Source: Oculina patagonica
Lineage: Eukaryota
Reading direction: 5' to 3'
NCBI RefSeq assembly: GCF_052425735.1
Contig: NC_135763.1
Coordinates: 23,188,001-23,252,000 of the forward strand
Length of the DNA stretch: 64,000 bases
A program made the translations under genes and the position numbers. The notes under the pieces are model-generated. The model was not told the DNA's origin. It worked only from the letters and a program-made list of their open reading frames with translations, and made no database searches. Position 1 is the first letter of the stretch, and each line of letters starts with the position of its first letter. Below, in pieces: positions 1 through 64,000 of the stretch.

Positions 1-3000
1 CTCCGTAGCCTAATGGGCATGCACATATCCTATCAGACGGAGGAAAAGCTACTCCGCTATTCAGACAGGTCTTGTTCTTTTCTGGTCCAACCAAAGTGAA
101 CTCGCAGTGTCGTCCAGTATACCCTGGCGCGCACGAACAGGTATAACTAGTTTTGCCGATCGGTAGGCATGTGGCGTTGTTTAGACACGGTTTTATCTCA
201 CAAGGTAAGAGACATTCGGTGCACTGCTTGATGTCACGCAATTTGAGGTTTGACTTGATCAAGTTGATTTCTCTGTTATCCACGGATACAGCAGATATAC
301 AACCAACGAGCCCAGAATTAACGCCAACTTTGCGAGTGTCTATCTTTGTGAAGTTTTCCACGCCGCCTATGAACAAGTCTAAAGCGATGTTCAGTCCTTT
401 TGTGCAGCAGGGTGAGTGGTCTGTGACAGCTGGATCACTGTCGAGTAACAGAGAGCTCCTGTCGAGGTTACGCTCCACCAGAACAGTGTGCCACATTCCC
501 ACGGTGATATTTCTGGCGCTTCGCACAGTACCAGGACCACTCCCCAGATCAAACATAAACACAACTTTTCCGCCAATGATAGCCAACGAGATGAAGTCTC
601 CTCGTTGAGGATACCAACGCTGACCGTTGTAAAGCAGAAGCATATTGCCTGATTTTTGAACCATAAATCTAATGGCGAGTTTTAACTGTTGAGCAGCGCC
701 TTCGATGCCCGGGAATGATATGAACGAATTACCCTCGAACATGGGCGTGTCTATGGGAGCTCCTGAAGAAAGAGTGAGAAAAACAGAGATAACAACAGGC
801 TCGTTGTACAACCTTTGGTCACAAGATATTACATACATTTACAGTTAAATACCTCGAACACGTTGTTGGATTTCTTTGAGACAGTTGCACGCTGACAAAG
901 ATTAATATTGTTTTTTTTTCCTGTTCATTAAAACAAATTAACTTCTTTACAAAAGTCTTAACTGAAGGAAGACAGTATTAGAGTAGTATACGTTTATAAG
1001 TGTGGTATACTTTTATGTAGGTTAACACCATGCTTAGAAAGGCAGCCTGCGTGCAGACATCTCCTCAGTATTTCTTTTCACTCCCGTGATGAAACAAGAG
1101 ACGCCAGCATGCAGGCTTATAGATCGTCAGTATTAAAAAAAGTTGTGCAAGTTTGATGGTACATTCACTAATTCCACGTCATCAACTCTAACCATCTATA
1201 CTCTACTGCAAACTCGAGTTAACATACTACAACACACCTTCTTCACACCACTCCCCAGAGTAACCTGCTGGGCAAATACATTTAAAACCATCGTCTCCGA
1301 TATTCTCACAACGTCCTTCATTGCAAACTCCAGGAGAACACCGCTGACCGGCGCCTTGGCAAGTTCTTCCCGAGTAACCAGTCCTGCAACTACAGACAAA
1401 GCCCCAGGCTCCCGTCACCTCCTTACATGAACCACCGTTCTTACAAGGCCTGGTTGCGCAGACGTCACAATCTTCCAGTCCTACGCGGTTGATGGGATCT
1501 CCTACGTATGGTAACACCAATATGGTACAAAAATGAAAGTGATAAATTGACGTTTTATTAGAAGCGCAGTATAGTTTGATAACAAAAGTTTAACAAAAGA
1601 CCAGCCTAAATATATTTTGGCTTGATATTTTACAGTTGAGAAACAGAAAGCATTTCACGTGTTTATATAGTTATCAAAACAAGGATAGCCTGGGAACACT
1701 GACGCATTTGCGGCTGTCGCTAATTTCCGGCGGAGACACGCGACAGCCGCAAATGCGTCTGCGTTCGCAAACAAGGAGAGAGAGCTAAAATATTTCTTTG
1801 ATTCTAACGAATTAGAGAAACAAGACCATTCTGTTAGTTTGCACATTTTGTATGGCCCATTCTATTGTCTGATACAGTTTTTAAGAGATGCTTATAACAA
1901 GATATTGGAATAGCATTTAAAACACGTATATGCACGGATAAAATGACATTATAAAACTTACCAAGGTTTGCAACTTTCCCATCAATTACCAAATAGCTCA
2001 AGCAGCCAACGAAGCCTAATTTGAAACCCGACAAAGAACTTATGGACGAAAAGTCTGGGACTCCTCCCACGTACAACTGTCGGTTCAAGTTAAGCCCCGT
2101 ACTACCTCCCTTAGAAATCCCTGTCACAGGTGGCTTGTTGTCAACAGTCAGATTGCCTTCTTTCTCGTCACGTGATAGGATGACTGTGTGCCACTCGTAC
2201 AGACGCAGTGGTTGCTGGCTTCTGATAATTGCGGGCTCGAATCCAAGGTTAAATCTGAAATTCACGAAACATCTGTGGTTATTTTTTTTATAGATTATTA
2301 CGAGATATTAAGGAAATGCAAAGTTGGTTATAAGAGCTATAGATAAAGTTCAAGAGGACTTCCTGGATTCATGATACGCCGCCAAAATCCTTTATAAACC
2401 AGGAGTAAATGCGAGTGCACGCGCGAGTTAACGAGAATTCAAACTTTTGCTCTCGTTGCACCGCCTGCTCATATTTTGATGAGAACTGACTAGAATGATT
2501 CGCTCTTTTTGACAGGCAGGTGACATCAAATTTGGCAAATCTTTAACTAGTTTCACCGCGCGTTGACAACGGAAGAAAACTCTTATCAAAGTTCCATCCG
2601 CCGACCCTGGTCGACTCTCGTACATGCCTTTATGCTGGCAAATATGCCCGTCTGATAAACTATGACCGTAATGCTCTGATTTAACGCTCGGCTCAGTTGG
2701 GAATTCAAGGAAGAGCGCTTATTTGGGAGGACGCCGACGAGCGGCACCTAGTACCGCATCTTACCTTCTCTGAGGGACAAAAATGATTTTTGTTCTTACA
2801 TAGACTTTTGTCAACTCGCAGTCAAACGAGTTGAGAATTGATATTATTTGAAAAAAGAGGGAAAACTTTTGTCGACTTACATCAAAATTTGGCAGACATA
2901 GCGCTTATTTGAAGGAAGGCGATAAGTCAGATTATTATGTCAGTAACAGACTAGCACCCACCTAAATTCAGCAAATCCGTTTGACATTCCAAACGATATG

Positions 3001-4003
3001 AAGTCTCCAACAGAGCCATTGGTGAGCTGATCGTTGTATAATAAGAGTCCATCTGCCATCTCTGGTGCAAAGACAATCTCAACAGTGAAATTAAGCGGTT
3101 CCTCAGTTAATGTTGGTAGGCTCAGATAGGACAGCGGCCTTTGAGTAAACTTCGGTACGGTTACTAAGAGAAAAGAAACAAATAGTTGGTTACTTTTTGT
3201 ACTAAGGTAAACATAGCCGGGGAGTGGTGAGGGGATACCACGTAGGATTTGAATTCCCGATTCTACATCAGTTAATTGAGTTCGCAGTCTTCGCGGTGTT
3301 TTGTAAAATGTTCCTGTACAACGCCTACACTACCTTTGATATCTAAAGTTCCATTTCCTTTCGCTGATCCTTCGACATTGGAAGCTTCACAGAAATAAAT
3401 CCCAGCATCCTCTTGAGTCACATTAGCAATACTAAGTACTCCACCTCGCACAGTGCCATTCACCGGAAGTGAACCGTTCAATTTCCGCCATGTCAGTTTT
3501 GGTGAAGGCGAACCGCTAGCGATACAGGTGAATTCTGCGGGCTCGCCTATCCTTATTCGGGATTTCCGTGGAGTAACTGTAACCTTGGGAGCCTCTGAAA
3601 ACGAAAAAAGTTCATATTTTAAAGTAACTGTTGTTGATTAACAAACGTTCTCTCTTTCTTTCTTGCTTGGTTCGTTTTGCTCATCTTAAGCGAGATAATA
3701 TATCGTTATGCGTTCCATGGCGCTGGTACTTGAATTAGTCACTAGGTTTTCTTTCCTCAGCTATGCCCATCTAGATTACTTTTCTCCGCAGTGAAAATTG
3801 GGTGCCAACTGGTCTGCCCCTTGCCATCTGGGATTTTAGTCAAGTTTTGTTTATTTAGAAAAGTTGTTTTTGTGTTTGTCTACATTGGTCTGAAAAGCCC
3901 CATTCATGGATTAGTTAATAAGAATCATTTCAAAGTGATAAATGATCATCGCAGTGAATTTCCACTTTAAGCAATTGGAATAAAGAAGCCTGAAAAAAAT
4001 TCA

Positions 4004-4037
<34 letters not shown>

Positions 4038-7000
4038 GATACCGGTGCGATGCTCTACCAACTGAGCTATTGAAGCCACACATTGGGAGCGAGGTCAATT
4101 GTGAGTTCATATTTTACCCGTGAGAGGAGTGAAATGATGTAATGTATATGAAATGATTCATATATGAACTGCGGATGGATATGATATCACATCATTCCGA
4201 TGATGTAATGTCCACATATGGACATTACATCATTTCACTCCTCTCACGGGTAAAATATGAACTCACAATTGACCTCGCTCCCAATGCGTGGCTTCAATAG
4301 CTCAGTTGGTAGAGCATCGCACCGGTATCGCGGAGGTCACGGGTTCGAATCCCGTTAAAGCCCTGAATTTTTTTCAGGCTTCTTTATTCCAATTGCTTAA
4401 ATTGGAAATTCACTGCGATGATCATTTATCACTTTCATATAAATCCGCAGTTCATATATGAATCATTTCATATACATTACATCAAGAATCATTTCGTTAT
4501 TTATTTTACGGTTTGAGCGCCGCGTGACCACGAAGTAACGGTTGCGAATGAGTCTACGTCTACATTAACTTTGTTTTGATAAACTTTGACACGAACCTTG
4601 TACAAAGACAGCAACTTGGGACTGCACAGAGCCAACTCTGTTGGTAACATTGCAAGCATAGGCTCCCCCGTGTGAATGCCGGGCGTTGGCGATAACCAGA
4701 AGTCCGCCTTCTATAACTATTCCCTCGGGTAAGGGACCACCAACACTGGACCATACAATTTCAGGTTTTGGGATTCCCGTCCCGCGACACTCAAGTGTTA
4801 GTGAGCCGCCCACTGGTACAGTTTTGACTGACGCTCCGCCTGTTATAGAGACACTAGGAAGATCTGGAAAGAAAAGAAAGAAACAAAGTAAGAAAAGCTT
4901 TGAATAGCAATTATTTTTTTTTAAAGTTTAACCTGTCACGAGCATTATCAAACTGTCATAAGTTCAGCTAAGCTTCTACAGTAAGCTTTTCATACTATTT
5001 ATACGTCGAACTTACATGTTACAAAGAGGCGTTGCCAGCAAGAATAAAAGTGAAGAAAAATTGTTTCGAAATTGCTTATCCTAACAGTATGCAGGACGCG
5101 TGTCACATAATAAACCAAGGAAATGGCCTAGCTCACCACGAGTCTCTCGTAGCTCAGTTGCTTAGAGCGCCCAACCGGTATCTGGGAGGCCATGGGTTCG
5201 ATTCCCCTCGGGGACTCAGAAGTTTTCTTTGTCCCATGCTCGTGTCATTGTTGAACAATTTTTCTTCATTATTTATCACCGAGTTTAAAATTTACCATCC
5301 TTATTATTCACTACACTCAAGAATAAAAGTGTTTATATATCTATAACGGCGAGGAAGGTAGACGGAAGGGGACGTTCGCACATAAGCTTATACTGATCGA
5401 GTTTAGTGAGATTAGATGATTACTAAGAGTACTAATCGAGCTTTGTTCAAGCGTCGAACTTCTCATCTGGGCATAGATTGCGGTACAGCTGCGGTACACT
5501 ATGAAGTGTAACTACGGTTCCACCAAGATACATAACGGTACGACTGCGGTACGACTGGATGTGACTGGAAAATAAGCGCGGTTCCGCCGCAGCTTGCAAC
5601 TTTTTCACCAACTTCAGAAAACGACCTTGAACAAACCTTAGTTCCAAAAACATTAGCCTGGAAATTAAAAAAAACTCACAAACCTTCAACTGTGAGTATG
5701 ACAGGTTTTTGAGAGAATCCAGCCGCGTTAGTAGCTGTGCATATGTACCGTCCCTCATCCAAACTCACAATGCGTGTCAGAGTTAACACATCATTGGCAA
5801 CCAAATGCCTCCTGGGAAGATCTACGCCTTCTTTCGTCCACGTAATCACAGGATCTGGTGTGCCGGTTGCGTTGCACTGGAAACTAACATTTGAATTTGG
5901 CGAGGCTACCAAGGCCTCCGGGGAGACCGTTACCTGCGGTGCAACTAAGAAAGAATCAAAATAATGAGGTAATCAACTCCAGATTTTGGGACCAGAGAAT
6001 TCGTTTTGACGATACTATGTGAAAAGAGACAACTGCTGTATAGAGGAAATGAATTTGCAAAAAAAATCGCTTTTAATTTTCATATAGAGACCTAAACCGT
6101 TGAAATGTTGCGAAGAAGAAGGCGTACAATTTGCTGAACGTCAGAGCAAGACGACTCGTAAACACGAGGCCTAAATTCTAAAACAAATGAACTCAGACAG
6201 ATTATGGACTCTATATCCTCTTCAGTTACATTCACAAACTGTGTGCTATGGCAGGATGTTTTTAAGGGACTGTGTCACGGCTGAGTTTAGTTTAGTTTAT
6301 TAAATTTTGAAAAATATTCGCTATGAAACTTAATGTTTGCAAAGAAATTTATTCAATGAATGACAAAGCAATAGCTTCATTGCAACCATATGTGTCTCTC
6401 GAGCGTTATAATTTAAAGTTAAAAGCAAACAAGATATACTTTGAAAATTGTTTAGCACAAAAATATTACAAAAACCCATATCGCAATCCGTTCCAATCGC
6501 TTTTGGCCATCCGTACCTTCTTTTGTATTTGGTGTACTTTTGAAATGTTCCTTCGCTGTTTTAAGAGGTTATTTCAACGAATTTGATGGTCATTTGATTG
6601 CCATTTTCTAAAATCCGCGACACAGTCCCTTTAACCAACTATAAATAATTCTTACCAAACACTGTGACGCTTGCAAAACCTTCACTAGAGCCCGCTGCAT
6701 TGCTAGCATGACAGCGATACTTTCCGGTCTGTTCCACTTCCACCTCGTTAACAATCAGTGTTCCCTTGTCCACCTCACTTCCGCTGGGAATACTTCCGTT
6801 AACTTTTGACCACGTCACCGGAAGTGATGGTTTAACAAGACAAAAGAGGCGAAAGGAACTTCCCTGATTTACAGACAGCTGGGATGGAGTCACCTCGACA
6901 CGGGGAGGAACTAGGTTAAAAGAAAAAAAGGCCTCGTTAATGTGGTGTACAGTTTGGTGGTACTTGACAATTTATCTCTAATCACATATCTAGTGAGGAG

Positions 7001-9185
7001 GTGAGTTCGAGCAGTAGGATCTAAAAGACACCGTTAACTTTAAATTACGTATATACAAGTAAAAGTTTCCGTTTGCTGAATTTCTCTTCTGCTGCGATCT
7101 TCCTCCCCTTCTTGACTTGTACTTTGGCAACCTCGTCTCTAGGGCGCTTTTCCTTCAAATGTAGACCCTTCGGACTGCGGACGACGTTAGAACTTCTCGT
7201 TAAAGAAATGAAGGACCTTTCTCTTTGTCGCCATAATAAAATGTCAGAAGGCATTATAGAGGGGTGCAGTGAACTGGCAAAAGTAATAAACAGAATAAAG
7301 CGTCTAAAAGAATAAAGAGAATCTAAGCATGACAAGCAATTGCACAAAGAGAAAAAAGGTTTCAACAGAAACAAGGAAGCCACCGAGTATTGCACTAGAA
7401 ATTATTCAACATCAACTGTCACAAGGGGAGGAAGGGCGTTATTGGAAACACCAGGCGACTGTTCTAGGTTATGTTACATTTTCTTACCTATGACCTCTAA
7501 CTGCACGTTAGCGCTATCTTCTCCTTCACTGTTCATAGCCTTACAAAAGTATACCCCTGCGTCTTCTGGGCCTGCAGACGGGATGATCAGCAGTCCATTC
7601 CTATCAAGTGCACCGTTGGGTAGATCAGAGCCCAGTCTCTCCCAGGTTATACTCGGAGTTGGTATACCAGACGCGTTACAGCGGAACTCGGCCTTTTCAC
7701 CTTGGATAACCGTATTAGAAATAGATTCCACGGTAACTTCTGGAGCTTCGTGTGCCACAGTAACTGGACAAAAATCAAATTTGATCTCATATAAATGGTA
7801 ATAAAATAACTTACTGAGACGACTTGAGGTTTATAAACGTACTAGCAAAACACTGAATCAACTTCGTTTGTCCTGACTTCTCCCTGGTAGGAGAGCCAAA
7901 GTTTACACGAAAAAGTGTTAGCTCGCTCCCCAGGGTCACCCCTACCTTCAAAGCCAGTGACCCTGTGCTAACTTTGATATTTTCATGGCATAAGAAATAT
8001 AATAGTGGAATCCTGATTTGTTGAACCCTCAATTTTTCGAAACTCGCGATAACTCAAACGTCAAATCATTTCTCATTGCTTCTCTATTTCAAACACCGCA
8101 GCCTTATCTCCCCGTTGTCCTCTAAATTCCGATGTATCTCAATCCACTTTTTTTCCATTGGAAATCCGAGAAATCAGGATCCACTGTAGCTGACAACTCA
8201 AAATTCGTCATAGACTCGTAAAAAACCTTCAAAGAATATACCTTATTATAGGAATATAAGGAAGCATTTTAACAACGCGAACAAAATTTACGCGTAATAA
8301 AATTAACGCGAATTTAAGAAACGTTCTGCATATTCCTTATGCTAAAAAAGTTAACGTCAATACAATTAACGCGAATTCTTGAAATTCGCGTTAATAACAT
8401 GTATCGTTAATTTTCTATAATAAGGTATACATTTATTTACCTATCAACTGAACACTTTCCCGCGCTGTTCCCACCAAGTTTCTAGCTTGGCACGTGTAGT
8501 TACCCTGATCCTTTGCTCTGGCGTCCTCTATCATTAGTTTAAACAAACCAGGCCTGCTTTCTATCTGCTGGAGATTGGGTCGAGAATTCTCTGGAGCAAT
8601 CCACTGAACAGACGGAGGTGGGTCACCTGCGGCTGCGCATTCCAGCGTGACTGTACTACCAGCTGTCACGGACACAAGACTTGACGGGCTTACTATGATG
8701 TTGGGTTCACCTGGACAATGGATCAAGTATGAAGAGTCGATCCTTTTAACGCATGACAATAGGTTTCTTACATATAAAGGTGGTATATACCTATGAAACT
8801 CTTTGAATCTCCCATGATTGACATATGTATTTCCTTCACTAATTAAAACCATCAGCAGTTGTTTTGGCAAGACTTTTCATAACGACCTTAGCTAAGAACC
8901 TTTGACAGGCAAAAGTGATCAAAATCCTTTCAGATTGACACAACACTCAAGATTGCTTGGTTTTATTTATGCTTTTCTATGTAGAAAAAAGAGTGTTGTC
9001 CTACTATTAGCGGTTTGGAGATCTGGAGGTTTAAAGCGCGTTCGTTTGGGATCAATCCGGAATAAGAATAATTAGAATAATGCGAGTAATCGTTTGTTTG
9101 GGTGCTCTTCTCATTCCGGAATACTTGGATTTCCATATCGCAGGAGCAGAATAGTCGGGATGGAAATCCAAACATTCCGGAATAA

Positions 9186-9220
<35 letters not shown>

Positions 9221-12200
9221 GCTTAGTACATCAACACTTCCTCACTAAACCAAGGTGTGCAAATCTGTTCCAGGTCTGGGGGAACCTTATTATGATGCTG
9301 GGGGTTATCCGCTCTGGACTAAAATCCCATCTAAGGGGAGTAGTAATAACCCTAGTCACTCATGTTATGGAAACCGGGATAAGCTCCGGTCACGTGGGTT
9401 AGTCAGGTTGTAGGAAGACTTGTCCTTTACACATCGTCTTTCGCAGAAATCACAATTGGGCATAGACCTCTGTGTCTGATAACGAAATGATAAAAGATTG
9501 AAACACAGAGAAGGCACAGCAGTGACATAATTTTGCAATGCGAGTTAACGCCAGATAAATCTTGCCAGTCTTAACGGTTCTTTCGATAATTGATGTATGT
9601 TACATTGATTACCTTGGACGATAAGAAGAGCGATAGCCTCGGTGGATCCCATGTCGTTTGTTGCCTTACAAATGTACTTTCCCTGGCTGTCACCAGAGGC
9701 CGGCGAAATCACCAAAACACCGTCATTACTGCTGTTCAGCGGTTCATGTTCCTCTCTTTCCCAGACCACTGCAGGAGGCGGGTTACCAGCCTTGACTACA
9801 CACCGGAACACCACAGTCTCTCCTCCCGTAACTGTAAGCCTTCTTGCTGGCATGATTTCTATCTTTGGCATCTCCTTACCTGAAAGGGCGAAAACATATG
9901 CTCTCATTTCGTTGCCACGTAAAGTCCTTTTGTATTTTCCCATTTGAGGTGAAACCAAATTTTAACTATCAATTATTGCAATGACATCTGCAATTACCGA
10001 TATATCACCGGTAGATGTTCTCTGATAAGGACGATAAACCGTAGGCGCCGTCTCCTCCATCTGAAGTGTTATGATCAGCAGGGGACGTTAAAGAACCCAC
10101 ACACTTATCGCAAAGAGTAGGGCACGGAGTTGTGGTCTGACCAATTCACATGTATCCATGGCCATGGGTGGGTGGTGGAACGAGATCACATACAAGGACA
10201 GATAGCGGCTGCCAAAGGCACCTGATATGCTAATGTCCGATCTCGTCCCGTAACTCTAACTGTGAAGCGCATTTTGGGATTTGTAAATGCGCTATACAAG
10301 TACCATTACCATTGCCATTATGTGGGACCCTTTTGCCAAGGACAAAATTCCTAGTTTTTGTTACTCACTTTTGACGTTGACAATGCCTGTTGCTTGCTTG
10401 ACTCCTTTCTTGTTCTGGGCCACGCACACATACATGCCTTCGTCCTCTTTTGTCGCTTCTTGGATTTGCAACAATCCCTCGGTTACCACGTGATTGTCTG
10501 TTAACTCCTCACCAACTCTTGTCCACTGTATTGAGGGGTAAGGATCCCCCGAGACCTGGCATGAAAGAAGTGCTGAGGCACCTTCGTCGACAGTTTGATT
10601 TGCTGGTGAGACGACTGCAGTTGGACGCACCGAGGTATCTAAGAAAGAACGAGATGGAATCAAGCTTGTAAACCAAGGGACCCATTTTACGAAACATGCA
10701 CCCTTCCTTAGCAGACAGCATAAAATGCCGGCGGTGAACAGAATTTTAACACTTGACAACATAGAAACAGAACTTATTCTCTTATTGGCAACATTTGGAA
10801 TAAGACAAGTTCTTTTGGGTGAAGTTATATTGTAACGCGTCATAATATATTACCAGATTACTCATCGTTTTGTTGGTTTTTTACATCTCAGGCAATCCAA
10901 GACTCAACAAAATATACAACAACCACCCATGTAATTTCTCGAAATATAGGCATTTGGCTTGTGTATCCAAATGTCATAACTAACAAAATTAGACCACAAT
11001 GGATCGAGCATATGATGTCGAAATGAAGATAAATTCTGGAGTGGGAACTTGTTACGTTAGATTTGAAGACGTTTGTCCTCTTTACCTCTTTCGACAGTGA
11101 GAGTGACCAAGACTCCATCGGCTCCAAACGTATTAGCAGCTGTGCAAACATAGGCACCACCGTCCTCCAGCGTCGTCGGTAAAATACTTAGCAAGCCGTT
11201 CACAGAAGAAGAAGATTGAGGCAGTTGACCGTTTTCACGTGACCAGCTTATAGTTGGAGTCGGGTCTCCTTTTGCAGAGCACTCGAACCGGGCCTCTTCA
11301 CCTTCTAAAACTGTGAGCGTGTTAGGAGTAACGGAGATTGTAGGGACACTTCCGGGAGCTACAAGAAATAAAATCAAAGAAAAGAGCAAAGGTTGAGATC
11401 GAAAGATCTAAAAAAGAGAAACTTATCGTTTGAGAAGTTATCAATATTATGTTGGTACATGGTAACGATTGCAATCTGGCGAAACGATATCATGACCTTG
11501 CAAAAGTTGTTAGTACAAGCCATAACACGTGAACGACGAGAATTGTATTTGGTGTACTGGCTCAGAAATCTTAGAATTGATGAACCACTAAAGCTGCTTA
11601 TGGTGTCTTATTTAAACGTCATCATGTCGTTCTTATACTGAGCAAAAATAGAGATAGATAGCATCACACTTAATCTTGCCGCAAACGGCACAAAATCCCG
11701 CTTGTCGGGTGACACTTGGACATTTCGTTTAATCGTAAAGGGATAATTTAGAAAGCTGACGCCTCATCCATTGTTATACAAGGTGCTTTTAAACATTCTG
11801 TAACTAAGGAATCGCCTTCATACCCGAGACATTCAAGAAGGTTCCCGTGCTAGATATACCGCCCAAGTTGGAAGCTGTACAGAAGTACTCTCCTTGGTGT
11901 ACTTTTTTTACTGCATCAAATGTCAGCAGACCGTTGCCATTGGAAGTTTTGGCTTCTGGTGGTAGTCGACCGCCAGGACCACCGTGCCATTGGAGCACTG
12001 GGGCGGGAAATCCAGAAGCCGAGCAACGGAATTGAGCAGCGTCTCCCTCTCGGACGCTAAAACTGGCAGGACTTACAGAGACTTGGGGCTTTGTTACTAA
12101 GAAAGAATAAAATTGGTAAGTATCGCATGCGCCGCATTTAAATTGATAGCTTAACTAACCTGCGATCAGGCGTTCTTTTTTCTTTTTCGAAAGGGAGAGG

Positions 12201-15200
12201 GGAAAAAGAACGCCTGATACATTTATTTAACCAGCCACCAACCGCCCCCTAATTTAAATTAAATAAACTAAAGTGTCGTCGAGCTGTCAAACCACTCTTG
12301 TAGTTGGCGGCAAATTGAGACTCGGAATTCTACCAGGCGTGAAAAATGTCTGCATAAAACTTCGCCGTGCTGACATAAAAATGCTTTTAGTAGCAGGGTG
12401 AGATGACGCTTGCGAACATGTATTTATCAGCTGTAGATGCCGTCCCTTTATTTCAGCTCACAAAAAAAAAACAAGTAATTCACCTACAAGAGCTGTTTCA
12501 CGACAGATAGGATCATGTCGCGTTTGTAAACATTCCAACACCTCAGGAATATCGGGAGTAAATTAAACTTTCCCGAAACGCATTGGAAGAACTGCCAAAA
12601 CATTTTATCGAAACCAAATTACGCATCGTCGCACAGTCTATCTGTTCTGCCTTCAGACAATTACACTTGAAATATGTCAGGGCTTTAGCTAACGTAGAAG
12701 AGAACTCGTCCTCGCAGTAAACACGCCGCTTCTAAGCTTCTGACCGGAAGTCTCGTTAAAGTACGACAGCCAATCAGTCCACACCACTTCATTGAGTATT
12801 GTTTCTCGACCAATCAGAAGAAAAACCAGAATCCGGTTTTTTTTACATGACTTTCGATAAGCAAATGTATCATGCCCTCCTTCCCCCGCTCAGCAGTAAG
12901 GAGGGAGGGCATGATTTCAGGTTATAGCTTAACCAGCTATAAGGTGATGGACTCTCACCTCCCACTCTCAGTTGTACGGAGACCATGTCTTCGTTAAAGG
13001 TGTTTTTACCAGTACATGTGTATGTCCCTCCATGGATCGTCTGGGTGTGCTCAATGGTCAGTACACCGTTGTTACTCTCGGCCCCATCAGGAAGCGCACC
13101 ATACATGCCACGTGTCCACTTGAGCTTGTAATCAGTGACACTCTTAGCTCTGCACGTGAACTGAGCTGTTTGGTTCAAAGAAACGTGAAGGACTTTTGGT
13201 GACACTGACACGCTGATGGGATCCACGCGCCGAGCTAATTCATAACACAAAAGACGATATGATTAAAACACCCGTACCCAAATTACAACAGAAAGACGAG
13301 GCGAAAGCCAAAAGTTTCAAGTATATAATTATGACAATAAAAAGGTCAAAAATGGAATAAATCTCACGTGAATCTATCGACAGTTGCGGAGGAGATAGAA
13401 AACAAACGCCATTACAAGTTGAGGTCCAACAACGGTTACTACCCCGAGATAAAGAGAACGTTGTTTTGAAAATCACGATAACAAACTTGCTAAGATTACT
13501 ACAAAATCTGAATTATCATCATACCATATCATCACGTCGTTTTTTCCTAAAGAAAGAACGTTCAAGCGCAGAAACCTAATCGCGTAATTCTCGATGTTTT
13601 GAAATATCTTCTTTTGTCTTTTGCCCCGTGCGGTGTCACGTCCCAGCTTCGACGAGCTGGACTAAGGCCAAGTAAACTCAATAGACCAAACACAGGAACG
13701 TTTCCTTTTCCTATAGAAGTTTTATTTCAAGCACGCGCTATTATAGGCTGAAGTTGGAAATGGCGGAGTTTTTAAACTAATCTATTATCTCAGGTATCAC
13801 TGTTTCGGATAAATGAGATTACCGTTGAAAACTCTTCGCGTTTCTTACCTTTAACATTCAGTTGCGAGGTAGCCGTTTCAAACCCGTACACATTTCTAGC
13901 AGTACACACATAAGCTCCTTCATCTTCTTTCCTGACTCTCCTAATCAGCAAGACCTTCCCAGACACAACCACCCTACTGGATAACGGCTTTCCATTCTGT
14001 CGGGACCACGTAATTCTTGGTCGTTGTTTTCCGCCAGCAAAACAGTAGAATATGGCATCTTCTCCTTCCGTCTTTGTTCTTTTCCTGGGCCTGACTATTA
14101 CAGTTGGCATGAATCCCGCTAGAAACAGAGGAAATTACAGAATAAACTTTTAGTCTGAGCGATGTCGGTCTCAATATGGGCAAAGACGTTTGGAATAAAA
14201 TTTTAAACGAAAAAACATTGTCAAGAATGAAGATACCCCCGGTGGGAAACTATGATGTAAACATCCCTCCTAGTGCAACTCTTTTCGGCTTGTTCGCTCT
14301 TGCTACGTCTATCACGAACAGGAACCCTTATCACCTTTCACCCGTGCATAAACCAGTCTACGGACAAATGCTAGTTTTGATTAATCTTCATAAAAACACT
14401 TAAAAATTTTCCGATACTTATTGCCCAGTCACAGATAGTACGAGCAACTCCGAGGACTGTGTTTGTCAGCTAGGGAAGATGTCACGTTACCAAGCAGTAT
14501 CGCAGCCCAGCCGTAGACAGCACGATCACTTAATGGAACTCTCAGTGATATCTTACCTGGTAGTTTGACACACTTTTGACCCGGTTTGGTAGGATCGCCA
14601 CTGTATCCCTTAGCACATCTGTAAACATGTAAAGCCGTTAAGGTTAAGCCCCAGTATAAAAGTATGAAAGGTCAATCAAATAAAGGAAAACCAATAAACT
14701 AACGAAGGTTAAAGTTATTCACCACATGAGCTGGAAAGGGAGTCATTCCCTTTCCCTTAACGTTACGTTTAATTGCTGAAATGGTAAGCCTTAAAATGTT
14801 CAAAATAAATTTAACAAGTTATTTGAAAAAGAAAGCATCGCACGGCAACTGACATGGGTTTATCAACGTGTCCTTCTTGCGATTGTGGATTACTGTATAA
14901 CTAAAGGTTAACACCACCCGCTTTGTTAGCTATTTATCAAGTCAGCTCAAACTGGGAGTTCGGTTCTAAAACCCCCGTGATTGGGTGTTAAAAGAGTATG
15001 TAGAGAACTTGTGTCCATGACAAAGGAAGGTTTTCGTTACCTGTTACAGGTCCTACCAGTGTAACCAGTTTGACAGGCAGTGCAAGTCGGTTGACCGTCT
15101 GAATCAATCTTACAGACCCGGCTGAACCTGTTTATTATATACGGAAAGTCAACGTTATTAAAGGAAACAGCCAACAATACCTATTTTATAAACGGATTTA

Positions 15201-17811
15201 CTGTGTCACTCACTGGTTCGAAGCAGTAGTCAAAGGGCATGGGCATGGTTCACAATCTTTGGGCGTTCCTTTCGTGGCGTCACCATAGAAACCAACTGCA
15301 CATCTTTCACAGTGGAAGCCTGTGGTGTTGTGATCGCATCTCTGGAAAAAATGCCATTAAGATGTTAAATTAATTTTACATTTTCTGTAGGAAGAAATTG
15401 ATCCAGGAGAGAGAATAACCTCCAATAAGTTCTCTCATGAGAGGACATACTCTCTATGCGGGGAGGGTACGGCAGTGTAAGGCTGGACAAGGTCGGGCGT
15501 TGACTTGAATTTTTTCCTCTTTTTTTTTCGACTAGGTAAACTTTTTATGTTTAATTATTGGTAAGAGGAAAGCTTCACGTGGCATATATGGACATATCAT
15601 CGGTCACACATTTCCTGCCGGGTTGCAATGAGCTATCAGTTTAAATATTTATGATGTCTCGTATGGGTCCCGGCGGCACATACCCACATAGAACAATACA
15701 TATACTTACCCTACATTGTCCTCTTTCCGGATCACATTCCTTTGAATGTTGATTACAGGAACATGGCACACAGGGAGAGAAATCCGGGCCTTGGGACGAG
15801 CGTGTGTATCCAAGGCCACAGCGCTGAAATGTAGAACAGACAAAGAAACTGGCGTGCGCTCATCAAGTCATGGATGTGCACAGGAAAGGCACGACAAAGG
15901 CGTGAGGTGCTGCCAAGAAGGTTTGCCTAGCTTCTCATGTTCATTCTTAACTCGTTAAGTATGGAGGAGTTTGTTTTTATGCTACACATAGGCGCAAAGA
16001 AATACAGAAAAGCGAAATCTATTCGGGCTTTTAAAATCTCGTTGTTTGATATGCGTAAGCGCGGTGAACGACTAAGATAAAGATATTGGATTTAACAAGG
16101 GGTGAGAAAATGCCATAGATCCAAACATTCATTTCTGGTCTGTTTACAATGTAAAAGTGTTCAAGCATAAATAGTTTAACAGTGGCAAAACAAATTAAAT
16201 TAAGTTCTTGCTTATAACTGGATTAACCTTTCCTGTGGTCCCTGCAAAAAGTTCACACGTGCACGACATTGAAAAAGGGAATGAAAAAAGCATTACATAT
16301 CGTTATATTGTGTTTCATGAACAGACGAGAGGAGAAAACACTGAGATTGACACGAAAAGTGATCCACCGGAAACATTTTCTATGTGAGCCTGCAAGCTTA
16401 CCTGACAAGACGTTCCAGAGTATTCTGGTGGGCATGCGCACTGTTCGATGTTTTTGGCTTTTCCGAACCTTGTTTCTTGAGGGATAGCGGTTTCCAAATT
16501 GACACTATAAAGGCTGGTGAACAAAAACAATTGCTTAATGTAATAAAATTATTGTCTAATACAAGATTTCACATTGTTCATTTGCATTTCTAATTAATGA
16601 AAAGGAATAACGTACTCTGATCTTCATTCTGCCATTTCGGATTTTATAAGGTTTTTAAGAGTCCTTTCCTTACAATCTTACAATCTGATAATAGAAGCAA
16701 CCCTGTGACATCATATCGGCTAAAATGGTGGCCTACAGAAAATTCATACCCGAAATCGTTAGTATTTGTTTCCAATTGCGTTTTCAGTGCATCTCAACAG
16801 GTTTTCAGTTTAGACATTGAATATTTCTAACAATGTAACAGCTATTTGTTCCAACGGTGGTAGCTTAATATTGGAAGCTTGCAAAAGCCCCCGATGTTTG
16901 TTCAATGTGAATTCTCACTTTTCGACGTTATAATCTTTTAATCAAAACTTACAGAAAGTTTAGTAGTCGATCATTGCTTGGGGTTAACAGCAATGTTAAC
17001 ATGCCAAGCTTACTGTAACAGCAAGCTTGTTACAAGAACCCTAACCTGGCCTTTGTTGTGGTGGTACTGTACGTCGCACGGACTAAGATGCTTTCCACAG
17101 AAGACAAGACTGTCATCACAATATCTCTTGTTACACGAACACCGTCCGGGTACCTTAACCAGCCCTAATAAGGTTAAATCAGTTTGAGAGGCAACACAGG
17201 TTATACAGGAAAAAAAACATACAACTCATTATAATTATCTTAGACGTTAAGACATGGTTAATAGTTTCACAATAATAAAGTCGACAAGGACTTTTCTGTT
17301 CTTGAATGGCATTTCAATACTGAGTTGTTCATGCTATTATATTATTTGTTCGTTCACTGTACTTACCTCGGACAGTTTGAGGCCGTATGTCTTTTTCTGT
17401 CCTCCCTCGAGGGGCCTTCTATGACGAAAAGTAAGAACAATTCCTCTTCCCTGAAAGGTCAAAAAACCAACACTTTGAGAAACAGTGGGATAGTCACTTT
17501 CACTGACCAGAAAAGATTTGGCAAACTAAAACAAATTTTTGGGGAGAAACCATCAGTATTATCTTCGGAAGAATCCATTTTAATCACGTGGTCAAAGTGT
17601 CAGACTGTGTATGCCCGATATAGCACGCCTTAGTTGGTTGAATTTTATAAAAGATGTAAGCTTGAAGTTTAGCTGCTGCTATGCCGGGTGCTACGGTAGA
17701 TTAAGCCACTCGACCTACCCTCAGTTGTACGTCTGTATCAGTGGTTAGTTCGCCGTCTGGCTTCATCTCGTGTGACACCGTGTAACGCAAAATCCCGTCA
17801 TAGCTTGTCAT
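1..17811 (-). CDS. HSPG2: Second, 5'-truncated copy of the perlecan-like gene (from mid-LamB3 to LamG2); probably the alternate haplotype
   Basis: Exons 17811-17719, 17450-17367, 17164-17046, 16513-16402, 15823-15710, 15341-15214, 15127-15041, 14618-14557, 14118-13849, 13234-12959, 12096-11824, 11358-11086, 10638-10369, 9879-9613, 8710-8441, 7763-7488, 6910-6656, 5944-5684, 4863-4597, 3594-3334, 3163-2962, 2254-1962, 1501-1238, 762-<1. Frames and splice sites appear intact; near-identical to 22384-40739. Confidence 0.85.
1686..1768. repeat. Short hairpin (MITE-like) element; duplicate at about 24513-24595
   Basis: 20-bp perfect inverted repeat gacgcatttgcggctgtcgc (1701-1720) / gcgacagccgcaaatgcgtc (1740-1759). 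Begins TAGCCTG. A related degenerate hairpin lies at 1044-1117. Confidence 0.6.
4004..4077 (-). pseudogene. tRNA-like sequence (anticodon GGT), inverted partner copy
   Basis: Reverse complement of 4290-4363 with about 1 mismatch. Confidence 0.65.
4290..4363 (+). pseudogene. tRNA-like sequence (anticodon GGT, Thr-like) within a repeat element
   Basis: A box TAGCTCAGTTGG, B box GGTTCGAATCC, loop CCGGTAT. An extra base and mismatches in the stems argue against a functional tRNA. Confidence 0.65.
5053..5317 (+). mobile_element. Second tRNA-related (SINE-like) element with an internal tRNA-like unit at 5140-5217
   Basis: 14-bp TSD caagaataaaagtg (5039-5052, 5318-5331). A box TAGCTCAGTTG, B box GGTTCGATTCC, anticodon loop CCGGTAT. 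Confidence 0.78.
6266..6630. mobile_element. Kolobok-like MITE; duplicate at 29095-29459
   Basis: TIR gggactgtgtcacgg / ccgcgacacagtccct, flanked by TTAA on both sides, purine-purine start. Confidence 0.7.
8003..8186. mobile_element. Degenerate Tc1/mariner (pogo-like) MITE; duplicate at about 30831-31015
   Basis: Inverted ends agtggaatcctgattt / aaatcaggatccactg followed by TA. Confidence 0.55.
8239..8427. mobile_element. Small TA-flanked MITE; duplicate at about 31068-31256
   Basis: 13-bp TIR taccttattatag / ctataataaggta, TA on both sides, internal ttaacgcg repeats. Confidence 0.65.
9036..9220. mobile_element. MITE, possibly PIF/Harbinger type; duplicate at 31961-32145
   Basis: 17-bp perfect TIR gcgcgttcgtttgggat / atcccaaacgaacgcgc, internal attccggaata repeats, TAA/TTA-like flanks. 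Confidence 0.65.
9240..9430 (+). mobile_element. Degenerate SINE 3' fragment; duplicate at about 32165-32355
   Basis: ggggagtagtaata...catgttatggaaaccgggataagctccgg resembles the 3' region of an anthozoan SINE. Recognised from memory, not searched. Confidence 0.4.
10015..10320 (+). mobile_element. 5'-truncated SINE with Nin-like central motif and L2-like tail; duplicate at about 32940-33245
   Basis: gacgttaaagaaccc motif, 3' stem-loop agcgcattt...aaatgcgct, then (accatt)n tail repeats. Confidence 0.55.
12156..12924. mobile_element. Non-autonomous DNA transposon with 9-bp TSD (AcademH- or Mutator-like); duplicate at 35081-35850
   Basis: Perfect TSD tagcttaac (12147-12155, 12925-12933). Termini TAACCTG...CAGGTTA with a different hairpin just inside each end. 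Confidence 0.75.
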
Positions 17812-18132
17812 CTGTAAAAAAGTGAATGAATGAAAATGAATGTATACGCGCTTGAGATCATTTTTCATACAGATCCAAAGAGGATAGTTGTATAAACTGG
17901 TAAATGAACGTCGATTACATACGTCGCTGTGATTACCAATAACGACTTTCTTCTAACAATATCGACACATTGTCAGGCAGAAAATTAAACAATATTTGAA
18001 GGATTTGCTTGCCATGTATCACCACATTATCCAACGGGAATGGCGCTGGCGATTAATAAGGAAATTAATGAATCTGCAGTCCGTGTTACAATTAGTTGAG
18101 ACACTTCAATCCACTTGAGCACAGAATTCATG

Positions 18133-18632
18133 NNNNNNNNNNNNNNNNNNNNNNNNNNNNNNNNNNNNNNNNNNNNNNNNNNNNNNNNNNNNNNNNNNNN
18201 NNNNNNNNNNNNNNNNNNNNNNNNNNNNNNNNNNNNNNNNNNNNNNNNNNNNNNNNNNNNNNNNNNNNNNNNNNNNNNNNNNNNNNNNNNNNNNNNNNNN
18301 NNNNNNNNNNNNNNNNNNNNNNNNNNNNNNNNNNNNNNNNNNNNNNNNNNNNNNNNNNNNNNNNNNNNNNNNNNNNNNNNNNNNNNNNNNNNNNNNNNNN
18401 NNNNNNNNNNNNNNNNNNNNNNNNNNNNNNNNNNNNNNNNNNNNNNNNNNNNNNNNNNNNNNNNNNNNNNNNNNNNNNNNNNNNNNNNNNNNNNNNNNNN
18501 NNNNNNNNNNNNNNNNNNNNNNNNNNNNNNNNNNNNNNNNNNNNNNNNNNNNNNNNNNNNNNNNNNNNNNNNNNNNNNNNNNNNNNNNNNNNNNNNNNNN
18601 NNNNNNNNNNNNNNNNNNNNNNNNNNNNNNNN
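18133..18632. other. Assembly/scaffold gap (500 N)
   Basis: Run of exactly 500 N. Confidence 1.
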
Positions 18633-18853
18633 TATGTAACAATATCGCTTAACACAGCGTCGCCCCTGATTTGTTAAGGACAATGAGGTCTCCAGATATA
18701 CTGTTTATCCAAATGCAGCAAAGCAGAAGCAGGACTAATATAATCTAGTTTTACAAGTTGCCAATAATAATTGTCAATATTTTTTCTATGCCCTTTGGTT
18801 TTTACTTTGACTTATCTTAAACTGCAACTAAAAAAATCGTCCGATGAAATCAA

Positions 18854-18859
18854 TTTATT
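18854..18859 (-). promoter_or_regulatory. Candidate polyadenylation signal (AATAAA) of the perlecan-like gene
   Basis: tttatt on the + strand, about 570 bp downstream of the stop codon. Motif only. Confidence 0.3.
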
Positions 18860-19432
18860 AATTCCAGATTGACGTTAATCGACCTTCGAACAACCGCGGT
18901 CGAGGATCAACTTACTCGTCTGTGGTACTTTACTAACTTTTTCGACTCTATATTCTACGCCGAGATATTTCAGTCTGACGGTCTAGCGCCAAATCGAACG
19001 AGCAGTTTGTATCAAAATATTTGTTCTCCTTCGTTAAAATAGCAGGTTTTCGGCACATATGTAACATTATAATTATAACTTGATAGAAGCTGAAGTCACA
19101 ACTTTCCGTAACCTTTCGTGTGCTTGCGTTATGCCTACTGGGGAAACCGAATCGGAAACACATCGGAAACTTTTCAAGTTCTCTTCGGGTGCGCAGCCAG
19201 CAAATGCAAGATTGTTTTCATTTGAGTAACCAGTTGGAGACGTTGACGTCGCTGCAGTGATTTTTTGATATTTAGACTTGTTACTGTAACTTGTAAGTGA
19301 ATTGTACATAGACTGTCAAAACGCGTCGCTTATTGCACTTGCGGTTCAATTCGCTGCCCTCTTCAAAGCATTGATTCCTCCAAACACCAGTAAACAAACA
19401 CTAATCAGTTAGTGTGTTTTCTTAATATCATG

Positions 19433-22400
19433 TTATGTTTCTGCAATCTGGCTGTCACATGGAAGAACGTTCCAGCCGAGACTCGCGTCAGCTTGAAGGT
19501 TAATTTTCCTGGTCTTGAAGTAAACTCTTCTTACACAACCGGTATAACCAGTATCAAACTTGTTGTTAGTCATTTCCACAATGTTGTCACCTCCTCCTGT
19601 CAATAAAGAGGTCGAAATAAACTATTAAGACATTTCAGTCCTTACAGTTGTTTCTGTGAGAAAAGGGCGCTTTCTAGCAAAACTATGTGAAACACCCTTA
19701 GATTTCGAATCGCGCCTTCTATCATCGTGCGTCATCAATAGGAAAGTACGTCTTAATCTAGGCATTCCAACAGGAGAACGTTGCTTTTGTTTTCGCGATT
19801 ACTTTTATGAAGAAGAGGGTGTTACGCTGTACAAGGAATTTTTTTCAAATATGGAAATTTAAATTCCATTTAGTATAGATTTATTTTTGGCAACAATAAC
19901 AACAAACATTTTTAACTCTGCGTTATTTAAGCAATTCAACTTCCTTTTCCATTGCACCAGCTTTCGTAAACTGACGAAGAAATACAGGTAGATGGCGTTG
20001 CACGTTAAAGAAAAACTCGTGAACAACACTTTTCTTTGGTCACCTATAAATATTGATCCTTGTATGTTCAACCCACTGCTTCCTTCAGCAGACGTGCCAT
20101 TAACGGGCTCCTCGTCGTCCACTTTAAGGGAGCCTTCCTTGTAACTCCTAATAATCGGAAGAGAAAGAGAAAATAACAGACTGTTTACAACTACCTCAAC
20201 ATCAGGATTGCGGCTTCTTATTTGCCATGATAAGTGGGTACGCAAGGTTTCTCACCTGAACACCTCGACAGTATGCCACTGACCGTCGTTGACTGGTAAC
20301 GAGGAAAGAAGAACAGCTGGGCCAGAGCCGAGCTCAAATCTGAATAGCAAAATGAAGCATCAGTGTCTGCATGTACATAAAGCAGAAAGCATTTTACATT
20401 CTTACAAAATCAACATGTTTTGCAGGATATAAAGAACAAATAAAACTATTCCGTTACATGTGCCAAATAAAAGGCAGAGAACAACAGCCAACTAACTGAC
20501 CTGAACTCTAGGTATCCTTCTCTTAAACCAATTGCAAAGTGGTCTCCTCTCTACAAAGAAAGTAGAAAACCGAACGTGTTTATGTCTTTCTTCGAGGCAA
20601 TGGGTAGCTGTTATCTCATGTTCGGCTGTTCGAGGCTGTGAATTCTTCTTCAGCTAAGCTCGATATCAGGTGCATCCGCTTACGTAATATTCCAATCAAG
20701 GGACGTTTAATTTCTTTAGTTTAACATGCTAAATAATTATTGGACGCGTTTGTAACATACCAACAAACAGTTTTTTGCTCATCGTTTACTGCTTTTGACA
20801 TTGACACAGGGGCGTAGCTAGGATTTCTCAAAGAGGGGGTCACACTTACTATGTTAAGCCCAGGGTACATAACATATTGGCACGTCGACATCCAGGTTGT
20901 GTTCTCAAAAGTGAAATTTTTGTATGAGCAGTCAGAGCCAGGGTTGAAATGTTTAGCTGGAGGCCCAGAGTGGGAAGGCGCATGAGAGATGAATGCACGA
21001 TGAAAGGTTGGCATTAATTTAAATAGTTTCTGTCCAGTCCAAGTGAGGTTAACTCTATCTTTGATTAACAAATGCAACACTTTTAAAAATAATTATTTTG
21101 TGAATGAACTACTGGGTGTTTCATATTAAACAGCCGGACGGCAACAAGCGCGAAACCAAACCCCTGGGCAGTGAGCATGGGGGAGGGACAAACCTGCAAA
21201 ATAGCTGCATAAGTTGGGTATCTAGCAATACATGGATGCCATGTTTGATCTTAAGATTTGCGTGTTTTCGCCAATGTTTATATATTTTATCCAAAAAAAT
21301 CCCACAAAGGGCGGGGGGGGGGGGGGGGGGAGGAACCTGCCTTCCCTACGCCCCTGATGTGCCCCACAAAACCTCACTTATGTCCAAGATTGAACGCAAG
21401 TATTGTTTAATAAGTACTTCATGTTTGATTGTGTTGTTTGACATTTCCATATTACTTCATATTCGACAGATTCTGGTGTGTTTGGGTGAACTTTTATTAA
21501 TGAGGACACTTTGTGATGCCTGTCATGAGGAACGTACATCTCATTAGCGTTCAATCCTGGACATATCTGATATAAGCATAGCTCACCTGGCCCTGCCATA
21601 AAATTACTCCATTCTGTGCCTCGGTTTTTATTTCAAGTGACATATAATCTGGTTTCACTACCCTGAAATCATGCGGAAAACATCATTTAGGATTTGATTT
21701 AAATTCCCTGAACTACCCTAGTAAGGCCGGAACGGTTTCCATCTGATTTAGAGCACATTACACTAAATTAATCAGGATATGAAAACTGAAGTAAACACAC
21801 AATTAATCTGAAAAGACAATGGAAAGGGCAGTGTTGTCATACCTCGGTCCTCGCATCAGTGGGCCCGGGAACTGTAAGTAACCATCTCCACTGAAGGAAG
21901 CGCTCTCTCCAAGTTGAACGACTACGACGAAAGTAAAGTATTCATTAGGTAACACAAGAGCTAATTTGATAAATTAATGCTTGGAAACATGGGCGCCTTG
22001 GAAACATCAGTCCACTTTGCGGAGACGCGAGATTCAAACTTGACCAGTACAGTATATATTTCAGTCTCATTTAGTCATATTTTATGGACATTATTTGACA
22101 TCAAATTCTCAAACAAAGGATACATGCATTTCAAACTATTATTAGTGGCAGCTACAACTCCCCTCAGCATAATTAACGTCTGTTCTATACCATTTCTTCA
22201 AGGCAACATTATTCGCGTAGCCTCAATTACCCGACCAGAAGCCCAACATTGATAAGACGTAATCTCGAGATTGCTACGTAACCTTTCTGAGTTTCTTGTA
22301 ATGAATCGACGAAAGAAAAAAAAGTAACCTTCTAAAGAACACCCCGCTATTGTCGGAATACTTACAACTCTCGCAGCGCTCTCCTCCGTAGCCTAATGGG

Positions 22401-25400
22401 CATGCACATATCCTATCAGACGGAGGGAAAGCTACTCCGCTATTCAGACAGGTCTTGTTCTTTTCTGGTCCAACCAAAGTGAACTCGCAGTGTCGTCCAG
22501 TATACCCTGGCGCGCACGAACAAGTATAACTAGTTTTGCCGATCGGTAGGCATGTGGCGTTGTTTAGACACGGTTTTATCTCACAAGGTAAGAGACATTC
22601 GGTACACTGCTTGATGTCACGTAATTTGAGGTTTGACTTGATCAAGTTGATTTCTCTGTTATCCACGGATACAGCAGATATACAACCAACAAGCCCAGAA
22701 TTAACGCCAACTTTGCGAGTGTCTATCTTTGTGAAGTTTTCCACGCCGCCTATGAACAAGTCTAAAGCGATGTTCAGTCCTTTTGTGCAGCAGGGTGAGT
22801 GGTCTGTGACAGCTGGATCACTGTCGAGTGACAGAGAGCTCCTGTCAAGGGTACGCTCCACTTGAACAGTATGCCACATTCCCACGGTGATATTTCTGGC
22901 GCTTCGCACAGTACCAGGACCACTTCCAAGATCAAACATAAACACAACTTTTCCGCCAATGATAGCCAACGAGATGAAGTCTCCTCGTTGAGGATACCAA
23001 CGCTGACCGTTGTAAAGCAGAAGCATATTGCCTGATTTTTGAACCATAAATCTAATGGCGAGTTTTAACTGTTGAGCAGCGCCTTCGATGCCCGGGAATG
23101 ATATGAACGAATTACCCTCGAACATGGGCGTGTCTATGGGAGCTCCTGAAGAAAGAGTGAGAAAAACAGAGATAACAACAGGCTCGTTGTATAACCTTTG
23201 GTCACAAGATATTACATACATTTACAGTTAAATACCTCGAACACGTTGTTGGATTTCTTTGAGACAGTTGCACGCTGACAAAGATTAATATTGTTTTTTT
23301 TTTTTTCCTGTTCATTAAAACAAATTAACTTCTTTACAAAAGTCTTAACTGAAGGAAGACAGTATTAGAGTAGTATACGTTTATAAGTGTGGTATACTTT
23401 TATGTAGGTTAACACCATGCTTAGAAAGGCACAAAAGTGACAATAGAAAGCAAGGGACCGCGGACGAAAATGCTGCTGTGTACGTAGGAGCTGGCGACAG
23501 CTCTGATCCATGTTTTCAGTGTAAGGATAGTTCTGTCTATTCTCACTTTCCTTATCGAGACAACGACATGATATTTCGAATTCTTGACCTATTGAGTAAT
23601 AGTCACGCGGCTGTGATCAATGGGCGAGTGTTTGAATTTGAGCCCATCCGGATTGTCATTACCACGAGCACTTTATAGACAACTGTCTTTGCGCTGGTTG
23701 TTCTATTCTGTGCGGCATACACTCTGCTGAAGAGACCCAATCAGGTCGAAACAGCTGTCCAGAGTTTGCATTTTTGACTTTCAGTTTGGACTCTATCATG
23801 TCGTTGTCCCGTTAAGGTTTTTTCATTTCTACGTAGTGTCAGCCTTGCTTTTCTTGTCTCTTAGAAAGGCAGCCTGCGTGCAGACATCTCCTCAGTATTT
23901 CTTTTCACTCCCGTGATGAAACAAGAGACGCCAGCATGCAGGCTTATAGATCGTCAGTATTAAAAAAAGTTGTGCAAGTTTGATGGTACATCCGCTAATT
24001 CCACGTCATCAACTCTAACCATCTATACTCTACTGCAAACTCGAGTTAACATACTACAACACACCTTCTTCACACCACTCCCCAGAGTAACCTGCTGGGC
24101 AAATACATTTAAAACCATCGTCTCCGATATTCTCACAACGTCCTTCATTGCAAACTCCAGGAGAACACCGCTGACCGGCGCCTTGGCAAGTTCTTCCCGA
24201 GTAACCAGTCCTGCAACTACAGACAAAGCCCCAGGCTCCCGTCACCTCCTTACATGAACCTCCGTTCTTACAAGGCCTGGTTGCGCAGACGTCACAATCT
24301 TCCAGTCCTACGCGGTTGATGGGATCTCCTACGTATGGTAACAACAATATGGTACAAAAATGAAAGTGATAAATTGACGTTTTATTAGAAGCGCAGTATA
24401 GTTTGATAACAAAAGTTTAACAAAAGACCAGCCTAAATATATTTTGGCTTGATATTTTACAGTTGAGAAACAGAAAACATTTCACGTGTTTATATAGTTA
24501 TCAAAACAAGGATAGCCTGGGAACACTGACGCATTTGCGGCTGTCGCTTATTTCCGGCGGAGACACGCGACAGCCGCAAAAGCGTCTGCGTTCGCAAACA
24601 AGGAGAGAGAGCTAAAATATTTCTTTGATTCTAACGAATTAGAGAAACAAGACCATTCTGTTAGTTTGCACATTTTGTATACGCCATTCGATTGTCTGAT
24701 ACAGTTTTTAAGAGATGCTTATAACAAGATATTGGAATAGCATTTAAAACACGTATATGCACGGATAAAATGACATTATAAAACTTACCAAGGTTTGCAA
24801 CTTTCCCATCAATTACCAAATAGCTCAAGCAGCCAACGAAGCCTAATTTGAAACCCGACAAAGAACTTATGGACGAAAAGTCTGGGACTCCTCCCACGTA
24901 CAACTGTCGGTTCAAGTTAAGCCCCGTACTACCTCCCTTAGAAATCCCTGTCACAGGTGGCTTGTTGTCAACAGTCAGATTGCCTTCTTTCTCGTCACGT
25001 GATAGAATGACTGTGTGCCACTCGTACAGACGCAGTGGTTGCTGGCTTCTGATAATTGCGGGCTCGAATCCAAGGTTAAATCTGAAATTCACGAAACATC
25101 TGTGGTTATTTTTTTTATAGATTATTACGAGATATTAAGGGAATGCAAAGTTGGTTATAAGAGCTATAGATAAAGTTCAAGAGGACTTCCTGGATTCATG
25201 ATACGCCGCCAAAATCCTTTATAAACCAGGAGTAAATGCGAGTGCACGCGCGAGTTAACGAGAATTCAAACTTTTGCTCTCGTTGCACCGCCTGCTCATA
25301 TTTTGATGAGAACTGACTAGAATGTTTCGCTCTTTTTGACAGGCAGGTGACATCAAATTTGGCAAATCTTTAACTAGTTTCACCGCGCGTTGACAACGGA

Positions 25401-25991
25401 AGAAAACTCTTATCAAAGTTCCATCCGCCGACCCTGGTCGACTCTCGTACATGCCTTTATGCTGGCAAATATGCCCGTCTGATAAACTAAGACCGTAATG
25501 CTCTGATTTAACGCTCGGCTCAGTTGGGAATTCAAGGAAGAGCGCTTATTTGGGAGGACGCCGACGAGCGGCACCTAGTACCGCATCTTACCTTCTCTGA
25601 GGGACAAAAATGATTTTTGTTCTTACATAGACTTTTGTCAACTCGCAGTCAAACGAGTTGAGAATTGATATTATTTGAAAAAAAGAGGGAAAACTTTTGT
25701 CGACTTACATCAAAATTTGGCAGACATAGCGCTTATTTGAAGGAAGGCGATAAGTCAGATTATTATGTCAGTAACAGACTAGCACTCACCTAAATTCAGC
25801 AAATCCGTTTGACATTCCAAACGATATGAAGTCTCCAACAGAGCCATTGGCGAGCTGATCGTTGTATAATAAGAGTCCATCTGCCATCTCTGGTGCAAAG
25901 ACAATCTCAACAGTGAAATTAAGCGGTTCCTCAGTTAATGTTGGTAGGCTCAGATAGGACAGCGGCCTTTGAGTAAACTTCGGTACGGTTA
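19433..25991 (-). CDS. HSPG2: Perlecan domain V (endorepellin-like): LamG1, 2xEGF, LamG2, 2xEGF, LamG3, stop
   Basis: LamG motifs DGLLLYN, GDFISFG, FNLG/FDLGSG/FELGSG, WHTV, LYVGG, GCI/GCL/GCV. EGF motifs PCKNGGSC and [11 protein letters not shown] stop at 19435-19433. Confidence 0.93.
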
Positions 25992-26831
25992 CTAAGAGAA
26001 AAGAAACAAATAGTTGGTTACTTTTTGTACTAAGGTAAACATAGCCGGGGAGTGGTGAGGGGATACCACGTAGGATTTGAATTCCCGATTCTACATCAGT
26101 TGATTGAGTTCGCAGTGTTCGCGGTGTTTTGTAAAATGTTCCTGTACAACGCCTACACTACCTTTGATATCTAAAGTTCCATTTCCTTTCGCTGATCCTT
26201 CGACATTGGAAGCTTCACAGAAATAAATCCCAGCATCCTCTTGAGTCACATTAGCAATACTAAGTACTCCACCTCGCACAGTGCCATTCACCGGAAGTGA
26301 ACCGTTCAATTTCCGCCATGTCAGTTTTGGTGAAGGCGAACCGCTAGCGATACAGCTGAATTCTGCGGGCTCGCCTATCCTTATTCGGGATTTCCGTGGA
26401 GTAACTGTAACCTTGGGGGCCTCTGAAAACGAAAAAAGTTCATATTTTAAAGTAACTGTTGTTGATTAACAAACGTTCTCTCTTTCTTTCTTGCTTGGTT
26501 CGTTTTGCTCATCTTAAGCGAGATAATATATCGTTATGCGTTCCATGGCGCTGGTACTTGAATTAGTCACTAGGTTTTCTTTCCTCAGCTATGCCCATCT
26601 AGATTACTTTTCTCCGCAGTGAAAATTGGGTGCCAACTGGTCTGCCCCTTGCCATCTGGGATTTTAGTCAAGTTTTTTTTATTTAGAAAAGTTGTTTTTG
26701 TGTTTGTCTACATTGGTCTGAAAAGCCCCATTCATGGATTAGTTAATAAGAATCATTTCAAAGTGATAAATGATCATCGCAGTGAATTTCCACTTTAAGC
26801 AATTGGAATAAAGAAGCCTGAAAAAAATTCA

Positions 26832-26865
<34 letters not shown>

Positions 26866-29800
26866 GATACCGGTGCGATGCTCTACCAACTGAGCTATTG
26901 AAGCCACACATTGGGAGCGAGGTCAATTGTGAGTTCATATTTTACCCGTGAGAGGAGTGAAATGATGTAATGTATATGAAATGATTCATATATGAACTGC
27001 GGATGGATATGATATCACATCATTCCGATGATGTAATGTCCACATATGGACATTACATCATTTCACTCCTCTCACGGGTAAAATATGAACTCACAATTGA
27101 CCTCGCTCCCAATGCGTGGCTTCAATAGCTCAGTTGGTAGAGCATCGCACCGGTATCGCGGAGGTCACGGGTTCGAATCCCGTTAAAGCCCTGAATTTTT
27201 TTCAGGCTTCTTTATTCCAATTGCTTAAATTGGAAATTCACTGCGATGATCATTTATCACTTTCATATAAATCCGCAGTTCATATATGAATCATTTCATA
27301 TACATTACATCAAGAATCATTGCGTTATTTATTTTACGGTTTGAGCGCCGCGTGACCACGAAGTAACGGTTGCGAATGAGTCTACGTCTACATTAACTTT
27401 GTTTTGATAAACTTTGACACGAACCTTGTACAAAGACAGCAACTTGGGACTGCACAGAGCCAACTCTGTTGGTAACATTGCAAGCATAGGCTCCCCCGTG
27501 TGAATGCCGGGCGTTGGCGATAACCAGAAGTCCGCCTTCTATAACTATTCCCTCGGGTAAGGGACCACCAACACTGGACCATACAATTTCAGGTTTTGGG
27601 ATTCCCGTCCCGCGACACTCAAGTGTTAGTGAGCCGCCCACTGGTACAGTTTTGACTGACGCTCCGCCTGTTATAGAGACACTAGGAAGATCTGGAAAGA
27701 AAAGAAAGAAACAAAGTAAGAAAAGCTTTGAATAGCAATTATTTTTTTTTAAAGTTTAACCTGTCACGAGCATTATCAAACTGTCATAAGTTCAGCTAAG
27801 CTTCTACAGTAAGCTTTTCATACTATTTATACGTCGAACGTACATGTTATAAAGAGGCGTTGCCAGCAAGAATAAAAGTGAAGAAAAATTGTTTCTAAAT
27901 TGCTTATCCTAACAGTATGCAGGACGCGTGTCACATAATAAACCAAGGAAATGGCCTAGCTCACCACGAGTCTCTCGTAGCTCAGTTGCTTAGAGCGCCC
28001 AACCGGTATCTGGGAGGCCATGGGTTCGATTCCCCTTTGGGGACTCAGAAGTTTTCTTTGTCCCATGCTCGTGTCATTGTTGAACAATTTTTCTTCATTA
28101 TTTATCACCGAGTTTAAAATTTACCATCCTTATTATTCACTACACTCAAGAATAAAAGTGTTTATATATCTATAACGGCGAGGAAGGTAGACGGAAGGGG
28201 ACGTTCGCACATAAGCTTATACTGATCGAGTTTAGTGAGATTAGATGATTACTAAGAGTACTAATCGAGCTTTGTTCAAGCGTCGAACTTCTCATCTGGG
28301 CATAGATTGCGGTACAGCTGCGGTACACTATGAAGTGTAACTACGGTTCCACCAAGATACATAACGGTACGACTGCGGTACGACTGGATGTGACTGGAAA
28401 ATAAGCGCGGTTCCGCCGCAGCTTGCAACTTTTTCACCAACTTCAGAAAACGACCTTGAACAAACCTTAGTTCCAAAAACATTAGCCTGGAAATTAAAAA
28501 AAACTCACAAACCTTCAACTGTGAGTATGACAGGTTTTTGAGAGAATCCAGCCGCGTTAGTAGCTGTGCATATGTACCGTCCCTCATCCAAACTCACAAT
28601 GCGTGTCAGAGTTAACACATCATTGGCAACCAAATGCCTCCTGGGAAGATCTACGCCTTCTTTCGTCCACGTAATCACAGGATCTGGTGTGCCGGTTGCG
28701 TTGCACTGGAAACTAACATTTGAATTTGGCGAGGCTACCAAGGCCTCCGGGGAGACCGTTACCTGCGGTGCAACTAAGAAAGAATCAAAATAATGAGGTA
28801 ATCAACTCCAGATTTTGGAACCAGAGAATTCGTTTTGATGATACTATGTGAAAAGAGACAACTGCTGTATAGAGGAAATGAATTTGCAAAAAAAATCGCT
28901 TTTAATTTTCATATAGAGACCTAAACCGTTGAAATGTTGCGAAGAAGAAGGCGTACAATTTGCTGAACGTCAGAGCAAGACGACTCGTAAACACGAGGCC
29001 TAAATTCTAAAACAAATGAACTCAGACAGATTATGGACTCTATATCCTCTACAGTTACATTCCCAAACTGTGTGCTATGGCAGGATGTTTTTAAGGGACT
29101 GTGTCACGGCTGAGTTTAGTTTAGTTTATTAAATTTTGAAAAATATTCGCTATGAAACTTAATGTTTGCAAAGAAATTTATTCAATGAATGACAAAGCAA
29201 TAGCTTCATTGCAACCATATGTGTCTCTCGAGCGTTATAATTTAAAGTTAAAAGCAAACAAGATATACTTTGAAAATTGTTTAGCACAAAAATATTACAA
29301 AAACCCATATCGCAATCCGTTCCAATCGCTTTTGGCCATCCGTACCTTCTTTTGTGTTTGGTGTACTTTTGAAATGTTCCTTCGCTGTTTTAAGAGGTTA
29401 TTTCAACGAATTTGATGGTCATTTGATTGCCATTATCTAAAATCCGCGACACAGTCCCTTTAACCAACTATAAATAATTCTTACCAAACACTGTGACGCT
29501 TGCAAAACCTTCACTAGAGCCCGCTGCATTGCTAGCATGACAGCGATACTTTCCGGTCTGTTCCACTTCCACCTCGTTAACAATCAGTGTTCCCTTGTCC
29601 ACCTCACTTCCGCTGGGAATACTTCCGTTAACTTTTGACCACGTCACCGGAAGTGATGGTTTAACAAGACAAAAGAGGCGAAAGGAACTTCCCTGATTTA
29701 CAGACAGCTGGGATGGAGTCACCTCGACACGGGGAGGAACTAGGTTAAAAGAAAAAAGGCCTCGTTAATGTGGTGTACAGTTTGGTGGTACTTGACAATT

Positions 29801-32110
29801 TATCTCTAATCACATATCTAGTGGGGAGGTGAGTTCGAGCAGTAGGATCTAAAAGACACCGTTAACTTTAAATTACGTATATACAAGTAAAAGTTTCCGT
29901 TTGCTGAATTTCTCTTCTGCTGCGATCTTCCTCCCCTTCTTGACTTGTACTTTGGCAACCTCGTCTCTAGGGCGCTTTTCCTTCAAATGTAGACCCTTCG
30001 GACTGCGGACGACGTTAGAACTTCTCGTTAAAGAAATGAAGGACCTTTCTCTTTGTCGCCATAATAAAATGTCAGAAGGCATTATAGAGGGGTGCAGTGA
30101 ACTGGCAAAAGTAATAAACAGAATAAAGCGTCTAAAAGAATAAAGAGAACCTAAGCATGACAAGCAATTGCACAAAGAGAAAAAAGGTTTCAACAGAAAC
30201 AAGGAAGCCACCGAGTATTGCACTAGAAATTATTCAACATCAACTGTCACAAGGGGAGGAAGGGCGTTATTGGAAACACCAGGCGACTGTTCTAGGTTAT
30301 GTTACATTTTCTTACCTATGACCTCTAACTGCACGTTAGCGCTGTCTTCTCCTTCACTGTTCATAGCCTTACAAAAGTATACCCCTGCGTCTTCTGGGCC
30401 TGCAGACGGGATGATCAGCAGTCCATTCCTATCAAGTGCACCGTTGGGTAGATCAGAGCCCAGTCTCTCCCAGGTTATACTCGGAGTTGGTATACCAGAC
30501 GCGTTACAGCGGAACTCGGCCTTTTCACCTTGGATAACCGTATTAGAAATAGATTCCACGGTAACTTCTGGAGCTTCGTGTGCCACAGTAACTGGACAAA
30601 AATCAAATTTGATCTCATATAAATGGTAATAAAATAACTTACTGAGACGACTTGAGGTTTATAAACGTACTAGCAAAACACTGAATCAACTTCGTTTGTC
30701 CTGACTTCTCCCTGGTAGGAGAGCCAAAGTTTACACGAAAAAGTGTTAGCTCGCTCCCCAGGGTCACCCCTACCTTCAAAGCCAGTGACCCTGTGCTAAC
30801 TTTGATATTTTCATGGCATAAGAAATATAATAGTGGAATCCTGATTTGTTGAACCCTCAATTTTTCGAAACTCGCGATAACTCAAACGTCAAATCGTTTC
30901 TCATTGCTTCTCTATTTCAAACACCTCAGCCTTATCTCCCCGTTGTCCTCTAAATTCCGATGTATCTCAATCCACTTTTTTTTCCATTGGAAATCCGAGA
31001 AATCAGGATCCACTGTAGCTGACAACTCAAAATTCGTCATAGACTCGTAAAAAACCTTCAAAGAATATACCTTATTATAGGAATATAAGGAAGCATTTTA
31101 ACAACGCGAACAAAATTTACGCGTAATAAAATTAACGCGAATTTAAGAAACGTTCTGCATATTCCTTATGCTAAAAAAGTTAACGTCAATACAATTAACG
31201 CGAATTCTTGAAATTCGCGTTAATAACATGTATCGTTAATTTCCTATAATAACGTATACATTTATTTACCTATCAACTGAACACTTTCCCGCGCTGTTCC
31301 CACCAAGTTTCTTGCTTGGCACGTGTAGTTACCCTGATCCTTTGCTCTGGCGTCCTCTATCATCAGTTTAAACAAACCAGGCCTGCTTTCTATCTGCTGG
31401 AGATTGGGTCGAGAATTCTCTGGAGCAATCCACTGAACAGACGGAGGTGGGTCACCTGCGGCTGCGCATTCCAGCGTGACTGTACTACCAGCTGTCACGG
31501 ACACAAGACTTGACGGGCTAACTATGATGTTGGGTTCACCTGGGTAATGGATCAAGTATGAAGAGTCGATCCCTTTAACGCATGACAATAGGTTTCTTAC
31601 ATATAAAGGTGGTATATACCTATAAAACTCTTTAAATCTCCCATGATTGACATATGTATTTCCTTCACTAATTAAAACACTTTTGTTAGTTAGTTCTCAT
31701 AACTTGAAGTACACCAAGACAATACCTCCGAATTATTAGATGTGACCTTCTTGGGAATTAAACGGTTACAAAACCATCAGCAGTTGTTTTGGCAAGACTT
31801 TTCATAACGATCTTAGCTAAGAACCTTTGACAGGCAAAAGTGATCAAAATCCTTTCAGATTGACACAACACTCAAGATTGCTTGGTTTAATTTATGCTTT
31901 TCTATGTAGAAAAAAGAGTGTTGTCCTACTATTAGCGGTTTGGAGATCTGGAGGTTTAAAGCGCGTTCGTTTGGGATCAATCCGGAATAAGAATAATTAG
32001 AATAATGCGAGTAATCGTTTGTTTGGGTGCTCTTCTCATTCCGGAATACTTGGATTTCCATATCGCAGGAGCAGAATAGTCGGGATGGAAATCCAAACAT
32101 TCCGGAATAA

Positions 32111-32145
<35 letters not shown>

Positions 32146-35100
32146 GCTTAGTACATCAACACTTCCTCACTAAACCAAGGTGTGCAAATCTGTTCCAGGT
32201 CTGGGGGAACCTTATTATGATGCTGGGGGTTATCCGCTCTGGACTAAAATCCCATCTAAGGGGAGTAGTAATAACCCTAGTCACTCATGTTATGGAAACC
32301 GGGATAAGCTCCGGTCACGTGGGTTAGTCAGGTTGTAGGAAGACTTGTCCTTTACACATCGTCTTTCGCAGAAATCACAATTGGGCATAGACCTCTGTGT
32401 CTGATAACGAAATGATAAAAGATTGAAACACAGAGAAGGCACAGCAGTGACATAATTTTGCAATGCGAGTTAACGCCAGATAAATCTTGCCAGTCTTAAC
32501 GGTTCTTTCGATAATTGATGTATGTTACATTGATTACCTTGGACGATAAGAAGAGCGATAGCCTCGGTGGATCCCATGTCGTTTGTTGCCTTACAAATGT
32601 ACTTTCCCTGGCTGTCACCAGAGGCCGGCGAAATCACCAAAACACCGTCATTACTGCTGTTCAGCGGTTCATGTTCCTCTCTTTCCCAGACCACTGCAGG
32701 AGGCGGGTTACCAGCCTTGACTACACACCGGAACACCACAGTCTCTCCTCCCGTAACTGTAAGCCTTCTTGCTGGCATGATTTCTATCTTTGGCATCTCC
32801 TTACCTGAAAGGGCGAAAACATATGCTCTCATTTCGTTGCCACGTAAAGTCCTTTTGTATTTTCCCATTTGAGGTGAAACCAAATTTTAACTATCAATTA
32901 TTGCAATGACATCTGCAATTACCGATATATCACCGGTAGATGTTCTCTGATAAGGACGATAAACCGTAGGCGCCGTCTCCTCCATCTGAAGTGTTATGAT
33001 CAGCAGGGGACGTTAAAGAACCCACACACTTATCGCAAAGAGTAGGGCACGGAGTTGTGGTCTGACCAATTCACATGTATCCATGGCCATGGGTGGGTGG
33101 TGGAACGAGATCACATACAAGGACAGATAGCGGCTGCCAAAGGCACCTGATATGCTAATGTCCGATCTCGTCCCGTAACTCTAACTGTGAAGCGCATTTT
33201 GGGATTTGTAAATGCGCTATACAAGTACCATTACCATTGCCATTATGTGGGACCCTTTTGCCAAGGACAAAATTCCTAGTTTTTGTTACTCACTTTTGAC
33301 GTTGACAATGCCTGTTGCTTGCTTGACTCCTTTCTTGTTCTGGGCCACGCACACATACATGCCTTCGTCCTCTTTTGTCGCTTCTTGGATTTGCAACAAT
33401 CCCTCGGTTACCACGTGATTGTCTGTTAACTCCTCACCAACTCTTGTCCACTGTATTGAGGGGTAAGGATCCCCCGAGACCTGGCATGAAAGAAGTGCTG
33501 AGGCACCTTCGTCGACAGTTTGATTTGCTGGTGAGACGACTGCAGTTGGACGCACCGAGGTATCTAAGAAAGAACGAGATGGAATCAAGCTTGTAAACCA
33601 AGGGACCCATTTTACGAAACATGCACCCTTCCTTAGCAGACAGCATAAAATGCCGGCGGTGAACAGAATTTTAACACTTGACAACATAGAAACAGAACTT
33701 ATTCTCTTATTGGCAACATTTGGAATAAGACAAGTTCTTTTGGGTGAAGTTATATTGTAACGCGTCATAATATATTACCAGATTACTCATCGTTTTGTTG
33801 GTTTTTTACATCTCAGGCAATCCAAGACTCAACAAAATATACAACAACCACCCATGTAATTTCTCGAAATATAGGCATTTGGCTTGTGTATCCAAATGTC
33901 ATAACTAACAAAATTAGACCACAATGGATCGAGCATATGATGTCGAAATGAAGATAAATTCTGGAGTGGGAACTTGTTACGTTAGATTTGAAGACGTTTG
34001 TCCTCTTTACCTCTTTCGACAGTGAGAGTGACCAAGACTCCATCGGCTCCAAACGTATTAGCAGCTGTGCAAACATAGGCACCACCGTCCTCCAGCGTCG
34101 TCGGTAAAATACTTAGCAAGCCGTTCACAGAAGAAGAAGATTGAGGCAGTTGACCGTTTTCACGTGACCAGCTTATAGTTGGAGTCGGGTCTCCTTTTGC
34201 AGAGCACTCGAACCGGGCCTCTTCACCTTCTAAAACTGTGAGCGTGTTAGGAGTAACGGAGATTGTAGGGACACTTCCGGGAGCTACAAGAAATAAAATC
34301 AAAGAAAAGAGCAAAGGTTGAGATCGAAAGATCTAAAAAAGAGAAACTTATCGTTTGAGAAGTTATCAATATTATGTTGGTACATGGTAACGATTGCAAT
34401 CTGGCGAAACGATATCATGACCTTGCAAAAGTTGTTAGTACAAGCCATAACACGTGAACGACGAGAATTGTATTTGGTGTACTGGCTCAGAAATCTTAGA
34501 ATTGATGAACCACTAAAGCTGCTTATGGTGTCTTATTTAAACGTCATCATGTCGTTCTTATACTGAGCAAAAATAGAGATAGATAGCATCACACTTAATC
34601 TTGCCGCAAACGGCACAAAATCCCGCTTGTCGGGTGACACTTGGACATTTCGTTTAATCGTAAAGGGATAATTTAGGAAGCTGACGCCTCATCCATTGTT
34701 ATACAAGGTGCTTTTAAACATTCTGTAACTAAGGAATCGCCTTCATACCCGAGACATTCAAGAAGGTTCCCGTGCTAGATATACCGCCCAAGTTGGAAGC
34801 TGTACAGAAGTACTCTCCTTGGTGTACTTTTTTTACTGCATCAAATGTCAGCAGACCGTTGCCATTGGAAGTTTTGGCTTCTGGTGGTAGTCGACCGCCA
34901 GGACCACCGTGCCATTGGAGCACTGGGGCGGGAAATCCAGAAGCCGAGCAACGGAATTGAGCAGCGTCTCCCTCTCGGACGCTAAAACTGGCAGGACTTA
35001 CAGAGACTTGGGGCTTTGTTACTAAGAAAGAATAAAATTGGTAAGTATCGCATGCGCCGCATTTAAATTGATAGCTTAACTAACCTGCGATCAGGCGTTC

Positions 35101-38100
35101 TTTTTTCTTTTTCGAAAGGGAGAGGGGAAAAAGAACGCCTGATACATTTATTTAACCAGCCACCAACCGCCCCCTAATTTAAATTAAATAAACTAAAGTG
35201 TCGTCGAGCTGTCAAACCACTCTTGTAGTTGGCGGCAAATTGAGACTCGGAATTCTACCAGGCGTGAAAAATGTCTGCATAAAACTTCGCCGTGCTGACA
35301 TAAAAATGCTTTTAGTAGCAGGGTGAGATGGCGCTTGCGAACATGTATTTATCAGCTGTAGATGCCGTCCCTTTATTTCAGCTCACAAAAAAAAAAACAA
35401 GTAATTCACCTACAAGAGCTGTTTCACGACAGATAGGATCATGTCGCGTTTGTAAACATTCCAACACCTCAGGAATATCGGGAGTAAATTAAACTTTCCC
35501 GAAACGCATTGGAAGAACTGCCAAAACATTTTATCGAAACCAAATTACGCATCGTCGCACAGTCTATCTGTTCTGCCTTCAGACAATTACACTTGAAATA
35601 TGTCAGGGCTTTAGCTAACGTAGAAGAGAACTCGTCCTCGCAGTAAACACGCCGCTTCTAAGCTTCTGACCGGAAGTCTCGTTAAAGTACGACAGCCAAT
35701 CAGTCCACACCACTTCATTGAGTATTGTTTCTCGACCAATCAGAAGAAAAACCAGAATCCGGTTTTTTTTACATGACTTTCGATAAGCAAATGTATCATG
35801 CCCTCCTTCCCCCGCTCAGCAGTAAGGAGGGAGGGCATGATTTCAGGTTATAGCTTAACCAGCTATAAGGTGATGGACTCTCACCTCCCACTCTCAGTTG
35901 TACGGAGACCATGTCTTCGTTAAAGGTGTTTTTACCAGTACATGTGTATGTCCCTCCATGGATCGTCTGGGTGTGCTCAATGGTCAGTACACCGTTGTTA
36001 CTCTCGGCCCCATCAGGAAGCGCACCATACATGCCACGTGTCCACTTGAGCTTGTAATCAGTGACACTCTTAGCTCTGCACGTGAACTGAGCTGTTTGGT
36101 TCAAAGAAACGTGAAGGACTTTTGGTGACACTGACACGCTGATGGGATCCACGCGCCGAGCTAATTCATAACACAAAAGACGATATGATTAAAACACCCG
36201 TACCCAAATTACAACAGAAAGACGAGGCGAAAGCCAAAAGTTTCAAGTATATAATTATGACAATAAAAAGGTCAAAAATGGAATAAATCTCACGTGAATC
36301 TATCGACAGTTGCGGAGGAGATAGAAAACAAACGCCATTACAAGTTGAGGTCCAACAACGGTTACTACCCCGAGATAAAGAGAACGTTGTTTTGAAAATC
36401 ACGATAACAAACTTGCTAAGATTACTACAAAATCTGAATTATCATCATACCATATCATCACGTCGTTTTTTCCTAAAGAAAGAACGTTCAAGCGCAGAAA
36501 CCTAATCGCGTAATTCTCGATGTTTTGAAATATCTTCTTTTGTCTTTTGCCCCGTGCGGTGTCACGTCCCAGCTTCGACGAGCTGGACTAAGGCCAAGTA
36601 AACTCAATAGACCAAACACAGGAACGTTTCCTTTTCCTATAGAAGTTTTATTTCAAGCACGCGCTATTATAGGCTGAAGTTGGAAATGGCGGAGTTTTTA
36701 AACTAATCTATTATCTCAGGTATCACTGTTTCGGATAAATGAGATTACCGTTGAAAACTCTTCGCGTTTCTTACCTTTAACATTCAGTTGCGAGGTAGCC
36801 GTTTCAAACCCGTACACATTTCTAGCAGTACACACATAAGCTCCTTCATCTTCTTTCCTGACTCTCCTAATCAGCAAGACCTTCCCAGACACAACCACCC
36901 TACTGGATAACGGCTTTCCATTCTGTCGGGACCACGTAATTCTTGGTCGTTGTTTTCCGCCAGCAAAACAGTAGAATATGGCATCTTCTCCTTCCGTCTT
37001 TGTTCTTTTCCTGGGCCTGACTATTACAGTTGGCATGAATCCCGCTAGAAACAGAGGAAATTACAGAATAAACTTTTAGTCTGAGCGATGTCGGTCTCAA
37101 TATGGGCAAAGACGTTTGGAATAAAATTTTAAACGAAAAAACATTGTCAAGAATGAAGATACCCCCGGTGGGAAACTATGATGTAAACATCCCTCCTAGT
37201 GCAACTCTTTTCGGCTTGTTCGCTCTTGCTACGTCTATCACGAACAGGAACCCTTATCACCTTTCACCCGTGCATAAACCAGTCTACGGACAAATGCTAG
37301 TTTTGATTAATCTTCATAAAAACACTTAAAAATTTTCCGATACTTATTGCCCAGTCACAGATAGTACGAGCAACTCCGAGGACTGTGTTTGTCAGCTAGG
37401 GAAGATGTCACGTTACCAAGCAGTATCGCAGCCCAGCCGTAGACAGCACGATCACTTAATGGAACTCTCAGTGATATCTTACCTGGTAGTTTGACACACT
37501 TTTGGCCCGGTTTGGTAGGATCGCCACTATATCCCTTAGCACATCTGTAAACATGTAAAGCCGTTAAGGTTAAGCCCCAGTATAAAAGTATGAAAGGTCA
37601 GAATCAAATAAAGGAAAACCAATAAACTAACGAAGGTTAAAGTTATTCACCACATGAGCTGGAAAGGGAGTCATTCCCTTTCCCTTAACGTTACGTTTAA
37701 TTGCTGAAATGGTAAGCCTTAAAATGTTCAAAATAAATTTAACAAGTTATTTGAAAAAGAAAGCATCGCACGGCAACTGACATGGGTTTATCAACGTGTC
37801 CTTCTTGCGATTGTGGATTACTGTATAACTAAAGGTTAACACCACCCGCTTTGTTAGCTATTTATCGAGTCAGCTCAAACTGGGAGTTCGGTTCTAAAAC
37901 CCCCGTGATTGGGTGTTAAAAGAGTATGTAGAGAACTTGTGTCCATGACAAAGGAAGGTTTTCGTTACCTGTTACAGGTCCTACCAGTGTAACCAGTTTG
38001 ACAGGCAGTGCAAGTCGGTTGACCGTCTGAATCAATCTTACAGACCCGGCTGAACCTGTTTATTATATACGGAAAGTCAACGTTATTAAAGGAAACAGCC

Positions 38101-41100
38101 AACAATACCTATTTTATAAACGGATTTACTGTGTCACTCACTGGTTCGAAGCAGTAGTCAAAGGGCATGGGCATGGTTCACAATCTTTGGGCGTTCCTTT
38201 CGTGGCGTCACCATAGAAACCAACTGCACATCTTTCACAGTGGAAGCCTGTGGTGTTGTGATCGCATCTCTGGAAAAAATGCCATTAAGATGTTAAATTA
38301 ATTTTACATTTTCTGTAGGAAGAAATTGATCCAGGAGAGAGAATAACCTCCAATAAGTTCTCTCATGAGAGGACATACTCTCTATGCGGGGAGGGTACGG
38401 CAGTGTAAGGCTGGACAAGGTCGGGCGTTGACTTGAATTTTTTCCTCTTTTTTTTTCGACTAGGTAAACTTTTTATGTTTAATTATTGGTAAGAGGAAAG
38501 CTTCACGTGGCATATATGGACATATCATCGGTCACACATTTCCTGCCGGGTTGCAATGAGCTATCAGTTTAAATATTTATGATGTCTCGTATGGGTCCCG
38601 GCGGCACATACCCACATAGAACAATACATATACTTACCCTACATTGTCCTCTTTCCGGATCACATTCCTTTGAATGTTGATTACAGGAACATGGCACACA
38701 GGGAGAGAAATCCGGGCCTTGGGACGAGCGTGTGTATCCAAGGCCACAGCGCTGAAATGTAGAACAGACAAAGAAACTGGCGTGCGCTCATCAAGTCATG
38801 GATGTGCACAGGAAAGGCACGACAAAGGCGTGAGGTGCTGCCAAGAAGGTTTGCCTAGCTTCTCATGTTCATTCTTAACTCGTTAAGTATGGAGGAGTTT
38901 GTTTTTATGCTACACATAGGCGCAAAGAAATACAGAAAAGCGAAATCTATTCGGGCTTTTAAAATCTCGTTGTTTGATATGCGTAAGCGCGGTGAACGAC
39001 TAAGATAAAGATATTGGATTTAACAAGGGGTGAGAAAATGCCATAGATCCAAACATTCATTTCTGGTCTGTTTACAATGTAAAAGTGTTCAAGCATAAAT
39101 AGTTTAACAGTGGCAAAACAAATTAAATTAAGTTCTTGCTTATAACTGGATTAACCTTTCCTGTGGTCCCTGCAAAAAGTTCACACGTGCACGACATTGA
39201 AAAAGGGAATGAAAAAAGCATTACATATCGTTATATTGTGTTTTATGAACAGACGAGAGGAGAAAACACTGAGATTGACACGAAAAGTGATCCACCGGAA
39301 ACATTTTCTATGTGAGCCTGCAAGCTTACCTGACAAGACGTTCCAGAGTATTCTGGTGGGCATGCGCACTGTTCGATGTTTTTGGCTTTTCCGAACCTTG
39401 TTTCTTGAGGGATAGCGGTTTCCAAATTGACACTATAAAGGCTGGTGAACAAAAACAATTGCTTAATGTAATAAAATTATTGTCTAATACAAGATTTCAC
39501 ATTGTTCATTTGCATTTCTAATTAATGAAAAGGAATAACGTACTCTGATCTTCATTCTGCCATTTCGGATTTTATAAGGTTTTTAAGAGTCCTTTCCTTA
39601 CAATCTTACAATCTGATAATAGAAGCAACCCTGTGACATCATATCGGCTAAAATGGTGGCCTACAGAAAATTCATACCCGAAATCGTTAGTATTTGTTTC
39701 CAATTGCGTTTTCAGTGCATCTCAACAGGTTTTCAGTTTAGACATTGAATATTTCTAACAATGTAACAGCTATTTGTTCCAACGGTGGTAGCTTAATATT
39801 GGAAGCTTGCAAAAGCCCCCGATGTTTGTTCAATGTGAATTCTCACTTTTCGACGTTATAATCTTTTAATCAAAACTTACAGAAAGTTTAGTAGTCGATC
39901 ATTGCTTGGGGTTAACAGCAATGTTAACATGCCAAGCTTACTGTAACAGCAAGCTTGTTACAAGAACCCTAACCTGGCCTTTGTTGTGGTGGTACTGTAC
40001 GTCGCACGGACTAAGATGCTTTCCACAGAAGACAAGAGTGTCATCACAATATCTCTTGTTACACGAACACCGTCCGGGTACCTTAACCAGCCCTAATAAG
40101 GTTAAATCAGTTTGAGAGGCAACACAGGTTATACAGGAAAAAAAACATACAACTCATTATAATTATCTTAGACGTTAAGACATGGTTAATAGTTTCACAA
40201 TAATAAAGTCGACAAGGACTTTTCTGTTCTTGAATGGCATTTCAATACTGAGTTGTTCATGCTATTATATTATTTGTTCGTTCACTGTACTTACCTCGGA
40301 CAGTTTGAGGCCGTATGTCTTTTTCTGTCCTCCCTCGAGGGGCCTTCTATGACGAAAAGTAAGAACAATTCCTCTTCCCTGAAAGGTCAAAAAACCAACA
40401 CTTTGAGAAACAGTGGGATAGTCACTTTCACTGACCAGAAAAGATTTGGCAAACTAAAACAAATTTTTGGGGAGAAACCATCAGTATTATCTTCGGAAGA
40501 ATCCATTTTAATCACGTGGTCAAAGTGTCAGACTGTGTATGCCCGATATAGCACGCCTTAGTTGGTTGAATTTTATAAAAGATGTAAGCTTGAAGTTTAG
40601 CTGCTGCTATGCCGGGTGCTACGGTAGATTAAGCCACTCGACCTACCCTCAGTTGTACGTCTGTATCAGTGGTTAGTTCGCCGTCTGGCTTCATCTCGTG
40701 TGACACCGTGTAACGCAAAATCCCGTCATAGCTTGTCATCTGTAAAAAAGTGAATGAATGAAAATGAATGTATACGCGCTTGAGATCATTTTTCATACAG
40801 ATCCAAAGAGGATAGTTGTATAAACTGGTAAATGAACGTCGATTACATACGTCGCTGTGATTACCAATAACGACTTTCTTCTAACAATATCGACACATTG
40901 TCAGGCAGAAAATTAAACAATATTTGAAGGATTTGCTTGCCATGTATCACCACATTATCCAACGGGAATGGCGCTGGCGATTAATAAGGAAATTAATGAA
41001 TCTGCAGTCCGTGTTACAATTAGTTGAGACACTTCAATCCACTTGAGCACAGAATTCATGTGTCCGTTTTTGCATCTCACTATGTGAAGTCTCAGATTAT

Positions 41101-44100
41101 TCATATCAAGACTGAGAGAGAAAGAGGGGGGAAGTGTCCCAAAAATTGTGAAATGGATTGTGGCTTGGGACAAAAAAATTAAGGTGCATAACTGACAGCT
41201 AAGGGAGTTCAAAGAAATCGCTCTTATTACCTAAACAAACAAACAAACAAACAAACAAACAAACAAACAAACAAACAAACGAACGAACAAACTATATTCA
41301 CCATATCTCCTCTAAATTCCCGGCCCAAGAACCAGTAGTACGTCGCTGCTGGTAACTGGTCAAACTTGTCATAAACATAATGTCCCGGATCACCCTCTAC
41401 TTGGAAACCCGAGCTGATAATCGAGTCACCTGACAAGTCGGAGAGTCGTAAGAAGTTTGGACCGTCTAGTAGGGCAATACGCAGACGAATCTGAAATATA
41501 CACACGTTGAGGTAAAATAAAAAGGAACTACATCAAAAATGAAAATGATATAGCAAATTAATACATGTAACGTTGCGGGTATCTTGTACTACTTTCACCG
41601 GACCTTCAGTATCAGACGAATTTAAAGGAACAGTGTCACCATGATTTTGTGTTACTTGAAAATGCAATGAAAGTGTTGGTATTAATAAGAAGCCGCTTAT
41701 AATGGCCTGACATTGCTAAAATGTACTTTACAAATCATGAAAATTGTTCATAGGTGGTTTGGCTACGGACGGATATGACAGTCAGAGTTCTAAAACTTTG
41801 AAAACGTCTGGCAGACGTTTTCAAATTCAACAGTGCCTACTTGGAACAAAATCGCATATAAACAATTAATTCCATTTATTCATACCTTTTAGAATGGAAT
41901 ATGCTTTTCTTTGTTGTTCAAACGCTTTTTTTGTTGATCACTGAGTGCACCCTCATAACTCTATCATAGTTAACACCTAAACGTGTAAGAATTCCCGTGA
42001 TACTGCCATTTAAAGCGCTGTACAACGGCACTTCCACGGTATTTTTACATAGAAACATTAATTTTATTTGCGGATTAAACCCCCTATTATAGTCAAAGAT
42101 AACTGACTTTCCATTTATCCATCAAAAGCATTTGACGTCAACTAAGCGATCTGGCTCTTTTGAAAATGAACGCGTACAGGACTGCCTCAAGTTATGGGAT
42201 TTCCTCCTATGAGGTGATCATACAGCGAACTAGTGGGAGTTCAAATTTATTCCAGATATCTCCGCCCGCAAATTAATTATTCACAATTTATACATCGTAT
42301 GCAAAGAAAGCTTTAGCAAATGATTGTAAAAGAGTAAGATTAGCCAGCATACTTACCGTGTCTTTGTAATAATTGGCACATTTACAATCATTCGTCAAGC
42401 CAAAACAGAAGCACGACACACACCCCTCAGGCTCGTCCGACTGCAAGTTGAAGAAGGATCGCTTGCACCTGTCACACGTCTTGCCTTCCACATTTTTCTA
42501 GAGACACAAGAGAAAATAACCGTGAGATACTACACGCACTCTGATTGGCGGAAATCACTTGCAAGTCACAAATGTGATGGCATGCAACAGAAGGTGGTTA
42601 TCATTTGCGGACAGCACATTTTTGTTACCAAAAACTGAAACAGTATTAAAAACGTTGTCTCGTGGAGATCGGCAGCATTCCATCACAGTTATGATCAACT
42701 TCGCGTTTTTTTAAGTTTTCACCTTAACCCTTTCAGTGCTGAATTTCTCCAAAAACTGGGTTTTTTTTTTACCGTTAAACTGAATTTTTGATGCTACGAT
42801 CCTGGATTTCCCTTAACTTTACTTAAAAAGCACTTTTCCACAATGCAGCAAGATTTTGAGGAAGATTCCATTAAAAAATGTACAAAAATGTACTTTGGTG
42901 CATGCGCATAAGCCAAAATTTGGACTTTCTTTTTTTTTTTTTTTGGCGAAATCGTTTCCATTTTTTTTTCTTGCTCCTTTTCCTTTCGTTTCTCTTGGCT
43001 TTGTTATTTCCACTTCTTTCTACTGTATCCGTCCTTCCTTTAGACCAAAAAAGTTTTGATAAAAACATTGGTAAACCCTGTCAAGAGGACCTCGATCTTT
43101 TACAGGTGTTTTGGCCTTTTTAAGCACCGATTTTGCACTAAAAAGTGATTGACTTTTTCTCGATTTAGCTCTGTTAGGATGCGACCGATACGCAAAGTGA
43201 ATAGTTCTTTGAAAAGGTCAAACCTAGCTCTATCAGATGCTTATCACCAAAATCTGCTGACTTTCAAATTAATGACGTCACAAGTGGTTCATTGACTGCT
43301 CCTCCAAATGTCGACAAAAGTCGACTTTAGCACTGAAAGAGTTAAAGATACGCTTTAACCGAAATGAAAGAGCAGACTTATTTAAAGTTTATTTGATTTT
43401 CGACCTTTTCTTGCCGTACAAATGGTACGTCATCGGGCACCCGGGATTTAAAAGAACCGGAAAACCGTTTTTGGGAGGTTATCTATAGCGAGTTTTAAAT
43501 TGAAAAGCTCTTGAAATTAACGTTTCTGATAGCTTAAGGAACAGGAGGGCGCCAAAACTCACAGTAGAGAATGGATTTTTCTACTTTGTGTATTAGACTT
43601 ATCCGGTCACTGTGAATCTTAAAAGGTCAACAAGGAAAGCGTTTGGATAGATCGCACGAGCGATTTTAAAAACTTTGTTAAATTTTGGGCATTCATCCTC
43701 TTACTTACATGGTGAAGCACTTCTAGTGTACATTTATGGTTTTTAAAGATGATTTAAAGGTTTCATTTGAACTTAAGAGTAGCTTTATGATGTCCAACTC
43801 TTTTAATTCCTGACCTAACATTTGGCTTATAAGATCACTACAACTTCTTTTGCGGCGTCAATCATTAATCTTGTACAGGATTTTCCACTTGTCTCTGTCT
43901 GATCCGTCTTTCGATTCTGTAACTGACACTGTCCACGACTGTTCAACGAGACCTAACTACGAAAATCCGTACGAAATTTTTGACCTGAAGCGGCCTTCAA
44001 TCGGCTTTTTAAACAATCAATGACCTATACCGTAAAGCTCTATTACAGAGATTACAGTTCCTAAGCTCTCCCTTTCTACTTAGCAGCCCCATTTCCCAAG

Positions 44101-47100
44101 ATGGAAAGCTTTTACAAATTCTGAACATGAAAAGAACAATTTTTTTAAGTTGAATATCCGTCCATCATATTTGTTTTTAAAACAAAGAACAATCTGCTCC
44201 TTCTATTTATGATCGATTATAAACGCAAGCTGTGACTAATGAGTTGTAAGCGTCCCATTCCCTAATATTTAAAAGTTCCCCCACTCCCTCAGGGAATTTA
44301 AAGCTTTTACGGTAAGCTTTTTAACTGGTAGCTTCTACCCAAATGCGGACCAAAAAGGGACATTTTATAAACTCATTTCAGTGCTCCGCAAGGGTACGTA
44401 CATGCTTCCTTTTTTTGGAGGGGTGTGAGGGGGGAATACCTCCCCACCTCCTCCGTATCAAGACTTATTGACTGTCTCATTTATTTTCCATCTGTAAAAG
44501 ATTGCCTGTCACTATCAAAGAACGTGTTAGTGCCTTGTTGTTCTGTATAAAATCAAGATTTTTTGGATTTTATCATTCCTTGTTTCTCGTTTTATTTTTT
44601 GTCTTCCAGCTCCCGTCAACTGAACTATTTCCTCGCGTTGATGTCACTTGTCACAAACCACTCAACATTGTAAACGATAATACGAGCACGTCCCATTAGA
44701 AAGATGTCGGCCTTGTCGGGTGGTTAGATAAGCTCATATCACAATGCTGGGTTGATCTTGGGGTCTGGTTAATGACAATTGTTGAAAATCACACAAAAAA
44801 GTTTTTAGTCATAACAAATGCAAGAAGAAAATAGAAAATACGGCTGCGTGATAAAAAAAAATCAGTGTTCAGTTTTCTATTAATCGTGAATTGTGAAATT
44901 ATACGAGACATATAAAATGAGAATGGATGTAAAACGCACGGTTCAAGGAGGAAAGAGTAGCTAAGATTACAGCACAAACATATTACTGAAAAAGCCCGAT
45001 TTTCTATGCACACATTTCAATTCAAGAAAGAAATAGGTGAAAGGTCACTCAGTTTGATGAGTGTGCATTCATATTTCACCAGCAAAATTACAACCATTTT
45101 GGATCACAGAGGTATAAACACAGCCAGTATAAACTGTAACAAAATCAAATTTAAAGAACGACGAAGAGAGGAAACGTTTCAGCCGAAGAAAAAAATGCAT
45201 CTGTTAGAAAAATTACTCTGGCTTTGGGTGGGCATGCATGGGTTTTAATTAACACAGTTAATCTCGTCTTCTTCAGAGAGAAAGGCTTCTCGATTAAATG
45301 GTGTAATAGAAAAACCTTATTTGTAGTAAATAGTTACACTACAAGGTTCCGATCTAAGCGAAACACTCGAAAGGGAGGAAAACTGGAGCAGCCGTAAACG
45401 CTCTTTGGAGCCGCACAAACTGCAATCCACGAATTATCGTATCTGGTATTTAAACATCTCCGCAGTTGTTGCTGGAACATGGCTTTAGTCTCAGTAGGTC
45501 TAATCTACCAATAAGTAGTTAAGCTTACCTGGATTGAAACCGTTACCGTACAATGCAGGAAAACAACAGTAATCACAAAGAAATACCGATTCATTGTGCA
45601 ACAGAAGGGATAAGCAGCTTTCGCTTGGAAGATTTTCCAACCTTCTTTACGACAGATAGCTGACTGAGATGACACTCAAGATTAAGATGCGGAGAAGTCG
45701 CGTTTTCCTCTTCCTTGGGAGAATCTACTTTCATGAAATGAGATTTCATTTGATCGATAGTAAGATTCTCAATACGTGTCATCGTGGATGACCATGACAA
45801 CTTAGGAGAGTGCTTATTGAAACCCAATCCGGTAGCCTTTGACCATGTTCTGCGTTTGCGATAAAAGCCCGCGAGATAAGTGATGATCTGGTTACTATGT
45901 CGGCATCTTCACACCTTTTTTGCACGACAGGACGCACGAAAACGAGAATCTGAAGAAAACTGAGTTGAAAGAAGCTGTCATTTGCATAACGCGCTGGCAA
46001 AGACTTCGTAAAAATAAAAAAAGCGTTTGTAAATCACTCGCTTTTATAAACAGCCTGTCAATATTTTAGAAGCGAAGTAAATCAGTGTGACTTGAGTGTA
46101 ATGAATAAAGGTTATCGATAGCCTTCTAACCTTATCATCCTCACGAAATGGCTAATTAGAAATTTAAAAGTCAGAAAAACACGACAAGCTTTCGGAGCGT
46201 TGTTTATACTACAAAGTTTTCCCACCATAAGCAAAACAAGTCTGGGAGAGCTGTAACGTGGGAAAATTTCACGTCCGGTTCAAGACAAAGTTGATATCTC
46301 GATGCATTGCAACGAACAATTTCCGTAGTTTCTCAGGAATTTTACTCCTCTCAGATCTTATCACAGGTAACATGTTTTAGAATGAAATGATCCTCTGCGT
46401 AACTGACACTTTGTATATTAAGACAATGGATTGTTAGACTTCCAAATAGCGTTATTTATTTACTTTGAGAAGAGCTGTTTTCCTTTTAGTCCAAAAATGT
46501 TGAACAGGTTTATTAAAACTGAAAGTAAGTGATAAGTAATGGTTGTTTTGTAGAATACTTCACTACACGTCAAAAACGTTTTATATTAGGAAATACAACA
46601 GGGCAAGCTTGCTGTTTCTTTTAATTAAAGTATGTGCGGCTATTTAGGAAAAATACATTAATCATTAAAATAATAGGCAGGCAATTTATTGGAAAACAGT
46701 TGTGTCCTAGATAAGAAGGTACCACAAATAGGCCACACACGAAAAAAGAAACAAAAATTCTGTTTACTTGATTTAACTTTGTTTCAATTAGATTAAGGGT
46801 GGATCTTTTTTAGATCACGTCTCGAAAGAAAATTACACGGTAAAATGAACAAAATTATAAATTATTTTTTGCGTGATTGTAGTTGCACCTAATTCAAATT
46901 GAAGCTTTTCCTAAGTGATCATTTGCTAACTGCTATCTCCTTGTCAAAGGTCCATCAAGTGCCGACAAAACAAATTACCCCACTGCACAGCAAAGGATGC
47001 GATAACAAGCGTCGAGCGGAAATACTCGGACGACGAATAACATAAACAATAGCCTTATTAGAACTCAGTATCACGATAAAACTGTAAAACGTTCGGAGCA

Positions 47101-50100
47101 TCCAAAGGTTAATGTTAGTGTTAACTGAGTTTCTGTTTTTGTTCACCAGCAACAATTCATCAAGCGATAAATCGACCGCCAAAGAAAGTGCACGAATTCC
47201 GGCCTCCATGGCACCACAACAACGAGCAAGTGAGACCAGGACTGGTTACCAAGCAGATTGCACCGCTCTCCTCTCCTCTCTGTACCTCTTGGCTATTGTT
47301 TATGTCAAATTTGCTTTTTGTTACTCTTTGCGCTTTTCAATAGGCATAAATTTTACAGCTCAACGAAGAAAAGGGGAAATTTGCCAAGAAATGGAAACAG
47401 TCGCAATTCTTCGTCCTTTCCAAGCTATCCTTATAGCTGTTACAGCTATGTAGAAGTGATTCTGTAACCAACTCTTTCACCGAATAATTAGGTTACCCTA
47501 CCTGACTGCTGGTTACATGGTTACTCCAGTTTGTGCATATTATCATCTCTTACCTTACAAAAGCACTGCCTAGTGACAGGATCACAAGAGCTGTTGACGC
47601 TGCCACGAACATCACATCCGCAATCAAGTTCTAAAAGAGAAAGGAAAGGGAGAAAAATGTAACTAATAGCAGGAGCTTGTGAAAAGATCAACGCATTTTG
47701 TCCTTCACTCAGTTAAAAAAAAGTCTGTCACTAACAGCTTTCACGACATATCAATGCTACAATTGCTTAGAGAAGATTGTAGTTCATTAATCAAAGTGCA
47801 CTATGTCCTTGCAGAGAAAAGTGTCTCTTTGAGGTAAACTTTGCAAAAGGTACAGAGTTGTATCTATGTAAGATTTAAAATGAATCGTAAGTTAGCTATT
47901 TGACAATCTTGAACATCAATTCCTTTACGTGTAAGTGACAAAATAAAAAGAGTCGAAATCAGATAAATTCTTACCCAGCTTGCAGTTCCCTCTAGGCTCG
48001 GTCGGATTTCCAACATAAGGCCGAATGCATCTGAGAAATGAACATGTATTGTCGAATGTAGTAAAACGTTTTCACGAAAAATGTTCGTAAAGAGGTTTTA
48101 TTAATTCCCTACGGCACGTCAATATTATCTTCTCATTGGAAGAACCAAAAAGCAGAACTGAAAGAAAACAACCAACTAACCAAACAAACAAACAAACAAA
48201 AACAACAATGAGATAACGACAAACCGTACGAATAACAACTATCAACTTCAAATGTTCACATTTTTTTTAGTTGATAAGGAACCAAGTTTTTAGCGATGCC
48301 AAAAGTAGTGGAACAGCGGGACAAGTTGATGGTGGACGAATCACATTGAGGCAGGGATGTCGATCCTGCAGTACATCAGACTGACCCCAAACAGAAAACT
48401 TTGAACGCAAAAATCATCGTCATCTTCATTATCACATGTAAGTCTATAGAACTTAACAGGACAAATAATGCGTTTGTAAAATTCGAGATTCTGGTTCTAA
48501 AAATGACGTTTGTTTTCCTTAGGTAACTAATTTTGCATAAGCGCTTATGTGGTCGAGCATTCAAACATTAAAAAGAAATTTTACAAATAAAGATAACACA
48601 GTTAAAAATCCCGACTTGCAGGGTGCAAACCAGTTGGCTATTTACAAGCGTGGCCGAGGAGTTGAACTCGGGTCTATCGTAAAAAAACTTCAGGTGGTGG
48701 TCAGAACGGGACTTGAACCCGGGTCCTCCGGGTGTCAAGTCCGGCGAGGCCACGCTGCCTTTCTAATAAAATTGCATCGATTTACGAAAACCTCTCGAAA
48801 TTACAGCTCATTTTAAAACGCTGAGAGAACTTTCTTTTCTGAAAATACACTTACGTTTCCGTTAACTTACCTGTCACACCTTCTGCCGCCATACCCTGGT
48901 GGGCATGCGTCACATGTCGGTTGACCATCTTCTGCCATGAAGCACGTGGGACTAAACCTAGCAACCAGTCGAAGTGTTGTTAAGGTTCGTCACAATGACG
49001 TCGTGTGAAAGTTTTTTTTACAGTGTTAAGTTAAATAAAGAAACAGAAACAGAAAATTGATTTTGATTGGAAAAACCTTGACAAAAATGATTACTATTTT
49101 GTTTAAATGCATGACCGATTAAATGAAATGGTTTTTTTTTTTTGTTTCTTTCCGTTTGGCACCTTTTGTTTCGTATTACAATCTGGTTCCCCTTCTACAA
49201 GCTTTTCTTAACCACCTCAAATGCTGGACAAGATTATGTCGCCACTCAAGAGAATGTTTCTTTGGCCTCCTTACTTACCTGTTTGGTGGTGACGTCATTG
49301 GGCAAGGACACGGCTTACAGTCCGACGGTTTTCCAATTGTAGCGTTTCCATAGAAACCGGTAAGACAATTGTGACAGCGAAAACCTGCAGTGTAGTGTTG
49401 ACAATTCTGTTGAAGTAAATATTTTTTAGTCACTAAGTGAGAACTAGTTTAACATTAAAACTGACTATGACTAGAACCACTGACCTTGCATTCTCCGGTC
49501 TCAGGATCACAGTAGTTATCACGTGAATGTCCGTGACAATCACATTTGATGCACGTGCCAAGGTACGGGCCAACACGTGAACGATAGAAACCCGGTTTAC
49601 AAGACTGTCAAAAAGAAGAATACTAGTAAGAAAAAAGAAAAAAATGCGTTTCACTAGTTTAGGCAATTTTGTCACACCCAGTGGACTAAGAAGATCTCCT
49701 AAAACAGCTAGCCAGTTTCTTTTGGGGGTCAAACTGTTAAAATTAATAACCGAATCACAAAAATGATACCTAATCTAGTTATATTTTGTACTAAAGGTCA
49801 ACATCATTTGTCCAGTTTCCTTTAATGGTTATTTCGAATTACAAACAAGCTTACATACCTCACAGGACAAACCCTGGTATTCCAATGGACATGCGCACTG
49901 CTCAACCGAAGAAGCACGTGACTGATTGGTTACGTCATTAATTGCAATGTCCAAGGAAACTTCACGCAAACTGCAACAGTAAGGGAAAAAGAATAAATGG
50001 ACTAAAGAACGAACGATCGCATGAATGAATGATTGACTGCTGTACGGATGACTATTAAATCATTTGTACATGCACAAATCATCGATCATACGTTGTTTGT

Positions 50101-51570
50101 AACATCCGGGTGCTATAGGAAGCCCTGATCAAAAGTGCCTCGACCTGATGCATTGCCATAATTAGTTGGTCACGTGATATCTCTCCACCATCGCCGTCAC
50201 TCCAAAAGTGCTAAAAGAAAGAAAAGAATTTTTAAATATTTTCTTGTAATTTTTTGTAGTTAAGTGAACTAAAAAGACAATCAAAACACTGTGAGGGAAC
50301 AAACCTCGTCAAACATGACTTGGTAAGCTGTCTCTTCGTTACTCTCTGCAGAAGTTTCTTTGAAGTGGTAAAGAGAGATGTATTTTCCCTAAAACATGTG
50401 AAAAAGCAAAGTTTTTAGTGTGTTTGTGCTGTGAAAACTTGTACTGTGGTGTGAAAACAAACCACCTTGCATATTATTACGAGCTACAAGGTCTAAAGGA
50501 AATTAACTTTAAATCTGTTGGGAGAAAACGGCATATCGCAAAGTTTCGTAAGGTAGCGACTTCTCATACGACGATAGTCATGACCTCACCTCGACGTTGA
50601 ATATTGTTTAGAATGAATGTTAGAACCATACAATAAATTATATATACTATTTTCTACATGCTGGTTACTGCTAATCGCTCTGTACTGAGTTGAGTTTCTT
50701 TCAACTGTTTTATGTATTCGGTAAGATAAGAAACGAGAAGGAAAAACAGTGAATTCCCGCAAAACGATATTCGGCCAAAAGCCGAAATAAACCATGGTTA
50801 TTTTTCAATATCTGTAGTTGATAATATAATTTTTCCAGGCTCTTAGATACTAAGATGGCGAAAAGAAATTAACCAACCAACAATGAAAATTTGTGTTCCC
50901 TTTGTGAATGGAATTTGCCCTCGTTCGAAATATATGTAAGGGTTATTTTTAGGCAACGAGGCGATATGCGCCCTCGGTGAATAAAACACATATCCCCGAG
51001 GTGCCTAAAAATAATCGGCTTATTTTTCACATGGGCGAGGTATCAACAGTGGCTTAAAACAATAAGAAACATGCTTTTCTTCGTTGTTTTTATGTAGGTA
51101 CGCTGAAGAAAAAACAAATGTTTTTCCCGACACACACTTAACAACAGAAAAAAAGGTTCCGAAAAGACGCACTGGGGTTTCTACATTGTTAAATTTTATA
51201 ATAAACAGGTTATTCTTTCGTTTTTGATACGCCGACCAAAACAATCAATATGCGTGCCAAACAAGCTATACAATAGATTAATAGTTCCGACAACTTTGTA
51301 ACCACCTTTTTTCACCACTTTACTGCAAAGTTGGCAAAAGTGAGCGAGTCTGCGAGGAAAGTTAAATTTTTGAAAATGGAAATTGGAAGATTGGAAGAGG
51401 GGAAAAGTTTTGATTGGGGGGGAAGAGGGGGGGGGGAAAAAATGGGAAAAGGGGAGGGGGGAAAGGAAAAAAAAAAAGAACTGCTCCGCCGGATTTAAAA
51501 AAAAAACCGTGGAGGTTTTGTCGCCCTTTTTTTTGTTTTTTTTTATATATAAAAAAAATCCATGAAAAAT

Positions 51571-51614
<44 letters not shown>

Positions 51615-54600
51615 GTTTTTTTTTTTTTGGGGGGGGTATTTTCCTTATATTTTCCCGGGGGTTTTAATCTTATCTTCCCCTAGGGGAATATTAGAATATC
51701 AGCCCCACTCTTCCCTGTTACAATCAAAGCCGCCCCCAGCTTTTCAGACAGTTGCTAATTAGCGGGGTTTATTCAATATAATTAGCCTGAAAAAACAAAG
51801 GAAAACGAGCCAAGTGAAGAATAAGCCGAGTTAAATCATGCCAGAAAATTTAAAACCGCAAAAAAAAAAGATTTACTTTAACCATACTGATGGTAGATTG
51901 ACTTACAGTCAATTCGTCTTTTCCAGTAAAACAAAACTTCAACAGAAACCTCTTATTTTCTTATCCCAGACATTTACTGCATACGATGTTTTTTTTAGTT
52001 AGACGGATTAAACTAACAAGATTAGGATTATTTTTTTTTAAATTAATTACTCATTATTACTTACAACCAAGATGATATCTGGTGCGGATATTAGCTCTCC
52101 ATCAGAACGTGCGACAAACGAGAACACGTGGTTTAAAATACCACCGTATGACGTCACCTAAATAAAAACGGAATACGAATAATTTATTTATGGAGTTGAT
52201 AATGCTATTTACAAGGCTAAAAGGTTACAAATTGTAAAATTAAAATGTTGAAACCAAAGGTTTTCGGCTGTTTGCATCATTAGGGGTTTATTTTGCAATA
52301 AACGTCAAAACAGCCTGTTGGTAACCAACCTTGTTTCCAGTGTATTCTTGTGGCAACTTCCAGTATAAAATCGTGTCCTGAAGGCTTTCCACCACAAATG
52401 ATTGGAAGGTCAACTCTTTTGTAAGCGGATTAACAAAGAGATCTGAAGAGTTCACTGGGGTAAGGTCCAATGTGACAAGTGTGAAATTCATCAGCTTATT
52501 CACTGAGAACGTAGAACGGATCTAAGAAAAATAGCGAAGACATGTCAGTATATATAACTTAAGTCTCGCTTTGGACAAAAGCATCGGAAGAAACTTTTTG
52601 GTATCGATTTTGGTAAGTAAGCAAGCAAGCAAGCAAACAAGCAAGCAAGCAAATAAGTAGGTAGGTAGGTAGCTAGGTTAGTAAGTAAGTTAGTAAGAGA
52701 TACATATAATTAGTCTTATTATATATTAGAATTACTTTGAAACATGGCCTGGCGAGTTTGTTTTTTTTTATTTTTTTTAATTTTTTTTTTTTTTTTTTTT
52801 TTTTTTTTGGAAAAAAATTTTTACATGTGATTGGTCGAGAGCATTCAGCCAATATACAGTAGCATGTGGACTTGACATGATAACCCAATATCTGCAGCAG
52901 ATATTGGGTTATCATGTCGACTTCAAAGTCCACCTAGTTTCCAAGCCCTTCGTCCGTGTAGTGCTGTGAAACTTTTGAAAATATGGCTGAGCGATTCGCC
53001 CCCGTTTCCGAAGAGGAATTGAAAGTTTTGATCGAGAACAAAGATTCTAACAACACCAAGAGAACAACAAAAACAAGTATAAAAATTCTGAATGATTATT
53101 TGAGGGAGAAGAACCTGGAGGAACGTAAGTGCACATTTTGAAATAAAGCCATTTTGCATCAGATAAAAGTTTTGGTTTCCAAATTGTTTGAAAACGTATA
53201 ATAAAACAATTATTGAATTCGGTTTTCGCATGATATCGTGAATTATCAAAACCTCGTGTCTGATAACACAGACCTCAGTTTTGATAATTCACGATATCAT
53301 GCTTAACCTCATCCAATAATCGCTTATTATCATATGGCTGGCTCCGCGAGCGGGCAAGATAAGGTAAACCCTGCCTTGTGATTGGCAACCCGAGCGGGCA
53401 TGATGGGCCTATCTTGCCCGCTTGGGATTTCCCGCGATTTTTCTGTAAATTTGTTGTTGTTGTTGTTTGCTAAAAACACTGTTGTTGCCATTGAATAAAT
53501 CCTCTATTGATCAAGCTTGTTCGGCCAAAATTGCGTGGTATTGGCCTCGTTGTTTTTTTTTTTGCGGGTTTATAGACCTCGGTCCATTTTAATGGACGCA
53601 AAAAAATGTACATGACCAATATCCCGCAAACTTGAACTTGACCTTGGTCAATAAACTAATATATGTTTCTGACATTTCTAAAAAGACGCATTTAATTTAG
53701 AATTTTTTCTACTCAGTTTGACTCGGTCTTACAGAGAAATGTCCGCGAAATTAAAAACGCGACTGCAAGTTTTCCAGCCATCTAAATCGCCCAAATTTGA
53801 TCAGCACACCATTTTACAGTAATCGTTAGTTTACACACTGTGGAAACTCAGAACCAATTCTACGGGAATTGCTTGGCATCGTATTTTGCGCAATATTAAC
53901 ACCTCTCTACAATTTCGGGAAAACAGAAACTGGCTTGCTTACCTGAGTCCTATTGAGCAGGGCGCTCTGGCAACTGTCAGTAACTCCATTACAGAAACAA
54001 GGTGTACAGCCCTGAGGATTGCCAGCTTGTAGGTTGAAAAATCCTGGTTTACAGGCATCACAGCTAACACCATGAACATTGGCCTAAAAATAGGTAAAGA
54101 AGATAAACGTAAAGCTCCATACAATATTTGTGCATTGTTCTCTGTAAGGAAAAACTGTTTTAAAGTTCAGTTTCGTGTCGGCTGTCGAAGCATTATGAGA
54201 ATATTAACAACAAAAACAACAACAAATAAAATTCATTTTGTTAACCTTGCACAAACATTTTGGTGTTCTGTTGTCCGGTTGAGTGTCCAGGCTACCGCGC
54301 AAGTCACATTTCCTTATGAGTCCTAAAACTATGAGAAATAAATTTACAAATTAGAAGAAGCGTTACAACGTGCAACGTATAAGTAAGACTGGGTTTTGGA
54401 CGATAACAATGGTAAAAATAACGATACAGTAATTTTAACTTCTTTAATTTCCTTTTTTAGTTCATTACAAAGACAAAAGATAAAATTATTGAATCAAGCT
54501 AAAACAACGGCGCAATTACTGTTATATCTGTTAACTTGGTTCGCTATAGAAGCACTGTATTTCCCGCCACGATTGCACCTTTTTGAAATGTCTTATAAGA

Positions 54601-57600
54601 TGAACACACAAGAATACACAGTGACATCTCGTAACATGTGCACACACAGTGTAGCAGGAAGCAGTTGCAGCGACACTGTTCGGGAACTTCTCCCGACGCT
54701 GATTCACAATCAAAAGGACTATCTCTCAATCTCGTCTCAATCGCTATTACATTCTGAATTAAAGCTTTACATCAAAATGGCTTATACATCCGAGAAATGA
54801 AGTACAATCATGCTGCGGTTAAATCTTGGCTCGCTAGATCCTATTGTAAAACATAGCCTTAAATCTAGCTCATAGTTATTCTTAGTTAGCCTTGAATCAG
54901 TACGTGATTTATTGCCTATACAATCTGTAAGTAAAGGTCACGCAGTGACGTAAAATAAACAATTCGAATAGCGTGATATGAAATTACAATTGACTATTAT
55001 CAGACAAAGACATGACCCTTGAAAACTATTAGCGCACACGAGGGGACGTGTCGATGCACCGTGTCTTTACTGCATTTTCCTGTGTGTGTACCCCAGGGTG
55101 TGTACATGTTGCGACTTTGTCCCTACGACATGTCGCTTCGTGAGTCGGCACCGTCAAGCTCAAAAAGCGCAAACATGCAAGATACCTGCTAGTTCACATT
55201 TGGAATGGTGAATCATGGGATTTCCTGTAAAGTTTGCTGTGCAGCTGTAAAAAGATGTAAATAAATACCTAAGTATTATAAAATAATAATGGATAACATA
55301 TAGACATTAACACAAAACAACGTGTGATATTCTTCAGTTTCACGTCTTATTTGTTCAAAAAACAAGATAGAAAACTGCTGCCTTTTTGTTCATTATTACT
55401 CGAGTGAGCTGTTACGTTTTCTTACGGCCACATTCCAAACGTTGAACACGTTAAAGCACTACCGGTGCAACAACAATAACAACAACAACAACCTTTAATG
55501 TACTCTTGCACTTACACGAAAAGATCAATACTGGGAGGAAATTAGTAAGAGTACTAGCTGCCTGAACATAGGGGCTAGTAGAGCCAGGCAGCCAGTTAAC
55601 ATTAGCATTAAATGAAAATAAAGTACAGGTCGGCAAGAGAACAGATACGTAGACAAAAAAACGAAAACGAAAAAAAGCACACTATTAGGGAAGTCTATAA
55701 AGTTATTATTACATATGAATGTAAAAATATTAAAAAAAAAGAAAAGCACACAATAGATGGCTAAGACAACTAATAACACATGGATGATTACAAACGTATT
55801 ATATATACTATAAAAGAAAATTATTGAAACTTAGAGAAGGTTCGGAACTTAGCATGAGACTAACAGTATCAAATGATTCAGGAAATGACACAACAACAAT
55901 TTAAGAATGCATATACATGTAATTAGTAATCTAAGGGAAGATTGCTTAAATAACTGGTTCCTTAAATTTTGACAGAGAGAAAGCACTTACAGTTCACAGT
56001 TTCTTCCCGCGTATCCTGCAGGGCATGCGTCACACGTTGGAAGACCGTCGTTGTCAAGAAAACACGTTGGACTGAACCTTGAAAGAGAAGGGTCAGAAAA
56101 ACTCTAAATAACATTATTTGTACAATATTTTGGTTCAATACAAAAGACAATAAGTAAAAATTTGACGAAAACAAAACTGGTCTTTCATTTTTGTACTTTA
56201 CAAACTGCGGACAAAGGAAGCTGTAAATATGCCATAGAGCTTAAACGAAACACAAAGATAATGGATTGATTTTCGCTTAGCCAGCCGGTAGAAAACTATC
56301 ATTCCCATTTTTAATGTGTAAATACGTGGTAGCTATGTTCCACCGCTATTTATACAGTAGAACCCCGGTAACTCGAACTCGGATAATTCGAACAACCCCG
56401 CTAACTCGAACAAACTTCTATTTCCCTTGGATTTCACCCCACTTTTCAGTCATTTTTACTCGGTTAACTCGAACTTGGACAACTCGAAAAACCCCACTTA
56501 CTCGAACTAAATTTCGTTTCCCGTGATCAAAATTTGGGTCAAATTTACCCCGATAACTCGAATTTTTGGTTCTTGCAGCTCGCCACAGATGCCCATTAAA
56601 ATATTCCATTTATAAGCTCTTCTTCTCGTGTAATCGGATTTAAACACTAAAACGAACCATTTTAATTAGAGCCGGAGCAACGAAAAGATCACGTATCTGA
56701 CAGTCATTTTCCACTTTCATTATAAAAATGTATGATCGTCTGAGAGTTTCTGACGAGATTAGTGTTAAGTTGCACTGTACTGTGTACTGAAGTGCTGAAA
56801 ACTCGATAAACTTTCAATTATTAACTTGGCAAATTGAATATTCAATCGACCCCGATAACTCAAAACCCCGCTAACTTGAACTGTTTTTTTTTTTTTTTTG
56901 TTTTCTTTGAATTTTGAATTCGAGTTACCGGGGTTCTATTGTACTATCCGTCCCACTCTGGGTATTTGCCAAACAACACCATATCTGAGATAAGTAGAAA
57001 GATAAGTTAAAACTGGTAATAATACATATATTCAAACGTACTGGTTTGGAGGTATGGTTAGCGGACAAGGACACAGCTGGCAGTCACTAGGCGTACCCTT
57101 GAGGGCGTTTCCAAAGTAACCTGATTGACACCTGTCACAATGTAATCCCTCAGTGTTGTGACGACACTCCTAATGAACGCATGAAAAAAACAACGCAGTG
57201 AATACAAATGAATACATTGCAAAAAGTTAAAAAATTAGGTTTGATATTCTTCAAAAGCGTACTACAGCTAAGAGCGAGCTAAAACTGAGAAAGTCCATAC
57301 TATCAAATACTCAAAAGCAACAAAGTAACTCACAAGGCAAGTGCCGTTCTCCTGGTCACAATCGTCGGAATGTTCGTTACACAAGCACTTCATACAACCA
57401 CGTCCATCACTTGACCGAGTGTAGCCTGGGGAGCAATACTAACGAAGCGGAAATTTCAGAAGAGAACAAAAATATTTGTTAACCATATCAGTGCAAGCAA
57501 AACGAGTTACACTTACATAGTAATCAAATTTAATGACCACTGTCAAACTTCTTGAAAAAAAAATTAATTTTTAAAATATATAAAGTGTTAGCCATTTAAG

Positions 57601-60600
57601 TCGAACCCACGATCCTTTGAAGTATAACAGAGGTTTAACGTCCTGTTTCATATCATATATTTGCGAGACCTGAAAAAACGCTGCGAGAAATTGATCTCAC
57701 AAGTTATAAATTTTTCAGGTATACATTTTAATGTTGTAGTCACATACAACACAACTCTTTCATTATCAAGACTGTTTAACAACAATGCCAATGGATAACC
57801 ACACAGGTGACCAAAATAAGTAAATGTTTCAACTTGCGGACGTTGTCGAGATATGCCACCAAATCCATAGATCGAGCCAATATTAAAACAAATTTTAAAG
57901 TTTTCATCTTGAAAGCAAAATAATAAACTTACCTCGCAAGACAGTCCACTGTAGCCCACTGGGCATTCACACTGTTCTACCAACAAAGCCTTTCCAAAAC
58001 CTACGTTGTGTTGAGATGAAACGTCCAGAGAGATGTCTTCAATGCTGTGCAAAGAAAAAAGTCATAGTTGGCCACTTGGAGAAGAAAAGTTCAATTTCTT
58101 AAACACCAAAAGTTGGTCATGTACCTCAATGACATGGCACTAGATTCATGATCACCATACTGGGCTCTAACATAGATGGCTTGAACGTCCGATAAAACCC
58201 TCATGAAAGTGTCCCTGGAAGTTGGTGCTCCGTTAGATGAACGCCATTTTTCCTAAAAGACGATGATAAAAAAATAAGGTAAAAAGGTTTTCTACACTTT
58301 CGCTTCTGTCAATACATTAGTGTTATCTGCAAAGGGAAAAAATTAAGAAAGATGGACGGTTTTATAATTACACACTGGTTCCTTACAACAATCATTTGTC
58401 ATGTTCGGTAACTTTTAATCTAATTTTCACAAATACCTCTGTGAGAGAGACCTCCATTGTTGTTTGATATTTTCCAGCGCTAGGCTGCACTTCAGGATGA
58501 AAGACCAAGATTCTGTCTTTTCCCTAAGAAGCAAACATTGACATTGATACGCTATCATAGCAAGCCTACACTACTCGAGGTATTCTTTGTTCGCCGGACA
58601 TCTTCATCGTCGAGCGAAACCTTTTCTTAACGATATTCACGACTAATTTGTGTTTGTTTTAGCTTTTTACCGTACCCTTCGGTACCGAGCGGCCGACCCG
58701 CGCGAGAGACAGGGAGTGACACGAAGGAGAGGCCACGCTGGGGTGAGCGGGGAGCCCCGCCAGCACGAGGCGGGGCGAGGCGAGACGAGAAGAGATGGAG
58801 TGAAGGGAAGAGGAAGAGAGGGGGAGCGGAGGGACGTACGAGGCGGGGCGGGAAACCGGATGGCTGAAGGGAGACCGGGTACGCCGTGACAGGCCGGGCC
58901 GCAGGGGGCGAGCGCCGCAAACGAACCAGGCCGACAACTGCGAAGACGAGCGACCAAAAGGTACGATAGGTATAAGAATTTGCTTAAAAGAGTTACAAAA
59001 CGGATACTACATCTTAAAAAACGTAAGTTAAATTTCCAATTTGGCTTTGAAATCCCTCCCATTCTTGGACATTCTTGTTCCTTTTGGTTAAGAAATATCC
59101 CTTTTTATTTCTTCTTCTTAAATTGGCATTTGAGCATGGCAGAAAATACCTTTGTTTTTGGTTTAACGAAACCGTCCAATATCAAGCAAGTAAAAATTAC
59201 TTTAAACAAGAACGAACCGTCTCTTGTCTAATGCAGATTCCGCTAATTTTGGCTGGTTTATTTGCACTGTTGGTGGTCATTATGGTTGGTTTTATCTGTG
59301 ATTGTTAGGCTTAGAAAATTTATTAGTTTAACAAAACAATAATAATGGAATGCAAAAAATAACATTTTTTGAAACTTTTGAGCGATTCATAAACCAAAAA
59401 TTCAATTAAGCTTTCCTTAAAATTTTTTAACCTGAACAAATGTCTATGACAAGAGGATCACATTAATAATCCATACCACCAATCGAACGGCCCCTCTGAC
59501 TCGACTAGATGTGGGAGATGGTGTGACCGTGGTTTGAGTAACAGCCGGCGTTGTCATCGTTGTATCTAAGAAAAGAATATACAGTAAAGATTACTCAACT
59601 CGCAGCGATCTATTCTTGTGTTGCCATAAACATAAACATAAGTTGTAGGTCAACTGCAGATAAACAACGATCGCAGGAGAAAATGATCCTGATAATGAAG
59701 AAAGCTGTGAAGCTGCAAATTGTCCCTAGATTAACTGAAATACACTTGACCCTCTTACCATCTACCCTGATGCATGTTTTCTCTACACAAACACAATTGC
59801 TGTTTTCCACGAGTAAGCGAGACTCCACTTCGTTTTCGTTAACTTCACAAAGGGGAGCATCCTCAATACAAAGTGGAGCACAACGAAGACTCCCATCTTC
59901 AAGGCACGAGCAGCGGGATGTGCAACTCTTAGTGACGAAGACGCTATTTGCTGGATAAAATTCATGGCCGACTTGACACCTTATTGCTGACTCTAAAAGA
60001 GAATATCACTTTAAAGAAACCTAATTACAATTTGGAGGGCCACATTTGCTCTCTTTTTGGGCCTTAGATATGTTCATCTAAGCCCAACAAAATCTTGTAA
60101 ACTTTGTCTTTTGACACGGATAAATTAACAGAATGGTTGCCATTTAACGTAAGTCAATTCCATGAAAAATAAACTGCAAAGCAAGTTAAGCATTGGAAGA
60201 GTTAGAGTTAGTGTGTAAGGCATATATTTTAATTTTTAAACTCATTTCTATTTACGAAAAGAAAGAAAAGGCAGAGCAGGCGTTTGTAAAAATATCACCA
60301 TCTATGATCCACAATTTAAACAAACCTGTTGAAGTCACTCTTTTTGAAGTTGTCTCCTTTCTCGACGTTGTAGAAGACACAGTGGTAGAAATAAGCCTTT
60401 TAGTACTGTAGGATGAGACAGGCTCTGTATTGGTTGTTTCATCTTGATCATCAGTCGACACACTCGTTACTGCATAAGATGTATCTATTGTTGTCACTGT
60501 GTCCGTGGTAGGCTTTTCAGTACTGTTAGTCGAAGAAGGCGCATTAGTAGTTGTTTCATCTTGATCATCCGTCGACGTGCTTGCTGATGTGAAAGACGTT

Positions 60601-63600
60601 CCCGGAACTGTTGTCATTGTTTCCGAAATAGGTTTAGCAGTACTATAAGGTGAGGAAGGTACTGTAGTGGTTACTTCATCTTGACCATCGAATGCTGCAT
60701 CGGTTGTCGTGTAAAGTATTGTATTTTGTAATTTGTGGTTTTTTTTTTTTTTTTTTTTGCGTATCTGGTATTGTTGTCACCAATTGTGAAGTAGGTGCGT
60801 CAGAACTGTATACTGAAGGGGGCTCTGTAGTGGTTGTTTCATCTTGGCCATCCGTTGATACAATCGTCGTTGTCTGAAATGTACTTGGTATTGTTGTCAC
60901 TGTTGGAGAAGTCTGCTTGTCAGTACTGTACATTGATGAAGGCTCAGTGGTAGATGTTTCATCTTGGGTTTCGGTCCATGTATTCGTTGTTGTGTGAAGC
61001 GTATCTGGTATTGTTGTCCCTGAAGTGGGCGCATCAGTACTGTAGGCTGAAGAAGGCACAGGAGTGGTTGTTTCATCTTCACTATCAGTGGATGTATTCG
61101 TTGTTGCGTAAACCGTATCTGGTATTGGTGTCACAGTTTCCGATGTGGGTTTATCAGTACTGTTAGTTGAGGAAGGCACAGTAGTAGTTGTGTCATCTTC
61201 AGCATCCGTTGATAGATCCGTTGCATAAAACGTGCTCGGTATTGTTGTCAATGTTTCTAAAGTAGAACTGTCAGTACTGTAAACTGAAGGGGGCTCTGTA
61301 GTGGTTGTTTCATCTTGACCATCCGTTGATGCATCCGTCGTTGTCTGCAGCGTACTTGGTATCGTTGTCGCTGTTGGAAAAGTTTGCTTGTCGGTGCTGT
61401 ACAATGATGAAGGCTCAGTGGTAGATGTTTCATCTTGGGCTTCGGTCCATGTATTCGTTGTTGTGTGATGCGTATCTGGTATTGTTGTCCCTGAAGCGGG
61501 CGCATCAGTACTGTAGGCTGAAGAAGGCACAGGAGTGGTTGTTTCATCTTCACCATCAGTGGGTGTATCTGTTGTTGTGTAAACAGTGTCTGGTATTATT
61601 GTCACTGTTTCCGATGTGGGTTTATCAATACTGTAATTTGAAGAAGGCACAGTAGTCGTTGTGTCATCTTCAGCATCTGTTGATAGATCCTTTGTATAAA
61701 ACGTACTCGATATTGTTGTCATTGTTTCCGAAGTGGAACTGTCAGCACTGTAAACTAAAGGGGACTCTGTAGTTGCTGATTCATCTTGACCATCCGTTGA
61801 TAAAATCGTTATTCTTTGAAACGTACTTGGTATCGTTGTCGGTGTTGAAAACGTTTGCTTCTCAGTGCTGTAGGCTGCTGGAGGCTTAGTAGTGGTTTTT
61901 TCATCTTGACCATCGGTTGTCGTGTAAAGCGTATTCGGTATTGTTGTCACTAATTGCGAAGTAGGTGCGTCAGTACTGTAAACTGAAGGGGGCTCTGTTT
62001 TGGTTGTTTCTTCTTGACCATCTGTTGATGTATCCGTCGTTGTCTGAAGCGTACTTGGTATCGTTGTCACTGTTGGAAAAGTTTGCTTGTCTGTGTTATA
62101 CGCTGACGAAGGCTCAGTGGTGGATGTTTCATCTTGGGCTTCGGTCGATGTATCAGTTGTTGTGTAAACCGTATTAGGTACTGTTTTCACTGTTTCCGAT
62201 GTACGTTTATCGGTGGTGTAAGGCGACGAAGATACAGAAGCGGTTGTCTCATCTTGACCATCAGTTGGTGTATCTGTTGTCGTGTAAACCGTATCTGTTA
62301 TTGTTGTCGCTGTTTCAGAAGTAGGCGGGTCAGTACTGTAGGCTGAAGAAGACACAGCAGTGGTTGTTTCATCTTCACTATTAGTGGGTGTATCCGTTGT
62401 TGTGTAAACCGTATCAGGTATTATTGTCACTTTCTCTGAAGTAGGCGGGTCAGTACTGTAGGCTGAAGAAGGCACATCAGCGGTTGTTTCATCTTCACCA
62501 TCAGTTGATGTATCTGTTGTTGTGTAAACCGTATCTGGTACTGTTGTCGCTGTTTCAGAAGTAAGCGGGTCAGTACTGTAGGCTGAAGAAGGTACATCAG
62601 TGGTTGTTTCATCTTCACTATCAGTGGGTGTATCCGTTGTTGTGTAAACCGTATCAGGTATTATTGTCACTGTCTCTGAAGTAGGCGGGTCAGTACTGTA
62701 GGCTGAAGAAGGCACATCAGCGGTTGTTTCATCTTCACCATCAGTTGATGTATCTGTTGTTGTGTAAACCGTATCTGGTACTGTTGTCGCTGTTTCAGAA
62801 GTAAGCGGGTCAGTACTGTAGGCTGAAGAAGGTACATCAGTGGTTGTTTCATCTTCACTATCAGTGGGTGTATCCGTTGTTGTGTAAACCGTATCAGGTA
62901 TTGTTACTGTTTCCGAAGTAGGCGGATCAGTACTGTAGGCTGAAGGAGGCACAGCAGTGGTTGTTTCATCTTCACCATCAGTTGATGTATCTGTTGTCAT
63001 GTAAACCGTATCTGGTATTGTTGTCACTGTTTCCGAAGTAGGCGGGTCAGTACTGTAGGCTGAAGAAGGCTCAGTAGTGGTTGTTTCATCTTTACCATCA
63101 GTTGATGTATCTGTTGCTGTGTAATCCGTATCTGGTATTATTGTCGCTGTTTCAGAAGTAGGCGGGTCAGTACTGTAGGCTGAAGAAGGCACAGCAGTGG
63201 TTGTTTCATCTTCACTATCAGTGGGTGTATCCGTTGTTGTGTAAACCGTATCTGGTATGATTGTCAATGTCTCCGAAGTAGGCGGGTCAGTACTGTAGGC
63301 TGAAGAAGGCTCAGTAGTGGTTGTTTCATCTTCACCATCAGTGGGTGTAACCGTTGTTGCGTAAACCGTATCAGGTATTGTTGTCACTGTTTCCGATGTG
63401 GGTTTATCAACACTGTAAGTCAAGGAAGGCACAGTAGTTGTTGGGTCATCTTCAGCATCTGTTGATAGAGCCTTTGCATAAAACGTACTCGATATAGTTG
63501 TTATTGTTTCCGAAGTGGAACTATCAGTACTGTAAACTGAAGGGGGCTCTGTAGAGGTTGATTCATCTTGACCATCCGTTGATACAATCGTCGTTGCCTC

Positions 63601-64000
63601 AAACGTACTTGGTATTGTTGTCACTGTTGGAAAAGTTTCCTTGTCAGTGCTGTAGGCTGATGAAGGCTCAGTAGTAGTTGTTTCATCTTGGACATCGGTC
63701 GATGTATCCGTTGCTGTGTAAAGCATATCTGGCATTGCTGTTACTGTTTCTGAAGTAGGCGCGTCAGTGCTGTAAGGTGAGGAAGGCATATTACTGGTTG
63801 TGTCATCCTGACCATCAGTGGACGTATCCTTTGTTCTGTGAAGCGTATCTGGTACTGACGTCGGCGGGTAAGTACTGTACGCCGAAGGAGGCACAGAAGT
63901 GGTTGTTTCATCTTCACCATCACTAGATGGATCCATTGTTGTGTTAACCGTATCAGGTATTGTTGTCACTGGTTCCGATGTAGGTTTATTCGCACTGTAA
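19433..64000 (-). CDS. HSPG2: Perlecan / basement membrane heparan sulfate proteoglycan core protein-like gene, 5'-partial, 54 exons
   Basis: Exons 5'->3', all GT-AG and phase-consistent by manual translation: >64000-60326, 59992-59759, 59565-59477, 58523-58437, 58252-58125, 58044-57933, 57438-57334, 57169-57042, 56077-55991, 55244-55186, 54322-54246, 54083-53943, 52521-52330, 52157-52065, 50388-50305, 50210-50092, 49970-49859, 49604-49485, 49406-49279, 48957-48871, 48030-47975, 47630-47554, 42497-42357, 41490-41302, 40739-40647, 40378-40295, 40092-39974, 39441-39330, 38751-38638, 38269-38142, 38055-37969, 37544-37483, 12 Ig exons (37044-26162), 25991-25790, 25081-24789, 24328-24065, 23145-22366, 21921-21843, 21662-21587, 20550-20501, 20339-20256, 20147-20044, 19596-19433 (ends ...[13 protein letters not shown]). 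The order LamB/LE x3, Ig array, LamG/EGF x3 matches perlecan domains III-V. Confidence 0.9.
20807..21356. mobile_element. hAT-like MITE
   Basis: 11-bp TIR caggggcgtag / ctacgcccctg. No 8-bp TSD is visible. Confidence 0.45.
23432..23859 (+). mobile_element. Copy-specific insertion, Penelope-like (pseudo-LTR) or retrozyme-like non-autonomous retroelement
   Basis: Absent from the other copy (empty site near 1033-1044). Flanked by the 12-bp direct repeat cttagaaaggca (23420-23431, 23860-23871). Imperfect inverted ends (gacaatagaaagcaagg / ccttgcttttcttgtc). Contains a hammerhead ribozyme. Confidence 0.8.
23721..23765 (+). ncRNA. Type I (minimal) hammerhead ribozyme
   Basis: actctg-CTGAAGA-gacc-caatca-ggtc-GAAAC-agct-GTC-cagagt. 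Stem I actctg/cagagt, core CUGANGA, stem II gacc/ggtc, GAAA, short palindromic stem III, GUC cleavage triplet at 23757-23759. Confidence 0.88.
26162..37044 (-). CDS. HSPG2: Perlecan domain IV: 12 Ig (I-set) domains, one phase 1-1 exon each
   Basis: Exons 37044-36775, 36160-35885, 35021-34749, 34283-34011, 33563-33294, 32804-32538, 31539-31270, 30591-30316, 29739-29485, 28773-28513, 27691-27425, 26422-26162. Each has C...W...GxYxC Ig hallmarks and a length divisible by 3. Confidence 0.93.
26760..27311. mobile_element. Duplicate of the inverted tRNA-related element
   Basis: Corresponds to 3932-4483. The right TSD copy carries one substitution (aagaatcattgc). Confidence 0.8.
27881..28146 (+). 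mobile_element. Duplicate of the second tRNA-related element
   Basis: Corresponds to 5053-5317 with the same TSD. Confidence 0.78.
37483..59565 (-). CDS. HSPG2: Perlecan domain III: three laminin IV(B) plus laminin-type EGF repeats
   Basis: Motifs [12 protein letters not shown]|[18 protein letters not shown]|[54 protein letters not shown], CxHNTxGxHCxRC, CPCPL. Confidence 0.92.
41234..41291. repeat. (AAAC)n microsatellite
   Basis: Direct reading. Confidence 0.95.
41626..42009. mobile_element. Degenerate Kolobok-like MITE, related to 6266-6630
   Basis: TTAA-aggaacagtgtcac ... gtgatactgccat-TTAA, similar length. Confidence 0.5.
42728..43341. mobile_element. piggyBac-like MITE
   Basis: TTAA TSD (42724-42727, 43342-43345). 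TIR ccctttcagtgct / agcactgaaagag with 1 mismatch, CCC start. Confidence 0.8.
45529..45594 (-). CDS. Candidate alternative first coding exon encoding a signal peptide ([22 protein letters not shown])
   Basis: ATG with A at -3, basic then hydrophobic 22 aa, perfect CAG|GTAAG donor in phase 0, compatible with exon 42497. Confidence 0.4.
48575..48760 (-). mobile_element. tRNA-derived SINE
   Basis: On the minus strand: ggcagcgtggcc head, B box gggttcaagtccc, body gcttgtaaatagccaactgg. A 3' remnant of the same family lies at about 3805-3905 (+) and its duplicate. Confidence 0.65.
50943..51014. repeat. Hairpin/inverted repeat, probably a transposon remnant
   Basis: ttatttttaggca ... tgcctaaaaataa, 13-bp perfect arms with further imperfect pairing inside. 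Confidence 0.6.
52612..52700. repeat. Compound tetranucleotide microsatellite (AAGC/TAGG/TAAG)
   Basis: Direct reading. Confidence 0.85.
52826..53330 (+). mobile_element. Crypton-like non-autonomous element: short N-terminal coding remnant plus long palindrome
   Basis: 52983-53141 translates [52 protein letters not shown], resembling the RF..SEEE...NT..T N-terminus of CryptonA/DUF3504 proteins. Palindrome gcatgatatcgtgaattatcaaaac...gttttgataattcacgatatcatgc at about 53228-53303. Confidence 0.6.
56355..56941. mobile_element. Tc1/mariner (pogo/Tigger-like) MITE
   Basis: TA TSD. 23-bp TIR cagtagaaccccggtaactcgaa / ttcgagttaccggggttctattg with 1 mismatch. Many internal aactcgaa repeats. Confidence 0.85.
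59759..59992 (-). CDS. HSPG2: VWC-like cysteine-rich exon ([78 protein letters not shown])
   Basis: 234-bp phase 1-1 exon with a ttttag acceptor and G|GTAAG donor. The C-x3-C-x-C-x2-DG-x3-C-x-PLC pattern resembles von Willebrand factor type C modules. Confidence 0.7.
60326..64000 (-). CDS. HSPG2: Giant mucin-like exon: acidic Thr/Ser/Pro-rich 40-aa tandem repeats, open beyond the window edge; one apparent frameshift at 60717-60759
   Basis: ORFs 60676..63969 and 60252..60617 share the repeat ([39 protein letters not shown]-like). The frame stays open to 64000. Donor ACA G|GTTTGT at 60326/60325 is phase 1 and fits the next exon. Membership in the perlecan transcript is inferred from splice phases. 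Confidence 0.75.
60760..64000. repeat. Coding minisatellite with a 120-bp unit and higher-order 240-bp and 471-bp blocks
   Basis: Lines 62341/62461/62581/62701/62821 start identically. 62401-62640 is nearly identical to 62641-62880. 60954 vs 61425 repeat at offset 471. Confidence 0.95.

Follow-up and report, generated by a model that had tools for sequence, protein, structure and literature searches.

The first L4 domain of a coral perlecan-like proteoglycan is split by a transcribed, acidic mucin of about 1,600 residues that very probably forms a loop

Some functions of the basement-membrane proteins agrin and α-dystroglycan depend on glycans, which a long O-glycosylated PTS region provides, and in mammals and birds perlecan begins with a domain I that consists of a SEA module with SGD sites. 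Described perlecans (HSPG2 of vertebrates, Drosophila Trol, C. elegans UNC-52 and the 'perl' proteins of Nematostella and Trichoplax) share one order of modules: LDLa, three nested L4 domains, I-set Ig domains and LamG/EGF. The N-terminal SEA/SGD domain I is also present in Trichoplax and is missing in the fly, worm and Nematostella perlecans; Nematostella perl is reported to lack N-terminal glycosaminoglycan (GAG) consensus or O-glycosylation sites (PMC4398486). As described, the L4 domains of domain III are uninterrupted, and domain III contains neither a mucin nor a VWC module (PMC4398486 and general knowledge). The L4 domain of laminin is a β-sandwich of ~180 residues that itself interrupts an LE module (structure 4YEP/4YEQ; PMC4834066).

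We analysed a window of 64,000 nucleotides from Oculina patagonica (contig NC_135763.1), carrying its numbering on past 64000 as 'ext', and found one minus-strand gene for a perlecan-like proteoglycan. Its architecture is unusual, as the initial annotation had proposed: relative to described perlecans, ~1,600 extra residues lie in the first L4 domain (L4-1), the N-terminal module is LamG_3 rather than SEA, and there is only one LDLa. We did not find such a mucin-split perlecan L4 described in the literature searched. Exon calls and Pfam matches gave the module order LamG_3, LDLa, LE, three L4/LE units, an I-set Ig array and LamG/EGF, from which the label 'perlecan' seems reasonable. The N-terminal LamG_3, upstream of LDLa, matched Laminin_G_3 (PF13385) at 56.9 bits, and Pfam revealed no SEA module with SGD sites in the exon upstream of LDLa; this absence does not exclude the gene from the perlecan family, since domain I is also missing in the fly, worm and Nematostella proteins. 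The single LDLa exon (ext 67,079–66,921; PF00057, 52.7 bits) lies upstream of domain III and was also found in four related species (L013, L015, L017 and L018). Each of the three L4 (Laminin_B) domains has its own YW..GNK, SYGG and C-half exons, and LE exons separate one domain's set from the next. About 12 Ig-like exons follow at 37,060–26,094, of which the two scanned both match I-set/Ig_3, and LamG and EGF exons come after this array at 25,134–22,277. Apart from the mucin, the gene has no long exon. The mucin locus is single in the genome, and its 40-residue repeat has no match elsewhere in it. Within the window there is also a near-identical duplication of 18 kb, adjoining an N gap.

Table 1 Exons of L4-1 and its insertion, with the corresponding exons of L4 repeats 2 and 3; a slash marks an exon boundary
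Feature	Position	Strand	Evidence or remarks
YWxLP..GNK exon, N-half of L4-1	ext 65,483-65,301	(-)	Laminin_B profile positions 1-13
Giant exon	ext 64,941 (contig position 23,252,941) to 60,326	(-)	3' 3.7 kb = 60326..64000 in window; donor ACAG/gtttgt, phase 1
43-nt frameshifting stretch in giant exon	60717..60759	(-)	Reference assembly compared with contigs
TILa/VWC-like cassette exon, 234 bp, phase 1-1, 10 Cys	59759..59992	(-)	Splice sites, RNA-like joints, Pfam
89-bp 'return' exon, phase 1 to 0, Thr/Pro-rich linker ending RGAVRLV	59477..59565	(-)	Splice sites, RNA-like joints, orthologs
L4-1 exon GKDRILVF.., hairpin second strand	58437..58523	(-)	RNA-like joints, loose end into next exon, orthologs
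L4-1 EKW exon	58125..58252	(-)	PF00052 positions 75-115, 35.2 bits; RNA loose end from 58,437 reads in
Last L4-1 exon (SIED), into second half of split LE	57933..58044	(-)	84-89% identical in orthologs
Intact 93-bp exon, L4 repeat 2, VTSYGG..APDIILV	52065..52157	(-)	Comparator; Laminin_B positions 13-43
Intact 93-bp exon, L4 repeat 3, MTSYDG..DTDVQLR	40647..40739	(-)	Comparator; Laminin_B positions 13-43

L4-1 had initially been read in two ways, as a domain split by a very large insertion whose N-half would lie beyond 64000, or as one whose N-terminus had been replaced by mucin and VWC. Beyond 64000 we found both the YWxLP..GNK exon and, from ext 64,941 onward, the SYGG strand, which rules out the replacement and leaves the split domain. 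The giant exon follows a polypyrimidine tract and AG in phase 0, and opens, with no start codon or signal peptide, on the L4 strand LSSYGGKLRYTVSY, from which it runs in frame into the mucin. Scored as separate exons against Pfam Laminin_B (PF00052, cut-off 22.4 bits), the N-half reached 12.9 (YW) and 17.0 bits (SYGG), both below the cut-off, and the C-halves of the three L4 repeats reached 35.2 (L4-1), 27.3 and 28.0 bits. Since YW aligns with profile positions 1–13, SYGG with positions 8–27 and the corresponding exons of repeats 2 and 3 with positions 13–43, the break falls within the stretch normally covered by the 93-bp exon. L4-1 is not a continuous β-sandwich of ~140–180 residues; ~1,600 residues interrupt it. 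We conclude that an exon normally coding for 31 L4 residues (SYGG strand, loop and PDVxLV strand) grew to ~1,630 codons in repeat 1. Laminin L4-in-LE is likewise a domain inside a domain, and LE halves flank the coral L4-1; because the L4 domain already sits inside an LE domain, the coral arrangement is a three-level nest, one level more than in laminin, with L4 interrupted by a mucin that is sometimes joined by a folded Cys-rich module.

Exon boundaries agree with this layout. Canonical AG/../GT sites on the minus strand bound the 93-bp exons of repeats 2 and 3 and the 89-bp Thr-rich exon of repeat 1, all present as first annotated, and the other features. The 89-bp exon begins with two nucleotides of a split codon, and its end in phase 0, just before GKDRILVF, is the counterpart of the ..PDIILV and ..TDVQLR ends of the normal 93-bp exon. 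That the next exon starts with G, as had also been claimed, holds for repeat 1 (GKDR); in repeat 2 there is no AG immediately before the GKDE codons, and the exon probably starts 12 nt earlier. The giant, cassette and return exons sum to 4,573 + 234 + 89 = 4,896 nt, or 3 × 1,632. A transcript that left out all three would lose the SYGG strand too, so no whole-exon isoform yields an intact, insertion-free L4-1. A frame of 1,431 codons without a stop despite AT-rich DNA, fitting phases at three successive junctions and the sight of all three junctions in RNA-like contigs are far more than chance would give.

The giant exon comprises 1,524 codons without a 43-nt stretch considered below. The opening L4 strand is followed by a conserved acidic linker of ~60 residues containing DGSGIDD and by ~33 repeats of 40 residues (period 120 nt, 26 copies in the window) rich in T, S, D, E, P and Y. 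The repeat part contains 42% Ser+Thr, 257 acidic against 60 basic residues and no Cys; such long Cys-free tandem repeats, with 28.5% T, 13.7% S and 8.7% P, have a mucin-like (PTS) composition. An acidic mucin of more than 1,300 residues, as initially proposed, is thus borne out in size, but it starts outside the window and its frame is broken in the reference by the 43 nt. This A-rich stretch (C, A20, then 22 nt) lies between ..GATACG and CTTTAC... Exactly these 43 nt are missing from contigs of the DNA run X14 and the RNA-like run X6, where the site spans 8 letters in X14 record 10 and X6 record 24 against 51 in the reference; the stretch represents an allele, private or heterozygous, if it is not a mistake in the assembly. 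Such a frameshift, like the duplication beside the N gap, might be expected if the arrangement were a misassembly, or if a separate mucin gene lay in a perlecan intron. Either can scarcely be credited, as six other species show the same layout on contigs of their own and separate DNA and RNA-like runs show it too, the mucin is connected to the C-half of L4-1 by spliced joints, and the giant exon begins within a domain rather than with the start of a protein.

Transcription was assessed with contigs from two studies, examined up to ext 64,430, a stretch that ends short of the YW-to-giant-exon junction; runs X1, X2 and X6 were taken as RNA because of an empty intron and spliced joints. RNA-like contigs cover 60,326–64,430 and contain the minus-strand GT..AG joints 60,326→59,992, 59,759→59,565 and 59,477→58,523, the last in X2; in X1 this junction shows up as a loose end that has diverged. 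Neither X1 nor X2 had any depth over the intron 58,524–59,476, and both had depth over the exons. The proposed order of mucin, VWC-like, Thr-rich and GKDR exons, and the junctions suggested for checking it, were therefore seen directly. X2 also skips the VWC-like exon through a joint 60,326→59,565 that keeps the frame. We found no contig that bypasses the mucin among these RNA-like contigs, which drop rare isoforms, and no loose ends in X1, X2 or X6 at the acceptors 59,992, 59,565 and 58,523 that point to another upstream donor. The mucin and VWC-like exons thus do not appear as parts of a separate gene or as exons that are always skipped, since no contig reaches the three acceptors otherwise. 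We conclude that the insertion is transcribed, with the splicing that had been predicted.

A different product would arise if the mucin were mostly spliced out from a donor GTTG/GTAATG (~ext 64,893, phase 1, Gly-Asn codons) to the Thr-rich exon, leaving a loop of ~46 residues and making the mucin form minor or tissue-specific. This donor lies outside the stretch compared with RNA-like contigs, its GGTAAY is present in the coral genome and in L010, L012 and L013 retain the GN residues, and the phases would fit. We nevertheless consider this very unlikely. Every contig at the Thr-rich and VWC acceptors in X1, X2 and X6 comes from 60,326, with no loose end from an outside donor. The GN codons are missing from L014 and L018, and in L018 there is no separate return exon for such a donor to join. 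Moreover, 850–1,600 codons stay open in seven species, and the codons past the putative donor are under purifying selection: compared with L010, the first 76 codons of the giant exon have a dS of 0.59 and a dN/dS of 0.26, and codons 20–76 a dN/dS of 0.24.

We compared the split L4-1 of the coral with orthologs from six species (L010, L012, L013, L014, L015 and L018), whose LamG_3 exon is 76–56% identical to that of the coral. In every one of them, the SYGG exon continues into 848–1,603 stop-free codons of the same T/S/D/E-rich composition; one further locus, L008, has one in-frame stop. Five of the six (all but L010) reach far enough for the frame to return through the return strand ..AVRLV/GKD exon, four of them with the EKW exon as well. 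SYGGKLR[YF][TS] is nearly invariant across species, and the strand A[VL][RL][LIM]V/GK[DE] and the EKW and SIED exons are 65–89% identical, with return-strand ends ..EAVRLV, AAVRIV and DAVLMV. Thus the six other species sampled have conserved both where the insertion lies and what it is like. In L018 it is a single giant exon that ends ..DAVLMV/GTATGT directly before the GKD exon and keeps the boundaries of the normal 93-bp exon, so its origin was an expansion of the L4 loop by tandem repeats inside that exon. After this expansion, a phase-1 intron arose near the 3′ end of the insertion, and this intron was later entered by a phase 1-1 VWC-like cassette exon in one subclade.

The cassette is a later addition than the mucin: this coral and L013 have it intact, L012 has a decayed copy with a stop, and L014, L015 and L018 have none. 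Although the module had been called VWC, TILa scores highest in Pfam (25.6 bits, below the cut-off of 27), followed by VWC2L_1st at 13.2 bits, with no match to PF00093 (VWC); a Cys-rich TILa/VWC-like module stands, and the name VWC is approximate. Like TILa and VWC (PF12714 and PF00093), it has 10 Cys, the pattern C..G..[YF]....C..CxC..G...C...C and a phase 1-1 cassette exon, but it falls just under the Pfam cut-off and has a C-terminal CxCxxxxC in place of CCxxC. Phase 1-1 exons are typical of shuffled extracellular modules. Its nearest in-genome relative is a paralogous pair on contig C5 with 42% identity, one member of which exceeds the TILa cut-off with 30.5 bits. All look-alikes in the Atlas are VWC (score 0.83), a likeness that we treat as only a lead, and an AF2 model of the module, with a pLDDT of 38, was too poor to use.

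Together, these observations very probably reflect a first L4 domain split by a transcribed acidic mucin loop of ~1,600 residues. The YWxLP..GNK exon and the strand SYGGKLRYTVSY would take the chain into the L4 fold; the chain would then leave this fold through the acidic linker, pass along the repeats, the optional 78-residue TILa/VWC-like module and the Thr/Pro-rich linker, and return at ..AVRLV/GKDRILVF. Conservation of the motifs suggests that both halves still form one L4 β-sandwich, in which case the mucin would project from it as a loop, closed because each of its ends is anchored there. L4-1 could instead be a relic whose halves no longer co-fold, the mucin serving as a linear spacer between the N-terminal head (LamG_3, LDLa and half LE) and the rest of perlecan. 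The weak Pfam matches of the N-half are consistent with such a relic, as is an extreme insertion, 50 times the coding part of the normal exon. It is still very unlikely: both halves keep the defining L4 motifs even though LamG_3 identity falls to 56%, and the cysteines of the split LE are kept on both sides in the relatives.

A looped mucin differs from those of agrin and α-dystroglycan, whose Ser/Thr-rich composition is comparable. There the mucin is a linear stalk between domains, whereas both ends of the coral mucin are anchored in one small domain, so that it must form a loop; we found no sequence similarity between the coral insert and these mucin regions. The composition of the coral mucin suggests that it would be densely O-glycosylated. 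Acidic Ser-Gly clusters are the kind of site used by xylosyltransferase. Such a site, D[GA]SG[IL][DET][DT] with an acidic run upstream, occurs in seven of seven species at residue 64–65 of the exon, and its invariance makes it a candidate for GAG attachment, with a heparan or chondroitin sulfate chain expected there. The cluster, invariant in the seven species as D[GA]SG[IL][DE]D, resembles the SGD cluster of perlecan domain I, but is one conserved site inside L4-1 rather than three at the N-terminus. Where the VWC-like cassette is included, it would serve as a further module for binding, perhaps of BMP-type ligands. If this reading is correct, mucin and GAG would together provide a polyanionic, water-holding glycan part for a perlecan without the vertebrate SEA/SGD domain I.

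We examined the window and its adjoining 39 kb and found that the mucin frame continues past the window edge, upstream to a splice acceptor at ext 64,941 (..ttattatcaaag/CTA; slashes mark exon boundaries and ext is window numbering continued beyond 64,000). The giant exon opens there with the codons LSSYGGKLRYTVSY, the strand that starts the 93-bp exons of laminin IV (L4) repeats 2 and 3. Both the YWxLP and the SYGG exons sought beyond 64,000 are therefore present, which supports the proposal of the initial annotation that the first laminin IV domain (L4-1, repeat 1) is split by a very large loop insertion, its N-terminal half lying outside the window. The exons named in that annotation are all present with canonical splice sites, and the three junctions are phase-compatible (1-1, 1-1 and 0-0). 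The 3′ part of the gene holds two further units of L4 and laminin-type EGF (LE) modules, about a dozen I-set Ig exons, and LamG/EGF exons. This module order (LamG_3, LDLa, LE, L4/LE units, Ig array, LamG/EGF) makes the perlecan label reasonable, with LamG_3 standing where the SEA domain would be. Exons of the phenylalanyl-tRNA synthetase beta-subunit lie directly upstream, outside the window (ext 74,131–84,030, minus strand), and place the start of the perlecan-like gene between ext 68,500 and 74,100. Separately, window 1–18,132 is a 98.3–99.9% identical copy of 22,384–41,060, ends exactly at an N gap (18,133–18,632) and takes in this gene's L4 repeat 3, Ig array and LamG/EGF exons; near 23,431–23,860 the offset from one copy to the other shifts by 444 bp. 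This looks like a retained haplotig or a false tandem duplication, not a true second copy.

Features of the split laminin IV domain and its surroundings (window = G000:C6:23,188,001–23,252,000, G000:C6 being the reference contig; L006 positions refer to window 62,780–64,400 and nearby)
Feature	Position	Strand	Remarks
LamG_3 exon	further upstream	minus	PF13385, 56.9 bits
LDLa exon	further upstream	minus	PF00057, 52.7 bits
LE half-domain exon	upstream of YW exon	minus	
YW exon, LEIQLK..EYYWILPEQFLGNK	ext 65,483-65,301	minus	upstream of giant exon
Giant exon	ext 64,941 acceptor to donor 60,326	minus	
234-bp Cys-rich exon	59,992-59,759	minus	
89-bp Thr-rich return exon	59,565-59,477	minus	ends RGAVRLV, phase 0
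GKDRILVF exon	58,523-58,437	minus	directly after 89-bp exon
Intact 93-bp exon, L4 repeat 2	52,157-52,065	minus	
Intact 93-bp exon, L4 repeat 3	40,739-40,647	minus	
Skipped stretches in repeat array	L006 4,349-5,313; 4,736-4,782; 2,860-4,946		

We located the interruption in the fold by positions in the Pfam Laminin_B profile. The 93-bp exons of repeats 2 and 3 match positions 13–43, the giant exon begins with a below-threshold match to positions 8–27, and the EKW exon (58,252–58,125) matches positions 75–115 with 35.2 bits. The sequence across the return junction, RGAVRLV/GKDRILVFH, aligns with APDIILV/GKDE.. of repeat 2 and DTDVQLR/GRGIVLTF of repeat 3. Profile positions and strand alignment therefore put the insertion within the part normally coded by one 31-codon exon, after the SYGG strand and ahead of the next hairpin. 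PPRHIRSLGE, which occurs just after the SYGG strand, was considered as the true PDVxLxG strand or an exon-duplication relic; we rejected it as the strand because ..AVRLV/GKDRILVF gives a much better alignment to repeats 2 and 3 and lies at an exon boundary conserved in every species. Together the insertion-bearing exons amount to 4,896 nt (4,573 + 234 + 89), or 1,632 codons against the normal 31. Leaving out all three keeps the frame and loses the SYGG strand, and an intact, insertion-free L4-1 cannot be built from any combination of whole exons. Neither the VWC-like exon nor a 93-bp L4 exon had a usable match in PDB sequence searches.

Transcription was assessed by mapping contigs of three RNA-like runs from three studies (X1, X2 and X6) and of a DNA run (X14) to ext 58,431–64,430. 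The run records only guess RNA; we treated X1 and X2 as RNA because their depth is zero across the intron 58,524–59,476 with the exons covered, and because their joints are spliced, GT..AG on the minus strand. All three junctions anticipated by the initial annotation were observed: 60,326 to 59,992 in X1, 59,759 to 59,565 in X1 and X2, and 59,477 to 58,523 in X2, the last appearing in X1 as a loose end that matches the GKDR exon with four mismatches. In two X2 contigs 60,326 is spliced straight to 59,565, which leaves out the 234-bp cassette and keeps the frame, and a loose end at 58,437 continues into the EKW exon. At none of the three acceptors did a loose end point to a donor outside ext 58,431–64,430. 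Contigs cover the mucin exon from 60,326 to 64,430, the end of the stretch analysed, and a degenerate pattern scan for the spliced YW/SYGG junction found no match in metagenome contigs. The intron between the 89-bp and GKDR exons also holds a 309-bp stretch (58,667–58,975) of about 65% GC, purine-rich on the plus strand, single-copy in the genome and set in AT-rich surroundings; the main X14 DNA contig skips it, though X14 has lower depth there.

The giant exon comprises an L4 strand region of 19 residues, an acidic linker with DLDGSGIDDPSLGDSD, and about 33 repeats of 40 residues (120-nt period, 74% nucleotide matches). Its overall composition is 28.5% T, 13.7% S, 10.5% D, 8.7% P and 6.4% E; acidic residues outnumber basic ones 257 to 60, and Cys is absent. 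The mucin repeat has no match elsewhere in this genome, so its expansion took place at this locus. In the reference the frame is broken by 43 nt (C, A20, then 22 nt) at 60,717–60,759, without which the giant exon has 1,524 open codons. One record each of X14 (record 10) and X6 (record 24) has 8 letters where the reference has 51, and so lacks exactly these 43 nt. We attribute the 43 nt to an assembly error or to a private or heterozygous allele and do not regard them as a feature of the gene. Within the repeat array (window 62,780–64,400 and nearby), other runs have contigs that skip 963, 45 and 2,085 nt, each divisible by 3; these skips reflect either frame-keeping variation in repeat number or contig collapse across repeats.

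We next consider relatives of the locus. A full-library protein search with the first 190 residues of the giant exon returned only two ORF fragments (P0001 and P0002), and protein searches with the giant ORF (region 1–190) gave no hit in its length range. P0001 lies on L008, a contig of a relative whose giant exon has one in-frame stop near position 874 (..DAFTNG*YDT..); the closely related L010 has Glu there, and the stop is either a nonsense allele or an assembly error. P0002, a 133-residue database protein homologous to ext 64,941–64,650, differs systematically by T to I, S to F, P to L and R to C, and looks like translated bisulfite-converted (C to T) reads of a relative. A pattern scan with the conserved block RGFVANY.IDDVRDEE matched L010, a 6-kb metagenome contig with LamG_3, LE and YW exons; its LSSYGG.. 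exon stays open for 848 codons, up to where the contig ends. Searching with the LamG_3 exon yielded 28 relatives at 90–28% identity, many on long contigs, and we fetched seven. Five of these (L012, L013, L014, L015 and L018, with LamG_3 identities of 75, 68, 64, 56 and 57%) share the exon order LamG_3, LE, YW, giant, return strand, GK[DE]. Their giant exons begin [LI][STA]SYGGK[LF]R.., are open for 873–1,603 codons and have the same composition; the return strand reads ..[EAD]AV[RL][LIM]V before the GK[DE] exon. In L013, L015 and L018 we also found the LDLa exon, and in L012, L013, L014 and L018 the EKW and SIED exons. Since this genome has a single locus of this kind, the relatives' loci are orthologs, not paralogs. 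The records of the relatives are ERZ25067879, ERZ25067556, ERZ25067868, ERZ26692694, ERZ28654940 and Ga0126343. Against L010, the first 76 codons of the giant exon show 74% identity (dS 0.59, dN/dS 0.26), and LamG_3, YW and LE show 71, 68 and 63%; by this measure the start of the giant exon is conserved as strongly as the folded domains. All seven species share the acidic Ser-Gly site without change. The two remaining contigs added little: L017 has LamG_3, LDLa and LE exons, with YW and SYGG not found within 10 kb downstream, and L016, the most distant of the LamG_3 homologs retrieved (33–36% identity, contig ending early), differs in layout after LamG_3. Between its LamG_3 and LDLa exons, L016 carries a 359-codon frame (12,762–13,838) of 96% Ser with an acidic run, a different low-complexity insertion in a different place.

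The relatives also suggest how the insertion arose. In L018 the giant exon ends ..SRIKDAVLMV/GTATGT and is followed by the GKDATLVF.. exon; its boundaries coincide exactly with those of a normal 93-bp exon, which makes the insertion an in-exon expansion. A phase-1 intron sets the short return exon apart in this genome and in L012–L015, with donors ACATCAG/GT.. in L012–L014 and acceptors ..ag/AT or ..ag/AC in L012–L015. The VWC-like cassette sits in this intron. This genome and L013 have it intact (72% identity between the two), L012 has a decayed copy with a stop, and L014, L015 and L018 lack it. The 234 bp of the cassette encode 10 Cys, with a VWC-type pattern in the N-terminal part; among Pfam profiles TILa fits best, its 25.6 bits lying below the cut-off of 27, and the ESM-Atlas look-alikes are all VWC, with a score to be taken as a lead only. 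An AlphaFold2 model made with no alignment reached pLDDT 38 and was discarded. The nearest genomic relative is an exon pair on contig C5, one member of which passes TILa at 30.5 bits. These two tandem 10-Cys TILa/VWC-like exons (G000:C5:788,700–790,500; L011 4,683–6,481, minus strand) are the cassette's only relatives in this genome, at 42% identity, and are a possible source family of the shuffled exon. Repeat expansion probably came first and intron gain second, followed by capture of a phase 1-1 module exon, which today is spliced alternatively. The relatives preserve successive steps of exon evolution: in-exon expansion, a phase-1 intron, a module exon within it, alternative splicing and, in one species, decay.

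In this transcribed and conserved architecture, the two halves would refold as one L4 sandwich, with the mucin as a loop anchored at both ends. The mucin repeats may be O-glycosylated and the Ser-Gly site may bear a glycosaminoglycan (GAG) chain, which would supply the polyanionic part that lies in domain I of vertebrate perlecan. It is conceivable, if rather unlikely, that the split L4-1 is a functional device and not merely a tolerated insertion: the Ser-Gly site and mucin repeats would form the GAG/O-glycan carrier of coral perlecan, replacing the missing domain I; with both ends clamped in one beta-sandwich they would make a closed, force-bearing bottle-brush; and alternative inclusion of the VWC-like cassette would adjust how growth factors are captured in the mesoglea. 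Inspection of the insert by eye revealed no strong furin-type site (R-x-K/R-R), so the idea of a cleaved loop lacks sequence support. If a protease did cut the loop, the perlecan halves would be held only by the non-covalent L4 sandwich, as the halves of cleaved SEA modules stay non-covalently joined.

The L4 domain is a CBM-like beta-sandwich of unknown function (PMC4834066). Nematostella perl is reported by Warren et al. to lack N-terminal GAG consensus and O-glycosylation sites, and its domain III is described there as a Laminin B/EGF array of the ordinary kind (PMC4398486), in contrast to the mucin-interrupted L4-1 here; the Nematostella matrisome tables hold two neighbouring perlecan models, NV2.14907 and NV2.14904. 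Literature searches that paired perlecan with mucin, coral or laminin IV returned no description of such an insertion. Automated gene prediction and domain scanning will probably split the gene or mis-annotate it, missing the first L4 or cutting the model in the mucin. The insertion is an extreme natural one, in which the coding part of a normal exon has grown 50-fold, is conserved and is expressed, and its host is a small beta-sandwich itself inserted in an LE module. It is relevant to matrix evolution and to protein-fold tolerance, and offers a testable answer to where the glycan-bearing part of cnidarian perlecan may lie, given the reported lack of N-terminal sites (PMC4398486).
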